A DNA stretch of 64,000 nt from Vicinamibacterales bacterium (lineage in GTDB: Bacteria > Acidobacteriota > Vicinamibacteria > Vicinamibacterales > UBA2999): the NCBI GenBank assembly GCA_035711805.1, contig DASTBV010000113.1, positions 348 to 64,347 of the forward strand, written 5' to 3'. The translations under genes and the position numbers were made by a program. Below are positions 1 to 64,000 of the stretch, in pieces. How positions within the stretch are numbered: position 1 is the first letter of the stretch; every line of letters begins with the position of its first letter. The notes beneath the pieces are model-generated. The model was not told where the DNA came from. It did not search any database and saw nothing but the letters and a program-made list of their open reading frames with translations.

Positions 1-534
1 CGCCGCGGCCGCTTCATCCGCAAGCCGCCGCAGCCGCGGTGAATACACGTCCGTCATGTCCGGAAAGCGGACGCCAAAGCGGTCGTCGTTCGGGCCGATG
101 AGCGGATTCGACCCGAGGAGGTTGATGTGATCGTCGATGATCATCAACGCGCCCTGCGCGAACGCCGTGTTGATTCCTCCGGCGGCGTTCGTGAGGATCA
201 CCTGCTTGACACCGAGCCGCCCCATGACGCGGATCGCGAACGCGACCGTGGATAGATCGTGTCCCTCGTAGAAGTGGGCACGGCCCGCCAGCGCGGCCAC
301 CCGCCTGGCTCCGAGACTGCCGATCACGAGACGCCCGCTGTGCCCGACGACCGTTGACGGCGGCCAATGCGGCAAATCGCTGTATGGCGCCGCGACGGCA
401 TCGACGAGCTGGTCGGCGAAATCGCCCAGGCCGGAGCCGAGAACGACGGCAGTGTCCGGCGGGGCACCACAGCGGCTGCGGATGTGTGACGCGGTCTCTT
501 CGACGCGCTCGTAAATGTCCGGCGGCGGTGGCAT
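1..534 (-). CDS. punA: purine nucleoside phosphorylase (PunA/PNP family), first 178 codons; 3' end lies beyond the window edge
   Basis: Absent from the ORF track because it runs off the edge. My minus-strand translation from ATG 534-532 reads MPPPPDIYERVEETASHIRSRCGAPPDTAVVLGSGLGDFADQL..GHSGRLVIG..GRAHFYEGHDL..VILTNAAGGIN..MIIDDHINL, matching conserved PNP blocks. The ATG overlaps the nupC stop (TGATG). Confidence 0.8.
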   Translation of the reverse strand, partial: MPPPPDIYERVEETASHIRSRCGAPPDTAVVLGSGLGDFADQLVDAVAAPYSDLPHWPPSTVVGHSGRLVIGSLGARRVAALAGRAHFYEGHDLSTVAFAIRVMGRLGVKQVILTNAAGGINTAFAQGALMIIDDHINLLGSNPLIGPNDDRFGVRFPDMTDVYSPRLRRLADEAAAA

Positions 535-1877
535 CACATCAACATCGAGGCAACGCAGGCGTTAATCAGCGTGGCGAGGAATCCGGCCAGCAACGCGCGT
601 CCGCCGAGGCGCGCCAGATCGCCGCGACGGTTCGGCGCCATGCCGCCGATGCCTCCCAGCTGAATCCCAATCGAGGCGATATTCGCAAAACCTGTCAGCG
701 CAAACGTGGCCAGCACGTACGAGCGCTCGCTGATCACACCCTTGTACTCGCCGGTCAACTTCACGAACGCCACGAACTCATTCGCCACCAGCTTGGTCCC
801 GAGGAGGTCCGCCATCGGGCCAATGTCGGCGGCGGGCACTCCCATGAGGAAGGCGATCGGCGCAAAAATAACGGCAAACACGCGTGCCAGCGTCAGCCCT
901 TCCCAGATCGATCCAAGGAGGAAGTCGAACAGCGCGATGAATGCCAGGAACGCGACCAGCATTGCCGCCACGTTCACCGCCAGCATGAGTCCATCCGACG
1001 CTCCGCCCGCGGCCGCGTCGATGACGTTGACGTGCAGCTTCTCGACGTTGACCGGCGCCTTGCCGGTCGTTTCCGGGTGTTCGAATTCCGGCAGCAGCAG
1101 CTTCGAGAGATAGAGGCCGCACGGCGCAGCCATGACGCTGGTCGTCAGAATAGCGATGGCGTCCGCGCCCAGCGCGATGTAGACGGCCATCACGCCCCCG
1201 GAAATGGTCGCCATGCCGCCAACCATCATCGCGAGCAGCTCCGACTGCGTCATCCGCGGGACGAAGGGTTTGACGATGATGGGGGCCTCGGTCTGCCCCA
1301 TGAAAACGTTGGCGGTAGCGGACAGCGTCTCTGCGCCGCTCGTCCGCATCAGGTACATCATCGCGCGTGCCATCACCCGCACGACGAATTGCAGCACGCC
1401 GAAGTAGTAGAGAACGGTAAAAAACGACGAGATGAAGATGATCGTCGGCAGGGCGGTGAACGCGAACACGAAGCCGTTGTCGGCGCCGAAGATCTCGGCC
1501 ATTTTCGTCTGGTTGGCCAGCACGCCGAACACGAACGTCGAGCCGGCATTGGTGAACTCGAGGAATCGTCCGACGGCGCGGGCGACCGCCGCGAAAAATT
1601 CGTAGCCCGGACGGACGTCGCCGATCTGGAGGCGCAGAATCAGGAGCGCGAACGCAAGCTGGAGGGCGATGCCCCACAGCACCGTGCGCCAGTTCACCCG
1701 ACTGAGATCCGGCGAACACGCCGCCACGATGGCGATGAAACAGAGCGCACCGGCGGCGGCCTGACCGCGGTAGCCGACGACCTGACCGAGCAGCCACGAC
1801 GCTGCGCCAAGCACGATCACAGCCCCGATGGCCATCAAGCGCAGCCGGCGGCTCGAGGCTGAACGCGGAGAATTCAT
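534..1877 (-). CDS. nupC: NupC-family concentrative nucleoside transporter
   Basis: Track ORF 534..2204 trimmed to ATG 1877 (MNSPRSASSRRLRLMAIGAVIV..); the longer form would overlap deoA. Multi-TM protein ending ..GFANIASIGIQLGGIGGMAPNRRGDLARLGGRALLAGFLATL, typical of CNT/NupC. Confidence 0.8.
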   Translation of the reverse strand: MNSPRSASSRRLRLMAIGAVIVLGAASWLLGQVVGYRGQAAAGALCFIAIVAACSPDLSRVNWRTVLWGIALQLAFALLILRLQIGDVRPGYEFFAAVARAVGRFLEFTNAGSTFVFGVLANQTKMAEIFGADNGFVFAFTALPTIIFISSFFTVLYYFGVLQFVVRVMARAMMYLMRTSGAETLSATANVFMGQTEAPIIVKPFVPRMTQSELLAMMVGGMATISGGVMAVYIALGADAIAILTTSVMAAPCGLYLSKLLLPEFEHPETTGKAPVNVEKLHVNVIDAAAGGASDGLMLAVNVAAMLVAFLAFIALFDFLLGSIWEGLTLARVFAVIFAPIAFLMGVPAADIGPMADLLGTKLVANEFVAFVKLTGEYKGVISERSYVLATFALTGFANIASIGIQLGGIGGMAPNRRGDLARLGGRALLAGFLATLINACVASMLM

Positions 1878-1885
1878 TGGCGTGT

Positions 1886-3190
1886 CTAATTCGTGCATAT
1901 GTCGATGAGAATCGGCCGCGCCCGTGGCGCGGTCTCGCCGATGGTAATCGCCCGCTCCGCGAAGGCACGGGCGACGTCGAACGTACTGGCGGTGTTTGTC
2001 AGAAGAGTCAGAACGGTGTCGCCGGCTGATACCTTGTGGCCGACAGGCGCGGCGATCAGCACACCGGCACCGTGATCGATCCGCTCGCCGGCGCGCTCGC
2101 GTCCGGCGCCGAGCGCGATTGCGGCCCGCCCCACCAGTTCGGCACCGAGCCGCAGGACATACCCCGAGCGTGGCGCCGCGACCTCCGTCCGGTACGCGGC
2201 CCACGGGAGCCGTTGATAGTCGTCGACGACCGCTGCATCACCACCCTGGCGCTCGATGATGGCGCGGAGTTTCGCCAGCGCCTCGCCCGACTCGATCGCG
2301 TGCCGGACCGCGCGTCCGGCGCTGCCCGCGTCGTACCGGCCGGACATGATCAACATCCGTGTGGCGACAATCAGGGTCAGCTCCACGAGATCAGCAGGTC
2401 CACGCCCTTTCAGCACCTCGATGCATTCGATGATCTCGACGGCGTTCCCGACGGCATGGCCAATCGGTGCATCCATGCGCGTGATGAGTGCCTCGGTGCG
2501 AAGACCCGCACGCGCCCCGATTTCCACCAGCGATTGGGCCAGCACCCGCGCATCCTGCTCGGTCTTCATGAACGCACCGTCGCCACACTTCACATCGAGG
2601 ACGAGCGCGGTGGATCCTTCCGCCAGCTTCTTGCTCATGATTGAAGCCGAGATGAGCGGGATGCTTTCGATGGTCGCCGTGACGTCGCGCAGCGCGTAAA
2701 TCTTCTTGTCCGCGGGCGCCAGCGCCGGCGACTGCCCGACGATCGCCGCGCCGACGTCGCGCATCAACTGATTGAACTCCGCGATGCTTGCGTCAACGCG
2801 AAAGCCGGGAATCGATTCCAGTTTGTCGACGGTCCCGCCGGTGTGGCCCAGCGCTCGCCCGGACATCTTCGGAACCGCCACGCCGCACGCCGCGACCACA
2901 GGAACCACGATGATGGAGACCTTGTCTCCGACGCCGCCGGTGCTGTGTTTGCCGACCTTCGGTCCAGGAATGCCCGACAGGTCCAAACGGTCGCCGGAGG
3001 CGACCATCGCCTCGGTCAGCGCGGCCGTCTCCTCCCCGTTCATGCCCCGCAGCACGATGGCCATCAGCAGCGCGGCGGCCTGGTAATCGGGCACCGAGCC
3101 GTCGACGACGCCACGGACGAACACGTCGATCTCCGGGCGCGTCAGGGCCTGCCCGTCGCGCTTACGGGCGATGACATCCGCGAATCGCAT
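1886..3190 (-). CDS. deoA: thymidine / pyrimidine-nucleoside phosphorylase
   Basis: 434-aa ORF with family blocks MRFADVIARKRDG..L..EI..F, DYQAAALLMAI, KHSTGGVGDK, SGRALGHTGGT. Confidence 0.9.
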   Translation of the reverse strand: MRFADVIARKRDGQALTRPEIDVFVRGVVDGSVPDYQAAALLMAIVLRGMNGEETAALTEAMVASGDRLDLSGIPGPKVGKHSTGGVGDKVSIIVVPVVAACGVAVPKMSGRALGHTGGTVDKLESIPGFRVDASIAEFNQLMRDVGAAIVGQSPALAPADKKIYALRDVTATIESIPLISASIMSKKLAEGSTALVLDVKCGDGAFMKTEQDARVLAQSLVEIGARAGLRTEALITRMDAPIGHAVGNAVEIIECIEVLKGRGPADLVELTLIVATRMLIMSGRYDAGSAGRAVRHAIESGEALAKLRAIIERQGGDAAVVDDYQRLPWAAYRTEVAAPRSGYVLRLGAELVGRAAIALGAGRERAGERIDHGAGVLIAAPVGHKVSAGDTVLTLLTNTASTFDVARAFAERAITIGETAPRARPILIDICTN

Positions 3191-3224
3191 GGGGAGCCGC
3201 CCAAATATATGCCAGTCGCGCCGG

Positions 3225-3430
3225 GACGGTCTGCGAAGCAGACCGTCAAGCAGACTCTGTTCGTCGGGTCGCGTCGCGACCCGACGTGGCGAAGGCGGAT
3301 GTCAGTCCCGCCGAAGCCGCGCCGCAGCGGAAGGCGGGCGTGCCCGCCGGAGCCCGCCCAGCGGCGAAGGCGGGCGCCAGTCACGCCGAAGCCTCGGCGA
3401 AGGCGGATGACTGCAGGAGCGGGCAAAAAG
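3225..3430. repeat. cluster of REP-like hairpins and four ~33-39 bp tandem units each starting GGCGAAGGCGG
   Basis: Hairpins GACGGTCTGC-gaa-GCAGACCGTC (3225-3247) and GTCGGGTCGCG-t-CGCGACCCGAC (3263-3285). G(G/C)CG(A/G)AAGGCGG recurs at 3288, 3327, 3363 and 3396. Lies in the 316-bp spacer between divergent deoA and the HEAT gene. Confidence 0.7.
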
Positions 3431-3505
3431 CCACGATAAATGGGGAGACGCGGGTCCCCGCCACCGTGAAATTGTGAGCAATTACCGAACACTGTCGCCC
3501 ACGAA

Positions 3506-5749
3506 ATGACATTCTCTGCGCCCGCCGCCGAGCCGCTGCCGGTCGACCAGAGCACGGCACTCGCCGAATTCGCCCGTGCCTGCAAATCTGCCGCACGGTC
3601 CGTGTCGCTCTATCCCGGCACGCATCCCGCGATTGCGGCTTCCTTGTCCCGCGTCACGTCGGCCGGGAAACGGCTGACGGCCGCCGGCGACGTCACGCTC
3701 GGCATCCATCCAGACATGCTCGTCGTCGATGGCCGCGCACCCGCCAGACCGGACACCGCGATCGGCGAACTTGCCGCATTGCTCCATGACCGGCTGGTCG
3801 GGGAACTTCGCGTCACGCGCGAGGCCGCGGCCGAGGATTGGCATTCCCTCCTCCTGATCCTGTCTCGGCCACCGGAGGAGTTGATCCAGGACGGCGGCGT
3901 GGCCAAGGCCTGGGCCGCGTCCGACCGTACTCACCTCGACATCCGGGAGATCGACTACGCGGAGGTGCTCCGGGAACGCGCCGGCGGCGAGGAGGCGGCG
4001 TGGGACCGCATCATTGCCTGCTGCCTGCAGGGCGAAACGGCCGCCCTCGACGATCGAGCGCTGGCCGCGCTTGTCGCGACGGTGACCGATCCAGAGCGCT
4101 TCGGCGAGCTGCTCGCGCGGCTCCAGGCGTCGTCCGCCGTGGCCGGTGCGGGCATGGGCGCGACGGCGGCGGCGCTGCTGCAGCTGCTGCGTACGGCGGT
4201 TGACGCGGCCGCGGCCGAGGGGATCGACACCGAACGCGTCCTCGACACGATGGCGGCGTCGATGTCGCGGCTGACCCCGGAGATGCTGCTCGGCGTGCTC
4301 GCGGCGCGGAAAGCCGGCAGCCCTGAAGAGGCGGCGGTCGCTCGGTCGGTCGTCGATCGCATGAGCGACGACACGATTGCGTCGTTTGTCGCGAACTCCG
4401 TGGCCGTCGATCGCGGGGCTACCGAACGTCTCGCACATGCATTCGAAGCGCTGGTAACGGAGTCGGAGCGAAAGGAACAGCTGCTCGCGCTCGCCGAGGG
4501 GAAGGCGCGCGCGTCGGATCTCGGCAAGGAAGCGAGCTTCGACGATCTGTGGCGCGCCGCTGCCGACATGCTGACGTCGTATTCGGACAAGAAGTACGTG
4601 TCCGACGAGTACGGTCGTGAGCTGTCCTTCGCGAGAACGCGCGCCGTTGAAGTAGAGCGCGTGGCCGACGACCCGCCGCAGCGCGTTCAGCAGTGGCTCG
4701 ACACGATCGATGACAACGCGCTGCGCGAACTGGACGGGCAGCTGCTCCTCGATCTCCTGCGCATCGAGGACGACCCGATTCGCTGGTCGGCACTGGCGGC
4801 GATCGTGGCGGCGGAAGTCGAACGGCGGGTGCTCCTCGGCGAACTCGAAGCCGTCGAAAGCCTCGCCTCGGCAATCCTGCGCGAACAGCACGCGGGCGGG
4901 CGCGGCCTCCTGGTGTCGGCGGCCGCTGGCGTCGCGGACAAGCTGTCCACGGGCCCGCTCCTTCGCCACCTCGTTTCGCAACTGCGGACGGCTGACGATC
5001 GTGGCGTCGCCGCCGCCGCGCGCCTGTGCCACGCGATCGGCGCGGGAGCCGTGCGTCCGCTCGCCGAAGCGCTGGCGGTTGAGGAAAACAGCAAGGCCAT
5101 CCGCGCGCTGCGCGAGATCCTCCTCGATTTCGGCGCCGTTGGCCGCAGCTCCGTCGAACAGTTGAAGACCTCGACGAATCCGGCCGTGCGCCGCACGGCC
5201 ATCGATCTGCTGCGGGTGTTCGGCGGGGACGAGGCGCTGCCCGAGCTCGAGTCCCTGCTCGGGGACGCCGACCAGCAGGTTCAGCGCGACGCCGTGCGCG
5301 CCATCGTTCAGATCGGGTCCGGCGCCGCCTACGCCATCCTGCAGCGCGCGCTCAGCTCGGGGGGCACATCCCGCGACGCCATCGTTCAGCAGCTCATTTC
5401 GATGCGCGACGACAAGGCCATTCCCCTCCTCTGTCACGTGCTGTCCACCACCAGCCCTGGCGGGGCGATGACGGCGGCACACCTGCACATCATGGAAGCG
5501 CTGGGCGGTTTGACGGCCGATCCACAGTCAACGCACGCGCTGCGGCTCGCTCTCCATCGCGGCACGTGGTGGGCACCGTCCAGGACGGCGCGGCTGCGCG
5601 AGGCAGCGGCAACGGCACTGCAGCGGATCGGATCACCGGAAACCGCGGCGGTTCTCGAAGAGGCCGCCACCACCGGCAGCCGCGGGGTTCGCAAGATCGC
5701 CCGAGCCGCCGCATCGGCCGGCACGCGACGCGAACGGAAGAGCGCATGA
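3506..5749 (+). CDS. HEAT/PBS-lyase-repeat protein with an N-terminal domain shared with the downstream HD-GYP protein
   Basis: 747-aa ORF. The C-terminal half has HEAT-like repeats (..NPAVRRTAIDLLRVFGGDEALPELESLLGDADQQVQRDAVRAIVQIG..). Stop overlaps the next start (ATGA at 5746-5749). Confidence 0.65.
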   Translation: MTFSAPAAEPLPVDQSTALAEFARACKSAARSVSLYPGTHPAIAASLSRVTSAGKRLTAAGDVTLGIHPDMLVVDGRAPARPDTAIGELAALLHDRLVGELRVTREAAAEDWHSLLLILSRPPEELIQDGGVAKAWAASDRTHLDIREIDYAEVLRERAGGEEAAWDRIIACCLQGETAALDDRALAALVATVTDPERFGELLARLQASSAVAGAGMGATAAALLQLLRTAVDAAAAEGIDTERVLDTMAASMSRLTPEMLLGVLAARKAGSPEEAAVARSVVDRMSDDTIASFVANSVAVDRGATERLAHAFEALVTESERKEQLLALAEGKARASDLGKEASFDDLWRAAADMLTSYSDKKYVSDEYGRELSFARTRAVEVERVADDPPQRVQQWLDTIDDNALRELDGQLLLDLLRIEDDPIRWSALAAIVAAEVERRVLLGELEAVESLASAILREQHAGGRGLLVSAAAGVADKLSTGPLLRHLVSQLRTADDRGVAAAARLCHAIGAGAVRPLAEALAVEENSKAIRALREILLDFGAVGRSSVEQLKTSTNPAVRRTAIDLLRVFGGDEALPELESLLGDADQQVQRDAVRAIVQIGSGAAYAILQRALSSGGTSRDAIVQQLISMRDDKAIPLLCHVLSTTSPGGAMTAAHLHIMEALGGLTADPQSTHALRLALHRGTWWAPSRTARLREAAATALQRIGSPETAAVLEEAATTGSRGVRKIARAAASAGTRRERKSA

Positions 5750-7095
5750 GCACCACCACGCGCGCCCGCATCGCCGAGGAACTCGCCCGCCGCCTGGCCG
5801 CGGCGCTGCGCGGCGCCCAGCTGTATGCGCCCGATCATCCGATCGTCAAGCGCAACGTCGCCGCGCTTGCGGAAACGATTACCGTGGCACTCGCCGCTCA
5901 CGCCACGCTGACCATCGGCATCGTCGAGGAAGATCTCGTCGTCGGCGATACGCCGGTGCCGCGTGCCGCAGAAACCATGGGCGAGCTGATGCGCCGCCTC
6001 CAGCAGGCCGGCATCGAGCGCATCGTGATCGAGGACGGGGTCGAGCCGGAGGAAATCACCGAGCTCGTGCAGACCGTCGCACGAGCCGAACGGGGCACCG
6101 CACCACCCGCGCCGCGGCTGCAGCACATCCGCGTCGGGAAGCTGCAGGTCGAGCAGCGCGTCGAAGCGGTCGGCGATATGGCCACGTTCCAGCACCTGTA
6201 CCAGGACGCGGTCGGCATTGCCGAACGGCTGTGGGACAGCGCGACCACCGAGGGAAAGCCGGACGCCGACGCCGCGCGCGGCATTGTCGACTCACTGGCG
6301 CAGGCGGTCGCGCAGAACCGGACGGCGCTGCTGGCCCTGACCGCGCTCAAGAACTACGACAACTACACGTTCACCCACATGGTGAACGTGTCGATCCTGA
6401 CCATGGGTCAGGGACGCGGGCTGGGGATCGACGGCGCCGCGCTCCGCCAGCTTGGTCTTGCCGCGCTGCTGCATGACATTGGCAAGGTGAGGACACCGCC
6501 GGAGATTCTCAACAAGACCGAGCAGCTGACCGACCGGGAGTTCGAGATCCTGAAGCGGCACACCGTGGACGGCGCGCAGATTCTGCGGACGACGCCGGAA
6601 GTGCCGGCGCTCGCCCCTGTGGTCGCGTTCGAGCATCATCTGCGCGCTGACGGCACCGGCTATCCGCGCGGCGTGTCGCGGCCCGAACTGAACGTGGCGA
6701 CGATGCTGTGCGGAATCTCCGACGTCTACGACGCGATGCGATCGCAGCGGGTGTATCAACAGGCGTTTCCCACCGATCGCATTCTGTCCGTCCTGCAGAG
6801 AAACGACGGCAAGCAGTTCGATCAGAATCTCGTACGGCGGTTCGTGCAGCTGGTTGGGATCTATCCTGCCGGCAACCTCGTCCGCCTCGACAGCGGGGAG
6901 ACCGCCGTCGTCACCAAGGCCTACGCGCCCGACCCGTACCGGCCGCGAGTAAAGGTTCTCTTCGCCGCCGATCGGACGCCGATCCCGCGGCCATTCGAAG
7001 TCAATCTGTGGGAAGGGCATGAAGGATTCGCCGGCGCCATCCAGGCGCCGCTCGATCCGGCGGAGTACGGAATCGACCCGCTCGTCCACATGTAG
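5746..7095 (+). CDS. HD-GYP domain phosphohydrolase (putative c-di-GMP phosphodiesterase)
   Basis: Track ORF 5566..7095 trimmed to ATG 5746 (MSTTTRARIAEELARRL..). HD-GYP core: FTHMVNVSIL, LLHDIGKVRTP, HTVDGAQIL, HHLRADGTGYPRG. Confidence 0.85.
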   Translation: MSTTTRARIAEELARRLAAALRGAQLYAPDHPIVKRNVAALAETITVALAAHATLTIGIVEEDLVVGDTPVPRAAETMGELMRRLQQAGIERIVIEDGVEPEEITELVQTVARAERGTAPPAPRLQHIRVGKLQVEQRVEAVGDMATFQHLYQDAVGIAERLWDSATTEGKPDADAARGIVDSLAQAVAQNRTALLALTALKNYDNYTFTHMVNVSILTMGQGRGLGIDGAALRQLGLAALLHDIGKVRTPPEILNKTEQLTDREFEILKRHTVDGAQILRTTPEVPALAPVVAFEHHLRADGTGYPRGVSRPELNVATMLCGISDVYDAMRSQRVYQQAFPTDRILSVLQRNDGKQFDQNLVRRFVQLVGIYPAGNLVRLDSGETAVVTKAYAPDPYRPRVKVLFAADRTPIPRPFEVNLWEGHEGFAGAIQAPLDPAEYGIDPLVHM

Positions 7096-7102
7096 ATGCC
7101 AG

Positions 7103-7128
7103 TGGCTTCCGCGTTAAGGCGGAAGCTA
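7103..7128. terminator. REP-like stem-loop just after the HD-GYP stop
   Basis: GCTTCCGC-gttaag-GCGGAAGC, flanked by GTG..TAC. The stem word is related to the hairpin at 47193-47220. No U-tract. Confidence 0.35.
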
Positions 7129-7172
7129 CAATGATCGCACCTGCCTGACTCGCCAACGTTCTCGAGGTCTTC

Positions 7173-8723
7173 ATGAGCATACGGAGACGGGCGCGCGCGC
7201 ATGCCGCCGCGTTCATCGGCGGCGCATTGTGGTTGGCCACGGTCGCCGCCCAGGATCTGTTGCCGAACGCCGGACGGCGATCGGCCTCGCCGCTCGCCGT
7301 GACCGCCATCGACGGCGGCCTGCACTCGAGCGCCGCGCCGCGCGCCGCACTCAAGGCGACCGATTCGCATACGCGGCGGATGCCCGCCAGTGGCCGCTAC
7401 GTCCGAGGCAGCGTCATCGTGAAATTCAGGGCCGGCACATCCGCCGCGCGGAAGGCGGACCTCGTGGCGCTCGTTGCCGGACGCTCCACGCCGAGCCTTC
7501 CCTACGCGGAGTTCGATCTCGTCGCAGTCGATCCGGCTGTCGATCCCGAGGCGGTGGCCAGCCGGCTCTCGGCGCAGCCGGATGTCGCTTACGCCCAGGC
7601 GCGCTATCGGGTACGGCCGCTCTTCCGGCCCAATGACCCGCTCTACGGGCTGCAGTGGAACTTCACGTCGCTCGACATGGAACGCGCCTGGGACATCAAC
7701 CCCGGCTCATCGCCCTCGGTGACTGTGGCGGTCCTCGATAGCGGGATGGCCTACACGAACGTGTCGCTCCAGTTCGTTCAATTCAGCCCGCAGACGATCG
7801 ACGGCGTTGTCTACCCTGCGCTTGGGACGGCGAGCGTTCCGTTTGCGGCTGCGCCGGAGCTCGGGGCCTCCGACAGGTTCGTGTCTCCCTACGATTTCAT
7901 CTGGGATGACCCGCAGCCGGTGGACCTGCATGGTCACGGGACGCACGTCGCGGGGACAATCGGCCAGGTGACGAACAACGCGGCGGGCGTCGCGGGGATC
8001 GCGTTCAACGTGAAGCTGATGCCGGTCAAGGTGATTGATGGCTTCTGGGACGAGTATTTCGAGAGCCCGTTCTTCGGCACCGACGACGTCGTCGCCCGAG
8101 GCATACGCTACGCGGTAGACAACGGCGCGAAAGTGATCAATCTGAGCATCGGTCGCGACGGACCGCCGGCACCTGCGGTGCGCGAAGCCGTCCAGTATGC
8201 CGTGGGCCGCGGCGCATTTCTCGCCGTTGCAGGAGGAAACGAGTTTCTCGAGGGCAACCCGGTCGCGCGCTTCGCGGAGTTTGCGCAGCAGATCAACGGC
8301 ATGGTGTCGGTCGGCGCGATCGGCTCGGACCGGCAGCGCGCGACGTATTCCAGCACGGGACCGTATATCGAACTGGTGGCACCCGGGGGTGATTTCGACC
8401 GCGGTGGTGTCAACGGCATGATCCTGCAGCAGACCTACGACTTCGATTTCACCGACACCTTCCTGAACGGAGCGGGCGGTTTCCGTCCCCCGCGCTTCGA
8501 CGTCTTTGCCTACATCTTCGCTCAGGGGACCTCGATGTCCACGGCCCACGTGTCGGGCCTGGCGGCGCTGCTCTATCAGCAGGGAATTACGAAACCTTCG
8601 GCAATCGAAGCGGCCATGAAGCGCTCGGCTACCGACCTCGGCCCCGCAGGCCGTGACGATCAGTACGGCCACGGCCTGATCAACGCGCGCGCCGCCCTGC
8701 GCGGTCTCGGTATCGTCCGATGA
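7173..8723 (+). CDS. secreted subtilisin-like serine protease (peptidase S8)
   Basis: Catalytic blocks VAVLDSGM (Asp), HGTHVAGTIG (His) and GTSMSTAHVSG (Ser). N-terminal signal-like segment. Confidence 0.85.
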   Translation: MSIRRRARAHAAAFIGGALWLATVAAQDLLPNAGRRSASPLAVTAIDGGLHSSAAPRAALKATDSHTRRMPASGRYVRGSVIVKFRAGTSAARKADLVALVAGRSTPSLPYAEFDLVAVDPAVDPEAVASRLSAQPDVAYAQARYRVRPLFRPNDPLYGLQWNFTSLDMERAWDINPGSSPSVTVAVLDSGMAYTNVSLQFVQFSPQTIDGVVYPALGTASVPFAAAPELGASDRFVSPYDFIWDDPQPVDLHGHGTHVAGTIGQVTNNAAGVAGIAFNVKLMPVKVIDGFWDEYFESPFFGTDDVVARGIRYAVDNGAKVINLSIGRDGPPAPAVREAVQYAVGRGAFLAVAGGNEFLEGNPVARFAEFAQQINGMVSVGAIGSDRQRATYSSTGPYIELVAPGGDFDRGGVNGMILQQTYDFDFTDTFLNGAGGFRPPRFDVFAYIFAQGTSMSTAHVSGLAALLYQQGITKPSAIEAAMKRSATDLGPAGRDDQYGHGLINARAALRGLGIVR

Positions 8724-9547
8724 GCGGCCACCTCCACCAGCTGCGCGAGTTGATTGTGACGCGAGCTCCAGTGGCGCGAGATGATCGTGGCGCGAACCCT
8801 TCGGGTTCGCGAGGCGAGCCTGACAAGGCTCGCCCCACGCTCGCTGTACGGGCCACGGCTCGATGTGTCGTCGTCATGGCGTGTGTCGCGGCGCTGCCGG
8901 CAGTCACCGCAGCGCAGCAGAAACCGCAGCAGAAACCGCCGGCGGCTGTACGGCCCGCTCCCGCACCGCGCGCGCAGACGAGCATTCGCGGCTTCGGCGA
9001 CATCGGGCTCATGCGATTCGCGGCCGCGGACACGTTCGCAGCCACCCTCGGGTCGTCGAGCGGAGCATTCTTCGGAGGCGGCGTGGAGGTCGTCCTTCCG
9101 CAGAATTTCTTCGTCAACGTCCGTCTGTCGCGTTTCCAGAAGACCGGCGAACGCGTGTTCGTGGACGATGGCGAAGTGTTTCCGCTTGGCATCGCGATGG
9201 ACGTCCGTATGACACCTGTCGAACTCACGGGTGGCTACCGCTTTCAGCGGCGTGTCCGCCCGCGACGCGCAATCCCCTTCGTCGGTGGTGGTATCGGCTG
9301 GCACAGGTATTCGGAGACGTCCGATTTCGCGCAGCCCGGCGACGACGTCGACGAACGCTTCACGGGGTACCACGCGCTTGGTGGCGTCGAAGTCCGGATG
9401 TCGAGATGGTTCGGCGTGACCGGAGAAGCCCAGTGGACCACGATCAGCGACGCACTGGGAAGCGAAGTCTCGAGCGCGTCGGAACTCTACGGGGAGTCAA
9501 ACCTGGGGGGACTCGGGTTCCGAGTGCGGTTCGTTATCGGGAAATGA
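8720..9547 (+). CDS. putative small outer-membrane beta-barrel protein
   Basis: ATG 8720 overlaps the S8 stop (ATGA). Alternating beta-strand pattern ending ..NLGGLGFRVRFVIGK. The signal-like stretch CVVVMACVAALPAVTAAQQ sits about 50 aa in, so the true start may be internal (e.g. ATG 8876). Confidence 0.5.
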   Translation: MSGHLHQLRELIVTRAPVARDDRGANPSGSRGEPDKARPTLAVRATARCVVVMACVAALPAVTAAQQKPQQKPPAAVRPAPAPRAQTSIRGFGDIGLMRFAAADTFAATLGSSSGAFFGGGVEVVLPQNFFVNVRLSRFQKTGERVFVDDGEVFPLGIAMDVRMTPVELTGGYRFQRRVRPRRAIPFVGGGIGWHRYSETSDFAQPGDDVDERFTGYHALGGVEVRMSRWFGVTGEAQWTTISDALGSEVSSASELYGESNLGGLGFRVRFVIGK

Positions 9548-9957
9548 AACCGGGTTTCGCGGCCCGCGTGTTGTCGGTCGTTCGCAGGATTCCGGCGGGG
9601 CGGGTGACGACCTACGGCGACGTCGCGCGGCTGGCGGGCGCTCCGCGGGCAGCCCGGGCGGTCGGCACGGTGATGCGCAAGTGCCGGGACCCGAAGGTTC
9701 CCTGTCACCGCGTCATCGCTGCCGGGGGCGGACTTGGCGGATATGGCGCATTTCTGCACGTCAAACGCGACCGTTTGCGGGCGGAAGGGCTGGACGTGGG
9801 ACAAACCCGAGTGCGGAGGTTTGCCGACGTCCGCTGGCCTGCCCCGAGCACGGTCGAGGGGCCTGCCCCAAGCACGGTCGAGGGGCCTGCCCCGAGCCCG
9901 GTCGAGGGGGGCGGCAACCCCAGTTCCCCACGCCGCCGTCTAACCATTCAGACGTGA
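9544..9957 (+). CDS. short MGMT-family protein (alkyltransferase DNA-binding domain only, Cys retained) with a repeat-encoded tail
   Basis: ATG 9544 overlaps the upstream TGA. RIPAGRVTTYGDVA..PCHRVI is the O6-alkylguanine-DNA alkyltransferase helix-turn-wing/active-site block. No N-terminal Ogt/Ada domain. The tail is PAPSTVEG x3. Confidence 0.7.
   Translation: MKPGFAARVLSVVRRIPAGRVTTYGDVARLAGAPRAARAVGTVMRKCRDPKVPCHRVIAAGGGLGGYGAFLHVKRDRLRAEGLDVGQTRVRRFADVRWPAPSTVEGPAPSTVEGPAPSPVEGGGNPSSPRRRLTIQT
9837..9908. repeat. 3 x 24-bp tandem repeat inside the MGMT-like CDS
   Basis: GCCTGCCCCGAGCACGGTCGAGGG / GCCTGCCCCAAGCACGGTCGAGGG / GCCTGCCCCGAGCCCGGTCGAGGG at 9837, 9861 and 9885. Confidence 0.9.
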
Positions 9958-10565
9958 GAGGCGCCGCCACCCCGTCGTCGCCCGCGGCCGATCTCGAGCT
10001 GGCACAGCGATGCGGGCGAGGCGATCCGGACGCGTTCGAACAGCTGTATCGTGCGCATGCCGGTCGGCTGTATACGCTGATTGTGCGGATGGTGGCTTCG
10101 GCGGAAACGGCGGAAGATCTGCTGCAGGAAGTGTTTTTGACGGCCTACCGGAAAGTCGGCAACTTCCGCGGCGATTCCAGCCTGGGCACCTGGTTGTATC
10201 GGATGGCCGTGAATCACTGCCTCGATTATCTGCGCGGACGGCAAAGCAAGATGGCCAGAACAACTGACTCGATCGACGAGGACGGCATGGTTGAGCCGGC
10301 GGCGGTTGCGCCGCTCGTGGCGTCTGCCATCAGCCGCCTCGATCTCGAGCGGGCCATCGAGCGGCTGCCCGACGGCTGCCGGACGGCGTTCGTGCTGCAC
10401 GACGTCGAGGGGTTCCAGCATCATGAGATCGCGACGATGCTCGGCATTTCGGAGGGTACGTCGAAGTCGCAGGTGCACAAGGCGCGCATGAAGCTGCGCG
10501 CCTTTCTGAAGGGCGCCATGTCGGCGCCTCCGCGCGCGTTGAGCGCCCAGGCTGGACGCGTATGA
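9954..10565 (+). CDS. ECF (sigma-70 family group 4) RNA polymerase sigma factor
   Basis: Track ORF 9681..10565 trimmed to in-frame GTG 9954, which overlaps the MGMT stop (GTGA). Region 2 is DLLQEVFLTAYRK..GTWLYRMAVNHCLDYLR. Region 4 is FVLHDVEGFQHHEIATMLGISEGTSKSQVHKARMKLR. Confidence 0.8.
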   Translation: MRGAATPSSPAADLELAQRCGRGDPDAFEQLYRAHAGRLYTLIVRMVASAETAEDLLQEVFLTAYRKVGNFRGDSSLGTWLYRMAVNHCLDYLRGRQSKMARTTDSIDEDGMVEPAAVAPLVASAISRLDLERAIERLPDGCRTAFVLHDVEGFQHHEIATMLGISEGTSKSQVHKARMKLRAFLKGAMSAPPRALSAQAGRV

Positions 10566-11257
10566 ACTGCAGCACCTGCCAACCGCTGCTGAGCGCATAT
10601 GTCGACGAAGCGATGCGCGCTGAGGAGTACGCCGCCGTCGACGAACATCTTCGCGGCTGCGCGGCATGCCGGGTCGTCGCGCAGGATCTGGCGTCGATCC
10701 GCGTCGCCGCCGGTTCGCTCGAGCCGCTGATACCGCCTGCGCACGTCTGGCATCGGATCGCCGCGGCGGCGGAAACACAGACACGAGCGAGCGGCTTCCA
10801 CGCGGGTTGGTTCGCCTGGCGGCCGTTGGCAGCGGTGGCGATGACCGCCGTGCTCGCAGCGGGCCTGTGGCGGGTCGGAACACTTCTACAGCCGGCCGGC
10901 GACAGCGATTCGACGCCGCAGATCGCTGACGTCGTCCCGGCCGCCGAGTCGGACCCCGAAGCGCATTACACCCTCGCCATCGCGCGCCTCGAGGAAGTGA
11001 CCACCGCCGATCAGGATGTGCTCGATCACGAAACCGCCGGCGCCATCAACGCCGGCCTGACGGTGATCGACGAAGCGATCACCGAGAGTCGCGCCGCCCT
11101 GCGCACCGAGCCGCAGAGCGAGTCGGCACAAGAGAGCCTGTTTGCCGCGCTGCGCCGGAAGGTTGCGCTGCTGCAGGAGATGCTGGCGTTGATCAACGAG
11201 ATGCGGAAAGGGAACCAGGAGGGAGCCGCCCGCATCCTCTCGGAGATAAATCGATGA
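10562..11257 (+). CDS. anti-sigma factor (zf-HC2 type, single TM)
   Basis: ATGA overlap with the sigma gene. MNCSTCQPLLSAYVDE..HLRGCAACR is the zf-HC2 motif. Central hydrophobic segment WRPLAAVAMTAVLAAGLW. Confidence 0.75.
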   Translation: MNCSTCQPLLSAYVDEAMRAEEYAAVDEHLRGCAACRVVAQDLASIRVAAGSLEPLIPPAHVWHRIAAAAETQTRASGFHAGWFAWRPLAAVAMTAVLAAGLWRVGTLLQPAGDSDSTPQIADVVPAAESDPEAHYTLAIARLEEVTTADQDVLDHETAGAINAGLTVIDEAITESRAALRTEPQSESAQESLFAALRRKVALLQEMLALINEMRKGNQEGAARILSEINR

Positions 11258-12231
11258 ATGGGACGGCCCGGAGGGTCGCGGTCTTCCTGACGTGCGTGGC
11301 AATCGCGTCGTCAGCGGCTGCGCAGGACACGAACCGGAATCAGGATACGAACACAAACGTCGAACGGGGGCGGGCAAAGACCGAAGCCGCGAGGCGCGCC
11401 GCACAGGCGAAGGCTGAATCCGCGCAGCGCCGGAGTGCGGCACGGGGCCGCGGCCAGGCCGATATCAGCGAGGCCTTCTCCCAGACGGTACGGCTGGTTC
11501 CCGGCGGTACGTTGGACCTGTTGAGCGGCACCGGCGACGTCACCGTCAGTGGCGGCGGCGGCCAGGAAGCGCGAATCGAGGCGATCAAACGCGTGCGCGA
11601 CACCGTCGCCGGGCGGGCCCGCACGGCCATCAACGAGGTCCGGATTGACGTCGCCGAACGCGGCGGCAACGTCGAGGTACGCACAATTCAGCCACGCGGC
11701 CCATCCCGCGTCACGGTCGAGTACCGGATCAGGGTGCCGGACAACACCAATCTGATTCTGCGCTCGACATCCGGCAACCTTCACGTACAGAACATGGCCG
11801 GCGACGAATTGAGCGCCAACACGATCAGCGGCCGCATCACACTGCGCGACCTCACGAGCCGGATGCTCGACTTGCACTCCGTGATGGGCGACATGCTGCT
11901 GCACGACATCGAAGCGCGACGCGCGTTCGTGCAGTCGACGTCGGGAAACCTGGAGTACGCGGGCCGCCTGCTGCCGACCGGTCGGTATCAGCTGCAGACG
12001 CATCGCGGCAACATCCGCTTCGTGCCGTCCGGCGAGCCCGGCTTCGATCTCGAAGCCATGACCTACAGCGGCGATCTGCGAACCGACTTCGTGCTGAACA
12101 TGCCGGAGCCGCTGGCCAGGCGCCAGGGACGCCGGCCGTTGAAGATGCTGCGCGGCACGGTCGGCAACGCCGGCGCCCTGGTGACGGCGTCGACGTTCAG
12201 CGGAAATGTGGTGATCGTCAAGCCGGAATAA
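11254..12231 (+). CDS. DUF4097-like beta-strand repeat protein (putative adhesin fold), secreted
   Basis: ATGA overlap with the anti-sigma gene. Signal peptide, then repeated ..SGNLHVQNM..SGRITLRDL..SGNLEYAG..SGNVVIV strands. Sigma/anti-sigma/DUF4097 is a common triad. Confidence 0.6.
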   Translation: MNGTARRVAVFLTCVAIASSAAAQDTNRNQDTNTNVERGRAKTEAARRAAQAKAESAQRRSAARGRGQADISEAFSQTVRLVPGGTLDLLSGTGDVTVSGGGGQEARIEAIKRVRDTVAGRARTAINEVRIDVAERGGNVEVRTIQPRGPSRVTVEYRIRVPDNTNLILRSTSGNLHVQNMAGDELSANTISGRITLRDLTSRMLDLHSVMGDMLLHDIEARRAFVQSTSGNLEYAGRLLPTGRYQLQTHRGNIRFVPSGEPGFDLEAMTYSGDLRTDFVLNMPEPLARRQGRRPLKMLRGTVGNAGALVTASTFSGNVVIVKPE

Positions 12232-12251
12232 CCCCGACGGGTCCGACGTGG

Positions 12252-12271
12252 GGCGCCGCTCGAGCGGCGCC
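12252..12271. terminator. perfect 20-bp GC palindrome after the operon
   Basis: GGCGCCGCTC|GAGCGGCGCC, 21 nt after the DUF4097 stop. No U-tract. Confidence 0.35.
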
Positions 12272-12312
12272 TCCAGGTCAGGGCCGTTACGCTTCCCTGC
12301 TAACATCCCCGT

Positions 12313-13926
12313 ATGCTTCGACTGCTGACCGCCCTTGCGGCGGTCGTTCTCGTCACCGCCGCCGTGAGCGGCCAGCAGCCAATCCGCCTGGTCGTCATTG
12401 TCGTTCTGGATCAATTTCGTGCCGACTATCTGACGACCTTTGCCTCCCATTGGCGCGACGGCTTCCGCACGCTGCTCGCGGAGGGAGCGGTCTTCACGCG
12501 CGCGGCGTATCCCTACCTCCACACCGACACCTGCGCCGGCCATTTCACGATCAGCACGGGCGCGTTTCCGCGCACGCATGGGATGGTCTCGGACCTGTGG
12601 TGGGATCGCGACGCGCGACGATCGGTCGAGTGCACCGACGACGACCAGTCGTCGATCGTGACCTATGGACGTGCATCGAAGCTCGGCAAGAGCGCGCGGC
12701 GATCGCTCGTGCCGACGCTCGCCGACGAACTGCGCGGACAGAAGCCCGGCACGCGCGTGGTGACGCTGTCGATGAAGGCCCGGAGCGCCATCGGGCTCGC
12801 CGGGCGCGATGGTGACGCGGTCACCTGGTTCGAGGAGACCGCAGGCGTCGGCTCGTTCGTGACCTCGCGGGCCTTTGCGCCCGACACCGTTCCAGCCGTC
12901 CGCGCATTTCTGGCCCGCGAGTCGTTCGAGAACGACTTCGGAAAATCCTGGACGCTGCGCGATCCGCGCGACACGTACCGCAACCCCGACGCCGGCGTCG
13001 GCGAGCGTCCGCGGCAGCCGTGGACGGGACTCTTCCCCCATGAGATCAAAGGGGCTACGAACAGCCGCGATGACGCCGTGGCGCTGTGGAGGGCCAGCCC
13101 GTTCAGCGACGCGTATCTGGGGCGCATGGCTGCCGAGCTCGTCGACGCGTTCAAGCTCGGTTCGCGCGAGGCGACCGATTTTCTCGGCGTCGGCTTTTCG
13201 TCCAGCGACACGGTCGGTCACCCGTTCGGGCCGGCGAGCCGCGAGCTGGAGGACACCGTCGCGCGTCAGGACGACCTCCTCGGCGCGTTGATCAGACACC
13301 TCGACGCCAGGGTGGGGCGTCAGCGATATGTGCTCGCGCTGTCCTCGGATCACGGCGTGTCCGACGTTCCGGTCACCCGCGGCGCGAGCCGGGTTGCATC
13401 TGAGGATCTGCGGGAGCGTATCGAAGAGATCCTGAACAACCGGTTCGGCCCGCCGCCGGCGAATACACGCTACGTCGTCGCCGCGGGCGATTTCATCCGG
13501 TTTGCCGACGGGATCTTCGAGCGCGTTCGCGCCGATGCGGGATTGATGACGGCAATCGAAAAAGCGGTGATGACGATTCCAGGCGTCGAACGTGTGCTGC
13601 GAAAGGATCGATTATCGGATCGCTCGGCGGATCCAATCGTTCGCGCTGCCGCGCTGACGAACTTCGAAGGGCGCAGCGGCGATCTGATCGTCGTCGCCAA
13701 GCCGAACTGGCCGATCGGCGGACGCGCCGCGGCAGAAGCCGGATCGCATGGCGCGCCCTACGACTACGATCAGCGCGTCCCTGTCGTCCTGTTCGGTGCC
13801 GGCATCAAGCCGGGACGGTACGAGCAGCCGGCCACTCCGGCGGACATCGCACCTACGCTCGCGCGTGTCGCCGGCATCAAGATGGGAAAAGCCGAGGGCC
13901 GCGTCCTCGCCGAAGCTCTCAAGTAG
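12313..13926 (+). CDS. alkaline-phosphatase superfamily enzyme (type I phosphodiesterase / nucleotide pyrophosphatase-like)
   Basis: Signal peptide, metal-site-like blocks VVLDQFRADYL, DTCAGHFTISTG, SSDTVGHPFG and SSDHG. Confidence 0.7.
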   Translation: MLRLLTALAAVVLVTAAVSGQQPIRLVVIVVLDQFRADYLTTFASHWRDGFRTLLAEGAVFTRAAYPYLHTDTCAGHFTISTGAFPRTHGMVSDLWWDRDARRSVECTDDDQSSIVTYGRASKLGKSARRSLVPTLADELRGQKPGTRVVTLSMKARSAIGLAGRDGDAVTWFEETAGVGSFVTSRAFAPDTVPAVRAFLARESFENDFGKSWTLRDPRDTYRNPDAGVGERPRQPWTGLFPHEIKGATNSRDDAVALWRASPFSDAYLGRMAAELVDAFKLGSREATDFLGVGFSSSDTVGHPFGPASRELEDTVARQDDLLGALIRHLDARVGRQRYVLALSSDHGVSDVPVTRGASRVASEDLRERIEEILNNRFGPPPANTRYVVAAGDFIRFADGIFERVRADAGLMTAIEKAVMTIPGVERVLRKDRLSDRSADPIVRAAALTNFEGRSGDLIVVAKPNWPIGGRAAAEAGSHGAPYDYDQRVPVVLFGAGIKPGRYEQPATPADIAPTLARVAGIKMGKAEGRVLAEALK

Positions 13927-13931
13927 CCGGG

Positions 13932-13998
13932 GAGTCCGGCTTCAGCCGGATTGTTCGTAGTGTCCGCCTCCACGTAGTGTCCGCCTTCAGGCGGACCT
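13932..13998. repeat. REP-like hairpins (TCCGGC-ttca-GCCGGA; GTAGTGTCCGCC x2; GTCCGCC-ttca-GGCGGAC)
   Basis: Lies between the convergent AP-family gene and blaR1-like gene. The 3' unit TTCGTAGTGTCCGCC..TTCAGGCGGACC recurs at 16685-16711. Confidence 0.8.
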
Positions 13999-14010
13999 TA
14001 AAAGCGAAAG

Positions 14011-16299
14011 CTACTTCAGCGTGAAAGTCATCTCGATCTGCACGATGACCGGCACGGCTTCGCCCTTCAGCATCGCCGGCTTGAACTGCCACTGTTTCAC
14101 GGCGTCCAACGCCGCCTGATCCAGGAGAGGAATCGAGCGGGCGACACGTGCGTCCGCCACGTTGCCCCGTTCGTCGACAAGCGCTTCGAGCACGACGGTG
14201 CCGCTGACGCGCGCCTCCATGGCCACCAGCGGATGCTGGGGATCGACCTTTCTCGTCACTATCGGCATCTGCAGGCCTGGCGTATCGCTCCGAACGGGCG
14301 TCTTTCCGTTGAGCGACACGAGCGGCCGCTGGTTCGCCGCCTGCGCGGCTGAAGGGGCGATCAAGCCTCGTTCGGCAAGAGCCCGGACGCGAGCGTCACG
14401 CACGGCCCGTTCGGCCTCCTGCTCACGGGCGAGTTCCTCCGCAGCGCGGGACGCACGCAACGCTGCTTCCGCCTGCTCCCGCCGGGCGGCCGCCTCGGCG
14501 AGTTCGGAGGAGCGCGCACGCGCGTGGTTGCGCAGCAAGGACGCCAATTCGTCGTTCATGGCAGCAAGTTTCTCGCGATATCTCGCCAGGTCTTCGCTCC
14601 CAGGACCGCGCTCGAGACCCTGCCGCAGTGCCCGCTCCAGTTCACGCAACCCATTCCGTAACTCTTCAAGCTGCTGCCTCGTCGTGTCGGCCGAGGCTTG
14701 TTCCTCGATCGCCCGAAGCCCCCGCTCCAAGTCCCTTTGATTGACAATGGCAACGCGATCCGTTTCCTGTGCCAGCAATCGCAGACTCTCTTGCGTCTCG
14801 CGCACGTACCTCTCCCATTCCGAAGCGTCAACGGAGACGCCGACGAGCCCTTGTTGTACGAATGACGATGGCGATTGCACGACGGCCGCCTCGACTCCCG
14901 GACGGAACGTCATCGCGACGCTGAACTGGAGCGGCGCGCGAACGGGCCGCTCGTATCGCCACTGCCTGATGGCTGCGGCCGCTGCCTCGAAAAATGGACC
15001 GCACGCCGCGTCGCCGCGGCGAACGGAACATCCTTTGTCGAAAACATTCGTCACCGCGCCGTCGCGACCAATCCTGACCAACGTAGTGACGACAACCTCC
15101 ACCTGGCGCCCGGCGAATTGCGACGGCCACGCCGGCGAACCGCCGCGTGTGCGGCGTGGAATCGGATTTTCGGGGGTAACCTCGTTCGGCTCATCACGGT
15201 CGCCGGATGCCGCGCCCCCCTGACCCGCGGCAGCGACCGTAACGGATTGGGGTTCTGCGATGAGCCGGCCATCGTCGATCGGCGGTGCCCCGACCGCAGG
15301 CGGCTCGATGCGGCTCGCGATGAGGATCGGAAACGCGCTGCTCGCATACCAGCTGGAAGCGGAAACGCCGACGGCGAGCGCAACAACCGACATCACGATT
15401 CGTGGCGCAGACATCACCCTCTCCTTTGACACGCTCAAAATGCGGTGGAACAGCTGCCGGCGATGCGCAAAGGCCGACGCCGGCCGGAGCCCGCCGGTAT
15501 CGGCAAAGGCGAGCAGCGCCTGCATGTAGGCACGCCGGTCTCCTGTCGCCCGGACCGTCAGTTCGTCGACCATCTCTTCTCTGGCGAGCTGGATGCTCGA
15601 CGTCAGCCAGTGAATGGCCGGGTGGAACCAGAGCGCCGTTCGAACCGCTTCCTCTCCGAGCAGCGATAGCCAATCGCCGCGACGGACGTGAAACAGCTCA
15701 TGGGTGACAACCGCGCGGCGCAGCGGAGCGGGCGCAACCGCCAGCACGTCCGGCAGCAGCACCGTCGGACGCCGGAATCCAAACGTTACGGGCTGGGCCA
15801 GCCGATCGACCTCCGAGATGGTTGCCGACGTGCCGAGCTGTTCCTGGACCGTCGCGTACTCGGCCGACTCGATCGGTACGGCGCGCCGGGTCAACCGGCC
15901 AAGGCGGAAGAAGCCGATCGCGAGCCAGATCGCCCTGGCGGCCACGCCGGCGATCAGGGTGAAAATGCCGACGGTGGTCCAGGGCACATCAGGAACCAGC
16001 TGCGGCTGTCCGGTGGCGGTGGACGATGGCGTGGCCAGCGGCAGCCCGGTGGCGACTGGACCTGGCGTCGGGGAATTCACGGCTGGCCGTGGTGCGCCGT
16101 CCGGTGCGTGCGTGACAACGACCACTGACCGAAGCATCCATGGAACGACCAGACAGGCAAGCAGCGTCAGCCGCAGGCAGACGTAGCGGGCGCGGGCGGG
16201 AATCCGCACGACCTTCAGCAGTGCGGCGACGACGAGGACCACTATCGCGATCTGCACGGAAAACGCCGTCAGATCGCGGAAGAAGGAAGCTGCCGTCAT
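14011..16299 (-). CDS. BlaR1-like M56 peptidase signal transducer fused to a coiled coil and a C-terminal TonB domain
   Basis: N-terminal TM segments and the zinc motif HELFHVRRGDW. Long E/R/A-rich coiled coil. The C-terminus VDPQHP..EARVSGTVVLEALVDERGNV..LDQAALDAVKQWQFKPA is TonB_C. A weaker TonB_C-like block lies earlier (..AAAAAIRQWRYERP..). Confidence 0.8.
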   Translation of the reverse strand: MTAASFFRDLTAFSVQIAIVVLVVAALLKVVRIPARARYVCLRLTLLACLVVPWMLRSVVVVTHAPDGAPRPAVNSPTPGPVATGLPLATPSSTATGQPQLVPDVPWTTVGIFTLIAGVAARAIWLAIGFFRLGRLTRRAVPIESAEYATVQEQLGTSATISEVDRLAQPVTFGFRRPTVLLPDVLAVAPAPLRRAVVTHELFHVRRGDWLSLLGEEAVRTALWFHPAIHWLTSSIQLAREEMVDELTVRATGDRRAYMQALLAFADTGGLRPASAFAHRRQLFHRILSVSKERVMSAPRIVMSVVALAVGVSASSWYASSAFPILIASRIEPPAVGAPPIDDGRLIAEPQSVTVAAAGQGGAASGDRDEPNEVTPENPIPRRTRGGSPAWPSQFAGRQVEVVVTTLVRIGRDGAVTNVFDKGCSVRRGDAACGPFFEAAAAAIRQWRYERPVRAPLQFSVAMTFRPGVEAAVVQSPSSFVQQGLVGVSVDASEWERYVRETQESLRLLAQETDRVAIVNQRDLERGLRAIEEQASADTTRQQLEELRNGLRELERALRQGLERGPGSEDLARYREKLAAMNDELASLLRNHARARSSELAEAAARREQAEAALRASRAAEELAREQEAERAVRDARVRALAERGLIAPSAAQAANQRPLVSLNGKTPVRSDTPGLQMPIVTRKVDPQHPLVAMEARVSGTVVLEALVDERGNVADARVARSIPLLDQAALDAVKQWQFKPAMLKGEAVPVIVQIEMTFTLK

Positions 16300-16679
16300 T
16301 GCTCACCGTCCTTCTCGTCGAGCAGCTGCTTCACGAGACGCCGCTGCTTCGGCGTGAGCTTGTTGTCGCGGGCGAGGTGCACGAGCAGCGGGTCGGACGC
16401 GCCGTCGAACACGCGGTCGAGGAAGTCGCGGACCATGCCGCCGATGACCTGCTGGCGCGGCTTCGCCGGGCGATAGACATGCGCGCGGTCCTCGGTGGCC
16501 TTGGTCAGATATCCCTTCTCCTGCAGGATGCGCATCATCGTCATGACGGTGGTGTAGGCAATCGGCCGTGTCTCGCGCAGCGCCTCGTAGACGTCGCGGA
16601 CCGTTGCCTCGTCCTTGCGCCAGACGACCTTCATGATGGCCAGCTCCTGCGGGGTCAGCGTCGGGTGCGGTGTTCTCAT
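16296..16679 (-). CDS. BlaI/MecI/CopY-family transcriptional repressor
   Basis: 127 aa. LTPQELAIMKVVW..ATVRDVYEAL..IAYTTVMTMMRILQEKGYL is a winged helix. Stop overlaps the blaR1-like start. Confidence 0.85.
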   Translation of the reverse strand: MRTPHPTLTPQELAIMKVVWRKDEATVRDVYEALRETRPIAYTTVMTMMRILQEKGYLTKATEDRAHVYRPAKPRQQVIGGMVRDFLDRVFDGASDPLLVHLARDNKLTPKQRRLVKQLLDEKDGEQ

Positions 16680-16684
16680 GTCGA

Positions 16685-16711
16685 TTCGTAGTGTCCGCCT
16701 TCAGGCGGACC
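16685..16711. repeat. REP-like hairpin in the blaI leader, same word as 13974-13998
   Basis: TTCGTAGTGTCCGCC-ttca-GGCGGACC, beginning 6 nt upstream of the blaI ATG (stem 16692-16709). Confidence 0.8.
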
Positions 16712-16742
16712 TGCTTGTCTCCAATCCCCCTCAAAAACTAAA

Positions 16743-16758
16743 TACTAAGTAATTAGTA
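16743..16758. promoter_or_regulatory. candidate BlaI-family operator in an AT-rich island
   Basis: TACTAAGT|AATTAGTA (7/8 symmetric), inside the only AT-rich stretch of this spacer (..CAAAAACTAAATACTAAGTAATTAGTAGAT..), 64-79 nt upstream of blaI. Confidence 0.4.
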
Positions 16759-16795
16759 GATCCGTCGGGGCACTCTCGTCAAGCCCTATTCGCGG

Positions 16796-17662
16796 TCAGT
16801 TTTCGCTCGGACGCTCCAGGCGGTCGATCACGAGCACCTCCTGCTCCGCTTTCGACGCTTCGAGCTTCAGCCCAAGCTGCGCGGGCAGCGCGGAAAAAAC
16901 GGTTGGCAGACCAGTGGATGAAGGCGTGACGTCCGGGCCGCCACCCAGGAAGCGGTCGAACTCGACCTTCACCCGAAAGCTCCCCTTCAGGCCCGTCTTG
17001 TCGACAATCGGCCGGCCGGCGCTCGCCCGCAGCATGCGGGCAAGGGTCTCCATCGTCATGTCACCTTCCATGCCGGTGCCTACGCGGATGGAGCCGCACG
17101 TCGGCGGCGGAGCGTTGAAATCCGGAATCGTCGGACGAGCCGGTGGCGTTCCCGCTGCCGCAGCGGCTTCGGCAGCGGCGCGGTCGGCCGCGGCCTTGGC
17201 GACACAATCAATTTCAGAGGGCTTGATCCCGGGGCCAAGGCGTCCGTCGGTGCGGGCGAGCACCAGGTCGTAAACCGGCAGCTGCCGTTTCTCGACGTGC
17301 GTTGCGAGCTTGACGCGGTCGGCGAGCATCGCGCGCACCATCACGGCGCGCTCCTGCGGCGTGGCCGGGCGCCCGAGCGGCGATGTGGCGCTGACGTCGT
17401 AGCGCTCGCTGCGCGCCCATTCCGGCAGCCCGACCATGTCGACCGGCGCGATCAGCGGAAACTGCGCGCGCGCGACCAGCGTCATCATCGGAACATTGAG
17501 GAGCGTGAACCCGCCATCCGGCCGCTCGCTGCTGCCGTTGGACACGAGCGCGTTGGAGGTATTTCGTTTGATCGAGACCACCTCAAAGCGGGGGCCGTCC
17601 GCCGGCGTCTGCGCGAACGCGATGGCGGACATGCACACCAGCCACAGGCCAACAGCGCGCAT
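16796..17662 (-). CDS. TIGR03435-type soil-associated protein (Acidobacteria-expanded family), secreted
   Basis: Signal peptide, then PRFEVVSIKRN.., ending ..EVLVIDRLERPSEN, as I remember this family. Function unknown. Confidence 0.65.
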   Translation of the reverse strand: MRAVGLWLVCMSAIAFAQTPADGPRFEVVSIKRNTSNALVSNGSSERPDGGFTLLNVPMMTLVARAQFPLIAPVDMVGLPEWARSERYDVSATSPLGRPATPQERAVMVRAMLADRVKLATHVEKRQLPVYDLVLARTDGRLGPGIKPSEIDCVAKAAADRAAAEAAAAAGTPPARPTIPDFNAPPPTCGSIRVGTGMEGDMTMETLARMLRASAGRPIVDKTGLKGSFRVKVEFDRFLGGGPDVTPSSTGLPTVFSALPAQLGLKLEASKAEQEVLVIDRLERPSEN

Positions 17663-17676
17663 GCGTCCCTCCAGCG

Positions 17677-17750
17677 ACCTCTTGAACCTCTTGAACCTCT
17701 TGAACCTCTTGAACCTCTTGAACCTTTTGAACCCTTGAACCCCTTGAACC
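17677..17750. repeat. 9-bp tandem array (CTTGAACCT x5 perfect, then about 3 degenerate units)
   Basis: Read directly. Fills the spacer between the rng stop (17753) and the TIGR03435 start (17662). On the mRNA strand it reads (AAGAGGTTC)n. Confidence 0.9.
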
Positions 17751-17752
17751 TT

Positions 17753-19390
17753 CTATCCCACAGCCATCAGGTCGAACTGCTCGTGATGGAGCTGGACGTC
17801 CGGCTTCACTGAAATCTCGCGGCCCAGTGACTGCTTCAGATCGCGGAACACGGCCCGCTCCTCGTCCCGGAGGGCGCGCGCGATATCCGGATTGACGCGC
17901 AGGACGAGGCTTTGGCCGTTCAGATCGGCGGAAATCTTTTTCACTTCAGCCAGGATCTCGTAGCAGATGGTCGAGCTGGACTTGATGACGGAGCTGCCCG
18001 CGCAGTACGGGCAGGGGTCGGTCAGGACGCGCTCGAGGCTCTGCTTCACCCGTTTACGGGTGATGATGACGAGGCCGAAATCCGAGACCTGAATCGCCTT
18101 CGACGGCGCGCGATCCTTCCGAAGTTCCTGCTCGACGGTCTGGAACACCTTCTGCCGGTTCTTCTTCTCCTCCATGTCGATGAAGTCCAGCACGATGATC
18201 CCGCCCAGGTCGCGCAGCCGGATCTGGCGGACGATCTCCTTCACCGCTTCGAGGTTGGTTTTGAGGATGGTGTCCTCCAGGCGGCCGGCCGTTTTTTTGC
18301 CGACGTAGCGCCCGGTATTGACGTCGATGGCGACGAGCGCCTCGGTCTGATTGATGACGATCGATCCGCCGGACTTCAGCCAGACCTTGCTGCGGAGCGC
18401 GCGGTCGATTTCGGCCTGAACGCCGTACTCCTCGAAGATGGGGTACTCCTTCTCGAACAGCCTCACCTTCGACGCCAGCGACGGCATGATCCGCTCGATC
18501 AGCTCGAGGACGCGGCGGTGCTCGGTCGCGTTGTCGATGCGGATGGCGGAGAACTCTTCCGTGAGGAGATCGCGCAGCAGCTTGGCGACGAGGCTTTGCT
18601 CCTGGTAGACGACGGCGGGCGCGCGCGACGTTTCGGCCTTCTGCCGGATCTCCGTCCACACCCGGTGGAAGTAGCTGAGATCCGACACGATGTCCTCTTT
18701 GGCGCGGCCGCCGGCGGCGGTCCGGATGATGACACCGCCCGTGAACCCGTGCTGCTCGCGGAACTCGCGGACGATCCCGCGCAGGCGGCTGCGTTCGTCA
18801 CGCGACTCGATTTTGCGGGAGACGCCGACGTGGTCCACGGTCGGCATGAACACCAGGAAGCGTCCCGGCATCGTCGCGTGCGACGTCAGGCGCGCGCCTT
18901 TGGTGCCGAGCGGCTCCTTCGCTACCTGGACGATGATCTCCTGGCCTTCCTTCAGGAGATCTTCGATCTTCGGCTCGGGCCCCTTGTCGCGCTCACGATC
19001 GCGCCGGCTGCCGCCGCCAGTGGGGCGGGCCACGCCACCCCAACGCGCCGGCGCGTTGGGGGCCCCGGGGTCGGGCCCGCCAGGCGAACCCGAAGAGTTC
19101 GCCCCACGGGACCCGTTGGCGGGTTCCTCCTCGTCCGTCTCGAGGCGATCGAACTCTTCGAACGTCGCGACGACGTCGGTAACGTAGAGGAAGCCGTCGC
19201 GCTCGAGGCCGAGGTCAACGAACGCCGACTGCATGCCGGGTAAGACCTTCGATACCCGGCCCTTGTACAAGTTCCCGACAACGCCGCGCGAGCGCTCCCG
19301 CTCGATGAAAATTTCCGCGACCTGATCTTCCTCGAGGATGGCGACCCGTGTTTCGTGGGCGCTCGAGGAGATGATCATCTCCTTGGTCAT
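17753..19390 (-). CDS. rng: ribonuclease G/E family endoribonuclease
   Basis: Trimmed to ATG 19390 (MTKEMIISSS..). S1 domain GNLYKGRVSKVLPGMQSAFVDLG, then catalytic blocks ..GGIIVLDFIDM... About 50 extra low-complexity residues follow the S1 domain. Confidence 0.85.
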   Translation of the reverse strand: MTKEMIISSSAHETRVAILEEDQVAEIFIERERSRGVVGNLYKGRVSKVLPGMQSAFVDLGLERDGFLYVTDVVATFEEFDRLETDEEEPANGSRGANSSGSPGGPDPGAPNAPARWGGVARPTGGGSRRDRERDKGPEPKIEDLLKEGQEIIVQVAKEPLGTKGARLTSHATMPGRFLVFMPTVDHVGVSRKIESRDERSRLRGIVREFREQHGFTGGVIIRTAAGGRAKEDIVSDLSYFHRVWTEIRQKAETSRAPAVVYQEQSLVAKLLRDLLTEEFSAIRIDNATEHRRVLELIERIMPSLASKVRLFEKEYPIFEEYGVQAEIDRALRSKVWLKSGGSIVINQTEALVAIDVNTGRYVGKKTAGRLEDTILKTNLEAVKEIVRQIRLRDLGGIIVLDFIDMEEKKNRQKVFQTVEQELRKDRAPSKAIQVSDFGLVIITRKRVKQSLERVLTDPCPYCAGSSVIKSSSTICYEILAEVKKISADLNGQSLVLRVNPDIARALRDEERAVFRDLKQSLGREISVKPDVQLHHEQFDLMAVG

Positions 19391-19506
19391 GCCCGTAGCT
19401 CTCCGGGAGCCGCCGCCGAGGCGCACCAGTCCCTGCTGCGTGCACGAGCACGACCGACAGCAGGATCCAGAAGAGCGCAGGCATCAGCAAATCAGCCCCT
19501 GACAAA

Positions 19507-20604
19507 TCAATTCGTAAACCGCCGCATCCGCACGTTGAGAATCAGGCCGAATCCCGCGAGCGTCGCGATCATCGAAGAGCCGCCGTAGCTCATGAGCGGT
19601 AGCGTCAAACCCTTGACCGGCAGCAGGCCGGCCGACATCGCAATGTTGTAAACCACCTGGAACGTGAAAGTGGCGAGCACTCCGAGCACCAGGTAGGCGC
19701 CGAGGCGGTCTTTGGCCAACCTGGCCGCCTCGAGCGAACGCAAAATCACGAACAGATATAACCCGAGCGCCGCGACGACGCCCACGAATCCACGCTCCTC
19801 GGCCCATACCGAGAAGATGAAGTCGTTGTGTGCCACGGGCAGAAACCGCAGCTGACCCTGCGTTCCGCCCTGGAATCCCTTGCCGAACGGCCCGCCGGAC
19901 CCGACCGTGATGCGGGCCTGAATCTGCTGATACCCGGCGCCGCGCGCGTCCTGCGACGGGTTGATGAACGTCGAAATCCGTTCTTTCTGATAATCCTTGA
20001 GCGCGAACTTCCACGCGACGGGCGCCGCCAGCAATGCGGCGATCGCCAGAATCCCGAAGATACGCATGGGCATGCCGGCCACGTAGGCCGCTGCAAACAG
20101 CACCGGCACCAGCGTCACCGCGGTGCCAAGGTCGGGCTGCTGCGTAATCAGCAGCAGCGGCACGGCCGTGATCGCCCCGGCGATGAGAAAGTCGCCGCGT
20201 GTGACGGCGCCGCGCCGGCTTTCTCCGAAGAACTTTGCGAGCACCAGCGCCAGCGTCGCCTTGGCGAATTCCGACGGCTGCAGATTCATCGGACCCAGAT
20301 CGATCCATCGCCGCGACCCGCCGCGGACGACGCCGAACACGAGCACGCCGATCAACAGCGCAACGATGGCGATATACAGAAAGTGGGACTTGTCGGCGAG
20401 CGAACGGTAGTCGATGGTCAGCGCAATCAACAGCGCAACGAATCCGATCAGGATCGCCCAGATCTGCGTATAGAAGATGCTGCTCACGCCGGACTGCTGG
20501 TTGTACGTGGCGCTGTAGATCTGCATCAGACCGATCAGGCAGAGCGCGAGAATCGCGCCGACCATCGCCCAGTCCACGTGGTGATACAACCGTCGTTCGA
20601 ACAT
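19507..20604 (-). CDS. rodA: rod shape-determining protein RodA (SEDS family)
   Basis: 365-aa polytopic protein. FtsW/RodA blocks ..QPSEFAK.., ..HNDFIFSV.., ..GLTLPLMSYGGSS... Sits directly after mrdA. Confidence 0.85.
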   Translation of the reverse strand: MFERRLYHHVDWAMVGAILALCLIGLMQIYSATYNQQSGVSSIFYTQIWAILIGFVALLIALTIDYRSLADKSHFLYIAIVALLIGVLVFGVVRGGSRRWIDLGPMNLQPSEFAKATLALVLAKFFGESRRGAVTRGDFLIAGAITAVPLLLITQQPDLGTAVTLVPVLFAAAYVAGMPMRIFGILAIAALLAAPVAWKFALKDYQKERISTFINPSQDARGAGYQQIQARITVGSGGPFGKGFQGGTQGQLRFLPVAHNDFIFSVWAEERGFVGVVAALGLYLFVILRSLEAARLAKDRLGAYLVLGVLATFTFQVVYNIAMSAGLLPVKGLTLPLMSYGGSSMIATLAGFGLILNVRMRRFTN

Positions 20605-22539
20605 CTACTGTGCCGCCGTCCGTGAATGCAGCGGTCGCGCGTCGGCGACTTCCACCGCCGGAAGCGCCGGCGGCGAATCAGGATCGTCGACCGGCGGCTC
20701 ATTGGACGGCTTCTCTCCCAGCACCGGAAGCGGCTTGCCTTCCTTCTTGGCGAAATACGTTTCGATCACGTGCCTGGCGATAGGTGCACCGAGGTAGCCG
20801 TGCTCGTTATGCTCCCCGAAGATCACGCCAGCGATCTGCGGGTTGTCCTTCGGGGCGAAGAACACGAACCAGCCGTGGTCCCGCAGGTCGCGGCCGCTGT
20901 TGCGCGCCCGCGCCCGGCCCTCATTCGAGATCACCTGCGCGGTTCCGGTCTTTCCCGCGACGTCGCGACCGTCGACGCGACCGCGGCGGCCGGTGCCGGC
21001 AGCGTTGACGACCATCCACAGTCCATCGTGCAGCGCGGCGAGCGTGTCGGGCCGGAACGCCACGCGGTCCGCGACCGCCTTCAGCGGCACAGGCGTCCAC
21101 CCATTCCCCTGGTCGATCGCCTTTACGACGTGCGGCGTGATGCGCGTACCGCCGTTGGCCACGGTGGCAATCATGTTCGCGAGGCCAGCCGGAGTGACCG
21201 ACACCTGCCCCTGGCCGATGGCGACCGAAATCGTTTCACCGGGATACCAGCGCTCCCCGGTGCGCTTCAGTTTCCACTCCGTGTTCGGAACGAGGCTCTC
21301 CTGCTCGTTCGGCAGGTCGATCCCGGTCTTGCCGGCGAGGCCGAGCTTCTCCGCCCACTTGTAGATGCGGTCCACGCCGAGCATGTTGCCGAGCGTGTAG
21401 AAGTAGGTGTTGCACGACTTCTCCATCGCGTGGCGCATGTCCACGCTGCCGTGACCGCCTCGCAGATGGCACTTGTAGAAGCGCCCGTAGAAGTTGGCGC
21501 CCCCGGCGCAGTTCACGCGGAAGTTCGAGTCGACGAGCCCTTCTTCCATGGCCGCCGTCGCCACGACGATCTTGAACGTCGACCCTGGCGAGTAGCGGCC
21601 CTGCAGCACGCGGTTCGTCAATGGGCGCAGCTTGTCGGTGGTCAGGGCCGACCACGTGGCGCTCTTGACGCCGGCGGCGAAATCGTTCGGGTCGTAGGAC
21701 GGAGTGCTGGCGTGGACCAGCACTTCGCCGGTGCGCGGATCCATGATGAGCGCGGCACCGTTGAAGCCCGCATGGCGGAATCCGTCTTCCGCCGCCTTCT
21801 GCAGGTCGTAGTCGATCGTCAGCTGAACGCGGCGGCCTTCGGTCGGCGGAATCTTGTCCAGCTCGCGGATCTCGCGCCCCACGCTGTTGACGACAACGCT
21901 CTTGGCGCCGTCCTGCCCCATCAGCACCGCGTTGTAGACCTTCTCGACGCCGAACTTGCCGACAATGGCGTTTTGCGAGAGCCCTTCGGCTTTCACCTGG
22001 TCCTCGTCGGCCTGCCCGACGTAGCCGAAAAGGTGCGCCGCCATTGCGTCGGCCGGGTACTTCCGTGTGGGAACCTGTTCCACCGACAGCTCCGGCAACT
22101 CGCGTTGCCGCGACAGGACCCGCACCGCCTGCTCGAGCGACGCGTCCTGGACGATCACAACGGGCCGATACACGGGCTCGGACTTGACGTGGCGATCGAC
22201 GGCTTGCTTCACCTGCTCGGCGTCCAGGCCGAGCAGTGCGGATGCCGTGCGAATGGTCTCCGCGATGTCTTTCGTCAGCTCGCGATCGATCGAAATGGTG
22301 AACGAGTCGCGATTCTCGACGAGCACGCGGCCCTCGCGATCGAACAGCACGCCGCGCGGCGCCCGCAACGACAGCGTCCGCTGGTAGTTGCTGTTCGCCA
22401 TCTCGACGTACTTGTCGGTCTGGACGACCTGGAGCACCCAGAAACAGATCGCCAGCGCGGCGAACCAGATGATGGCTCCGACCTGCAGTACGGACACGCG
22501 CGACGATATCCGCCGTCGATCTTCTGTTGGTGCGGCCAC
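20605..22539 (-). CDS. mrdA: penicillin-binding protein 2 (elongasome transpeptidase)
   Basis: PBP dimerisation plus transpeptidase blocks (..STFKIV.., ..SCN.., ..KTGTAQ..). I prefer GTG 22539, preceded by GGGAG. The track start, TTG 22569, lies inside the repeat element. Confidence 0.8.
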   Translation of the reverse strand: MAAPTEDRRRISSRVSVLQVGAIIWFAALAICFWVLQVVQTDKYVEMANSNYQRTLSLRAPRGVLFDREGRVLVENRDSFTISIDRELTKDIAETIRTASALLGLDAEQVKQAVDRHVKSEPVYRPVVIVQDASLEQAVRVLSRQRELPELSVEQVPTRKYPADAMAAHLFGYVGQADEDQVKAEGLSQNAIVGKFGVEKVYNAVLMGQDGAKSVVVNSVGREIRELDKIPPTEGRRVQLTIDYDLQKAAEDGFRHAGFNGAALIMDPRTGEVLVHASTPSYDPNDFAAGVKSATWSALTTDKLRPLTNRVLQGRYSPGSTFKIVVATAAMEEGLVDSNFRVNCAGGANFYGRFYKCHLRGGHGSVDMRHAMEKSCNTYFYTLGNMLGVDRIYKWAEKLGLAGKTGIDLPNEQESLVPNTEWKLKRTGERWYPGETISVAIGQGQVSVTPAGLANMIATVANGGTRITPHVVKAIDQGNGWTPVPLKAVADRVAFRPDTLAALHDGLWMVVNAAGTGRRGRVDGRDVAGKTGTAQVISNEGRARARNSGRDLRDHGWFVFFAPKDNPQIAGVIFGEHNEHGYLGAPIARHVIETYFAKKEGKPLPVLGEKPSNEPPVDDPDSPPALPAVEVADARPLHSRTAAQ

Positions 22540-22546
22540 CGCTAGA

Positions 22547-22620
22547 AACTCCCAACTCCCAACCGCCAACTCCCAACGACCAACTCCAAGTCTTGGGAGT
22601 TGGGAATTGGGACTTGGAGG
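22547..22620. repeat. heptamer micro-repeat palindrome (AACTCCC-type arm / GGGAGTT-type arm)
   Basis: AACTCCC AACTCCC AACCGCC AACTCCC AACGACC AACTCC-aagtctt-GGGAGTT GGGAATT GGGACTT GGAGG. Lies in the mreD|mrdA spacer. Confidence 0.85.
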
Positions 22621-22635
22621 TTATCCAGTGTCACC

Positions 22636-23139
22636 CTATCGTCGCCCCCGCCGCGACCGCCGTCGTTCGACGATGCCCGGAAGCGACTCGATGATGCCAA
22701 ACGCCACGATGCCGACCAGCGCGTTGCCCAGCGCCTGCGCCGCCAGCGGCTTCCACGGCGACGGAAACGCGCGCAGGTCCAGGACGTAATACAGCCCCAT
22801 GAACACCGCCCCGTGCAGCACCGTCGCCGCGACGAAGATCACCAGCCGCGGCAACGCGGCAGTGACGATGAACTGCTGTCCGAACGCTCCGGCCAGGAAA
22901 CCGACGATCGTCTTCGCCAGCCCGCCGATCCCGATGACGCCGCTCGACAGCGCGTCCTGGATCAGGCCCGCCGCGCTCCCTGCCAGCATCCCGCCAACCG
23001 GGCCAATCGTCAACGCCACGGCAACGACCGCGACAAGCACGAGGTCGACTGCCGCCGAGCCGCCCACGACGAACCGCGCCAGCGTGGTCTGCAGCCCCAG
23101 CGCGAGCGCGATCGCGATGAAAACCGCGAGCGCTTTCAC
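22636..23139 (-). CDS. mreD: rod shape-determining protein MreD
   Basis: 167-aa, 5-TM protein downstream of mreC, overlapping its stop. Confidence 0.7.
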   Translation of the reverse strand: MKALAVFIAIALALGLQTTLARFVVGGSAAVDLVLVAVVAVALTIGPVGGMLAGSAAGLIQDALSSGVIGIGGLAKTIVGFLAGAFGQQFIVTAALPRLVIFVAATVLHGAVFMGLYYVLDLRAFPSPWKPLAAQALGNALVGIVAFGIIESLPGIVERRRSRRGRR

Positions 23140-24008
23140 CGCTTACCGTCGTCGGCCGTCTCCGACGGAGGGTCCGGCGCCTTCAGCACCACCAGCACTG
23201 CTTCCAGGGCGGCAAAATCCACGGCCGGCTTCACCCGGATGCGCCATTCGCCGCCGGGGCGTTCCACCGATTGTATCTCCCCGACCGGCACACCTTTAGG
23301 GTAGATGCCGTCAATTCCGGATGTCACGACGCGGTCGCCAGGCTTCACGTCGGCGCTGCTCGGAACGTAGTTGAGGCTGATCATGCCGGCCTTGAACCCG
23401 AGTTCTTCCCCGCTTCCCAGCCCTTCGACAACGCCGTTGACGCGCGACCGTTCGATCAGGACGCCGGCGGCAGCGTCGCGGTCGATGATCAGCTGCACCT
23501 TCGCCGCGCGCGCGGTCGGCATCAGAATCCGTCCGACGATCCCCGCGGGAGAGATCACGGCCATGTCGGGACGTAAGCCGTCCTGCGTCCCCTTGTCGAT
23601 GGTAATCGTGCGGAACTCGGGATCGGCTCCGCTGCCGATCACCATCGCGGCAGCGGTCTCGAAACTGGTGGCCGACCTCAGGTCGAGCAGCTGCTGCAGC
23701 GTCCGCGTCTGCTGCGCGACGCTCCGCTCCTGTTCGAGCGAGACACGCAGCTTGGTCACCTCCTGCTTCAACTGGTCGTTCTCGCGCCGGATCTCCTGCA
23801 GCGCAAAGTAGTTCTGCCAGCCCTCACGGGCGCTGCCGAATGCCGACGTCGCCCCCCGCTGCATCTCCGCAAACGCGCCAAACGTCACTTCCTGCAGCAC
23901 CGGCACGCCGCGCTTGGTGGTGACCTGGGCGGAAATCAGAATGATGTGGGACACGACAATCGCGCCGAATAACCAGCCGGTGCGCTGTCGAATATCGAGA
24001 AGGGCCAT
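23136..24008 (-). CDS. mreC: rod shape-determining protein MreC
   Basis: N-terminal TM, coiled coil (..ENDQLKQEVTKLRVSLEQE..) and beta-barrel domains (..GDRVVTSGIDGIYPKGVPVGEI..). Confidence 0.8.
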   Translation of the reverse strand: MALLDIRQRTGWLFGAIVVSHIILISAQVTTKRGVPVLQEVTFGAFAEMQRGATSAFGSAREGWQNYFALQEIRRENDQLKQEVTKLRVSLEQERSVAQQTRTLQQLLDLRSATSFETAAAMVIGSGADPEFRTITIDKGTQDGLRPDMAVISPAGIVGRILMPTARAAKVQLIIDRDAAAGVLIERSRVNGVVEGLGSGEELGFKAGMISLNYVPSSADVKPGDRVVTSGIDGIYPKGVPVGEIQSVERPGGEWRIRVKPAVDFAALEAVLVVLKAPDPPSETADDGKR

Positions 24009-24032
24009 TGCCTGAACAAACCGCGCTCACTG

Positions 24033-24111
24033 CCACGGGCCACGGAGGCGCGAAGGCACGGAGCGGTGAACGCTGATCCTCTGTGTCTCCGTGGCTCCGT
24101 GGCCTGCGTGG
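24033..24111. repeat. CACGGAG/CTCCGTG micro-repeat palindrome, copy 1
   Basis: CCACGGGCCACGGAGGCGCGAAGGCACGGAG-loop-CTCTGTGTCTCCGTGGCTCCGTGGCCTGCGTGG. Lies in the mreB|mreC spacer. Confidence 0.85.
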
Positions 24112-24123
24112 GCGCGCATGGCG

Positions 24124-25149
24124 CTAGTCGATGGAGATTTTCCGCAGCAGGTTGAAGTCCGACAGCATCTTCCCGGCGCCGAGCACGACCGACGACAGTG
24201 GATCCTCGGCCATCGCCAGCGGCAACCCGGTTTCCTCGCGGAGACGCTTGTCGAGATTCTTCAGCAGCGAGCCGCCGCCCGTGAGCACGATCCCGCGATC
24301 GACGATGTCGGCCGACAGTTCCGGCGGCGTGCGCTCCAGCGCCACGCGCACCGCGTCGACGATGACATTGACCGTTTCGGCCAGGGCCTCGCGAATCTCC
24401 TCGTCGCTGATGGTGATCGTCTTCGGCACGCCTTCGATGAGATGACGCCCTTTGATCTCCATCGTCATCCGCTCGTCGAGCTTGTAGGCGGAGCCGATCT
24501 CCATCTTGATCTGCTCGGCGGTTCGTTCACCGATGAGGAGGTTGTACGTCTTCTTGATGTACTGGATGATCGCTTCGTCCATCTCATTGCCGGCCACGCG
24601 CACCGCTTTGCTGTAGACGATGCCGGCGAGCGAGATCACCGCGATGTCGGTGGTGCCGCCGCCGATGTCCACGATCATGTTGCCCGACGGTTCGGTGATC
24701 GGCATGCCGGCGCCGATCGCCGCCGCCATCGCCTCTTCGACGAGGTGGACCTCGCTCGCTTTGGCGCGGTAGGCGCTGTCCTTCACCGCGCGCTTTTCAA
24801 CCTGCGTGATTTCCGACGGGACGCCGATGACGATGCGGGGGCGCACCCAGACGTTGCGGTTGTGCGCCTTCTTGATGAAGTAGGTCAGCATCTTCTCGGT
24901 GACCTCGAAATCGGCGATGACGCCGTCCTTCATCGGTTTGATCGCCACGATGTTGCCCGGTGTCCGGCCGAGCATCTCCTTGGCGTCCTTGCCAACGGCT
25001 TCAACGCGGCCGTTGACTTTGTTGATGGCGACAATCGACGGTTCGTTGACCACGATGCCCTTCCCGCGCGCGTAGACGCAGGTGTTGGCGGTACCGAGGT
25101 CGATCGCGAGATCGCTGGAGAAGAGCGACAGGAACGAGCCGAGAGGCAT
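24124..25149 (-). CDS. mreB: rod shape-determining actin homologue MreB
   Basis: [14 protein letters not shown].., ..VIGVPS.., ..[13 protein letters not shown]... Full length, 341 aa. Confidence 0.95.
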
Positions 25150-25206
25150 AGGTATCTTTGATTTCCGATCGTTGATTTGTGATTGGCTGGTGAATGGTGA
25201 TTGGGA

Positions 25207-26313
25207 TCACAACTCACTAACCGCAAATGCTTGTATCCCGTTCTTGCCGGACGCCTTCACCCGGTACATGGCCGCGTCCGCCGCTCGTAGTAATTCTTCG
25301 GCCGATCCGGCCGAATCCGGCAGAGTGGCCACCCCAATGGACACCGTTAAATGCACCGAAAGGCCGTCCGAGGCCAGGAATTGAGCCGCGCCCACCCGCT
25401 CCCGGATGCGCGCCGCCACCGAAAATGCGCCGTCCCGGCCGGTATCCGGCAGAATCAGGGCGAATTCGTCCCCCCCGAACCGCGCCACGATGTCGGTCTC
25501 CCGGGCGCAACCGCGGACGATGGCGGCCGTTTCGGCGAGCGCCTTGCTCCCGGCCAGGTGGCCGTGGTTGTCGTTGACCGTCTTGAACCCGTCCAGGTCG
25601 AGGAACAGCAGCGACAGCGGGCGGCCGTGGCGCGAGGCCCGTTTGGTCTCGCGGCGGAGCGCCTGGTTGAGGTAACGGCTGTTGTAGAGCCGGGTCAGGT
25701 CGTCGGTCACCGACAAGGCCTCCGCTTTCTGCAGGGCGGTTGCGTTATCGAGGGCAATGGCGGCGGGCTCGAGCACCGTGCGGACGGCGGCCACCAGCGC
25801 CGCGCCCAGCGCCGGGGCGGCTTTCGATGGAACCGGGTCAAGGCCGACGAGCGCCCCGACCGTCTTGTGACGGCATATCAGGGGAAACGCGATGGCCGTC
25901 CCGGCGGCCCCGGGCGTGGCCCGGGAGTCCTTCGTCAGGTCGCGGGACGCGAACTCGACGCCGTGGCGGAACACCCAGTTTGCCGATGTCCAGAGCGACG
26001 GGCCGAGGCTCGGCGTCAGTCCGACATCGGCCAACACGTTCAACTGCCCGTTGGTGTCGTGGGCGACGACCGCCCAGCATGGCGCCGGCAGCCAGTCGTG
26101 CGCCTGGCGGACGAGCCAGTCGGCAATCTTCTTCGGGTCCAGCGACTCGTTGGATTCCCGGACGGATTCAACGATGGCGTCCCGATGGTCGAGGCGGGCG
26201 CGGAGAGCGCGGATGCGCCCCTTGAGCCGGGCCGCGAAATCGGCCCGCCGGCCGCCGCGCGAACCGCGGGACGCGACGTGAAGCTTCGAGGAAATCGGTT
26301 TCACCGATGGCAA
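25207..26313 (-). CDS. diguanylate cyclase (GAF-like sensor + GGDEF)
   Basis: ..SLLFLDLDGFKTVND.. and ..RFGGDEFALIL.. (active GGDEF). The N-terminal half is GAF-like. Confidence 0.85.
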   Translation of the reverse strand: MPSVKPISSKLHVASRGSRGGRRADFAARLKGRIRALRARLDHRDAIVESVRESNESLDPKKIADWLVRQAHDWLPAPCWAVVAHDTNGQLNVLADVGLTPSLGPSLWTSANWVFRHGVEFASRDLTKDSRATPGAAGTAIAFPLICRHKTVGALVGLDPVPSKAAPALGAALVAAVRTVLEPAAIALDNATALQKAEALSVTDDLTRLYNSRYLNQALRRETKRASRHGRPLSLLFLDLDGFKTVNDNHGHLAGSKALAETAAIVRGCARETDIVARFGGDEFALILPDTGRDGAFSVAARIRERVGAAQFLASDGLSVHLTVSIGVATLPDSAGSAEELLRAADAAMYRVKASGKNGIQAFAVSEL

Positions 26314-26424
26314 CGGAAGGCGGTGCTGCTCGGCGACGCCGCTCAGCGCGCTAAGTCCTTATAGGTGTACCAAATATACCACCTTTCATGGTACGATGAC
26401 GTTTTTCGTCGAGGGAATTCGTCC

Positions 26425-28362
26425 ATGACCATGCTCGATCGCATGCGTCGGCACCGCGGCTGGCTGAAGTGGAGCCTTGGCCTGGTCGCGGTGACGATGG
26501 TGATCTTTTTCATTCCGCAGGACTATCTGCAGCCGACCACGTCGGTTGGCGCCGCGCCCGGTGAGGCCATCGCCGAGGTCGAGGGACAGAAGCTGACCGC
26601 TGGCGACTTCCAGCAGCGCTACCTCCTGCAGATGCAGAACTACCGCGACCAGTTCGGCGCCGGCATGAGCGATCAGCTGCTGCGGCAGCTTGGCGTCGAT
26701 CAGCAGGTCCTCACGCAGATGATCGACGAGCAGGTGGCGCTGCTCGAAGCCGACCGCCACGGCATCACCGTCAGCGACGAAGAGCTCGCGCAGCAGATTT
26801 TCGCGATTCCGCAGCTGCAGGAGAACGGCCGTTTCATCGGCGAGGAGCGCTACGAGCAGCTGCTGCTCTCGCAGAACCCGCCGCTGACGAAGTCGCAGTT
26901 CGAGGATTCACTGCGCCGCAACCTGATCCTGGACAAGCTGCGGTCGGCCCTCACCGACTGGATCGCCGTGTCCGACTCCGAGCTCGAAAGTGAATACCGT
27001 CGCCGCAACGAGAAGGCCAAGCTCCAGGTCGTGGCGCTCACCGCCGACAAATTCCGATCGCAGGTCACCGTCACCGACGCCGACGTCGCCGCGTACTTCG
27101 ACTCGCACAAGACGGACTATCGCGTCGGCGAGCAGCGCAAGGTGAAATACCTGCTGCTCGACCGCGAGCAGGCGCGTCAGCGCGTGGCGGTGCCGCCCAA
27201 CGATATCCAGCGCTATTACAACGACAACATTCAGCAGTACCAGACGCCCGAGCGGGTGCGCGCCAGCCACATCCTGCTGAACACCGGCGGCAAGGACGAA
27301 ACGGCCGTCCGCAAGCAGGCCGAGGAGCTGCTGGCGAAGGTGAAGGCGGGCGGGGACTTCGCCGCACTCGCGAAGCAGTATTCCGAGGATCCAGGCAGCA
27401 AGGAGAAAGGCGGCGATCTCGATTTCTTCCCGCGCGGCCAGATGGTGCCGGAGTTCGAGGCGAGCGCGTTCTCGCTGATGCCGGGACAGGTCAGCGATCT
27501 CGTGAAGACGCAGTACGGTTTCCACATCATCAAGGTCGTGGACAAGCAGGCCGCGACGACGCAACCGCTGGAGCAGGTGCGCCCGCGCATCCAGGAAATC
27601 CTCGCGTCCCAGATTGCCGATCGGCAGATTACGGAACGATCACAGCAGCTTGCCAGTCGCGTGAAGAATCCCGCCGATCTGGACAAGGTGGCCGCGGAGC
27701 TCGGGCTGAAGGTCGAGGAAAGCGGCTTCTTTCAGCGCGCCGAGCCGGTGCCGGGACTGGGCGCTGCGCCCCAGGTCGCGGACGCGGCCTTCACGATGCA
27801 GAACAACGCGGTCAGTGAGCCGCTGGCGTCCTCGCGCGGTCCGGTCTTCATCACGGTGACCGGCACGAAAGAGGCGTACACACCCAACCTGGACGAGGTC
27901 AAGGATCGGGCGCGCGAAGACCTGATTCGCTCACGGGCCACCGACTTGAGCCGCCAGCGCGCGGCGGCGATCGCGGCGCAGCTGAAGTCGGCGTCGGACT
28001 TCGCGGCGGCGGCGAAGGCGCAGGGCTTCGAGGCCAAGGAAAGCGAGCTGGTCGCCCGTGGCAGCGCGCTGCCCGACGTCGGCGTCAGTGCCGAGGTCGA
28101 GAAGGTGGCGTTCGCACTGCCGAAGGGCGGGATCAGCGATCCGATTCAGACCCCCAATGCCACCGTCATCGTCCGCGTCGTCGATCGTGATGACGTGACG
28201 CCGGAGGAGTTCCGGCTGGCGCGTGAGCGTTTCCGCGCCGAGCTCGTGAACGAGCGCCGCGCGCGCTTCTTCGCCTCGTACATGACCAAGGCAAAGGAGC
28301 GGCTGAAGATTGAAGTGAAGGCCGACGTGATCCGCCGGCTCCTCGACGCGCAGCAGATCTGA
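26425..28362 (+). CDS. PpiD/SurA-like periplasmic chaperone with a parvulin PPIase domain
   Basis: Trimmed to ATG 26425 ([29 protein letters not shown] = TM anchor). Parvulin block [28 protein letters not shown]. Confidence 0.8.
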
Positions 28363-28441
28363 GGCATGCAGACTTCGTCAAGGTGACACGGACGGCGATG
28401 AACAGCACGTCGTCGTGTGCGGTGCGGTAGATTGGGGAGCG

Positions 28442-28533
28442 GGGACCAGGGACCAGGGACCAGGGACCAGGGACCAGGGATCAGGGGTCGGGGATCGGGG
28501 ATCAAGTAGAGGCCGACCTTTAGGTCGGCCTTT
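28442..28533. repeat. 9 x 7-bp tandem array (GGGACCA x5, GGGATCA, GGGGTCG, GGGATCG, GGGATCA) followed by a REP hairpin
   Basis: Array 28442-28504. Hairpin AGGCCGACC-ttta-GGTCGGCCT at about 28509-28530. Lies between convergent ppiD-like and CPBP genes; the CPBP stop sits in the hairpin. Confidence 0.9.
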
Positions 28534-29284
28534 CCTCATAGCGCAGCCGGCCGCGCGTGGCTCCAATCAGGACCGCGCTGACGACAAGTCCGCACAGCGC
28601 CAGCACCAGCTCGAACCGCACGCCGACATTGGGGCGCGTGTGGGCGAAGAATCCAGCCAGCCATCCAGAGACGGTGTTGAACGCGGCGTGCGCGGCAATC
28701 GGAGCGAGCACGTTGAACCGTGCGAGGTTGGTGACGAACGTCAGAATGAAGGACGCGCCGACGAGGATCAGCGTGTAGATCCACAGCGGAGCACTCACCC
28801 AACCTGGATAGAAGAACATCGGCAGATGCCACCCCACCCAGAGCAGGGCGAGGAGGAGCGTTCCACGCACCGGGCCGAGCGCGGCTTCCAGCCGCGGCAG
28901 CGCGTAGCCTCGCCAGCCGGGCTCTTCGCCCAGGGGGCCGCCTAGGAGCGTCGAATAGTTATAGACACTCAACGACGCCAGCGCCGACCACTGCAGCCGG
29001 CTCGGGTCCGTCGCGGTGTTGCCCGGCAGCACGACGTAGGTGAACATCATCAGCAGCGCCCCGGCGAGCCCGGCGGCGAGCGCGCGCGGCCATCCGGCGA
29101 GGAGGCGCACCGCGCGGTAATTCCCGCTGGTTACGCGATGTGTGATGACGGCCGCGATCGTCGGCGCAAGCGTCGCCAGTGCCGTCCACAGCAGCGACCC
29201 CTGCAACAGCACGAGCGGAACGAACACGAGCCATCCGCCCGCGTAGGCGAGAAGGAAGAACAGGACGAGCGGACGCTGCCTCAC
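28520..29284 (-). CDS. CPBP-family intramembrane glutamic endopeptidase (CAAX protease-like)
   Basis: Polytopic. Motifs EEPGWRGY (EExxxR) and ..IAAHAAFN.. (HxxxN). Confidence 0.75.
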   Translation of the reverse strand: MRQRPLVLFFLLAYAGGWLVFVPLVLLQGSLLWTALATLAPTIAAVITHRVTSGNYRAVRLLAGWPRALAAGLAGALLMMFTYVVLPGNTATDPSRLQWSALASLSVYNYSTLLGGPLGEEPGWRGYALPRLEAALGPVRGTLLLALLWVGWHLPMFFYPGWVSAPLWIYTLILVGASFILTFVTNLARFNVLAPIAAHAAFNTVSGWLAGFFAHTRPNVGVRFELVLALCGLVVSAVLIGATRGRLRYEERPT

Positions 29285-29330
29285 TCGTCAACGTCTCGAA
29301 CGATTCGCACCACTCGAACGACTCGAACGT

Positions 29331-31085
29331 TCATCGAACAAACGTAAACGGCATCAGCGCCAGCGGCTCGCCACGGCGGAACAGCCGCACGGGCGCCGAC
29401 AGCGCGCCAACCGCACGCTGCTCGGCCCCACTGGCCAGCACACTCCAGACGTTCACGCCGCGGCCGAACTGCGCGGTCAATGCCTCGAACACGCTGCGCC
29501 GGCGCGGATAGGCGACGAGTTCCACGTCTTCGCCGGGTGGAATGCGCGCGCGCTCTTTCGCGATTCGCACCGCAGTGTCGAGGCCGCCCAGCGCGTCCAC
29601 CAGGCCGTTCTCACGCGCCTGACGCCCGGTCCAGACGCGGCCCTGTGCGACGGCGTCGATCTTTTCAGGTGTGGTCTTGCGCGATTCCGCGGCTTTCTCG
29701 ACGAAGTTCTCGTAGAAGCCCTGCATGTGATCCTGGATCCGCGTGCGGTGATCGGGCTTGAACGGCTCGAACGGCGAATAGATGTCCGCGTTCGCCCCCG
29801 ACGTGACCGTCTCAGTCGTCAAGCCCAGTTTGTTGAGCGTGCCGCCGAGCGCAATCTTGCCGTAGTAGACGCCAATCGACCCCGTCAGCGTCGCCGGCTG
29901 CGCCACGATGACGTGCGCCGGCATCGAAATGTAATAGCCGCCCGAGGCCGCCAGGTCCGACATCGACGCAATCAGCGGCCGCGATGGCTTCTGGTCGCGC
30001 GTGATCATCAGCTCACGCCAGACCACGTCGGAGGCCACCGACGACCCGCCCGGGCTGTCCACGCGCAGGATGATGGCTTTCACGGAATCGTCATCCCGCA
30101 CCTCGCGGATTTGCTCGACGAGCGTCTCGGACCCGACGGTCGGTCCATTCAGCGGATCGAAGCCGCTCCGTCCAGACGTGATGACGCCAACCGCGTAGAT
30201 GACGGCAATGCGGGAGCGCGGCCGGAAGCCTACCGACTCGGCCCGGACACGCGAGTAGTCCCGGCCCTCGATCCGCCGTGTCTCCCGCGAGCCGGAGCGC
30301 AGCTCGGGCACGCGATCGTCGAGTTGATCCTCGTAGGCGAGCTCGTCGACGAGCCCGTGACGCAGCGCATCCTCCGGCGTGAACGGCCCCTGGTCGATCA
30401 GCGCGCGCACCTCCTGCTCGCTCTTCTTGCGCGCGTCGGCAATCCCCCGGACCAGCTGGTCGTACATATCGCGGTTGAGCGACTCCGACATCTCCCGGTG
30501 GGCGGGCGTGAAGCCCTTCTCCGTGTACTGGTTGACGGCCGTCTTGTACTCGCCGACGTGCAGGAAGTCCGGAACGGCGCCGATCTTGTCGAGTGCGCCG
30601 CGCAGAAAGATTTCGTATGACGCCACGCCGGTCAGGTCGAGGGAACTGGTGGGAAGCAGGTAGACCTTGTCGGCGGCGCTCGCCAGGTAGTACTCACGAT
30701 CGCCCCCGTACTCGAGGAAGGCGACGACGGTCTTCTTCGATTTCTTGAAGTCCATGATCGCGTCGCGCAGCTCCTGGACCTTCGCCCAGTACGGAAGTGA
30801 CAGTGTCGATGGCATCAGCACCACGGTCTTGATACGTGGATCGCGGCGGGCCTTTTCCAGCGCGCTGACGAACGTCCGCACGGTAATGTTCGAGCCGCCG
30901 ATCAGCCCGAACACGTCGTCGGGAAGGATTTCCCCGATCTCGCCGCCGGGTCTGAGGACGAGCGCGGCCGTCGACGGAACCGTCGGCCCGCGCGACACGA
31001 CGAGAAACATCATCGCCAGACCCGCGATGGACACCACCACCGCCAGCCCAATGAACACCAGGACGAAACGAACACCACGTTTCAC
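29331..31085 (-). CDS. sppA: signal peptide peptidase SppA, 67K type
   Basis: N-terminal TM and two ClpP/crotonase-like halves (..SMSDLAASGGYYISMPA..). Confidence 0.85.
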   Translation of the reverse strand: MKRGVRFVLVFIGLAVVVSIAGLAMMFLVVSRGPTVPSTAALVLRPGGEIGEILPDDVFGLIGGSNITVRTFVSALEKARRDPRIKTVVLMPSTLSLPYWAKVQELRDAIMDFKKSKKTVVAFLEYGGDREYYLASAADKVYLLPTSSLDLTGVASYEIFLRGALDKIGAVPDFLHVGEYKTAVNQYTEKGFTPAHREMSESLNRDMYDQLVRGIADARKKSEQEVRALIDQGPFTPEDALRHGLVDELAYEDQLDDRVPELRSGSRETRRIEGRDYSRVRAESVGFRPRSRIAVIYAVGVITSGRSGFDPLNGPTVGSETLVEQIREVRDDDSVKAIILRVDSPGGSSVASDVVWRELMITRDQKPSRPLIASMSDLAASGGYYISMPAHVIVAQPATLTGSIGVYYGKIALGGTLNKLGLTTETVTSGANADIYSPFEPFKPDHRTRIQDHMQGFYENFVEKAAESRKTTPEKIDAVAQGRVWTGRQARENGLVDALGGLDTAVRIAKERARIPPGEDVELVAYPRRRSVFEALTAQFGRGVNVWSVLASGAEQRAVGALSAPVRLFRRGEPLALMPFTFVR

Positions 31086-31313
31086 GTCAGCCTCCCTTGG
31101 GGGTCATTGTGTCAAATCCCCGCGGACGGAGCTTCAGGGCAGCCCCAGGCGCCATCAACAACTTCGTCACGTGACCGAACGAAACCCGCCCGGGCCTCCG
31201 ACGACCGATTCCCAGGAATGCGCAAATAACGGCCGCATGTGACGCGGAACGCAGATTGCCCAGAAACCATGACAGCCCCTGCCCTGCCTTTGAGAATCAG
31301 GAGCGGCACTGCC

Positions 31314-31829
31314 ATGTTTACGATTTGCGATCGTCGCGTTTCACTTTCAGCGGGTTTTGCCCGGCTTGCCGGGCTTGCTGCCTGTGGGTTGCTTGCAGCG
31401 GCATGCCACGGTGGACTGGATACGCCTGCCGGTCCGAGTGCTCCCGCCGATGCGGCGCTGTCGGCAACGAGCGATGACGAAACGGTCCCCGTCGAAACCG
31501 CGACAGTCGCCTCGACGAGACGTGTCACGTACGAGATGGCTGAAGCCAATCTCTCGGGACACTCTGGAAGCTGCACTCTCGCAGGCGCTCGGCTCGGGTT
31601 TCGGCTCAAAGCACAAGGTGCAGGCGTGCCAGGCACGGTGATTCGTTTCCACCTGATCAGGGCTGATGGGTTCAGGACCACGGCGATCGTTGACGTGAGT
31701 CGGCAGGGCACCTTCCGGACCGACCAGGAGCTGGTCACGACGTTCCCGCCGAATGCCGAGGTCCGGTGCGTGCTCCTGAGCATCGACGGCGCGCTGCTCG
31801 CGGAAAGCACCACGTTCCACGCGCCGTGA
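31314..31829 (+). CDS. hypothetical lipoprotein
   Basis: Trimmed to ATG 31314. Lipobox-like ..GLLAAAC|HGG. No family recognised. Confidence 0.45.
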   Translation: MFTICDRRVSLSAGFARLAGLAACGLLAAACHGGLDTPAGPSAPADAALSATSDDETVPVETATVASTRRVTYEMAEANLSGHSGSCTLAGARLGFRLKAQGAGVPGTVIRFHLIRADGFRTTAIVDVSRQGTFRTDQELVTTFPPNAEVRCVLLSIDGALLAESTTFHAP

Positions 31830-31887
31830 GGAAACCCTGAGGCCTTGGCCCTTGGGCGTTGGCCCTTCGGCCTTCTATGATGGGGGG

Positions 31888-33192
31888 ATGCGAAGACTTC
31901 TTATCGCGCTCCTCATCTCCTCGGCGACCGCAACCATAGTCGCGCAACAGAATCGAGCCAACACCTGCGATCCGGACAACGGCGGCTTGACGCTGCCACC
32001 GGGCTTCTGCGCGAAAGTGATCGCCGACGTGGCGGCGCCCGCGCGTCACGTTGCGGTGGCGCCGAACGGGGACATCTACACCGTGCTGGCGGTCGCCGGC
32101 GGTCCTCTGGCCCCGCCGCCATCGGGCCCGCCGACACCTGGTGTCGTGGCCCTGCGCGATGCCGACCGGGACGGCAGGTACGAGCAGATTGAGAAGTTCG
32201 GACCTGGTCTCCAGGGAACCGGCATTCTGCTGAACAACGGCTATCTCTACGTTGGTGCCGACCAGCGCGTAGTGCGCTTCCGTCTCGACGGCAAGTCGCT
32301 CGTCCCCACCAGTCAGCCGGAAGTCATCGTCGACGCGCTGCCGCGCGCAAATCCACATTCCGCCAAGTCGATCGCGATCGGTGACGGCAACGCGCTGTAT
32401 GTCCACGTCGGAGGGCCGACGAACGCGTGTCAGAATCCGGACAGGCGTCCAGGTGCTCCCGGCGAGAACCCGTGCAGCCAGCTCGCCTTGCACGGCGGGG
32501 TCTGGAAGTACGAAGCCGGCAAGGCCGGCCAGAAGCACGAGGCGTCGCGACGGTTCGCGACGGGCATCCGGCACACCGTCGCCATGGCGTGGAATCCAGC
32601 GTCGCGGCAGCTGTATGCGGCGCAGAACGGACGCGATCAGCTCGATACCCTGTGGCCGAAGTCATTCACGGCGCAGGACAACGCCGAGCGCCCGGCCGAG
32701 GAGATGCAGCTGCTGAAACAGGGTTCGAACTTCGGCTGGCCGTACTGCTTCTACGATCTGGCGACGATGAAGCGCCTGCTCAATCCGGAGTACGGCGGCG
32801 ACGGCAAGTCGGAAGGCGACTGCGCCAAGTACGACAAACCGATCGCGACGTTCCCGGCGCACAACGCGCCGGTCGGCATGACGTTCTACACCGGGACGCA
32901 GTTCCCCGCGTCCTACCGCAACGGCGCATTCGTCGTGTTCCACGGATCCTGGAACCGGATGCCGTTTCCGCAAGCCGGCTTCAACATCCGCTTCGTTCCA
33001 TTCAAGGGTGAGCAGCCGTCCGGCGAGAGTCAGGTCTTTGCTTCCGGTTTCGCCGGCAAGGACGTCGTGAAGATGCCCAACGATGCCGTGTACCGGCCGG
33101 TTGGCATCGCGCAGGCACCGGACGGCTCGCTCGTCGTAACGGAGGATGCCAAAGGACGGATATGGCGCGTCAGCTATACAGGGTCGCGATAG
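31888..33192 (+). CDS. sorbosone/PQQ-dependent sugar dehydrogenase-like beta-propeller protein
   Basis: Trimmed to ATG 31888 ([21 protein letters not shown]). Blocks ..[10 protein letters not shown].. and ..[10 protein letters not shown].., as in the sorbosone dehydrogenase family. Confidence 0.65.
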
Positions 33193-33614
33193 TCATCGCC
33201 GTGATTGCCGCTGCAGGCGCCTGCGCGGCCGAGGAGAACGCCGAGGAGAACATGGGACAGTCGAACATCACGGAACTGATCAGAACCGACGAAACCGCTG
33301 GCGGCGGTCACGAGGCCGCCGCCGGGAGAACTGTCACGGTGCATTACACCGGCTGGCTCTACGACCAGAGCAAGCCGGATCACAAAGGGAAGAAGTTCGA
33401 CAGCTCGCGCGATCGCGGTGAGCCATTCGCGTTCCGCCTCGGCAGGGGGCAGGTGATCCGCGGATGGGACGAAGGGGTCGCGGGCATGAAGGTGGGCGGC
33501 CGCCGGACACTGACGATCCCGCCGGATTACGGCTATGGGGCCCAGGGTGCCGGCGGCGCCATCCCGCCGAACGCGACGCTGATCTTCGACGTGGAGCTGC
33601 TCGACGTCAGATAG
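33162..33614 (+). CDS. FKBP-type peptidyl-prolyl isomerase (lipoprotein-like leader)
   Basis: [69 protein letters not shown]. Confidence 0.9.
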
Positions 33615-33678
33615 CCGCGAACTCCTCATCGATCACCTGAACGCCGGCGGCGACGGCGTCGCACGCCATGGCCGTCAG

Positions 33679-35022
33679 GTGATCGTCGTTCCGTTCACGA
33701 TTCCCGGAGAACAGGTGCGCGCCAGCGTGCGGCGGCTGCGCGAAGGATCGTACGTCGGCGTCGTCGAGGAGATCCTGCGGCAATCCCCACATCGCGTCGC
33801 GCCTCGCTGCCCGCATTTCGGTTTCACGGGTCCGGCTGAAGCCGGACACTACGACCGACGAGGCTGTGGCGGGTGTACCTGGCAGCACATCGCCTATCCG
33901 GAGCAGCTGCGTCTCAAGTCCGAGCTGGTCACGCGACTGCTGCGCGAGGCCGTTCCTCAGGCGCCGGCGGCCCTGCCAACATCGACGGCGGCGCAGATCG
34001 ATTCGCCATGGGGATACCGGCAGAAGGTTCATTTCGTGTTTGGCCCCGGACCCCGGGGTTCGCTGGCGATGGGACATTACGCGCGCGGCACTCGGCGCGT
34101 GATTCCCGTCAGGGCCTGTCCAGTACACGACGAGCGCGGCAATGCCCTCGCCTTCGGGTTCCGTGATGCGCTCGACAGCGTGGCGCGGACGTCGCCGAAG
34201 CCTCGCGGAGACGGGTCGGGTCCGCGTGATCGTGTAATGAAGGGTCTTGCGGTCAGGGTTGCCGCGAGCACGCCGGAGGTCATGGCCACACTGATCCTGA
34301 CCGGTCCGGCAGACGGGCGCCTCCGCAACGTGACCCGTCAGGTGTTCGACAAGGACGGCGCGACCACGTCCGTCCACGTCAACCTTCATCCGCGTGGCGA
34401 CGCGTACATTTTCGGACGCGACACACGGCGTGTCGCCGGCGCCGATCGGCTGCGCGAAGAGGTCGCCGGGCTCTCGTTCCTCATTTCGCCTACCGCGTTC
34501 TTCCAGACGAACGTGCGAGCCGCCGACATCCTTGTCCGCCTCGTCGTCGATGCGGTTCCGCAGGCCTCGACCGTGCTCGATCTGTACGCGGGTACGGGGC
34601 TATTCGCGCTTCCCCTGGCCCGCGCCGGCAGGCGGGTGATGGCGGTCGAAGAAAGCCGCGACGCGGTGCAGGACGGCGAGGCGAGCCGCCGCCTGAATGG
34701 CATCAGCGCGGACCAGTGCCAGTTCGTCGCCCGTCGTGTCGAGGATGCGCTGCACAGGCTGCGACAGCGGTTGTTCGACGTTGTGATCGTCGATCCACCA
34801 CGGGCGGGGTGTTCGGCGCAGGTCATCACAGGAGTCTTCAGCGGCCTCAAGCCACCGCTGGCTGTCTACATCTCCTGCAACCCGGAAGCGCTGGCGCGGG
34901 ATTCTCGAGAGATTGCGCGACGTGGTTATGAGATCGCGTCCGTGCAGCCACTGGACATGTTTCCGCACACGGCCCACGTGGAAACGGTCGCCGTCCTGCG
35001 TCGCCGCCGGACAATAGAATGA
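33679..35022 (+). CDS. RlmD/RumA-family 23S rRNA (uracil-C5)-methyltransferase
   Basis: Fe-S cysteines CPHFG..CGGCTWQH. SAM fold VLDLYAGTGLFALPLA and DPPRAG. The first canonical start is GTG 33679, but TRAM-like residues continue upstream (see findings). Confidence 0.8.
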   Translation: MIVVPFTIPGEQVRASVRRLREGSYVGVVEEILRQSPHRVAPRCPHFGFTGPAEAGHYDRRGCGGCTWQHIAYPEQLRLKSELVTRLLREAVPQAPAALPTSTAAQIDSPWGYRQKVHFVFGPGPRGSLAMGHYARGTRRVIPVRACPVHDERGNALAFGFRDALDSVARTSPKPRGDGSGPRDRVMKGLAVRVAASTPEVMATLILTGPADGRLRNVTRQVFDKDGATTSVHVNLHPRGDAYIFGRDTRRVAGADRLREEVAGLSFLISPTAFFQTNVRAADILVRLVVDAVPQASTVLDLYAGTGLFALPLARAGRRVMAVEESRDAVQDGEASRRLNGISADQCQFVARRVEDALHRLRQRLFDVVIVDPPRAGCSAQVITGVFSGLKPPLAVYISCNPEALARDSREIARRGYEIASVQPLDMFPHTAHVETVAVLRRRRTIE

Positions 35023-35062
35023 CGACCAACGAGTGAACGAGACAGGAGGAAGGAGATCGCCG

Positions 35063-36337
35063 ATGAGGGTTCGAATACGTCTCGCATTGCCGACTGCCTG
35101 CTGTGTGATCGCGGCCGCGGTCCTCGCCGCCGCGCAGCAGCAGCCGGCGCCGAATCCCGCACAGGCGAAGTATCCCTACCCTGTCGTGCGCGACATGCGC
35201 GGCGTCGTCCCGCCCGGCCCGAAACCGCTGCCATCGCCGCCGCTCGGCGCTGGGCCGTGGACGTTCCAGACGACCGAGGCGGACATCCGCGTCTCTGTTG
35301 TCACGAAGGGCTTTTCGAATCCGTACGGGCTCGCCATTCTTCCGGATGGCACCTTCCTCATCACCGAGCGTGCCGGCGCGCTGCGCGTCGTCCGCAACGG
35401 CGTCATCGACCCGCAACCGGTGCCGGGCGTGCCGCAGGTCATTTATCGCGGAACGGAAGCGGGACTGATGGACATCATCCTGCACCCGAACTACGCGCAG
35501 AACCGATGGGTCTACTTCACCTACCACAAGCCAATCGGGAACAACCTCGCCAGCAATGCCGTCGGCCGCGCGGTGTGGAACGGCCAGGGGCTGACCGACG
35601 TGAAGGAGATTTTCCTGTCGGACGACGTCGATACCGAGGTCAGCCGGATTACGTTCGGCCGTGACGGGATGCTCTACATGACGATCGGCGGCCCGGGCAC
35701 CGGTCCTCCCGCCAGCCTCGATCGGCCGCAGCACGGCAACGACTACGCCGGCAAGCTCATTCGCATGCGCGACGATGGGTCGCTGCCGTCCGATAACCCG
35801 TTCGCCGGCCGGAAGGATTACAAGCCGTACATCTACGCACTGGGGTTCCGCAATCAGCTTGGGCTGACCACCAATCCATACAACGGCGAGATCTGGGCGG
35901 CCGAGCAGGGACCGAACGGCGGCGATGAGGTCAACGTGATCCTGCCCGGGCGGAACTACGGATGGCCGTTTGCCAGCTACGGGCGCGACTACCTCGGTCC
36001 GCGGTTCAACGCCGCGCACGCCGCTCGCGGCTTCGAGGAGCCGACGGTCTATTGGGTGCCGTCGATCGCCGTGTCGGGAATGACCTTCTACAACGGCGAC
36101 CGCTTTCCGAACTGGCGCCGCAACCTGTTCGTCGGCGGCATGCGCGAAGGCGAGATGTCGCCAACCGGCCAGCTGCAGCGCATCGTGTTCAACGACAAGT
36201 GGCAGGAGCTGCGGCGCGAGTCGCTGCTGCGGGATCTGCACCAGCGGATTCGCGACGTGCGGCAAGGGCCGGACGGGCTGCTTTACGTGGTGACGGAAGA
36301 AACGCAGGCGGCGTTGCTGCGGATTGAGCCAATGTAA
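35063..36337 (+). CDS. PQQ-dependent soluble aldose/glucose dehydrogenase (YliI-like propeller)
   Basis: Trimmed to ATG 35063, preceded by AGGAGGAAGGAG. Blocks GLAILPDGTFLITERAG, GLMDIILHP, NYGWP. Confidence 0.8.
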   Translation: MRVRIRLALPTACCVIAAAVLAAAQQQPAPNPAQAKYPYPVVRDMRGVVPPGPKPLPSPPLGAGPWTFQTTEADIRVSVVTKGFSNPYGLAILPDGTFLITERAGALRVVRNGVIDPQPVPGVPQVIYRGTEAGLMDIILHPNYAQNRWVYFTYHKPIGNNLASNAVGRAVWNGQGLTDVKEIFLSDDVDTEVSRITFGRDGMLYMTIGGPGTGPPASLDRPQHGNDYAGKLIRMRDDGSLPSDNPFAGRKDYKPYIYALGFRNQLGLTTNPYNGEIWAAEQGPNGGDEVNVILPGRNYGWPFASYGRDYLGPRFNAAHAARGFEEPTVYWVPSIAVSGMTFYNGDRFPNWRRNLFVGGMREGEMSPTGQLQRIVFNDKWQELRRESLLRDLHQRIRDVRQGPDGLLYVVTEETQAALLRIEPM

Positions 36338-36419
36338 AAAACGATGCCGTGCAATTCCCGCTGCGGCGGTGAAATAACCCGCGAACAATTCATAGGGTGT
36401 CTGGTTCTATCGTCTCGAT

Positions 36420-36992
36420 TCACGTCTCAGCAAACGCGCGCGCGAGCAGCTCGGATACGCCGAGCGTGTCGGCCGATCGGCGGAGGTAGCCGCGATCGAG
36501 CGCCGGTCCCTGGACTCGAATGATGCCGACGATGTCGCGCCACTGGCGGTCCGACGTGGCGCCGGCGTGCTGGTACCAGCGAAGCTTGTGCAACAGCACA
36601 TCTTCAGGGGTGTAGATGTACAGGACGTGAGCAGCCGACGGCGGCGAGAACGGGACACGGCGGCGGAGAACCTCCTCATCGATGGGCGTCCCGCCGGCGA
36701 CAAAAAGGTCCACTTTCATGGCGGTGTCGAGGTGGATGATGTTGACGCTCAGCCGCTCGCTGGCGGCGCGCCTGAGGCGTTCCGCCGGCACGTAGAAGCG
36801 GGCCGACAGACCGTCGAGCAGCGCATCGACGTGCTCGGGTCGAAGGTCGACGGAGATGTCAGCGTCCTGCGTGGAACGCGGCTCACCTGCCACACTGCTG
36901 GCCAGCGATCCGCCAACGGCATAGCGAAGGCCCAGCGCCTCGAGCACGCGTGCGACGTCGGCGACGATTGTCCAGGGATTGGCGTCGTCCAC
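36420..36992 (-). CDS. minimal nucleotidyltransferase-fold protein, second gene of a two-gene module
   Basis: Track ORF trimmed to GTG 36992, 8 nt after the upstream stop. YAVGGSLASSVAGEPRSTQDADISVDL is a GS-x(n)-DxD NTase signature. The C-terminal half ..EDVLLHKLRWYQHAGATSDRQWRDIVGII.. recurs in similar two-gene pairs I remember from other phyla. Confidence 0.55.
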   Translation of the reverse strand: MDDANPWTIVADVARVLEALGLRYAVGGSLASSVAGEPRSTQDADISVDLRPEHVDALLDGLSARFYVPAERLRRAASERLSVNIIHLDTAMKVDLFVAGGTPIDEEVLRRRVPFSPPSAAHVLYIYTPEDVLLHKLRWYQHAGATSDRQWRDIVGIIRVQGPALDRGYLRRSADTLGVSELLARAFAET

Positions 36993-36999
36993 GACGCGA

Positions 37000-37272
37000 C
37001 TACTCCCGCAGGTCGGCTGCGTCCGGGAAGGCCTGCACGGCCAGATTGCGTCCGAGTCGCAGTATCGCGAGTCGCAGGAATTGTTCGCGTGCGGTGGCGC
37101 CAGGATATCGACGCCGGACGCCCTCTTTCGCGGCCTCGTGTACGCCGCGGCACAAACCAGCGACAAGCACCGCCTTCTCGTCACGCGACATCCGCTGCCA
37201 CAGCGCAACCTGGCGTGCCTCGATGTCGAGCGGAGTGTCGTCGGCCAGGGGCGTCCGACCAGGAGAGGTCAC
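37000..37272 (-). CDS. small helical partner protein of the NTase module
   Basis: 90 aa. ..MSRDEKAVLVAGLCRGVHEAAKEGVRRRYPGATAREQFLRLAILRLG... No family name recalled. Confidence 0.5.
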   Translation of the reverse strand: MTSPGRTPLADDTPLDIEARQVALWQRMSRDEKAVLVAGLCRGVHEAAKEGVRRRYPGATAREQFLRLAILRLGRNLAVQAFPDAADLRE

Positions 37273-37308
37273 TGGGAGATTATGGCGCAGGTCGAACTTA
37301 CGATGGCG

Positions 37309-37363
37309 GGACGATAGGAATCATTAGCCGGGTTTGCGCGCGCCTCGTTGACGGAATGCTGCT
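37309..37363. repeat. 55-bp solo copy (copy A) of the block found downstream of the IS91 transposase
   Basis: GGACGATAGGAATCATTAGCCGGGTTTGCGCGCGCCTCGTTGACGGAATGCTGCT, identical to 38685-38761 apart from that copy's 22-bp internal duplication. Confidence 0.9.
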
Positions 37364-37519
37364 GTAGTCCTTCAGGCGGCCGGCCCGCCCCTGAAGCGCC
37401 TCCTCGACGATGAACGTGAGTAGTGTTTTCGAGCGTTCCGCGCCGCGAAAGGTGTCGCTGGCGAGGATTCGAACGAGTTGCGCGTGAACGGCCGCGGGAG
37501 GAACCTGCGCGATGTCCAT
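37364..37519 (-). pseudogene. N-terminal fragment (about 52 codons) of a regulator/TPR-type protein, cut at repeat copy A
   Basis: MDIAQVPPAAVHAQLVRILASDTFRGAERSKTLLTFIVEEALQGRAGRLKDYS, then reads into the repeat (SIPSTRRAQTRLMIPIVP..). Confidence 0.6.
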
Positions 37520-37658
37520 GCGGCGACGATTATACGAGCCCGCTCATCTCGGTCCGATGACTGAATGGACGTACGTAACCGTAACAGCGGCATTTGTAAC
37601 CGGTTCGTTCTTGCGGGCGGCGGACGCCTTCTGGCAACGTGCGAGCGCCTGCTGCGAG

Positions 37659-38228
37659 ATGATGAGATTAGCGAGAGGGCTGAAGCCGACTTCTTTCTTG
37701 AGAGCACTCGCCGGACTGGTCCTGTCCTCCCTGCCGGCGGCGTGCGATACGCCAACCCAGCCGAGTCCGAGCCCGAGTGAGCCGAGCCCAGCCAGTGTAG
37801 TGGAGGGCGCTCTGAGTGGAACGTATACGCTGACGATCGCAGCGTCGAGCCGATGCCGATCCGAGCTTCCCAACGAACTGCAGACGCGCACGTACACCGC
37901 GACAATCGAGCAGGCGGCGGACGACTCGCTGATGGTCCACGTGGATTACCCGTCCGGCTGGTCGTGGGGACAACCCGACAGATTTCCTGGCCGGTTAGGC
38001 GCGACGAACGAAGTCATATTCGAGCTTGGCGTCGAGGAGTGGTGGCTGGCGGGAGGGGAGTTCCTCGCGTACGGAACCACCAGGGTCACGATCGTCGAGG
38101 AGCGACTATCCGGATTTCTGGATGGCTATATGAAGGCGATCGTCATAAACGAGGATGGCCGCGGTAACCGGGTCGTCACATGCACGGCTCCGGACCACGC
38201 TGTGCTGTTTTCGAGGCGACCGCGGTAA
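37659..38228 (+). CDS. hypothetical lipoprotein lying between the two repeat copies
   Basis: Trimmed to ATG 37659 (MMRLARGLKPTSFLRALAGLVLSSLPAAC|DTPTQPSPSPSEP..). No family recognised. Confidence 0.45.
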   Translation: MMRLARGLKPTSFLRALAGLVLSSLPAACDTPTQPSPSPSEPSPASVVEGALSGTYTLTIAASSRCRSELPNELQTRTYTATIEQAADDSLMVHVDYPSGWSWGQPDRFPGRLGATNEVIFELGVEEWWLAGGEFLAYGTTRVTIVEERLSGFLDGYMKAIVINEDGRGNRVVTCTAPDHAVLFSRRPR

Positions 38229-38234
38229 GCGTCC

Positions 38235-38684
38235 TCATGCCGCTCGCATCGGATGGCGTCCGAGCAGTCGCTCGCCGCCGGCCTCGCGGAATGACGCCAG
38301 CGCGCGGTCGCGGCCAGTATGCGCGTCCGCAAGCACGGTGCGGAACACCGGATTGGATCGCAGCGGATCGAAATGACGGCTGCGGTCGAGCGTCGAGGCG
38401 GCGAAGTACCGTCTGGCAACGGCGTGCTGCAGGTCTGCGAGTCCGTCGTCGAGCGCACCGACCTCACAGAGCATCCATCCCTCCAGGAAGATCGCTTCCG
38501 GGTCGAACTGGATCTTCACGGTTGCCATCGTCGCCATATGCCGCTTCATGTCGTCCGGCCGGCGATCGAGCCACGCCATGAGGTAATCCCACCAGACTCG
38601 AAACGTCGGGAGCGTCAGCGTATCGCGGAGGTTGTTCAGCAGTTGACGGGCCTCGTCATGCCGCCCCGCAAGCCCGAGCCCCAT
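38235..38684 (-). pseudogene. C-terminal TPR-like fragment beginning exactly at repeat copy B
   Basis: ..GLGLAGRHDEARQLLNNL.. and ..FDPLRSNPVFRTVLADA.. look like the end of a TPR protein. The apparent ATG is created at the junction with the repeat. Confidence 0.55.
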
Positions 38685-38761
38685 GGACGATAGGAATCAT
38701 TAGCCGGGACGATAGGAATCATTAGCCGGGTTTGCGCGCGCCTCGTTGACGGAATGCTGCT
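38685..38761. repeat. copy B of the 55-bp block with an internal 22-bp tandem duplication; candidate ori-like IS91 end
   Basis: ACGATAGGAATCATTAGCCGGG occurs twice in tandem (38687-38708, 38709-38730), then TTTGCGCGCGCCTCGTTGACGGAATGCTGCT. Lies 178-254 nt downstream of the transposase stop. Confidence 0.85.
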
Positions 38762-38938
38762 TATGCGGCCCCACCCTCCCGTCAGCACAGCGCGGATTGC
38801 CCGCGATGCACAGCGCGGATCATGTGCCGCGTGCGCATGCCTGTCGAACGGCCATGTGAGCAAGTCAGGCCTCGGGCACACCGCTCCTGATCGCACCGCC
38901 CTCGCGCACGCCGTCTCAACTCAGTAGGGGCGAAGCGC

Positions 38939-40576
38939 TCAGGGCGCCGGCACGTCCTCGTCGTAGCACAGATCCGCCCGGCCGAGTGGAAGCGGCGGCG
39001 GTCGTGCGGGCCGGGGCGTGGACACCTCAGCGGGCACGCCGAGATGACCGAGGATGCGCCGGATCACGGTCGGGTCTTCGATGAGGGCGATCAGCTCGAG
39101 GCGATCGCCGCAGCGCGGACACGCGAGGACGTCGAAGCCGAAGCTCCGCTGCATCAGCTCCGCCCACAACCGGTTCGTGCGCGGCGGGCCGGGCGGCGCC
39201 CTGTGCGAGGACGACTCCCCTGCTCCGCGCGCATCGGCGTCGGCGACCGCGGGGTCGCCCTCGCGCGGCCGCAGCCGCGACCGCCACGCCGACCGTGCGC
39301 CGAGCACACCGTAATACAGCACGAGATTGATCCGCGGGCGCGGCGTGAGCGCCGCAAGCCGTTCGAGCAGCTCCACCGGCTCGAAGAGCAGCCGTGTGGT
39401 CCCATCCGCCCACCGGTGCCGCAGATCGAGCAGCACCTGCCCGTCCGTGGTCAGATGCAGCCGCTCGGCCGCGATCGGCGGGCGTAGCGCATAGCGACAC
39501 AACCGCTCCAGCCGCGCCCGGTCCCGCGGCGGCACGACGACGCCGGCATGGAGATCGAAGCCGTTGCCCCGCGCGTGACAGGGGCCGCGCCCGGACGGCG
39601 CCAGCGCCAGCAGGTTCGCCGAGGCGCCACAGCGGCGCACCGCCGCACCGGCCCGCTCCCCGAGCGCCTGCCGTCCCTGCACGGAGGCGCCGGCGATCCC
39701 GGCCAGCCCGGCCTCTTCCCGCCATGGATCCGCGGCGCTCCCCTCGCCGAGATCGTCCAGCACGCCGCGCCGGGCCAGCAGACGATGGAGGCGGCGGTCG
39801 ATCGTCTGGAGCAGCCGGTCCATCTCGTCGTCGGTCGGCGACGTCGCCTCGTCGAACCACAGCGTCCCATCCTCCGCCTGGCTGTACACGCCGTCGAGCA
39901 CGAGCGCATGGACGTGGATATTCAGATTCAATGCGGCACCGAACCGCTGGATGATCGCCACGGCTCCACCCCGACCACCAGGCATCCCCCGCCGCGGCGA
40001 ACGCCGCCGCAGATCGCCAAGCACTGCCCGCACGAAGACGCCCGAGACCGCGCGGCAGAGCGGATGGTCCCATGCCAGCACGTAGCGCAGGCGGTGCGGC
40101 AGACTCAGCACCCACTGTCGTACTGGCACGATCGGAAAGACGTCATCGACCAGATGCGCGGCACGCTCAGCCATCCGCCGACCGCCACAGCTCGGACAGA
40201 CCGCACGCCCCTTACAGGAAAACGGCACGAGGCGGTCGAGCCTGCACCGGCCGCACTGAAACCGCGCGAAGCCACCCGCGGGGTGTCCGCAGCGCAGGAA
40301 GTCCCGGAACTCCTCCTCGATGAACCGCGGCAACGCGTCCCGTTCGTAGGTGCGTGTCGCCTCGGCGCGGAACGTCTCGAAATGATCGCGGACGACCTGA
40401 TACAGCACGCCCTGGGCAGGCGCCTTCAGGCTGTAGTCCGGGGACGGGCGGCCTATGCCCCGGACGGCGCGAAGCTCGCGCCACCGGCACCGAGCGCCGA
40501 TTGTCGCGAAGATTCGCAGAGTCTCCGCCGTGCGTTCACTGGTGGTTGCAGATTCTGCGTACCGGGCTGAGCCCAC
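38939..40576 (-). CDS. IS91-family transposase
   Basis: LYQVVRDHFETF.., Zn-binding block FQCGRCRLDRLVPFSCKGRAVCPSCGGRRMAERAAHLVD, VRQWVLSLP.., HVHALVLDGVY, YYGVLGARSAWR, and C-terminal CPRCGDRLELIALIE. The true start may be internal, near GVLYQVV. Confidence 0.8.
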   Translation of the reverse strand: MGSARYAESATTSERTAETLRIFATIGARCRWRELRAVRGIGRPSPDYSLKAPAQGVLYQVVRDHFETFRAEATRTYERDALPRFIEEEFRDFLRCGHPAGGFARFQCGRCRLDRLVPFSCKGRAVCPSCGGRRMAERAAHLVDDVFPIVPVRQWVLSLPHRLRYVLAWDHPLCRAVSGVFVRAVLGDLRRRSPRRGMPGGRGGAVAIIQRFGAALNLNIHVHALVLDGVYSQAEDGTLWFDEATSPTDDEMDRLLQTIDRRLHRLLARRGVLDDLGEGSAADPWREEAGLAGIAGASVQGRQALGERAGAAVRRCGASANLLALAPSGRGPCHARGNGFDLHAGVVVPPRDRARLERLCRYALRPPIAAERLHLTTDGQVLLDLRHRWADGTTRLLFEPVELLERLAALTPRPRINLVLYYGVLGARSAWRSRLRPREGDPAVADADARGAGESSSHRAPPGPPRTNRLWAELMQRSFGFDVLACPRCGDRLELIALIEDPTVIRRILGHLGVPAEVSTPRPARPPPLPLGRADLCYDEDVPAP

Positions 40577-40599
40577 CAGTCACAGAATCTGCGACGGTG

Positions 40600-40925
40600 C
40601 TGCGTGGCAGGGCGCCGGGCGCCGCAGGTGCATCGACATCGCCGACCGGCTCGCGGCGATCGCCAGCACCGCACGCTCCGCACGGGTCGCGCGCCGCAGG
40701 GTCGCCGAAGTGGCGCAGGATCGCCGCGCGCAGGCAGCCGGCGGTCTGGGCATACGCAATCATCGGCGCAGCATGGACGACAGCCTCGATGTCGGCGCCG
40801 ATCGATCCCCATGCCTTCGGCATCACAGCAAGCACGTCGCGCCCTCGAGCACGGCACTGATCACATCTTCCTGACCTGGGCGGAACGACGCGTGCCCGAA
40901 GCGCCGCCGAAGCGGATCGGCCTTA
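40600..40925 (-). pseudogene. recQ: recQ helicase remnant (N-terminal motif fused to Zn-finger region, frameshifted, no start)
   Basis: My translation gives ..RRRFGHASFRPGQEDVISAVLEG, then a 1-nt frame break, then DVLAVMP. This is followed directly by ..MIAYAQTAGCLRAAILRHFGDPAARDPCGACG (RecQ Zn-binding region). The helicase core is missing. Confidence 0.55.
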
Positions 40926-40926
40926 T

Positions 40927-42024
40927 CTACATCACGCTCGCCAGCAGCAGGACGACGCACATCGCGCCCGCCGCCTGCCAGGCGAGTTCGGTCCGCTTGC
41001 GGACGACAAGGACACCCAGGCAGAGGACGAGAGCGGCCGCCATCAGCGCCTGCTTGTAGAGGTCCTCGAACGTCTCCACCGGTTCGGCGTTCGCCGCGCG
41101 CGCGCGGAGCCGATCGACAATCCGGAAGGCGATGGTGCGGTCGGATTCCTCGCCGATTTCAAAGTACTCGCCGCCGCCGGCCACGGCGATCTGCAGCAGC
41201 GACCTGCGGTCCAGCGTCGAACGGATTCTCGGCGGCGGCCGTGAACCGTCGAGCGCCAGTGGCTCGGGGATCATGCCTCCGACAGCAGTCCCGACACCAA
41301 CGACGAAGACCGGCACCTTGCGATCCTTGGCGGTCTGCAGCGCGCGGGCAACGTCGCCGGTCCACGACTGGCCGTCGGAGACGACGAGGAACGCTTTCGG
41401 ATTGCCGCTCTTGCCGAACAGATCCTGATCCTTCTCGATCAGGTTCAGCCCCCATCGGATGCCTTCCTCGATGTTGGTGTCCCAGGTGGTGAGGTTCTCG
41501 AGGGCAAAGGGCGAGTGGTCGCCGAGGTGATCGAGAAAGAAAAAAAGCGAGTTCGGGTCGCGGGTCAGCCGCACCTGCGGGGCGGCCAGCTGAGCAAACA
41601 GCGCCAGCGCGACGCGGTCGCCGCGCCAGCTCAACGCCTCGGCAAACGTCCGCAGGAATGCGACCGAACGCCGCCACCGATCCGGCCGCACGTCAGCCAC
41701 ATACATCGAAGCCGATGCGTCCTGCAGGATGACGATGTCGGCGCTGGCGCGGCGCGAGAGGGCGATGCGCGCCTGCGGCTTGGCGATGGCGACGATGAGC
41801 AGCGCCGAGGCGACGAGCGCCGCCAGCCAGAATGTGAGGTCGCCGGCGAAGTTATAGCGCTCGCGCACCGGAAGCACGCGTGCCGCGGCCAGGCGGCGCG
41901 CGTCGGCACGCCGCCGAACGACCCGCCAGCACCACACCATCATCAGGGCGACGGGAACCGTCAGCAGCCACAGCAGCGCCGGCGACTCGAACCGGAACGT
42001 CTCGAGCGTAACCTTCGGAATCAC
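40927..42024 (-). CDS. vWA domain membrane protein (BatB-like)
   Basis: N-terminal TMs, MIDAS DIVILQDASASM, C-terminal TM. Confidence 0.75.
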   Translation of the reverse strand: MIPKVTLETFRFESPALLWLLTVPVALMMVWCWRVVRRRADARRLAAARVLPVRERYNFAGDLTFWLAALVASALLIVAIAKPQARIALSRRASADIVILQDASASMYVADVRPDRWRRSVAFLRTFAEALSWRGDRVALALFAQLAAPQVRLTRDPNSLFFFLDHLGDHSPFALENLTTWDTNIEEGIRWGLNLIEKDQDLFGKSGNPKAFLVVSDGQSWTGDVARALQTAKDRKVPVFVVGVGTAVGGMIPEPLALDGSRPPPRIRSTLDRRSLLQIAVAGGGEYFEIGEESDRTIAFRIVDRLRARAANAEPVETFEDLYKQALMAAALVLCLGVLVVRKRTELAWQAAGAMCVVLLLASVM

Positions 42025-42722
42025 CCCTTGCGTGCCTTTTCGCTCGCCTTCCCCGCGTCGCCGCCTTCGGGCGCCTTCTCTTCTCCCTGCAACGGCACGT
42101 AGATCTGGAAGCCTTTCGTCGTCGTCGCCTCCGACGGGGCACCACTCTCACCGAGGTCCATGCCCTGCTCCGGCTGTTCCGAGGGCGGCCGGCGGCCCTT
42201 GGCAATCTCGTCACGGAGACGCACGACGTACTCGTAGTTGTACGCGGCTTCCTCATGCCAGACGTTGTTCTTCAGGACGGTCATGTAGCCATTGGCGACT
42301 TCGTTCAGCACCTGGATTGCGGCATTTCGCTCGGTAACGCCCTTGAGGCCGTTCCGGAACGCCGCGTTCGCGACGACGAGCTGGAGCTCGACGTTGGATT
42401 CGTCAACGGCCGCGACCGGTTCGGCCTGCGCCGGCAGGACCGCCGCGTAGTCGCCCTGCCAGTACTGGAGCGCCGCTTCCCGCGCCCGGACTTCCCTGAC
42501 GGTCTCCTCGCCAAGCTTCGGCACCCACTGCGCGTAGCGAAGGTAGCCCTGTGCATCGTCGAGGCTGGCCCGTGCCAGCGCGTATTGCTGCGTCGACGAT
42601 CGCTCCTGTGCGTCGGCCAGCGAGCGCTCGAGGCGCGCCGCGGTGAGGGCCACGACACCGGCCGCGAAGAAAACGGCGGCGGCGACGAGATAGGCGGTCA
42701 CGCTCTTCACAGGTTCCTCCAA
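42021..42722 (-). CDS. hypothetical membrane-anchored protein of the MoxR/vWA operon
   Basis: One N-terminal TM (AYLVAAAVFFAAGVVALTAA), a helical middle and an acidic/lysine-rich tail. Overlaps the next gene by 4 nt. Confidence 0.5.
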   Translation of the reverse strand: MEEPVKSVTAYLVAAAVFFAAGVVALTAARLERSLADAQERSSTQQYALARASLDDAQGYLRYAQWVPKLGEETVREVRAREAALQYWQGDYAAVLPAQAEPVAAVDESNVELQLVVANAAFRNGLKGVTERNAAIQVLNEVANGYMTVLKNNVWHEEAAYNYEYVVRLRDEIAKGRRPPSEQPEQGMDLGESGAPSEATTTKGFQIYVPLQGEEKAPEGGDAGKASEKARKG

Positions 42723-42735
42723 CTTTTTCCGGTGT

Positions 42736-42829
42736 TAACCACGAAGACACGAAGGGATCGAAGATCACGAACAACACGTTTGCTGTTCTTCTTCGTGCCC
42801 TTCGATCTCTTCGTGCCTTCGTGTTACGG
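42736..42829. repeat. micro-repeat palindrome with CACGAAG / CTTCGTG units
   Basis: CACGAAGA CACGAAGG GATCGAAGAT CACGAA..loop..TTCTTCGTG CCCTTCGATC TCTTCGTG CCTTCGTG. Arms are about 80 percent complementary. Confidence 0.85.
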
Positions 42830-43915
42830 GAACGTCCGAAACACCCCAAAGCTCAATTTCAACAACGCCGCGGTCAGCCACAATGCGGTGGCGACGAGCG
42901 CATATCCCGCATAGCGCGGCCGCTGCACGCTGTACTCACGCACGTCGATCCGGCCCGGCGACAGGCGGTCGATCTCGCGCAGCGTGCGGCGCATCGATTC
43001 CTCGTCGTATACCGCGTAGAAGCGTCCGCCGGTGCGCTCGACGGTCGGCCGCCAGATCTTGTCCTGCACCACTTCGCCTTCGCGGCGGTTGTAGGCGGTG
43101 CGCACCATGTGCACAGGGATCTTCCAGGTGCGCGCCTCGGCGATCAGGTTCTCCACCGGCCGGCCCTTCGGCTGTAGATCCGAGTCGCGGCCGTCCGTGA
43201 AGACGACCATCAGATTGCCGGACGCGTTGATGAACGAAAACGTCTTGAACAGCTTTGTCGCCTGCTCGATCCCCTCGACGATCGTCGTGCCCCAGTCGCT
43301 GAAACGGCCCCACTCGCGCGGGTCGCTCACCAGCCGGATGCTGAGGAGGATGTTCTCGTAATCCGTCGTGAAGGGGGTGACGACGTACGCCTGGTTGCCG
43401 AACTGAATCAACGCCACGAGATCGCGATAGGGTCCGTTCATCCGCCGCTTGATGAACTCCTCCGCGCCTGCAGTTGCCGTGAAGAACGTGGCCTCTCCCT
43501 GCGTCTTCATGCTCTCGGTCTTGAACTGCATCACCATGCTCGTGGATGCATCGACGAGCAGCGCAATGCGGCGGCCAGGATAGGACACCTCCTCGCGCGT
43601 GAAGCCGGTGTGCGGATCGGCCAGTGCGACGCCGAAAAACGGCAGGCCGGCGACGAACAGCAGCAAGGGCAGGTGCCGTGCCAGCGCGAGCGGCGAGCGG
43701 CGCATCTCCGGCAACAGCGCCGGCAGCGTCACATGGGTCCGCCCGGCGCGCGTGCCGAGCATCGCGCGGACGAAGAGCACGAGCACGGCAATCGCCGCGA
43801 GCACGACGAACACCAGCAACGCGGTCCGTGCGTCCGCAAACTGCAGATCGCCCCAGCGTGTACGCAGCCATTCGTCGAATGTGTTGCGAAGCGCGATGAC
43901 GAAGGCCTCGGTCAT
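42824..43915 (-). CDS. vWA domain membrane protein (BatA-like)
   Basis: TMs, then MIDAS RRIALLVDASTSM. Confidence 0.75.
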   Translation of the reverse strand: MTEAFVIALRNTFDEWLRTRWGDLQFADARTALLVFVVLAAIAVLVLFVRAMLGTRAGRTHVTLPALLPEMRRSPLALARHLPLLLFVAGLPFFGVALADPHTGFTREEVSYPGRRIALLVDASTSMVMQFKTESMKTQGEATFFTATAGAEEFIKRRMNGPYRDLVALIQFGNQAYVVTPFTTDYENILLSIRLVSDPREWGRFSDWGTTIVEGIEQATKLFKTFSFINASGNLMVVFTDGRDSDLQPKGRPVENLIAEARTWKIPVHMVRTAYNRREGEVVQDKIWRPTVERTGGRFYAVYDEESMRRTLREIDRLSPGRIDVREYSVQRPRYAGYALVATALWLTAALLKLSFGVFRTFP

Positions 43916-43923
43916 AGGGCAAA

Positions 43924-43961
43924 TTCAGAATTCAGAATGCAGAATTCAGAATTCTGCATTC
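43924..43961. repeat. heptamer array TTCAGAA x4 ending in a perfect 13-bp stem
   Basis: TTCAGAA TTCAGAA TGCAGAA TTCAGAA TTCTGCATTC. GAATGCAGAATTC-a-GAATTCTGCATTC spans 43935-43961 and overlaps the upstream gene's stop. Confidence 0.9.
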
Positions 43962-45207
43962 ATGCCGCCGATCCCGCACGCGTCGGCATGGACGGAACTG
44001 CGGCGCCGCGGGCGGCGCCAAACGGAATCAGCGAGCGGAGCCAGAGCCGGCGCACCGGGGCGGCGGCATTGTCGACCGCCGTACTGAGTGCAACGGTGTC
44101 GGCCTCCCCGGCGCGTCCATATACCGCGGTGCTGAACAGCTGCAGCGCTTCGAGAATGGGCTGCAGGGTCTCCCGCGACGCAGCGCCGCTGCTGGTCTCG
44201 ATCGCGGCCATGAGCGCCGCGGGAGTCGTGGCAGCCGACAGGAGCACGCGCTTGCGCCGCAGCAGTCCGGATCGCACCTCGATCTGCCCGACGCGTCCGG
44301 ACGCGACGTTCGTCACGTGCCGCTGCGCCACGCGGCGGCCGAGCGCTACCGCGCCGGCGATTCGAAGGGCGGCGACAGCTTGGGACATCAGCGCGGGCGT
44401 CCACCCGTCGCGCGCGGCGTCGCTGCGGGCGCTGCGCAGCGCGGCCATCGCGCCGCGCAGCACGGTGGCGGCAGGAAGCGGACGAACAACCTTCGCGCCG
44501 CGCACGCGGAACCGGCCGGCAAGCCGTACCAGCGCCAGAGCGGCCAGCACACCCGCAAACGCGAAGGCAATCGAGGCACCCACGATCGCGGCCGTGGCGC
44601 GGTTGCGCCGCGATTCGACGTTGGCGAACGTCTGGCCCGAGGCGTCGCGGATATCAGCGGCGCTGCGCGGGACGATCGACAGCACCCGCATCGGCAGCGG
44701 CGGCAGCACGTAGGTCTGATCGCGTCCTTCCGAGCTCCCGGTCGTACCCGCGGCCTGCAGGTTGTAGGTGACCGTCAGCGACGGGATGTTGACGTCCTGG
44801 CCGAAGAAGCCCTCGCTCAGCAGGCGCATCGCGTACTCGTACTGGATATACCGCCACGGCGGCGCGACGACATCCTCGTGGCGGTTGCCGGCCACGGCCT
44901 CGAACGGTGTCAGCGAAATCGCACCCGGCTCGAGCTGATTGACCGCCGGCACGACCTTGATGTTCGGCGTTTCGATGACGCCGCAGGTCAACACCAGGGT
45001 GAAGCGCTCGCCGACGCGAATGGCGCTGCGATCCGCTTTCCACCAGCAGCGGATTGGATCCGATTCAACCTCTCCGGGTCGGGGCGCGCGCTTCGTCTGC
45101 GCATGCGTGGGCACCGCGCCGAGGAGGACGACCACGAGGGCGAAGCAGAATCGGTGTCGCATGAGCGTTGGGATTTGGGGTTTGGGATTTGGGATGTGGG
45201 ATTTCAT
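43960..45207 (-). CDS. BatD-like / hypothetical secreted membrane-anchored protein
   Basis: ATG 45207 abuts the DUF58 stop (TAAATG); the alternative start is ATG 45162. Signal peptide ..FCFALVVVLLGAVPTHAQ and one C-proximal TM. The first 15 codons are encoded by an 8-bp repeat. Confidence 0.5.
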   Translation of the reverse strand: MKSHIPNPKPQIPTLMRHRFCFALVVVLLGAVPTHAQTKRAPRPGEVESDPIRCWWKADRSAIRVGERFTLVLTCGVIETPNIKVVPAVNQLEPGAISLTPFEAVAGNRHEDVVAPPWRYIQYEYAMRLLSEGFFGQDVNIPSLTVTYNLQAAGTTGSSEGRDQTYVLPPLPMRVLSIVPRSAADIRDASGQTFANVESRRNRATAAIVGASIAFAFAGVLAALALVRLAGRFRVRGAKVVRPLPAATVLRGAMAALRSARSDAARDGWTPALMSQAVAALRIAGAVALGRRVAQRHVTNVASGRVGQIEVRSGLLRRKRVLLSAATTPAALMAAIETSSGAASRETLQPILEALQLFSTAVYGRAGEADTVALSTAVDNAAAPVRRLWLRSLIPFGAARGAAVPSMPTRAGSAA

Positions 45208-46128
45208 TTACATCTTCCGTAGCCGCCGCTCGGCGGTGAACTCCACGAGCGCGGTTTCCATCTGCCACCGGTCCAGGCCGACGCGGACGACGTCGAGCCC
45301 TGATGCGCGCGCGAGCGCCTCAATGCGATCCTGCCAGGCGCCGACCCGGTCCGCGAGCCGCCGCAGTTCGCGGCGCGACAGCACCCGCGTTCGGCCGCTC
45401 TCGACGTCGTACGCCTCGACCCACCCGTCCGCCACGGCGGGCAGCTGATACGCGAAGCGCACGTCGGCAAGCACCAGAAACACGTCGTGCACGGCGTTCA
45501 GCAGCGCCATCTCCTGAACGAGCCGCTGCGCATCAGGAAACAGAAAGTCCGAAATCACCGGGACCAGCGACGCTTTCCGCAGCTGGCTCTCGATGGCCAC
45601 GATGATGTCGCGGCGTTCCTCGTCGGGATCGATGGTCCGGCGATTCTGATAGAGGTCAAGGCAGTACAGCAGATGCGAGCGGCCGATCCGCGGGCGCGCC
45701 GACGCGAGCTGCTGGAACTGATCGTCGAACGTGACCAGGCCGAACAGGTCCTGGAAGAACATCGCCGACAGCCCGGCCGCCGCGACCGCCCGCGCGATGG
45801 CGGCGGCGATCGGCACCCCGTGCACGCCGCAGCGCGTGGAGAGCGACGCGTCGGCCACCGCCACGATGGTGGCATTGCTGTCCTGTTCGAAATCGCGGGT
45901 GATCATCGGGCTGAAGTTCGTCATCGACGACTGCGCCCAGTCGATCGACGACATCCGATCGCCGGGCTCCCAGTCGCGCACGCCGACGAAGTTGAAGCCG
46001 CTCCCCTTGAACACGCTGGCGTGGTCGCCGAGCGTGAACTCCTTCATGCGCTTGATGATGAACAGTTCGATTTCCGCGATCTCGCGGAGGTTGACGAGCG
46101 GTTCCTCCGCAACTCCCAACCCGGTCAT
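45208..46128 (-). CDS. DUF58 family protein
   Basis: ..VRDWEPGDRMSSIDWAQSS.. and a vWA-like ..IVAVADASLS... Classic partner downstream of MoxR. Confidence 0.8.
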   Translation of the reverse strand: MTGLGVAEEPLVNLREIAEIELFIIKRMKEFTLGDHASVFKGSGFNFVGVRDWEPGDRMSSIDWAQSSMTNFSPMITRDFEQDSNATIVAVADASLSTRCGVHGVPIAAAIARAVAAAGLSAMFFQDLFGLVTFDDQFQQLASARPRIGRSHLLYCLDLYQNRRTIDPDEERRDIIVAIESQLRKASLVPVISDFLFPDAQRLVQEMALLNAVHDVFLVLADVRFAYQLPAVADGWVEAYDVESGRTRVLSRRELRRLADRVGAWQDRIEALARASGLDVVRVGLDRWQMETALVEFTAERRLRKM

Positions 46129-47165
46129 GGCACCGGGACGCGATCGACGATGTCGTCGACCACCATTTCAACGGTGACGCCGTGGCTTGCGGCGTGGGGT
46201 CCGAGCCAGACGCGGTGGCTGAGGATGTAGCGCGCGAGCTCCTGCACGTCCTCCGGATAGACCTCGGTACGGTGGTGCATCAACAGCGCCCACACTTTGA
46301 CCAGCCGGCCCCAGACGATCGTCGCCCGCGGCGAGGCGCCGAGGTCGACGCACTTCTCGACCAGCTCGGAGGGCGACCGATGGTGCCATTCACTTTCGGC
46401 ACTGTAGGGCCGTGTCGCGCCCACCAGGCGCCGGATGTACTTGGCGATTGACTCGTGGAGGAACACCTCGCGCGTGATCACCGACCGCAGCTCGATGATC
46501 CGTTCTTTCGGGATGAGCGGCTTGAGCCGCACCTGCTTGAAGTCGAAGCTCACCAGCTTCTCTTCCTCCGACGGGGGCAGGTAGGCGATGTTGATCATGA
46601 TCGCGAAGCGATCCGTCGCCGCCTCGGAGAGCGGAAACGTCCCCTGCCCCAGCTCCACCGGGTTCATCGTCGCAATGGCAAAGCTGAACGGCGCCAGCTC
46701 GTAGGTCGTTTTGCCGACCGTGACCGTGCGGTCCTGCAGTCCTTCCAGAAACGCGCTCTGCGATTTGAGCGGGATGCGGTTGATCTCGTCGAGCAGGATG
46801 ACCTCTGCCGACGCCAGCGGACCGAACTCGGTGATGAATTCGCCCGTCGCCGGGTTGATCATCTGGAAGCCGACGATCTCGGTCGGCTGCAGATCGGCGC
46901 GGCCCTGCAGGCGCGCGAACTTGGCGTTGCTGATGGCCGCGAGGATGACGCCGAAGAACGTCTTGCCCACGCCGGGGACGCCGCGGAGCAGCAGATTGCC
47001 GGCGTTGACCTGCCGCTTCTGATCCTTGTCGTAGGTCGTCGGTATCTCGGAGAGCAGCACGACGTTCGCGAGCGCCTTCTCCGTGTCGTATCCGACTAAC
47101 GCGTTTCCCGCCTCGGCGACGATCGCTTCGTGCAGATCGATGGATTCCTGGAGCTCCGGATGCAT
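46125..47165 (-). CDS. MoxR-family AAA+ ATPase
   Basis: Track ORF 46125..48641 trimmed to ATG 47165 (MHPELQESI..). Walker A LLRGVPGVGKT, Walker B VILLDEINR, ..ATMNP... The upstream part of the track ORF is antisense to the MFS gene. Confidence 0.9.
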   Translation of the reverse strand: MHPELQESIDLHEAIVAEAGNALVGYDTEKALANVVLLSEIPTTYDKDQKRQVNAGNLLLRGVPGVGKTFFGVILAAISNAKFARLQGRADLQPTEIVGFQMINPATGEFITEFGPLASAEVILLDEINRIPLKSQSAFLEGLQDRTVTVGKTTYELAPFSFAIATMNPVELGQGTFPLSEAATDRFAIMINIAYLPPSEEEKLVSFDFKQVRLKPLIPKERIIELRSVITREVFLHESIAKYIRRLVGATRPYSAESEWHHRSPSELVEKCVDLGASPRATIVWGRLVKVWALLMHHRTEVYPEDVQELARYILSHRVWLGPHAASHGVTVEMVVDDIVDRVPVP

Positions 47166-47192
47166 GAACCGTGAATCATACCTGATGGATCT

Positions 47193-47220
47193 GTGGCTTC
47201 CGCCGTACGGCGGAAGGCCA
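47193..47220. repeat. perfect 12-bp-stem hairpin in the divergent moxR / MFS spacer
   Basis: GTGGCTTCCGCC-gtac-GGCGGAAGCCAC. The word is related to 7103-7128. Confidence 0.85.
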
Positions 47221-47273
47221 CCAGCAGGCGGACGCGACGAGTCCGCGAGTGTGGTACCGTGCCGCCGCGCCCC

Positions 47274-48569
47274 ATGGTCTCGACGACGAGCCACCCGCAC
47301 GCAACGGGCTCCGTCCGTACGGTTGCCTTTGCCAGCCTGATTGGAACCACCATCGAGTGGTACGACTTCTTCCTTTACGGCACGGCGGCGGCGCTCGTCT
47401 TCAACCGCCTGTTTTTCCCCACCTCCGATCCGCTCACCGGCACGCTGTATTCCTTCGGCACCTACGCGGTCGGGTTCGTTGCGCGTCCGTTTGGCGGCAT
47501 CATCATCGGCCACTACGGCGACCGGATCGGCCGCAAGTCGATGCTCGTGCTCACGCTGGTCGTGATGGGCGTCGCGACCTTTCTCATCGGCCTGCTGCCG
47601 ACCTATGAGCAGATCGGTCCGTGGGCGGCGGTCGCCCTCGTCCTGCTGCGCGTGGCGCAGGGGTTCGGCGTCGGCGGCGAGTGGGGCGGCGCCGTGCTCA
47701 TGGCCGTCGAGCACGCGCCGCGCACCGCCCGCGGCTTCTACGGCAGCTGGCCGCAGGTCGGCGTCCCCGCGGGCCTCCTCTTGTCCACGGCCGTGTTCAC
47801 CGCGTTCTCCTGGCTGCCCGAGGATCAGTTCCTGGCGTGGGGATGGCGCGTGCCGTTCCTGCTCAGCATCGTCCTCGTCGGCATCGGCCTGGTCATCCGG
47901 CTGCGGATCCTCGAGACGCCCGCATTCCTGCGCATCAAGACGCAGGCGGGCGCCGCGCGGCAGCCGATCCTCGAAGTGCTCCTCCGCTACCCGAAGCAGG
48001 TGCTGCTCGCGATGGGCGCGCGATTCGCGGAAAACGGCGCGTTCTACATCTTCAGCGTCTTCGTGCTGACCTACGCGACGCAGCGCGCCAACGTCGATCG
48101 GCAGCTGGTCCTGAACGGGATCCTCCTCGGATCGGCGGTTGAGCTCGCCGCGATTCCGTTTTTCGGCGCGCTGTCGGATCGCATCGGACGACGGCCCGTC
48201 TACCTGTTCGGGGCGGTGATGACCGCGGTCATCGCGTATCCGCTGTTCCTTGCGCTCGATCGGGGAGCGGCCACGCCCATTGCGCTGGCCTTGATTGCCG
48301 CATTCACGCTCTCGCATGGCGCCATGTACGCGCCGCAGGCGGCGTTCATGTCCGAGCTGTTCGACGCGCGGGTGCGTTACAGCGGCGCGTCGCTGGGCGC
48401 ACAGCTGGCCTCGGTATTCGCCGGCGGGCTGGCGCCCTTCGTCGGCACCAGCCTGCTTCAAGCCGGCTACGGCCGCGGCGCCGTGACGCTCTACGTCGTC
48501 GGCCTGGCCCTGGTGACGATCGTCGCGGTACTTGCCGCCAGCGAGACCCACCGGTCGGAGGTGGACTAG
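47274..48569 (+). CDS. MFS transporter, metabolite:H+ symporter (MHS) family
   Basis: Trimmed to ATG 47274. ..GTTIEWYDFFLYGTAAALVF.. and GHYGDRIGRK are MHS signatures. 12 TMs. Confidence 0.85.
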   Translation: MVSTTSHPHATGSVRTVAFASLIGTTIEWYDFFLYGTAAALVFNRLFFPTSDPLTGTLYSFGTYAVGFVARPFGGIIIGHYGDRIGRKSMLVLTLVVMGVATFLIGLLPTYEQIGPWAAVALVLLRVAQGFGVGGEWGGAVLMAVEHAPRTARGFYGSWPQVGVPAGLLLSTAVFTAFSWLPEDQFLAWGWRVPFLLSIVLVGIGLVIRLRILETPAFLRIKTQAGAARQPILEVLLRYPKQVLLAMGARFAENGAFYIFSVFVLTYATQRANVDRQLVLNGILLGSAVELAAIPFFGALSDRIGRRPVYLFGAVMTAVIAYPLFLALDRGAATPIALALIAAFTLSHGAMYAPQAAFMSELFDARVRYSGASLGAQLASVFAGGLAPFVGTSLLQAGYGRGAVTLYVVGLALVTIVAVLAASETHRSEVD

Positions 48570-48654
48570 AACTCGGAACAGAACCTGTGAACACGAACCC
48601 GGAAGCGAGAACCTGGAAATGTGAACCGCCGCGCGGATCAATAATCGTCATCGC

Positions 48655-49761
48655 ATGGATCTGATGCGCGCGGCCGTCCTCGAGAGCGCCCCGGGCGGGT
48701 TGCACATCGAGGAGATTCCAATTCCCGAACCCGGCCGGGGAGAGATTCTCGTCCGCGTCGCCGCGTGCGGCGTCTGTCACACGGACCTGCACGTGATGAA
48801 GGCGGAAGTGGCGTTTCCGACGCCGGCGGTGATGGGCCACGAAATCACCGGCACGGTGGCGGCACTTGGTCCGGGCGTCACGGGCCCGGCGGTCGGAACC
48901 GATGTCGCCTGCGCGTTCATCATGCCGTGCGGCTTCTGCGCGGCGTGCGGCGCCGGACGCGACGACCTCTGCGACAACTTCTTCGCGATGAACCGGCTGA
49001 AGGGAACGTTGTACGACGGGACCTCCCGTCTCCGGCGCAGGAACGGCTCCCCCCTGGCGATGTATTCGATGGCCGGCCTCGCAGAGTATTCCGTGGTCCC
49101 GGCAACCGACGTCTTCCCCCTTGCTCCGGGACTGCCGCTGGCCGAATCGTCCGTGCTCGGCTGCGCGATCTTCACGGCCTACGGTGCGGTGAGGCACGCC
49201 GCGGAACTGCGCGGCGGCGAACGCATCGCCGTGGTCGCGTCCGGAGGGGTCGGGATCAACATCGTCCAGATCGCACGCGCGTTTGGCGCCTCGCAGATCA
49301 TCGCCGTCGATGTGCGCGCCGACAAACTGGATGCGGCGAAACGCCTCGGCGCCACCGACGTCGTCAACGCGCGCGAGGTCGATGCGGTGTCACGGGTCCG
49401 CGAGCTGACCGGCGGACGCGGTGTCGACGCGGCGTTCGAGGTCCTGGGCCTTCCGCAGACGTTTACTCAGGCGTTCGAAATGATCCGCGACGGCGGCCGC
49501 ATGATCGGCGTCGGCATCGCGCCGGTGAAGGCGACGGCAGCCATCGAGATCACGCGGCTGGTGCGGCGGGAACTGCGCATCATCGGTTCCTACGGCGCGC
49601 GCACGCGCACGGATATGCCGGAGATCATCCGTCTCGCCGCGCAGGGAATCTTCCGGCCCGAGACAATCGTGACCGAGCGGTTCCCGCTCGCCGAGGCGGA
49701 TACGGCGTATCAGGCCCTGGCGCGGGGTGAAATCGTGGGACGCGCCATCGTCGTTCCCTGA
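48655..49761 (+). CDS. zinc-dependent alcohol dehydrogenase family oxidoreductase
   Basis: GEILVRVAACGVCHTDLH.., GHEITG.., Rossmann VVASGGVGIN. Confidence 0.85.
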   Translation: MDLMRAAVLESAPGGLHIEEIPIPEPGRGEILVRVAACGVCHTDLHVMKAEVAFPTPAVMGHEITGTVAALGPGVTGPAVGTDVACAFIMPCGFCAACGAGRDDLCDNFFAMNRLKGTLYDGTSRLRRRNGSPLAMYSMAGLAEYSVVPATDVFPLAPGLPLAESSVLGCAIFTAYGAVRHAAELRGGERIAVVASGGVGINIVQIARAFGASQIIAVDVRADKLDAAKRLGATDVVNAREVDAVSRVRELTGGRGVDAAFEVLGLPQTFTQAFEMIRDGGRMIGVGIAPVKATAAIEITRLVRRELRIIGSYGARTRTDMPEIIRLAAQGIFRPETIVTERFPLAEADTAYQALARGEIVGRAIVVP

Positions 49762-49780
49762 AACGCAAACAGGAGAGGTT

Positions 49781-49846
49781 GCCACGGAGGCACGGAGACA
49801 CGGATCATTTGAAATCGCTTTCTCCGCGGTTCCGTGTCTCCGTGGC
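49781..49846. repeat. CACGGAG/CTCCGTG micro-repeat palindrome, copy 2
   Basis: GCCACGGAGGCACGGAGACACGGA-tcatttgaaatcgctt-TCTCCGCGGTTCCGTGTCTCCGTGGC. Lies in the adh|mmsA spacer. Confidence 0.9.
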
Positions 49847-49861
49847 GTTTAAGGATCGTCC

Positions 49862-51340
49862 ATGCTCGTAGAAACAATGCTTCACAACTACATCGGCGGA
49901 ACGTGGGAAGCCGCGCGCGCGACCGAGTCGATTGCGGTCACCAACCCGGCGACGGGAGAGGTGATCGCTCAGGTGCCCTTGTCGTCGCGTGACGACGTCG
50001 CGAATGCGGTGAAAGCGGCGGCCGGCGCGCTGCCGGCGTGGCGCCGCACGCCGGCGGGCGATCGCATCCAGCCGCTGTTCAAGCTCAAGGCCCTGCTCGA
50101 CGAGAGCTTCTCGGACATCGCGCGGCTGATCACGCAGGAATGCGGCAAGACCCTCGCCGAGGCCGAAGGCGAGCTGAGACGCGGGATCGAAAACGTCGAG
50201 GTGGCGAGCGGAATTCCGTCGCTGATGATGGGTTCCAACCTCGAAGACATCGCCTCCGGGATCGACGAGCTGATGATCCGTCAGCCGGTCGGCGTCGTCG
50301 CCGTCATCACGCCGTTCAATTTCCCCGGAATGATTCCGCTCTGGTTTCTGCCGTATGCGATTGCGTGCGGCAACACGCTCGTGTTGAAGCCGTCCGAAAA
50401 GACACCGCTGACGATGGCGCGTGTCATGCAGCTGGTCGAGAAGGCCGGAGTGCCACAGGGAGTCGTCAATCTGGTTCACGGCGGCAAGGACGCGGTCGAC
50501 GCACTGCTCGATCATCCGGAGGTCCGTGCGATTTCGTTCGTCGGCTCGACGCCCGTCGCGCGCTACATCTACAGCCGCGCGGCCGCCAACGGAAAGCGCG
50601 TGCAGTGCCAGGGCGGAGCCAAGAACCCGATCGTCGTCCTGCCGGATGCCGACCTCGACATGACCACGAAGATCGTCGCGGACTCGGCGTTCGGATGTGC
50701 CGGACAGCGCTGCCTGGCTTCGTCGGTCGTCATCACCGTGGCGGATGCGGCAAAGCCGTTTACCGAGCGCATCAGCGAAGCGGCCACCTCCCGGAAAGTC
50801 GGCTACGGCCTCGAGCCGGGCACCGAGATGGGCCCTGTCATTTCCGGCGACAGCCGGACCAGGATCGAGGCGCTGATCGCCCAGGGCATCACCGGCGGCG
50901 CGAAGCCGGTCGTGGATGGCCGTAATGCCCGAGTCAGCGGATACGAGAAAGGCCACTTCATCCGCCCGACCGTCCTGGACGACGTCGATCCCGCCGGGGA
51001 GCTGGCACGTACGGAAGTCTTCGGCCCCGTGCTCAGCATGATGCGCGTGGATTCGATCGAGGATGCGATCGACCTGGTCAACCGATCTGCCTACGGGAAT
51101 ATGGCGTGCCTGTTCACGAGCAGCGGTGCCGCCGCGCGGCAGTTCCGCTACGAGGCGCGCGTGGGCAACGTCGGCATCAATGTCGGCGTGGCCGCGCCGA
51201 TGGCCTACTTCCCCTTCTCCGGCTGGAAGGAAAGCTTCTTCGGCGACCTCCACGCCCAGGGTCGCGACGCGATCGACTTCTACACGGAAAAGAAGATCGT
51301 CGTCGAACGATGGCCGGCGAACTGGAGCCGTAAGTTCTGA
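49862..51340 (+). CDS. mmsA: CoA-acylating methylmalonate-semialdehyde dehydrogenase
   Basis: Aldehyde dehydrogenase fold with ..[10 protein letters not shown].. (catalytic Cys) and the MmsA-type C-terminus ..[13 protein letters not shown]... Confidence 0.85.
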
Positions 51341-53109
51341 TGTGGCAACGCGCCGCAATCGCGGCGGTTGCCGTGGCTGCGGCTGTCGCGTTGTCGATTC
51401 CGGCGATCCGTTACTTCAGTAAGGAACCTCCGCCGCTACCGTCGGCCGTTCGCCTGTCGCTTGCACCCCCGGATGGCACGGAGCTCGGCGCCGGAGACGA
51501 CGTGCTCGATGCGGCCCTCTCTCCCGATCAGCAGGAGTTGGTGTTCGTCGCCAGGCTGGTTCGTCGCAACGACGCCGGCGCCCCCCCAGGTTCAACTCAG
51601 CTGTGGCGCCGGCGGTTCGACGCACAGACCGCGGTAGCGCTGGCCGGAACCGATGGCGCCCGCCTTCCGGCGTGGAAGCAGACGGGCAACGTGGTGTCGT
51701 TCTTCAGCGAAAACCGGCTGAAGCTTCTGAATTTGGAGACGGGCATTGTCGCAGATGCGGGCGCGGCTCCCTCACCCGCGGGCGCCACGTGGCTGCGCGA
51801 CGGTTCGCTGCTGTTCGTCCCCGGACCTGGACCCGTCCGGCGCTTGCTCGACGGCCGGATCAGCGATGCCACGCGCCTCCCCCCGGGCGATGTCGCGCAC
51901 GCGTTTCCGGTCGCGGCGCCAGGCGGTCAGGAGTTCACCTACGTGGCGGTTCGCGGCGATGGACGACGAGTGGTGCGACTACGTGCAGGCGAAACCGAAA
52001 CGGATCTCGGCATGACGGGCACACACGCCGAACTGCTCGATCGGTGGCTGCTGTTCGTCAGGGATACCACGTTGCTCGTGGACTACCGCGGCGATGATGG
52101 CCGGATGGGCGGGCACGATTTCCCGCTCGCGCTCGACGTCGGAGCGACTGAACGCGCTCGCGGCATGTTCGCTGCGTCCGCGGACATGCTCCTTCACGCA
52201 CCGGCCGGTGAACACCGGCGCCAGATCACCTGGCTCGATTTGGCAACTGGACGAACCGGGACAGTGGGGGACGCCGGCGACTTCTGGCAAATCCGCGTGT
52301 CGCCTGATGACCGCAGCCTCGCCGTCACGGCGCGGGATCCGCTGCTCGGTTCACTCGACGTCCTGAACATCCCGGTCGACGATCAGGCCGCGGCGCTGCG
52401 GTTGACGACGTCGATCGCCGCCGACAGCGACCCGGTGTGGTCGCCGGATGGCCGGCGGATCGCCGTCCGTTCCATGCAGCGCGGGCGGCCTGAAGTGCTG
52501 GTCATGCCGGCGGCGCTTCAAGCCGCGGCGGACAGGCCCGACAGCGCGTCGGCGGCCGCCATGACGGGGGATTTGCCCACGGACTGGCGCGCCGGTGAAA
52601 TGCTGGTGCAACGACGCGCGGCCGGCGGCTGGGATCTCGTGCGCGTGCAGGCGACCGGCCCGTCCCGGGTTGTTGCCGACTCTCCGTTCAATGAAACGGA
52701 TGGCCGCTGGTCACCCGATGGCCGTTGGACGGCTTACGTGTCCGACGAGCCAGGCCAGCCGGAAATCTACGTCCACAACGAACATGGCGATCGTCAACGC
52801 ATTTCTCAGGGCGGCGGGACCCACCCCCGGTGGACGCGAGATTCGCGAGCACTGTTGTTCCTCCGCGAATCGATGCTCATGCGCGCCGAGCTGGGGTCGG
52901 GAGGCTCGCGGTTCGGCACGCCTCGCCGACTTGTCAATTTCGCTGGCATTCGCGATTTCGATCTCGCCCGCACGCAGACCGACCGCATCTTCACCCTGAT
53001 GCCCGTCCAACCGAATCGACGCGAAACCGTGTCTGTAATTCTGAACTGGCGATCGCTCGCGGAAGCGCAGCGGCGCCGGTTGGCGAGCAAGACGCCGCCG
53101 AAGTTCTAG
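51340..53109 (+). CDS. TolB-like PD40 beta-propeller protein, N-terminally membrane anchored
   Basis: ATG overlaps the mmsA stop (TGATG). Repeated ..SPDGR.. blades (DSDPVWSPDGRRIAV, GRWSPDGRWTAYVSD..PEIYV). Confidence 0.65.
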   Translation: MWQRAAIAAVAVAAAVALSIPAIRYFSKEPPPLPSAVRLSLAPPDGTELGAGDDVLDAALSPDQQELVFVARLVRRNDAGAPPGSTQLWRRRFDAQTAVALAGTDGARLPAWKQTGNVVSFFSENRLKLLNLETGIVADAGAAPSPAGATWLRDGSLLFVPGPGPVRRLLDGRISDATRLPPGDVAHAFPVAAPGGQEFTYVAVRGDGRRVVRLRAGETETDLGMTGTHAELLDRWLLFVRDTTLLVDYRGDDGRMGGHDFPLALDVGATERARGMFAASADMLLHAPAGEHRRQITWLDLATGRTGTVGDAGDFWQIRVSPDDRSLAVTARDPLLGSLDVLNIPVDDQAAALRLTTSIAADSDPVWSPDGRRIAVRSMQRGRPEVLVMPAALQAAADRPDSASAAAMTGDLPTDWRAGEMLVQRRAAGGWDLVRVQATGPSRVVADSPFNETDGRWSPDGRWTAYVSDEPGQPEIYVHNEHGDRQRISQGGGTHPRWTRDSRALLFLRESMLMRAELGSGGSRFGTPRRLVNFAGIRDFDLARTQTDRIFTLMPVQPNRRETVSVILNWRSLAEAQRRRLASKTPPKF

Positions 53110-53663
53110 GCGTCGTAGTACCAGTCGACGATCGTGTCGCGCGTGCCATTACGAACCTCGGTCACTTCGTGAAGGGCGTCTGCGGGAAACGCGATCAGGA
53201 GGCCTGGCTCGGGAACGACGTCGATGATTCCGTCCGGCAGATGCAGCCGCAGGATTCCCCCGTCGAAGTCGCCCCCGGCTCCCGATGCGCGTGAGGCGTT
53301 GAGGAAAAGCACAAGGGCGGCAGCCCTCCGCGCGGCCGGCTGCCACTGCGGGTCGTGCCCGCGATCGCGATGCCGTCGGTAGAAGCCTCCCGCCGGATAC
53401 CGGATAAACCCTGCGCCTTCGCGCTCACCGAGCGAGAGGCCAAGCGCCTCCGCTACACGATCCCGGCATCCCTCGAGCCTGGCCTCGACGTCGCGCGCGA
53501 GGTTCCCCGCTGGCTCGACGAGGCTGGCAACCCTGACCTGCGTGTCGCGCTGGATGCCGCCGGCAAGGACCTCGGCCGGTTCGACCTCGCCGGCGTCCAT
53601 TCCGCGGCGAATCTCAACGCATTGGGCCGGTGTCAGCAACCCCGGCAACCTGAATACCTGCAT
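53106..53663 (-). CDS. 2OG-Fe(II) oxygenase (prolyl-4-hydroxylase-like)
   Basis: Trimmed to ATG 53663 (MQVFRLPGLL..). HxD in ..FYRRHRD.. and distal His in ..ADALHEVTEV... Confidence 0.7.
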   Translation of the reverse strand: MQVFRLPGLLTPAQCVEIRRGMDAGEVEPAEVLAGGIQRDTQVRVASLVEPAGNLARDVEARLEGCRDRVAEALGLSLGEREGAGFIRYPAGGFYRRHRDRGHDPQWQPAARRAAALVLFLNASRASGAGGDFDGGILRLHLPDGIIDVVPEPGLLIAFPADALHEVTEVRNGTRDTIVDWYYDA

Positions 53664-53720
53664 AAAGCCCCGGCAATCCCCTGTAATGAAACACCGTCCT
53701 CGCCTCAGCCGTATATGATG

Positions 53721-53740
53721 TCGAAGTGATATCACTTCGA
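53721..53740. promoter_or_regulatory. perfect 20-bp palindrome just upstream of the SPFH RBS; candidate operator
   Basis: TCGAAGTGAT|ATCACTTCGA, followed by GGAGGA (53745-53750) and ATG 53755. Confidence 0.5.
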
Positions 53741-53754
53741 TATTGGAGGACACG

Positions 53755-54630
53755 ATGACTCGTGAACGGTTGCGCCATGGGTTGCCTGGGATCCCCTTCC
53801 TGCTCGTCGCGTTTCTCGTGCTGGCGGGCATTGTCTGGGTGTTTCTGTCGGCCGTCGCCACGGAGGACCCCTCTGCGCCCCGTGTGCTGACCGCGGTGGG
53901 GCTGTTCATCGCCTGGGTATTCCTGATGACCGGATTCTTCATGGTCGCGCCGAACGAAGCCCAGGTGCTCCAGTTGTTCGGGGACTACGTTGGAACGGCG
54001 AAGACCACCGGCCTCCGCTATGCGAACCCGTTCTACAAGAAGCGGAAGCTGTCGCTGCGTGTGCGGAACTTCGAAAGCGGGCAGCTCAAGGTGAACGACA
54101 GCGAGGGCAACCCGATCGACATCGCCGCGGTCGTCGTATGGCGCGTGGTCGAGACCGCCGAGGCGACGTTCGAGGTGGACGACTACGAGCACTACGTGCA
54201 TGTGCAGAGCGAAGCGGCGCTCCGCAATGCCGCGACGAGCTATCCGTATGACTCGCACGAGGATCATGTCATGTCGCTGCGCGGTTCCACCGCGGCGGTT
54301 GCCGAGCACCTGAAGGCCGAAGTCCAGCAGCGGCTGGACAAAGCGGGCGTCGAGGTGCTCGAGGCGCGGATTAGCCATCTGGCCTACGCGCCCGAGATCG
54401 CGGCCGCGATGCTGCAGCGGCAGCAGGCCGGCGCGATCATCGCCGCGCGCCAGCGGATTGTCGAGGGTGCCGTCGGCATGGTGGAAATGGCGCTGCAGAT
54501 GCTGTCGCACAAGGGCATCGTCACGCTCGACGAGGAGCGCAAGGCGCAAATGGTCAGCAATCTCCTCGTCGTGCTGTGCGGCGAGAAGGCGGCGCAGCCG
54601 ATTGTGAACACCGGAACGATTCACCAGTAA
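53755..54630 (+). CDS. SPFH/band-7 domain membrane protein
   Basis: I prefer ATG 53755 with a GGAGGA Shine-Dalgarno over the track's TTG 53743. Two N-terminal TMs, then the SPFH core ..[14 protein letters not shown]....KVND..GNPI.....VVWRV... Confidence 0.8.
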
Positions 54631-54634
54631 CTCC

Positions 54635-54832
54635 GTGGCCGAACGGAAGCCCTTCCTTCTGCGGATCGACAGCGGAGTGCTGGACGCGGTGCAGCGCTGG
54701 GCGAACGACGATCTGCGCAGCCTGAACGCGCAGATCGAGTTCGTCCTGCGCGACGCGCTGCGCCGGGCCGGCCGGGCGCCCCGGTCCCGCCCCGACGAAA
54801 CCGCGCAGGAACCCGAAGACCGCGAAACATAA
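54635..54832 (+). CDS. ribbon-helix-helix (Arc/CopG-like) small DNA-binding protein
   Basis: GTG start 5 nt after the SPFH stop. KPFLLRIDSGVLDAVQRWANDDLRSLNAQIEFVLRDALRR has a beta-alpha-alpha pattern. Confidence 0.6.
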   Translation: MAERKPFLLRIDSGVLDAVQRWANDDLRSLNAQIEFVLRDALRRAGRAPRSRPDETAQEPEDRET

Positions 54833-54920
54833 CCCCTTCGCGCGCTTCGCGATCTTCGCGTTCTTCGCGGTAAAGGCCGGCGGGCCTACCGGTCGATCCA
54901 GATTTGCCGATAATTGCACC

Positions 54921-55904
54921 GTGCGCCCCCTTCTGAAGTGGGCCGGCGGCAAGCGACAGCTGCTCCCCGCGCTCGAGCAGTACTACCCTGCGACCTTTGG
55001 GCGTTATCTCGAGCCCTTCGTCGGCAGCGGCGCGGTGTTCTTTCATCTCGCGTCCACGGGCGTCCTCGACGGCCGCACGGTGATCCTTTCCGACGTCAAC
55101 ACCGATCTGATCGGGTGCTACAGCGTCGTGCGCGACAGGACCGAGGCGGTCATCACGGAGCTGCAGTCGCTCGAACAGGAACACCGTCGCCACGGCGACG
55201 AGTGTTACTACGACGTCCGCGATACCAGATTCAATCCGTGGCGGGCGAAGCTGATGGCCGACAGCGGCGGCGACGGAAAGCTGGCCGCGACGCGGTACTC
55301 CACGGAGCTGGCGGCGATGCTGATCTTCCTGAATCGGACGGGATTCAACGGCCTGTTCCGCCTCAACAGGCTCGGCGAGTTCAACGTCCCCGCCGGCCGC
55401 TACCGTGACCCGCGGATCTGTGATCCGGATCACATCCGGGCGGTTGCGGCGGTGCTGCGGCGTCCCGGCGTGGCGATCGAACACCGCGGGTTCGAAGCGG
55501 CGCTGCGCGACGCGGGCGCTGGCGATTTCGTCTACTGCGACCCGCCGTACGCCCCCGTGAGCCGTACGTCCAGCTTTGCGAACTACACCGCCGCCGGCTT
55601 CGCGTCGCCCGACCAGCAGCGGCTGATGGACGCCGTGATTCGCGCGTGCCGCCGCGGTGCCCGCGTCGTGGTGTCGAATTCCAGCGCGCCGGAGATCGAA
55701 ACCGCGTATCGGACGCGCGCCGCACGGCAGGCCAGGATCGCGGTTCACCGCGTCCCGGCGCGGCGGGCCATTAATTCGCGCGGCTCCAGGCGCGGCCCCG
55801 TGGACGAGTTAATCATTACGAATGTGCCATCTTCGCTGGCCGGGCTCCGGCCGAGGATGCTGAAGGCCCCAGGGCCAAGGCCCAAGGCCCAAGGGCTGGT
55901 CTAG
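54921..55904 (+). CDS. Dam-like N6-adenine DNA methyltransferase, no adjacent nuclease
   Basis: GTG start. (M)RPLLKWAGGKRQLL, EPFVGSGAVFF (SAM site), YCDPPY (motif IV). The C-terminal tail ..APGPRPKAQGLV is encoded by a GGCCCAA-type repeat. Confidence 0.85.
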   Translation: MRPLLKWAGGKRQLLPALEQYYPATFGRYLEPFVGSGAVFFHLASTGVLDGRTVILSDVNTDLIGCYSVVRDRTEAVITELQSLEQEHRRHGDECYYDVRDTRFNPWRAKLMADSGGDGKLAATRYSTELAAMLIFLNRTGFNGLFRLNRLGEFNVPAGRYRDPRICDPDHIRAVAAVLRRPGVAIEHRGFEAALRDAGAGDFVYCDPPYAPVSRTSSFANYTAAGFASPDQQRLMDAVIRACRRGARVVVSNSSAPEIETAYRTRAARQARIAVHRVPARRAINSRGSRRGPVDELIITNVPSSLAGLRPRMLKAPGPRPKAQGLV

Positions 55905-55939
55905 GAATCAGGCTGGTCCATCGGTTAGGCTGAAAGCAC

Positions 55940-56023
55940 GCGAAAGTGGCGGAACTGGCAGACGCGCCAGACTTAGGATCTGGTACCCGAAAGGGTATGG
56001 GGGTTCGAGTCCCTCCTTTCGCA
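55940..56023 (+). tRNA. tRNA-Leu (anticodon TAG), long variable arm, no encoded CCA
   Basis: Acceptor stem GCGAAAG/CTTTCGC plus discriminator A. Anticodon stem-loop CCAGA-CTTAGGA-TCTGG. Variable arm TACCCGAAAGGGTA. T arm GGGGGTTCGAGTCCCTC. Close to E. coli tRNA-Leu in overall pattern. Confidence 0.9.
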
Positions 56024-56040
56024 ATCAGTACCCGCCGACG

Positions 56041-56107
56041 GGCCACGGAGTCGCGGAGACACGGAGGTTCGTAAAGTTCTGGCTCCGTGGCTCCGTGTCT
56101 CCGTGGC
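56041..56107. repeat. CACGGAG/CTCCGTG micro-repeat palindrome, copy 3
   Basis: GGCCACGGAGTCGCGGAGACACGGAG-gttcgtaaagttctgg-CTCCGTGGCTCCGTGTCTCCGTGGC. Lies between tRNA-Leu and tig. Confidence 0.9.
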
Positions 56108-56120
56108 GCAGTGTCCTCCG

Positions 56121-57395
56121 ATGAAAACCGAATTCACCGACGTCAGCGAGACCAAGAAGACCCTCACGATCGAGATCCCGAGCGACATCGTCGACGCGGA
56201 GATCAACAAGGTCGCGAAGGGCTACTCGAAGCAGGCCAAGCTGCCCGGCTTCAGGCCTGGCAAGGTTCCGGCGACGATCGTCAAGCAGCGCTTCAAGGAC
56301 CAGATCCTGCACGACGTGATGCATGGCCTGATTCCTCGTGCGGTCGAGGAGGCGCTGCAGGAGCGCGGCATCGAGCCTGTGGACACCCCCAACATCAAGG
56401 ACGTCGTGCTCGAAGAGGGACAGCCGCTGAAATTCACGGCAGCGGTTGAAACCGTTCCGGCGTTCGATCCCGGCGACCTCGGTACGCTGTCGGCGACGCG
56501 TCCGTCGGCGGCGGTCACCGACGACGCGGTCGAGCAGATGCTGCAACGGCTGCGCGAACGGTCGGCGAAGTTCGAGCCCGTTGAAGGCCGCGCCATCGCC
56601 GAGGGCGACACCGCCGTTCTGGATATCGATCGCAAGGATGCAGACAGCGACGCCGACCGTCATGAGAACGTGTCGATCGAAATCGGCGGGCCGGCGAACC
56701 CGCCGGGCTTCGACGCCAACCTCGTCGGACTCGCGGCCGGAGACGACAAGACCTTCACGATCCACTTCCCCGCTGACTATGCCGTCAAGGAGATGGCCGA
56801 CACCGACGTCATGTACTCCGTCAAGGTCAAGGACGTTCGCCGCAAGGTGCTGCCGGAGCTTGACGATGAGTTTGCAAAGGACCTGGGGGCCTTCGACTCG
56901 CTGGCAGCGTTGCGCGACAAGATCCGCGCGGATCTCGAAGAGGAGGCACGCGAGAGCGCAACTCGACAGGTGCGCTCCACGATCCTGAAGCAGCTGTCCG
57001 ACCGGGTCACCTTCGACCTTCCGACGTCCCTTGTCGAGCGAGAGATCGATCGCCGGCTCGAGGAGTTCGCCCGCCAGTTGATGCAGCAGAACGTGGACCC
57101 GAGGCAGGCCGGCATCGACTGGGCCCAGTTCCGGGAAGCTCAGCGGGATCCGGCGCGGGCGGCCGTCGCCAGCGCCCTGGCGCTGGACGAGATCGCCCGG
57201 CGCGAAAACATTACGGTTGCGGCCGAAGATGTCGATAAGGAGATTGAACGCTTTGCAGCCCGGGCCGGCCGGACGCCGGCGGCGCTGCGCGCGCAGCTGG
57301 AGAAGGAAGGGGGCGTGGCGCGGCTGTATGCCGGGTTACGCCGGGAGAAGGCGGTTGACTTGGCGCTGACGCATGCTACTATCACCGACGAGTAG
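56121..57395 (+). CDS. tig: trigger factor
   Basis: Trimmed to ATG 56121 (MKTEFTDVSETKKTLTIEIP..). ..GFRPGKVP.. ribosome-binding motif. Followed by clpP-clpX. Confidence 0.9.
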   Translation: MKTEFTDVSETKKTLTIEIPSDIVDAEINKVAKGYSKQAKLPGFRPGKVPATIVKQRFKDQILHDVMHGLIPRAVEEALQERGIEPVDTPNIKDVVLEEGQPLKFTAAVETVPAFDPGDLGTLSATRPSAAVTDDAVEQMLQRLRERSAKFEPVEGRAIAEGDTAVLDIDRKDADSDADRHENVSIEIGGPANPPGFDANLVGLAAGDDKTFTIHFPADYAVKEMADTDVMYSVKVKDVRRKVLPELDDEFAKDLGAFDSLAALRDKIRADLEEEARESATRQVRSTILKQLSDRVTFDLPTSLVEREIDRRLEEFARQLMQQNVDPRQAGIDWAQFREAQRDPARAAVASALALDEIARRENITVAAEDVDKEIERFAARAGRTPAALRAQLEKEGGVARLYAGLRREKAVDLALTHATITDE

Positions 57396-57524
57396 CCCGC
57401 CGAACCCGTTGACGAACAATGATTTGCGTCACGTAGCGGGTCCGGGCGACGTCGCTTCCGAAGTCCACCAATCGCCATTCACGATTCGCCATACGATTCA
57501 CACATCGCTAATCACAAATCGTTG

Positions 57525-58121
57525 ATGAACTACTCCCAGCTAGTGCCGATGGTGGTCGAGCAGACCAACCGGGGCGAACGCGCCTACGACATCTATTCGC
57601 GGCTGCTGAAGGACAGCATCATCTTCATCGGGACGCCGATCGACGATCAGATCGCCAACCTGGCGATCGCGCAGATGCTGTTCCTGGAGGCGGAAGATCC
57701 CGACAAGGACATCATGCTCTACATCAACAGTCCGGGTGGGTCGATTACCGCCGGGCTCGCGATCTACGACACGATGCAGTTCATCAAGCCTGACGTGCAG
57801 ACGATCTGCATCGGCCAGGCGGCGTCGATGGCGGCTGTGCTGCTGGCTGCCGGCGCCAAGGGCAAGCGGTTTTCGCTCCCCAACTCCCGGATCGTCATCC
57901 ACCAGCCGCTCATGCAGGGGCTGGCCGGCCAGGCAACCGACATCGATATCCATGCGCGTGAAATTCTGCGCATGCGCGAGCGGCTCAACGAAATCCTTGT
58001 GCACCACACGGGGCAGACGTTCAAGCGGATCCAGGAAGACACCGAGCGCGATTACATCATGTCGGCGGACCAGGGAAAGGAATACGGGATAATCGATGAC
58101 GTCATCCGGAAACGGGTGTAA
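57525..58121 (+). CDS. clpP: ATP-dependent Clp protease proteolytic subunit
   Basis: ..[30 protein letters not shown]... TTG 57522 is an alternative start. Confidence 0.95.
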
Positions 58122-58131
58122 AGTGGAGACA

Positions 58132-58189
58132 AAACCGGGTTTAATTTTCGCCTAGGTCCCTCTCCGAAAATTAAACCCGGTTTCTTTTC
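58132..58189 (+). terminator. AT-rich 19-bp perfect stem plus T-rich tail between clpP and clpX (terminator/attenuator)
   Basis: AAACCGGGTTTAATTTTCG (58132-58150) pairs with CGAAAATTAAACCCGGTTT (58165-58183), then CTTTTC. Confidence 0.55.
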
Positions 58190-58192
58190 AGC

Positions 58193-59439
<1,247 letters not shown>

Positions 59440-59440
<1 letters not shown>

Positions 59441-59522
59441 GCCTCAGGGCCCAGGCCTCAGGCCTCAGGGCTGGTCAAGGCCCGAGCCTGCTGAGGCCTG
59501 AGGCCTGAATCCTGAGGCCTTC
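59440..59522. repeat. micro-repeat palindrome with GGCCTCA / CTGAGGC units
   Basis: GGCCTCAGG GCCCAGG CCTCAGG CCTCAGGG..loop..CTGAGGC CTGAGGC CTGAATC CTGAGGCC. Lies in the clpX|lon spacer. Confidence 0.9.
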
Positions 59523-59532
59523 AAGGATCCTG

Positions 59533-61920
<2,388 letters not shown>

Positions 61921-61937
61921 ACCGTCTTCACGATAAC

Positions 61938-62014
61938 GGGCCACGGAGACACGAAGACACGGAGCTTCTGAGTTGTTTCTTCTCCGCGACTCCGTGACTC
62001 CGTGCCTCCGTGGC
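61938..62014. repeat. CACGGAG/CTCCGTG micro-repeat palindrome, copy 4
   Basis: GGGCCACGGAGACACGAAGACACGGAG-cttctgagttgtttct-TCTCCGCGACTCCGTGACTCCGTGCCTCCGTGGC. Lies in the lon|engB spacer. Confidence 0.9.
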
Positions 62015-62038
62015 GTGTGGAAGTGACTGGCGCCCGCG

Positions 62039-62680
62039 TTGCAGATCTCAGCTGAATTCGTGACCAGCGCAGCGGGCGCGGACGATTTTCCGAAGGAGCG
62101 GCTTCCCGAGGTGGCGCTCGTGGGGCGCTCCAACGTGGGCAAGTCGAGCCTGTTGAACGCGCTGATGCGCCAGTCGTTGGCGCGCACGAGCGCGGCCCCG
62201 GGCAAAACGCGGCTGGCGAACTTCTACCGCGTCAAGCGGGGAGCGGCGTCGGCGCTGTTCCTGGTGGATCTCCCGGGTTATGGCTACGCGCGAGGCGGCG
62301 ATGCGTCCGCGCGGGAGTTCAATCGGCTGGCGGAGGCGTATTTTTCGGGGATCAGGGATGGGGGACCAGGAGTCGGGAAGAAACCGATCCCGGCTCCCCG
62401 GTCCCCGATCCCCATCGGCGTGCTTCTCCTCGTGGACTCGCGCCACCCGGGACTCGAATCGGACATGGATGCGTGGCGATGGCTGCAGATGCAGCAGTGG
62501 CCGCATGCGGTAATCGGAACCAAAGTAGACAAGCTGACGCGCGCCGAGCGGGCGCGCCACGGACGCGAATTCACAACATTGTTTGATATCCCCGTCCCGC
62601 TGATCTCGGCGCACACGGGTGAAGGACTGGATGAACTGTGGAAGATGATCGCAAGCCTGCCAAAGGCAACGGCGGCGTAG
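62039..62680 (+). CDS. engB: ribosome-biogenesis GTPase EngB/YsxC, with an internal repeat-derived insertion
   Basis: TTG start. G1 [13 protein letters not shown]3 DLPGYG, ..LLLVDSRH.., G4 TKVDK. Confidence 0.85.
62347..62413. repeat. G-heptamer / C-heptamer palindromic element lying in frame inside engB
   Basis: GGGGATC AGGGATG GGGGACC AGGAGTC GGG-aagaaa-CCGATCC CGGCTCC CCGGTCC CCGATCCCC. Encodes [23 protein letters not shown]. Confidence 0.8.
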
Positions 62681-64000
62681 CAACCGCCACCCCTCCCGCC
62701 TCCGCTGAAGCTGCCTCCTCCGCGCCGAGCGCTCCGGCGGACAAGCCGGGGGGCAAGGCGTCCGCGGACGCAACGGCGAAATCCGATGCGCCGGCAGCCA
62801 GGCCCGAAAAAGCCTCCGCCGACAAGCCGTCGGCTCCCGCCTCCGCTGAAGCTACGGCGGGTAAACCGGAGGCTGGCGGCAAGCCCGAGCAGAACGCCAG
62901 AAGCGAACAGGGCGGCAGGCCCGATCGCAGCGAGCGCGGCGCGGGCAATGGTGGTGGGAAGCAACCGCCGGCCGAACGCGGATCTGCCCAGGGCGGGTCC
63001 GGTGACGGGACCGGCGGCCGCCCGCAAGGCGGTCAGCAGAGCGCACCGGCGCAGGCGATTTCGCTGTCGGCGATGAAGGAAATGAGCATCGCGGCGCTCA
63101 CCAAGATCGCCAAGGAGCTCGAGATCGCCGGCGCGACGGGCATGCGCAAACAGGAGCTGATCTTCGAGATCCTCCGCGTGCGCGCCGAGAAGAGCGGCAA
63201 CATCTTCTCGGAAGGCGTGCTCGAGACGCTGCCGGACGGCTTCGGGTTCCTGCGCGCTCCCGACTACAACTACCTGCCCGGTCCGGACGACATCTACGTC
63301 TCGCCGTCGCAGATACGCAAGTTCGACCTGCATACCGGCGACACCGTGTCCGGCGTCATCCGGCCGCCGAAGGACGGCGAGCGCTACTTCGCGCTGATCA
63401 AGGTCGAGGCGATCAACTTCGAGCCACCCGAGAAGACGAAGGAGAAGATCTTCTTCGAGAACCTCACGCCGCTCTACCCGCAGCAGAAGGTCTCTCTCGA
63501 AACGGCGTCGGAGAACCTCTCGGGACGGGTGATGGACCTGCTGACGCCGCTCGGCAAGGGGCAGCGCGGCCTGATCGTCGCCCCGCCACGGACCGGCAAG
63601 ACGATGCTGCTGCAGAGCATCGCGAACAGCATCACGACGAACCACCCCGAGATCTATCTGATCGTGCTGCTCATCGACGAGCGGCCGGAAGAAGTCACCG
63701 ACATGCAGCGCTCGGTGAAAGGCGAGGTCATCTCCTCGACCTTCGACGAGCCGGCGCAGCGGCACGTGCAGGTGGCCGAAATGGTCATCGAGAAGGCCAA
63801 GCGCCTCGTCGAGCACAAGAAAGACGTCGTCATCCTGCTCGACTCGATCACGCGGCTCGCGCGCGCCTACAACACGATCGTGCCGCCGTCGGGCAAGGTG
63901 CTGTCGGGGGGGGTCGACAGCAACGCGCTTCAGCGTCCGAAGCGCTTCTTCGGTGCGGCCAGGAATATCGAAGAGGGCGGATCGCTCACCATCATCGCGA
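62638..64000 (+). CDS. rho: transcription termination factor Rho, partial at the window edge; possible 145-aa disordered N-terminal extension
   Basis: Not in the ORF track because it runs off the edge. My translation from ATG 63073 gives [76 protein letters not shown]... The frame is open back to GTG 62638 ([13 protein letters not shown]..), with no other start in between. Confidence 0.85.

Follow-up and report, generated by a model that had tools for sequence, protein, structure and literature searches.

A palindrome of short tandem units downstream of a VWA-domain gene belongs to a dispersed family of intergenic repeats in Vicinamibacterales

In a Vicinamibacterales genome, the spacer downstream of a gene for a VWA-domain protein is filled by an imperfect palindrome whose two arms are each built from short tandem units. 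A first-pass annotation of the window (the whole 64-kb stretch of DNA analysed here) had read five spacers as sharing this design, each with its own repeated word, and had proposed that such structures were either generated locally, by slippage together with snap-back or template switching, or kept by selection on structure rather than sequence. The locus raises the question of whether it is a private invention, a member of a wider repeat family or a hairpin maintained for its function. We find that the feature is real, lineage-wide and statistically robust, and that the flagged palindrome belongs to a dispersed repeat family. The element and its genes are as follows (here and below, repeats are listed without a strand unless one is given):

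42740-42823: CACGAAG-type palindrome, arms 42740-42774 and 42789-42823, loop of 14 nt
42824-43915, minus strand: VWA-domain gene, whose TAA stop codon borders the palindrome
42720-42708: GGAGGAA ribosome-binding site and GTG start of the gene downstream of the VWA gene

Within this MoxR-DUF58-VWA ('Bat'-like) operon, the palindrome occupies the spacer from the stop codon of the VWA-domain gene to the ribosome-binding site of the next gene. The arms are 35 nt each, with a complementarity of 86%, and each contains about four units, in which CACGAAG is joined by one or two variable bases (about 8-9 nt per unit); TRF gave 3.8 copies with a period of about 8-9. Folded as RNA, the segment 42723-42830 reaches -53.4 kcal/mol, compared with -25.2 +/- 3.5 kcal/mol in dinucleotide shuffles (z = -8.1), and none of 200 shuffles folded as well. 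The two-arm hairpin noticed earlier as CACGAAG/CTTCGTG at 42736-42829 is therefore sound, but its word is not private, as four more copies of its family lie in the window. What looks like a TAAC repeat at 42740 is simply the palindrome extended. Five independent assemblies agree exactly on the arrays at 42740, 43922 and 45168, which are thus not artefacts of assembly.

The other four loci to which the same design had been ascribed are these:

59439-59520: AGGCCTC x4.4 / CTGAGGC x4.3 heptamer palindrome, reaching from the stop codon of clpX almost to the ribosome-binding site of lon
22547-22617: AACTCCC x5.9 / TTGGGAA (TTGGGAR) x3.6 heptamer palindrome, between mreD and the next operon gene
43922-43962: AATTCAG x5.9 single direct array with a self-complementary unit, forming a weak hairpin
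54836-54869: CTTCGCGNN x3.8 direct array after an Arc-like gene, with a single CCGCGAA upstream

The first two bear out the two-arm reading given before as GGCCTCA/CTGAGGC at 59440-59522 and AACTCCC/GGGAGTT at 22547-22620. The former has 30-nt arms with 90% complementarity and a fold at z = -7.5 relative to shuffles; the latter has 30-nt arms with 80% complementarity, z = -7.25 and unequal unit numbers in its two arms. At 43922-43962, where the arms TTCAGAA/TTCTGCA had been placed at 43924-43961, there is a weak hairpin (-16.9 kcal/mol, z = -3.1) but a single direct array rather than two arms, and the weak self-complementarity arises because the unit contains GAATTC. The fourth locus, described as a CGCGAAG-like/CTTCGCG palindrome at about 54820-54871 overlapping the stop codon of an RHH gene, did not survive closer analysis: it is only a direct array, its fold is no better than chance (z = +0.1, with 102 of 200 shuffles as good), and it begins 4 nt past the stop codon of the Arc-like gene (54830-54832). 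Thus three of the five loci share a strong two-arm design (z from -7.3 to -8.1), and those at 43922-43962 and 54836-54869 do not.

The window's ClpX shares 99% identity with ClpX from Acidobacteriota MAGs assigned to the order Vicinamibacterales, and in all 1.8 Mb of Vicinamibacterales DNA was analysed. One set comprised 80 clpX loci, one per species, with tig-clpP-clpX-lon-engB synteny, a second comprised 79 metagenome loci around the VWA gene, and a third comprised seven contigs encoding an identical VWA protein (L-numbers label relatives' loci); matching by exact protein extended the genome itself by about 0.8 kb beyond the window. In this material the flagged palindrome has clear kin. Alignment gives the consensus ACGRRC-(CACGGAG-N)x3, a variable loop and (CTCCGTG-N)x3-GYYCGT for a family that numbers 19 elements from 12 records, in which the arms are conserved and the loops unrelated. 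CACGRAG palindromes stand at five loci in the window, where the flagged element is a diverged copy carrying G>A and C>T in all units and four units per arm, and the others, listed with the tRNA gene beside one of them, are as follows:

24041-24101: CACGGAG(N) palindrome, three units per arm, between mreB and mreC
49783-49844: CACGGAG(N) palindrome, three units per arm, in a co-directional spacer
56044-56113: CACGGAG(N) palindrome, three units per arm, between tRNA-Leu and tig, with an orthologous copy in L004
61942-62012: CACGGAG(N) palindrome between lon and engB, with an orthologous copy in L004
55940-56023: tRNA-Leu (Rfam match)

Further copies were found in other records (L004, L100, L111, L125, L131 and L143). 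The N positions are mostly unpaired (in 9 of 11 and 7 of 11 sequences), so that the stem is a row of 7-bp helices split by single mismatches. Between the window and L004, whose trigger factor is only about 70% identical, the arms are far better conserved than the loops; we speculate that the hypervariability of the loops might reflect breakage and repair at hairpin tips. The earlier impression that each locus has its own unit thus gives way, both to the four further CACGGAG/CACGAAG palindromes and to AAGGCCC, which is used at two loci of the window, and it stems from a view of only 64 kb.

The spacers of the window hold several other repeats, listed here with one transposase ORF:

17677-17751: ACCTCTTGA x8.4 direct array, filling a co-directional spacer
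28435-28504: GGGACCA/GGGATCA direct array, directly 5' of a GTAG-tagged hairpin
28506-28530, plus strand: REP-like hairpin GTAG-A-GGCCGACC-TTTA-GGTCGGCC, directly 3' of the heptamer array
29290-29329: AACGACTCG x4.4 direct array in a co-directional spacer
31841-31874: GGCCTTG x4.9 array, whose canonical word is that of 55863-55894 on the other strand
38939-40576: IS91-type Y2_Tnp, the only transposase among the 30 window ORFs scanned (Pfam)
45168-45204: TTGGGAT x5.3 direct array, reading ATCCCAA on the sense strand, in the spacer that separates the DUF58 gene from the next
55863-55894: AAGGCCC x4.6 array that extends into the 3' end of a Dam-like methyltransferase ORF

The arrays at 17677-17751, 28435-28504, 29290-29329, 45168-45204 and 55863-55894 are direct arrays with no partner. 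In the 7 kb of spacer DNA in the window, we counted 17 arrays (period 6-9, at least 2.8 copies), whereas dinucleotide shuffles yielded 0.2 on average and never more than 1. The REP-like element at 28506-28530 also occurs at other loci in L089, L093, L103, L142, L152, L154 and L163. No REP-associated Y1 transposase (Y1_Tnp, RAYT) was found among the 30 window ORFs scanned against Pfam. In a scan of the window with Rfam 15 at the gathering score, tRNA-Leu was the sole match, and no palindrome was matched. Similarly, a scan of 42100-62090 for intrinsic terminators found no terminator-like site at any palindrome, and the total count equalled the shuffle expectation; the tails after the stems read GGTTAACACC and TTCAAGGATC and have no U-tracts (T-tracts in the DNA).

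The same pattern holds across the lineage. In the window and the 80 clpX loci (1.52 Mb, divided by crude GC3-based gene calls, on which all spacer statistics rest, into 202 kb intergenic and 1316 kb coding), there are 146 period-7 arrays between genes and 35 within them, or 0.72 and 0.027 per kb, respectively. The preference for 7 is strong, as periods of 8 and 9 account for only 30 and 17 intergenic arrays. About 45% of the intergenic arrays (90 of 199) have an inverted partner (two or more inverted units no further than 110 nt away), a share that by chance would be well below 1%. These palindromic arrays span 60-120 nt, have arms of direct units and end in ACGRRC/GYYCGT or TAAC. They fill their spacers, lying a median of 19.5 nt from the stop codon and 14.5 nt from the next start. 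Palindromic arms occur at 0.68 per kb in co-directional spacers, 0.48 in convergent and 0.09 in divergent (promoter) spacers, a depletion of about sevenfold in the last class; solo arrays are less depleted there (0.43, vs. 0.76 and 0.71 in the other two classes). Array density varies from 0 to 13 per approximately 21 kb and is patchy even where the ClpX proteins of the species are 96-99% identical; L026-L028, L057 and the present genome are rich in arrays, and genomes such as those of L008 or L061 are poor in them. In L057, four different arrays in series make up one spacer.

The words themselves are diverse. Among the 146 intergenic period-7 arrays there are 98 distinct canonical heptamers. 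Single-linkage clustering of words at one mismatch was too permissive to be informative, and we relied instead on exact-word statistics. Pairs of loci more than 600 nt apart in one record carry the identical word in 23 of 346 cases (6.6%), compared with 0.6% when the two loci come from different records and 0.12-0.17% when words are random or shuffled by letter, so that words recur within a genome at about 40 times the chance rate. Furthermore, the majority of the window words, among them AACTCCC, AATTCAG, AGGCCTC, AAGGCCC and CACGGAGN, were found again at non-orthologous junctions in other genomes. Each Vicinamibacterales genome thus appears to have a vocabulary of many words, each used at several loci. 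The argument that a changed word speaks against copying does not hold in the face of this sharing (6.6% vs. about 0.15%) or of a CACGGAG family that is both dispersed and conserved in sequence. The loops and flanks of copies with the same word are nevertheless unrelated, and recent copy-and-paste of whole elements is therefore not visible.

Comparison of orthologous spacers reveals how quickly these structures change. At the clpX-lon junction, at least 20 species have a hairpin with tandem-unit arms, with another word in each, although near relatives have related words (L006/L007; L014/L017; L013/L015/L016; L027/L039/L045), and in 21 species the spacer is 25 nt or less. The lon-engB, tRNA-tig and clpP-clpX junctions follow the same pattern, and the lon-engB spacer is only 4-13 nt in L006, L007, L010 and L011. 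Around the VWA gene, contigs encoding an identical VWA protein (98.7-99.9% DNA identity) have identical arrays, a divergence too small to show constraint, and the arrays of L088, whose VWA protein is identical to that of the window, differ by one substitution. Up to 1.3% divergence (five to eight assemblies) this one substitution is accompanied by no change in copy number, and slippage is thus not rapid. In L089, with about 94.6% identity in flanking DNA and 98% in the VWA protein, three of four operon junctions differ from those of the window: TTGGTAG x4 and a GTAG hairpin replace the CACGAAG palindrome at the flagged junction, an AATGCAA palindrome stands where the window has AATTCAG x5, and a 73-nt palindromic array lies where the moxR and DUF58 genes of the window overlap. 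At about 5% DNA divergence, then, three of four junctions have been replaced or emptied.

Other relatives extend this picture. L090 and L091, whose flanking proteins are 94-97% identical, have no structure downstream of the VWA gene. The junction corresponding to 43922-43962 measures 8 nt in L090 and is a 20-nt perfect palindrome in L156, the latter corresponding to three units per arm in L089. Similarly, CTGAATT occurs once in L090 and five times in the window, and TTGGTAG once in L093 and L163 and four times in L089 and L154; these single- and multi-unit states at one junction are found in relatives whose flanking proteins are 91-98% identical. At the flagged junction, CACGAAG palindromes are present again in L094 and also in L111 (69% identity in the VWA protein), and the ATCCCAA array at the junction of 45168-45204 persists in relatives down to about 50% protein identity and is palindromic in some. 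The two arms of one element often differ in unit number (for example 13.9/5.0, 8.6/4.9 and 3.0/8.6). Comparison of filled and empty junctions showed no clean target-site duplication such as would flank a MITE. Of the two signs that the first-pass annotation had proposed to look for in orthologous spacers, series in unit number are present among these relatives; as to compensatory changes between arms, in the CACGGAG family only the outer ACGRRC/GYYCGT stem has a few.

The suggestion that selection acts on structure rather than sequence is largely unsupported. The close relatives L090 and L091 lack any structure at the flagged junction, an outcome that the first-pass annotation had itself named as refuting. 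If the hairpins acted as RNA, G:U pairs might exceed A:C oppositions on the sense strand; no G:U excess was seen either with stems from a fold that excluded G:U pairs (34 vs. 65, where loop energies may bias the count) or with an ungapped, energy-free aligner (24 vs. 37, p = 0.12). Solo arrays show no strand polarity relative to transcription (G>C in 44 and C>G in 48). In the CACGGAG family, 85.0% of cells are paired, compared with 83.7% when partners are shuffled among sequences, so that the pairing stems from the common consensus and not from covariation. Finally, in a unit-order permutation test, which is of low power, arm pairing was not worsened by permutation (0 of 24 elements at a threshold of 0.1 or below), and the test thus gave no sign that variant units are mirrored between arms. 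The depletion of promoter spacers and the far better conservation of arms than of loops between species nevertheless indicate that some constraint exists.

Cyanobacterial STRRs comprise several heptamer words per genome, arranged in tandem between genes and dispersed over many loci. The repeats described here resemble them, by description, in their many dispersed tandem heptamer words, although STRRs have been described mainly as direct arrays and come from a different phylum with a different base composition. Features of intergenic heptamer repeats of the STRR and Xanthomonas types (a 7-nt unit in three or more copies, intergenic position and, as in Xanthomonas, frequent inverted pairs) are found here, the flagged units being 8-9 nt around a 7-nt core. 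The nearest described system is that of the GGGAATC heptamers of Xanthomonas, which occur in tandem and, in 70-75 cases, as convergent inverted pairs with the potential to form a stem-loop, together with the intergenic heptameric repeats GGGGA(T/C)T of Nostoc (Rehm et al., 2015, PMC4692102) and three heptanucleotides of Calothrix (as cited in PMC4692102). In Xanthomonas and Nostoc as in Vicinamibacterales, 7-nt units are repeated in tandem about three to six or more times, almost always between genes, and related species differ in the length and sequence of the repeats but have them at the same junction; words of the same type even occur here (GGGACCA/GGGATCA, TTGGGAT and, in L057, GGGGATT). 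However, those systems have one dominant G-rich word with G-quadruplex potential, whereas here there are dozens per lineage, most of them without G-runs, and 83% of the Xanthomonas repeats are kept between species (PMC4692102), in contrast to the junctions described above, which have been replaced once DNA divergence reaches about 5%.

The TAACTGA direct repeats of marine Beggiatoaceae, Cyanobacteria and Bacteroidetes (two to six copies, nearly all intergenic) are likewise heptamer repeats between genes, but they consist of one word with a strong orientation bias, lie immediately upstream of start codons and include one inverted case (MacGregor, 2015, PMC4679880); the repeats in Vicinamibacterales have many words and no strand polarity, and about 45% of their arrays are inverted. 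REPs are dispersed single stem-loops of 20-40 nt with a GTAG/CGTC tag, for which a RAYT is the known or suspected mover (Di Nocera et al., 2013, PMC3733652; Bertels and Rainey, 2011, PMC3116915). Like REPs and REPINs, the elements studied here are extragenic palindromes mostly in co-directional and convergent spacers, downstream of coding regions and patchy among strains, and they share with REPINs the combination of conserved arms and a variable spacer (PMC3733652). In contrast to the single tagged stem-loop of a REP (PMC3733652), they have untagged arms of tandem 7-8-nt units; by size and tag, only the hairpin at 28506-28530 falls within the REP definition, and the palindromic arrays lie outside it. 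In the literature searched, no account of repeats of this kind from Acidobacteria or Vicinamibacterales was found. The repeats are a variant, with many words, of the intergenic heptamer and REP-like repeats already known and not a unique structure at each locus.

Several other classes of element were considered and rejected. Integron attC sites would be out of place in operons of core housekeeping genes, and GTTRRRY does not match the ends of the elements; a reading as CsrA GGA sites or as Shine-Dalgarno seeds fails because many words have no GGA or GGAG, and one as G-quadruplex repeats because most words have no G-run. CRISPRs were dismissed because there are no spacers, and intrinsic (Rho-independent) terminators because no U-tract follows the stems and the terminator scan was empty at the palindromes.

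What, then, are these elements? They are abundant and intergenic, favour a period of 7, lie downstream of genes, turn over fast and are dispensable; as arrays of 7-9-nt units in transcribed spacers, about half of them could fold as hairpins of 25-40 bp. On balance, we think that the flagged element and its neighbours probably belong to dispensable non-coding repeat families of the STRR/REP-like kind, whose unit number is changed by slippage and which are tolerated downstream of genes. Under such a scheme, a short seed (a word or a small hairpin) would arrive in a spacer or already exist there, and each arm would separately gain or lose units by slipped-strand mispairing with a strong preference for 7 nt, as suggested by the graded series among relatives, the unequal arms and the un-mirrored variant units. 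Whole elements are lost or replaced quickly. Selection would then remove copies that fall in coding sequence or in divergent promoter spacers, the two settings in which depletion is observed. Any effect on the flanking genes, such as protection of mRNA 3' ends or partial termination between cistrons, is hypothetical and at most modulatory. Several observations sit less easily with this scheme: the unrelated loops and flanks of same-word copies and the lack of a Y1 transposase among the 30 window ORFs scanned give no sign of how words would spread, the arrays are stable at up to 1.3% divergence, the almost constant three units per arm of the CACGGAG family is unlike free slippage, and the conservation of arms over loops, together with the persistence of the ATCCCAA array, points to constraint or to sequence-specific regeneration, against a purely junk model.

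The rival explanations share much of this evidence. Purely local generation, in which spacer sequence is amplified by slippage and copied in inverted form by snap-back or template switching, with nothing moving, would account for the diversity of words, for single-copy seeds in relatives where other genomes have arrays and for the L057 spacer. It is also favoured by L102, which has just one arm of a palindrome present in L099 and L100, and by the moxR-DUF58 junction of L089, where the 3' arm is an expanded form of local N-terminal coding sequence of which the window keeps a single TTGGGAGTTG. The single- and multi-copy series and unequal arms do uphold the slippage half of this proposal, but the independent invention of each word is contradicted by the 6.6% sharing within genomes, by recurrence at non-orthologous junctions across genomes and by the conservation of the CACGGAG family across species, and the un-mirrored variant units run contrary to inverted duplication, albeit in the low-power test; as a full account we consider it unlikely. 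Of similar standing, in our judgement an outside chance, is an active, lineage-specific process at the DNA level, in which hairpins would form de novo, 7-nt units would be amplified on both arms by hairpin-stalled slippage or an enzyme, and words would spread. If it were true, REP-like families would here be seen being born and replaced in real time, and the patchy array density (0 to 13 per approximately 21 kb) would mark the responsible factor.

E. coli has terminators after clpX, lon and a tRNA, and the hairpins stand at the corresponding junctions. The elements might therefore be selected RNA hairpins (terminators without a U-tract, attenuators or mRNA stabilizers) in which the repeat lattice is incidental, as their great stability (z from -4.7 to -8.1), their location downstream of genes and away from divergent spacers, the many species with a clpX-lon and lon-engB hairpin whose word differs each time and the few compensatory changes in the outer stem would suggest. 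Against this, close relatives manage without a spacer at the same junctions, G:U pairs do not exceed A:C, over half of the arrays lack a second arm with which to fold, T-tracts are missing after the stems, the consensus explains the pairing of the CACGGAG family, and the elements lie inside operons that need read-through, such as mreBCD; we consider this reading rather improbable. Least probable in our view, and a long shot, is that they are mobile in the manner of REPINs and that a dedicated HUH (RAYT-type) transposase moves them, with one enzyme per word family or one shared among them. The dispersed, genome-specific families, the layout of conserved arms and variable spacers, the REP-like placement bias (PMC3733652), the patchy presence among genomes and the true GTAG-tagged REP-like hairpin, which is abutted by heptamer arrays in these genomes, are all consistent with such movement. 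Nevertheless, neither a GTAG nor a CGTC tag is present on the palindromic arrays, the arms are direct arrays and not small palindromes in themselves, there are too many families per genome for one enzyme each, the differing loops leave no recent transposition visible, and the only transposase among the 30 window ORFs scanned is the IS91-type Y2 enzyme, with no Y1 transposase.

In summary, both REP-like palindromes and over-represented heptamer repeats between genes were described decades ago, but we know of no accepted account of their origin or spread. Vicinamibacterales offer a rich natural experiment in this respect, with dozens of words, direct and inverted arrays side by side, graded series in copy number, junctions replaced at about 5% divergence and sister genomes with almost no arrays for comparison. 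In practical terms, hairpins in core operons such as mreBCD and clpP-clpX-lon will mislead predictors of terminators and sRNAs, and they are likely break points in short-read assemblies of soil Acidobacteria. Should the density of arrays prove traceable to some factor that generates or spreads them, the origin of such repeats would become testable.

At the moxR-DUF58 junction of the MoxR-DUF58-VWA operon in the window (46085-46160, minus strand), the stop and start codons overlap (ATGA); at the same junction in four of the related loci (L089, ~91-180; L096; L099; L128) there are palindromic arrays of 70-90 nt. The 3' arm of these arrays, TTGGGAG TTGGCAA TTGGGAA TTGGCAG, forms part of the DUF58 reading frame and encodes the protein's N-terminus, and therefore arrays can invade and lengthen coding ends.

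The operon is also adjoined by a transposase region, and the window carries several repeats and hairpins of other kinds.

Features of the window
3307-3376: direct repeat of 36 nt, 1.9 copies
9836-9909: direct repeat of 24 nt, 3.1 copies
28506-28530: GTAG-tagged REP-like hairpin, GTAG-A-GGCCGACC-TTYA-GGTCGGCC
38685-38730: direct repeat of 22 nt, 2.1 copies, 100% identical, adjoining the transposase region
38939-40576, minus strand: IS91-family transposase ORF (Pfam Y2_Tnp and Zn_Tnp_IS91), adjoining the operon
55940-56023: tRNA-Leu (anticodon TAG), directly upstream of tig
58132-58183: perfect 19-bp hairpin without tandem units, in the clpP-clpX spacer

Contig L081, elsewhere 99.8% identical, lacks a 330-nt stretch (40275-40604) that is present in L082; the 5' end of the transposase region thus differs between strains by an indel.

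The GTAG-tagged hairpin is dispersed at differing loci in several Vicinamibacterales genomes, with other copies at L089:3509-3533, L093:4096-4120 and ~5925, L103:1683-1754 and L142:~791, and in L152, L154 and L163. A 2013 survey recorded GTAG repeats from Proteobacteria, Cyanobacteria, Chloroflexi and the PVC superphylum, and Acidobacteria were not among the groups listed (PMC3733652). On its GTAG side, the hairpin is directly abutted by a heptamer array in two independent cases: GGGAYCA in the window, and TTGGTAG in L089 and L154.

Differing arrays can also stand side by side. A single co-directional spacer in L057 (7594-7783) consists of four consecutive tandem arrays (TCGGCYA x13, CTACTGA x4.5, TGCTTCC x3.4 and TGCCCCA x4.7). 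The same genome has GGGGCAT at four loci, and its GGGGATT x10 is a heptamer word of the Nostoc type.

The clpP-clpX hairpin resembles an ordinary attenuator or terminator. It folds at -30 kcal/mol (z = -6.2) and is followed by TTTCTTTTCA, and its stem, AAACCGGGT...ACCCGGTTT, is discernible in L002, L004 and L009. A simple terminator scan missed it because the loop is 14 nt long.

A palindrome of the dispersed CACGGAG family begins 20 nt after the tRNA-Leu, and this layout of tRNA-Leu, palindrome and tig is also found in L004. The arms of the family are ~90% conserved, even across species in which trigger factor is ~70% identical, whereas the loops of orthologous and paralogous copies are alike in neither sequence nor length (alignment A4, columns 30-57). 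This contrast could reflect either hypermutable loops or maintained arms.

Finally, a C/A-rich ATCCCAA array (45168-45204) lies directly upstream of the start codon of a 400-aa gene, and is retained at orthologous junctions (L089, L093, L096, L113, L126 and L156) down to ~50% protein identity. This spacer shows no purine-rich ribosome-binding site, so the array may serve as an unstructured leader of the gene.

Follow-up and report, generated by a model that had tools for sequence, protein, structure and literature searches.

The 64-kb stretch of DNA analysed here (the window) contains four palindromes of about 70 bp built from CACGGAG and CTCCGTG units, and the question that they raise is what kind of element they represent and where it comes from. 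All four CACGGAG-N hairpins are found at the coordinates given in the earlier note, in short spacers between genes of the same strand and beside the neighbours named there, as follows.

24033 to 24111, no strand assigned: copy 1, CACGGAG-family hairpin in the mreB/mreC (MreB/MreC) spacer of the minus-strand mre operon, core arms 24038-24063 and 24079-24104.
49781 to 49846, no strand assigned: copy 2, CACGGAG-family hairpin in the spacer between the Zn-ADH and MMSDH genes.
56041 to 56107, no strand assigned: copy 3, CACGGAG-family hairpin between tRNA-Leu (55940-56023) and tig (trigger factor; ATG at 56121).
61938 to 62014, no strand assigned: copy 4, CACGGAG-family hairpin in the lon/engB (Lon/YsxC or EngB) spacer, left arm of three units and right arm of four.

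The pattern CCACGGAG-N9-CACGGA-N15-45-CTCCGTGG matches all four copies and nothing else in the window, gives 0.00 matches in 100 dinucleotide-preserving shuffles, and is accompanied by an excess of the bare heptamer CACGGAG (31 occurrences versus 14.7 expected). The stems measure 24-33 bp, with core arms of 24-26 nt each that are 81-88% complementary, and the spacer segments with the hairpins fold at -45 to -73 kcal/mol (RNAfold). Copy 1 has extra decayed units (CCACGGG and CCTGCGTGG) outside its core arms, and copy 2 starts 20 nt past a stop codon and ends 16 nt ahead of an ATG. The arms are internally periodic as originally described, with a unit period of 8 nt, but their unit make-up is less regular than was claimed, since the middle and inner units frequently deviate from CACGGAG (copy 1 has CGCGAAG, copy 2 CACGGAT, copy 3 CGCGGAG, and copy 4 CACGAAG) and the right arm of copy 4 has a fourth unit. 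The loops are indeed unrelated between copies, but they are 15-25 nt long and not 14-18 nt. The count of four also proved incomplete for hairpins of this kind, as two more of similar architecture had been missed.

22547 to 22622, no strand assigned: hairpin of unit AACTCCC/TTGGGAG in the mreD/mrdA spacer.
59439 to 59520, no strand assigned: hairpin of unit GGCCTCA/TGAGGCC in the clpX/lon spacer.

The first of these has its C-rich arm on the 5' side, the reverse of the polarity in the gene-bearing cassettes described below; its unit resembles that of one such cassette (GAGTTGG versus GAGTTAG in cassette L080), but because the polarity is opposite we claim no relation between the two. The window also has about seven plain tandem arrays of 7-9-nt units in further spacers. 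Two of these (GGGACCA ×10 and TTGGGAT ×5) would qualify as G-quadruplex heptamer simple-sequence repeats, a class (GGGNATC; at least four G3+ tracts per array) to which CACGGAG does not belong, its unit having no G3 tract.

Several simple identities for the palindromes can be set aside. As the earlier note had argued from the lack of a U-tract, they are not intrinsic (Rho-independent) terminators: no T-run lies 3' of the hairpin at any of the four copies, the 15-25-nt loops exceed the expected 3-8 nt, and a terminator consensus scan flags none of them. Nor do they match any named repeat family, and that note recognized none: scans of the window against Rfam 15, both gathering and permissive, returned only tRNA-Leu plus miRNA-like noise, and the literal repeat sequence is absent from the searchable literature, where the single return was an irrelevant primer. 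An assembly or polishing artefact, which had been named as a possibility, is ruled out because an independent record, GCA_025938035.1, which is 99.8% identical over 4.1 kb, carries an identical copy 2 hairpin. The hairpins are also seen to change between relatives. A metagenome contig that is 94% identical (L001) keeps the lon/engB hairpin with one unit fewer and six substitutions in 109 nt, and the clpX/lon hairpin with seven substitutions in 91 nt. In a second relative (L002) the copy 3 hairpin is missing, with the tRNA about 10 nt from the start of tig, and the clpX/lon slot is occupied by unrelated hairpins. As for the mreB/mreC slot, contigs that encode identical MreB have it empty, filled by a CACGGAG hairpin, or filled by a hairpin of another unit, and five such contigs have it empty (18-21 nt). 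No target-site duplication and no clean insertion junction are visible in the comparison of filled with empty mreB/mreC slots or at the edges of the cassettes described below.

The family extends far beyond this genome. A pattern search finds the exact-pattern hairpin at a minimum of 115 loci in species-representative genomes from about 12 phyla, and the taxa among the matches listed include Acidobacteriota, Planctomycetota, Chloroflexota, Bacteroidota, Verrucomicrobiota, Kiritimatiellota, Lentisphaerota, Myxococcota, Gammaproteobacteria, Gemmatimonadota, Binatia, and the archaeon Methanoperedens. Copies lie at a median of 17-20 nt past the upstream stop in co-oriented gene pairs, 59 of the 85 classifiable copies are in tandem contexts, and the flanking genes have no functional coherence. 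The inverted pair accounts for about a quarter of arrays, about one third of the arrays in an unbiased sample have no partner in the available DNA, and long plain CACGGAG arrays exist (L152 and L143). A viral or plasmid vehicle is rejected, as the family is rare on both, with five matches in 2.9 million viral contigs and two weak plasmid matches. Between paired copies we found no transposase and only ordinary genes (mreB, MarR, glyoxalase, murD, and others). Membership of the REP/REPIN-RAYT system is likewise rejected, since no RAYT is flanked by paired copies and the repeat is common to about 12 phyla and not lineage-specific. In Endozoicomonas the CACGGAG hairpin is also carried inside an unrelated MITE.

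What is conserved in these elements is the 7-mer as a sequence and not as a structure. The unit C-A-C-(G)-G-A-G hardly varies, and each arm independently has a purine as its spacer nucleotide. Covariation at the spacer and variable positions, which a few copies had suggested, disappears across 79 copies, where observed and expected inter-arm identities are 0.46/0.41, 0.38/0.35, and 0.56/0.52. The transcribed strand shows no bias of G·U over A·C in either of two versions of the test (64 versus 65 overall and 34 versus 31 on unit positions only). A structured RNA of the Rfam type selected for pairing is thus rejected by the lack of covariation, the equality of G·U and A·C, and the lack of an Rfam match. 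The polarity, 5'-CACGGAG…CTCCGTG-3', is close to fixed, with the partner downstream of 35 arrays and upstream of two in the unbiased sample, both exceptions being in one tandem duplication, and all four window copies share this polarity and the CCACGGAG and CTCCGTGG ends. The outer boundary of the arrays falls between C and CACGGAG on the left and between CTCCGTG and G on the right. With an array-only probe, arm-to-arm distances are found to range continuously from 11 to 398 bp, around interiors that show no relation to one another.

One type of interior is a gene. Arrays of this family tightly bracket a gene of about 125 amino acids of the GxxExxY/PDDEXK_3 type at 12 of 13 independent loci by inspection, in about nine bacterial phyla plus one archaeon, a sample that is small and in which seven of the 13 loci come from one subfamily at 67% identity or more. 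The bracketed loci comprise L166 and L208, a second group from Brocadia, Methanoperedens, Blastocatellia, Nitrospirota, and Dehalococcoidia, and a third from Bernardetia, Bacteroides, Sphingomonas, Gemmatirosa, and Treponema, with 38-54% protein identity and unit variants that track GC content. As exceptions, the Prevotella GxxExxY gene has direct arrays of another unit and that of Treponema only a single-unit inverted repeat. A strict automated bracket detector sees only four of 17 known cassettes and was replaced by a family-specific one, which reports brackets at seven of the 13 GxxExxY genes versus one of 549 control genes (Fisher p = 4e-12). A complete cassette measures about 0.45-0.5 kb. 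From one end to the other it has an array of (CRCGRAG + 1-2 nt spacer) × 2-5, a short linker, the gene, another short linker, and the inverted array, and the spacers in which it lies are short and mostly flanked by host genes of the same orientation. The window copies and the cassettes draw on one set of units (CACGGAG, CGCGAAG, CGCGGAG, and CACGAAG). Between phyla, cassettes are homologous out to the outer edges of the arrays and no farther; as the homology takes in the arrays themselves, gene and arrays travel together. The distribution of this small putative nuclease gene is patchy and cross-phylum, and a published account notes "multiple transfers, mixed clades" (PMC3424549).

The GxxExxY protein retains an intact PD-(D/E)XK site, with E…D…ExK and a QxxxY-like motif conserved. 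Its AF2 model (pLDDT 95.6) has Cas4 and the lambda and alkaline exonucleases as its nearest folds, weak matches at E about 1e-3 and TM about 0.5, and a PDB sequence search gave no match; we refer to it as having a predicted Cas4/RecB-like fold. The family, PF13366/TIGR04256, comprises 23,636 clusters at 50% identity (E ≤ 1e-3). Neither a tblastn nor a profile search finds the gene or a remnant of it in the 64-kb window. Because of this, and of their 15-25-nt loops, the window copies are gene-less derivatives or targets and not full cassettes. For each gene-bearing form there are roughly 50-100 gene-less ones. Their origin as deletion remnants is rejected, as no GxxExxY fragment is present in gene-less interiors or next to any array. 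Examined as MITEs, the window hairpins have inverted termini and a gene-bearing partner exists, the protein of which is not a known transposase. A Shine-Dalgarno/anti-Shine-Dalgarno reading of GGAG/CTCC is no more than an idea: the last unit lies at too variable a distance from the ATG, and the element also occurs in Bacteroidota.

Based on these data, we propose that each palindrome in the window consists of the two terminal arrays of a minigene cassette, copied without its gene, and that this cassette is widespread and transmitted horizontally, a reading to which we assign a probability of about 0.6. The window copies would lack the gene, with just the 15-25-nt loop between their two arrays. 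Weighing against this reading are the lack of a GxxExxY gene in the window, the lack of a visible target-site duplication or clean insertion junction, the weak fold matches of the protein, the exceptions in Prevotella and Treponema, the arrays that have no partner, and the small sample of GxxExxY loci. The gene-less hairpins may spread as non-autonomous, MITE-like derivatives, or they may serve as dispersed landing pads, the repeated arms of which would provide homology for nuclease-stimulated gene copying. The GxxExxY protein, with its predicted Cas4/RecB-like fold, would be the enzyme that recognizes or processes the arrays. In an operon transcript, the 24-33-bp stem would by analogy behave as that of a 23S rRNA intervening sequence (IVS) does, serving as a double-strand RNase (RNase III) substrate that punctuates the polycistronic RNA, and would not act as an intrinsic terminator. 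This differs from the earlier note, which took the palindromes for RNA end, processing, or termination signals specific to this genome. That view has to be given up, as the family is cross-phylum, the sequence of the unit and not its pairing is conserved, and the arms are the termini of GxxExxY cassettes elsewhere; a role at the RNA level may nevertheless exist as a by-product or co-option.

The order of events could be the reverse of that proposed here, with the array hairpins as primary, self-standing elements and the GxxExxY genes as later guests that home into their loops, the hairpins then being targets and not derivatives. This would accord with the excess of gene-less forms, the interiors without GxxExxY remnants, the hairpin inside the Endozoicomonas MITE, and the loops and interiors themselves, a continuum of unrelated sequence that often has nested hairpins of other units, like insertion hot-spots. 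On present data its predictions are almost identical to those for derivatives, but it leaves unexplained how a bare hairpin keeps one 7-mer over a dozen phyla, and the cross-phylum cassette homology that covers the arrays and ends at their outer edge counts against it, such that we consider it rather improbable. A host-selected RNA element that evolved in place, be it a terminator or attenuator without a U-tract, a 3' stabilizer, or a processing site, with similarity elsewhere being incidental, would fit the very stable folds and the positions just past stop codons in tandem contexts. It would also fit the slow evolution of the hairpin spacers, in which 6.5% of positions (13 of 200 nt) are substituted, compared with 20.3% of 720 four-fold sites (P = 4e-8) and 17.5% in a hairpin-free spacer. 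This approximately three-fold lower rate includes the loops and suggests a host-level or self-maintaining function for which the cassette reading does not provide, and it counts against that reading. Selection on an RNA in place is hard to reconcile, however, with the lack of compensatory covariation, of a G·U preference on the transcribed strand, and of a T-run, with the use of one polarity of two, which stem stability alone would not need, with an empty slot in strains of identical MreB, and with a unit that is cross-phylum and brackets a gene, and we think it unlikely.

Local replication slippage and template switching could also generate simple-sequence repeats of this type, with no mobility and no link to a gene, like the cyanobacterial STRR or Xanthomonas GGGAATC arrays. 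Unit number does differ between close relatives, the window holds many unrelated unit families and plain arrays, long plain CACGGAG arrays exist, and inverted heptamer arrays between aligned ORFs have a precedent (PMC4692102). Independent events, however, would not converge on one 7-mer, one outer boundary (between CAC and CACGGAG), and one polarity in about 12 phyla and an archaeon, and the bracketing of GxxExxY genes would be unexplained, making slippage a very improbable source. We give even less credence to the arrays as double-stranded DNA operators for a sequence-specific multimeric protein, by analogy with the 7-8-bp tandem sites of ribbon-helix-helix repressors such as MetJ and omega. 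Conservation at the level of sequence and not structure, the 8-bp periodicity, and the presence of both orientations would suit such a protein, but the sites lie past stop codons within operons and not at promoters, the flanking genes are functionally incoherent, the density would mean hundreds of sites per genome, and a candidate regulator was not seen.

The proposed derivation of the palindromes from a minigene cassette may extend to other repeats. Genes of the four-helix-bundle family (PF05635/TIGR02436, "23S IVS protein") likewise lie between inverted 7-nt arrays, built from other units, in four of four subfamilies examined. We tentatively raise the possibility that tandem-array "bookends" mark an unrecognized class of mobile minigenes, in which GxxExxY and Avd-like four-helix-bundle genes cross phyla and enter Archaea with inverted 7-8-nt arrays as flanks, settling both in operon spacers and in rRNA, the rRNA insertions being those known as IVSs. 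Intergenic heptamer and octamer repeats of many bacteria, among them STRR, TAACTGA, GGGAATC, and this window's six hairpins and seven arrays, would then be gene-less derivatives or landing pads, and the encoded protein would use the arrays as its substrate for recognition or recombination; this generalization is speculative and could well be wrong. Its attraction is that it joins three items of unknown function, PF13366/TIGR04256, the 23S IVS protein family PF05635, and intergenic 7-8-nt tandem repeats, and if arrays are the termini or targets of minigenes, the puzzle of cross-phylum repeats becomes testable with one protein and one oligonucleotide. There is a consequence for annotation, as gene callers read across the arrays to give false N-terminal (…TQRHRGTE…) and C-terminal extensions and spurious small ORFs. 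Hairpins of this kind, which number in the hundreds per genome and lie inside essential operons such as mre and clp-lon, may also cut or punctuate polycistronic RNAs.

Reports of intergenic 7-8-nt tandem repeats go back to 1990 for cyanobacteria, with Xanthomonas, Beggiatoaceae, and Bacteroidetes following later. Among these, the GGGNATC heptamer arrays of Xanthomonas and Nostoc form 70-75 inverted convergent pairs per Xanthomonas genome (PMC4692102), and the TAACTGA arrays of Beggiatoaceae, Cyanobacteria, and Bacteroidetes are a case of one heptamer common to distant phyla with "no mechanism evident" (PMC4679880). Like the GGGNATC, TAACTGA, and STRR arrays, those of the CACGGAG family are non-coding tandem arrays of 7-nt-class units with variable copy number that prefer spacers between aligned ORFs, within about 50 bp of stops or starts. 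They differ in that the unit is 7+1 nt, that they form no G-quadruplex because the unit has no G-tracts, that inverted pairs are common, and that they bracket a defined gene family, whereas the papers on heptamer arrays report no associated gene. With REP/REPIN-RAYT elements and MITEs they share the form of short, abundant extragenic palindromes after genes inside operons, presence that varies by strain, and a gene-bearing form that has its termini in common with many gene-less ones. Unlike REP elements, which are lineage-specific, the CACGGAG family spans phyla and has no RAYT or other transposase between paired copies, and unlike REP elements and MITEs it has arms that are internally tandem-repeated, no visible target-site duplication, and an associated protein that is predicted to be a minimal PD-(D/E)XK nuclease and is not a known transposase. 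Nucleases of the PD-(D/E)XK type also occur among free-standing and intron-borne homing endonuclease genes. The cassettes resemble these in being small putative nuclease genes, patchy and cross-phylum, between conserved host genes, with empty and filled alleles, but where a homing endonuclease normally targets one conserved host site, the flanking homology here would be a dispersed repeat.

The closest analogue of the hairpin and its cassette is the 23S rRNA IVS. That of helix 45 in Coxiella burnetii is about 0.43 kb and has a small S23p/four-helix-bundle (PF05635) ORF enclosed by terminal inverted repeats that pair as a stem of about 28 bp (PMC4990558). Both systems have terminal inverted repeats with stems of about 20-30 bp (24-33 bp here), a sporadic distribution, and horizontal acquisition. 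Full cassettes related to the window hairpins carry GxxExxY or PF05635 ORFs, and PF05635 genes are thus bracketed by inverted arrays here too. Short stem-loop versions of the IVS that have no ORF occur in other bacteria. The differences are in location, since IVSs lie in rRNA helices and all four window copies lie in mRNA operon spacers or after a tRNA, in the termini, which here are tandem 7-8-nt arrays, and in the ORF, which in the CACGGAG family is of the GxxExxY/PF13366 type. Excision by RNase III is established for the IVS, and by analogy the stems of the window hairpins would be processed in the same way.

The four palindromes lie where the earlier note had placed them, each between two genes of the same strand, as it had also claimed:

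24033-24111: CACGGAG hairpin, MreB|MreC spacer (minus strand)
49781-49846: CACGGAG hairpin, Zn-alcohol dehydrogenase|methylmalonate-semialdehyde dehydrogenase spacer
56041-56107: CACGGAG hairpin, tRNA-Leu|trigger factor spacer
61938-62014: CACGGAG hairpin, Lon|YsxC (EngB) spacer

In each hairpin the two arms are 24-26 nt long and 81-88% complementary to one another, and the periodicity noticed in the arms is confirmed, with 7-nt CACGGAG units (variants CGCGAAG, CGCGGAG, CACGAAG, and CACGGAT) set 1 nt apart. The loops are indeed unrelated between the copies, but they measure 15-25 nt, not 14-18 nt. Within the window, a pattern fitting all four copies has no matches beyond these loci, and 100 dinucleotide-preserving shuffles yield none at all, while the bare heptamer occurs 31 times against 14.7 expected. 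The lack of a U-tract also stands, as a T-run is absent at all four sites and a terminator consensus scan flags 0/4. An assembly artefact, raised as a concern, is ruled out by an independent NCBI record (GCA_025938035.1), 99.8% identical over 4.1 kb, that carries the identical hairpin, and the lon|engB copy is kept, minus one unit, in a 94%-identical metagenome contig. The element belongs to no named family, in agreement with the first reading: Rfam holds no family matching the CACGGAG hairpins, and a search with the literal hairpin sequence did not find it in the searchable literature.

Other short spacers of the window, whose G+C content is 66%, contain two hairpins that share the design but use other units, together with about seven plain (non-hairpin) tandem arrays of 7-9-nt units, the G-rich arrays being similar to the GGGNATC G-quadruplex class:

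22547-22622: hairpin, AACTCCC/TTGGGAG
59439-59520: hairpin, GGCCTCA
17677-17751: plain array, ACCTCTTGA ×8
28435-28504: plain array, GGGACCA ×10
29290-29329: plain array, AACGACTCG ×4
31841-31874: plain array, GGCCTTG ×5
43922-43962: plain array, AATTCAG ×6, self-complementary through GAATTC
45168-45204: plain array, TTGGGAT ×5
55863-55894: plain array, AAGGCCC ×4.6

Hairpins of AATTCAG and GGGATTT units also occur at other loci of Acidobacteriota (L088, L052). Two further spacer features were observed. A perfect 22-nt direct repeat ×2.1 (GGACGATAGGAATCATTAGCCG) at 38685-38730 is unrelated to the 7-9-nt arrays. The clpP|clpX spacer holds, at 58132-58183, a perfect AT-rich 19-bp hairpin (AAACCGGGTTTAATTTTCG…CGAAAATTAAACCCGGTTT) followed by CTTTTC; it is an insertion, the same spacer being just 24-26 nt in the relatives L001 and L002, and it resembles a classical terminator or attenuator, with a base composition foreign to this genome.

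The CACGGAG hairpin is not a local or genome-specific repeat. A scan of one genome per GTDB species with a 22-base pattern, which allowed loops of up to 45 nt and demanded three units in one of the arms, matched at least 115 loci, and among the matches listed are Acidobacteriota (several orders), Planctomycetota, Chloroflexota, Bacteroidota, Verrucomicrobiota, Kiritimatiellota, Lentisphaerota, Myxococcota (a complete Sorangium genome), Gammaproteobacteria (Endozoicomonas isolates), Gemmatimonadota, Binatia, and the archaeon Methanoperedens; the element is rare on viral contigs (5 matches) and on plasmids. One plan is common to 119 copies: an outer stem, CCACGGAG-N-CACGGAG-N-CACGGAG, a free loop (median 18 nt), and the mirror arm. 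The short outer stem is typical of the lineage (TCA…TGA, ACGGG…CCCGT, TAA…TTA or TTG…CAA), with ACGGG…CCCGT common to the window and Vicinamibacterales MAGs, one of which also carries a hairpin between mreB and mreC; the window is thus likely to stem from this part of the Acidobacteriota. According to a crude self-trained gene caller validated on the window, the flanking genes of 85 classifiable copies are co-oriented in 59, convergent in 16, and divergent in 10, and the co-oriented copies start a median of 17-20 nt past the upstream stop codon. In Endozoicomonas (L062, L070 with two copies, L111, L115) the hairpin lies centrally in a MITE-like element of ~150 bp with terminal inverted repeats of ~25 bp (GGAACTGTCCTGAAATAACTTCCTC…GAGGAAGTTATTCAGGGACAATTCC) and an asymmetric interior, which occurs in both orientations; in L066 the hairpin is bare.

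When metagenomes were probed with the array alone (CACGGAG-N-CACGGAG-N-CACGGAG), only ~1/4 of the arrays had an inverted partner within 75 nt and about a third had none in the examined DNA. The distance to the next inverted array varies smoothly from 11 to 398 bp, the few larger values merely spanning ordinary genes, and the hairpin is thus one end of a continuum of arm distances. The interiors are mutually unrelated, and many consist in turn of inverted arrays of other units, nested within the outer pair. Such “Russian-doll” palindromes were seen in L174 (953-1368), L133 (1743-2051), and L193 (3049-3197), with inner inverted arrays of GGGAACGAC, CACGAAGGAA, a CACGGAA variant, and GATTGTTGA within CACGGAG arms.

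Some interiors encode a protein. The 444-bp interior of locus L166 specifies a 124-aa protein that clearly belongs to TIGR04256 “GxxExxY protein” (E = 4e-43) and Pfam PF13366 PDDEXK_3 (E = 9e-41), and a second such gene among the array loci, 53% identical and in the opposite orientation, is likewise bracketed. The same arrays stand on both sides of every homologue at 67-80% identity (Brocadia, Methanoperedens, Blastocatellia, Nitrospirota, and Dehalococcoidia), and each of these homologues is a lone small gene between unrelated housekeeping genes. At 38-54% identity, in annotated replicons, the plan is the same and the unit shifts with base composition:

Bernardetia: cassette, unit CACAGAG
Bacteroides: cassette, 9-nt period, CACAGAGG/CGCAGAGG/CACGGAG
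Sphingomonas: cassette, unit CGCGAAG, slot fabD|GxxExxY|fabG
Gemmatirosa: CGCAGAGG hairpin adjoining a frameshifted GxxExxY gene
Treponema: single-unit inverted repeat CACACGGATTCG…CGAATCCGTGT

By inspection, 12 of the 13 independent genes sampled are bracketed, the sole exception being Prevotella, with direct ACAAATC arrays. A family-specific automatic detector found 7/13 compared with 1/549 ordinary genes in hairpin-rich loci (Fisher p = 4e-12), and a stricter generic one 4/17 cassettes compared with 0/549. In an alignment of seven cassettes with flanks, from at least five phyla, homology begins at …CAC|CACGGAG and ends at CTCCGTG|GTG…, the outer array edges, and the flanks are unrelated; the arrays are therefore the termini of the unit shared between phyla. 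It should be noted that gene callers run through the arrays (proteins P0001, P0113, P0114, P0120; L263 1560-1617; L267 2532-2648). False N-terminal extensions such as …TQRHRGTE… (translated CACAGAGGCACGGAG) result, the Sphingomonas GxxExxY CDS is wrongly extended at its C-terminus, and one hairpin is called as a spurious ORF of 38 aa. Just downstream of a Nitrospirota cassette (L253, ~2000-2090) is a second hairpin with GAATTAC/AATTCCT units, and AATTCCT also brackets a four-helix-bundle gene of a Chloroflexota genome (L285).

The GxxExxY protein is predicted to be a minimal RecB/Cas4-type PD-(D/E)XK core. The E of GxxExxY, a D, and an ExK are invariant or nearly so and are followed by a QxxxY-like AQLLTYL segment; in L166 a G replaces the ExK glutamate, and the Gemmatirosa copy is frameshifted. 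A PDB sequence search gave no match. Among solved folds, the confident AlphaFold2 model (pLDDT 95.6) comes closest to Cas4 (4ic1, 4r5q), lambda exonuclease, and an alkaline exonuclease, all of them weak matches (E ~1e-3, TM ~0.4-0.5). Enzymes of this class work on DNA ends. The family comprises 23,636 clusters at E ≤ 1e-3, and our literature search found no paper linking it to flanking repeats. Many of the best-scoring representatives (P0241-P0253 and others) have ~270-295 aa and two matched stretches, and represent either proteins with two domains in tandem or adjacent cassettes that were read through.

Genes of another family are bracketed in the same way by other units. In an Anaerolineales genome, inverted GAGTTAG/CTAACTC arrays picked up by a generic scan flank a 142-aa ORF that is a TIGR02436 four-helix-bundle protein (Pfam PF05635, “23S rRNA IVS protein”). 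Three more subfamilies, for a sample of four, are bracketed by inverted 7-nt arrays of AAGATAC ×13-17 (length varying between strains), GGTGATA/CCTATC, and AGGAATT/AATTCCT, and all these genes lie between co-oriented host genes. The fadB-like|thiolase slot of Chloroflexota (L276 vs L277, and L285) holds four-helix-bundle genes of 54% protein identity with AAGATAC vs AGGAATT units, and two assemblies encoding the identical protein differ by ~4 units in the length of the AAGATAC array.

Gain of hairpins can be followed in contigs whose MreB is identical to that of the window. The mreB|mreC spacer is 18-21 nt and hairpin-free in five of them, including the closest relative (93.6% DNA identity); in the window it is occupied by the CACGGAG hairpin, in L267 by a decayed CGCGGAG/CGCAGAG array, and in L269-L271 (~2527-2620) by a hairpin of unrelated units, ACGAATTG/AATTCGTA, that extends from the mreB stop to a few nt before the mreC ATG. 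No target-site duplication is visible across these states. Their variety shows repeated, independent colonisation of the slot. Once present, the hairpins do not decay freely: between the window and L001, two hairpin spacers, the basis of this estimate, differ by 7.7% and 5.5% when counted with loops and flanks, and by the deletion of one whole unit, compared with 20.3% at four-fold degenerate sites (n = 720; P of so few changes at that rate = 4e-8) and 17.5% with seven indels in the hairpin-free tig|clpP spacer.

In 79 copies with three units per arm, positions C1, A2, C3, G5, A6, and G7 are nearly invariant, G4 is the softest, and the spacer nucleotide is a purine in each arm in its own reading direction. 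Co-variation between arms is absent at the two spacers and the variable G4, where agreement is 0.46, 0.38, and 0.56 against 0.41, 0.35, and 0.52 expected from column composition. For the 59 copies between co-oriented genes, the folding energies of sense and antisense strand are alike (-47.2 vs -46.8 kcal/mol, p = 0.42), and G·U and A·C oppositions number 64 vs 65 overall and 34 vs 31 at unit positions alone. The CACGGAG array comes first and CTCCGTG second in 35 cases vs 2, both exceptions lying within one tandem duplication. A helix kept only for its stability would show compensatory changes, tolerate G·U, and occur in both polarities; the element does none of this, so what is conserved is the 7-nt unit sequence and not the helix.

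Based on these data, the palindromes of the window are best read as terminal arrays of a GxxExxY minigene cassette in copies that lack the gene; the observations we count for this reading are the shared termini, the array-edge homology boundaries, the cross-phylum spread, the insertion polymorphism, conservation of sequence and not of pairing, and constraint after insertion. We propose that the predicted nuclease acts on the arrays and that the gene-less hairpins would multiply as non-autonomous derivatives or, alternatively, serve as landing pads, their repeated arms supplying homology for copying the gene. Since derivative and landing pad are inseparable on present data, the landing pad is our main rival. 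Recent deletion remnants are a rejected explanation of the gene-less copies, because no GxxExxY gene fragment adjoins any array. A purely host-evolved RNA signal fails several tests, with no co-variation, G·U equal to A·C, and one polarity standing against it, and local slippage and operator arrays likewise fail several tests. A co-opted RNA role of the hairpins is nevertheless possible, because their spacers are constrained, and by analogy with IVS stems the 24-33-bp stem may be cut in transcripts by a double-strand RNase.

The closest described architecture to the cassette is the ORF-bearing 23S rRNA intervening sequence. That of Coxiella, a horizontal acquisition that RNase III excises, is 428-444 nt long with a 28-bp terminal stem and a loop ORF for the four-helix-bundle protein S23p (PMC4990558). 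The architecture class also has precedent in the GGGAATC repeats of Xanthomonas, heptamer arrays that form inverted pairs between aligned ORFs (PMC4692102), and in TAACTGA, one heptamer common to distant phyla for which no mechanism was given (PMC4679880). We rate the palindromes as IVS-like or MITE-like in kind and think it rather unlikely that they mark a distinct class of mobile minigene. What appears to be new is the CACGGAG member, its breadth, and its fixed polarity and, above all, CACGGAG arrays as the bookends of GxxExxY genes and other units as those of four-helix-bundle genes.
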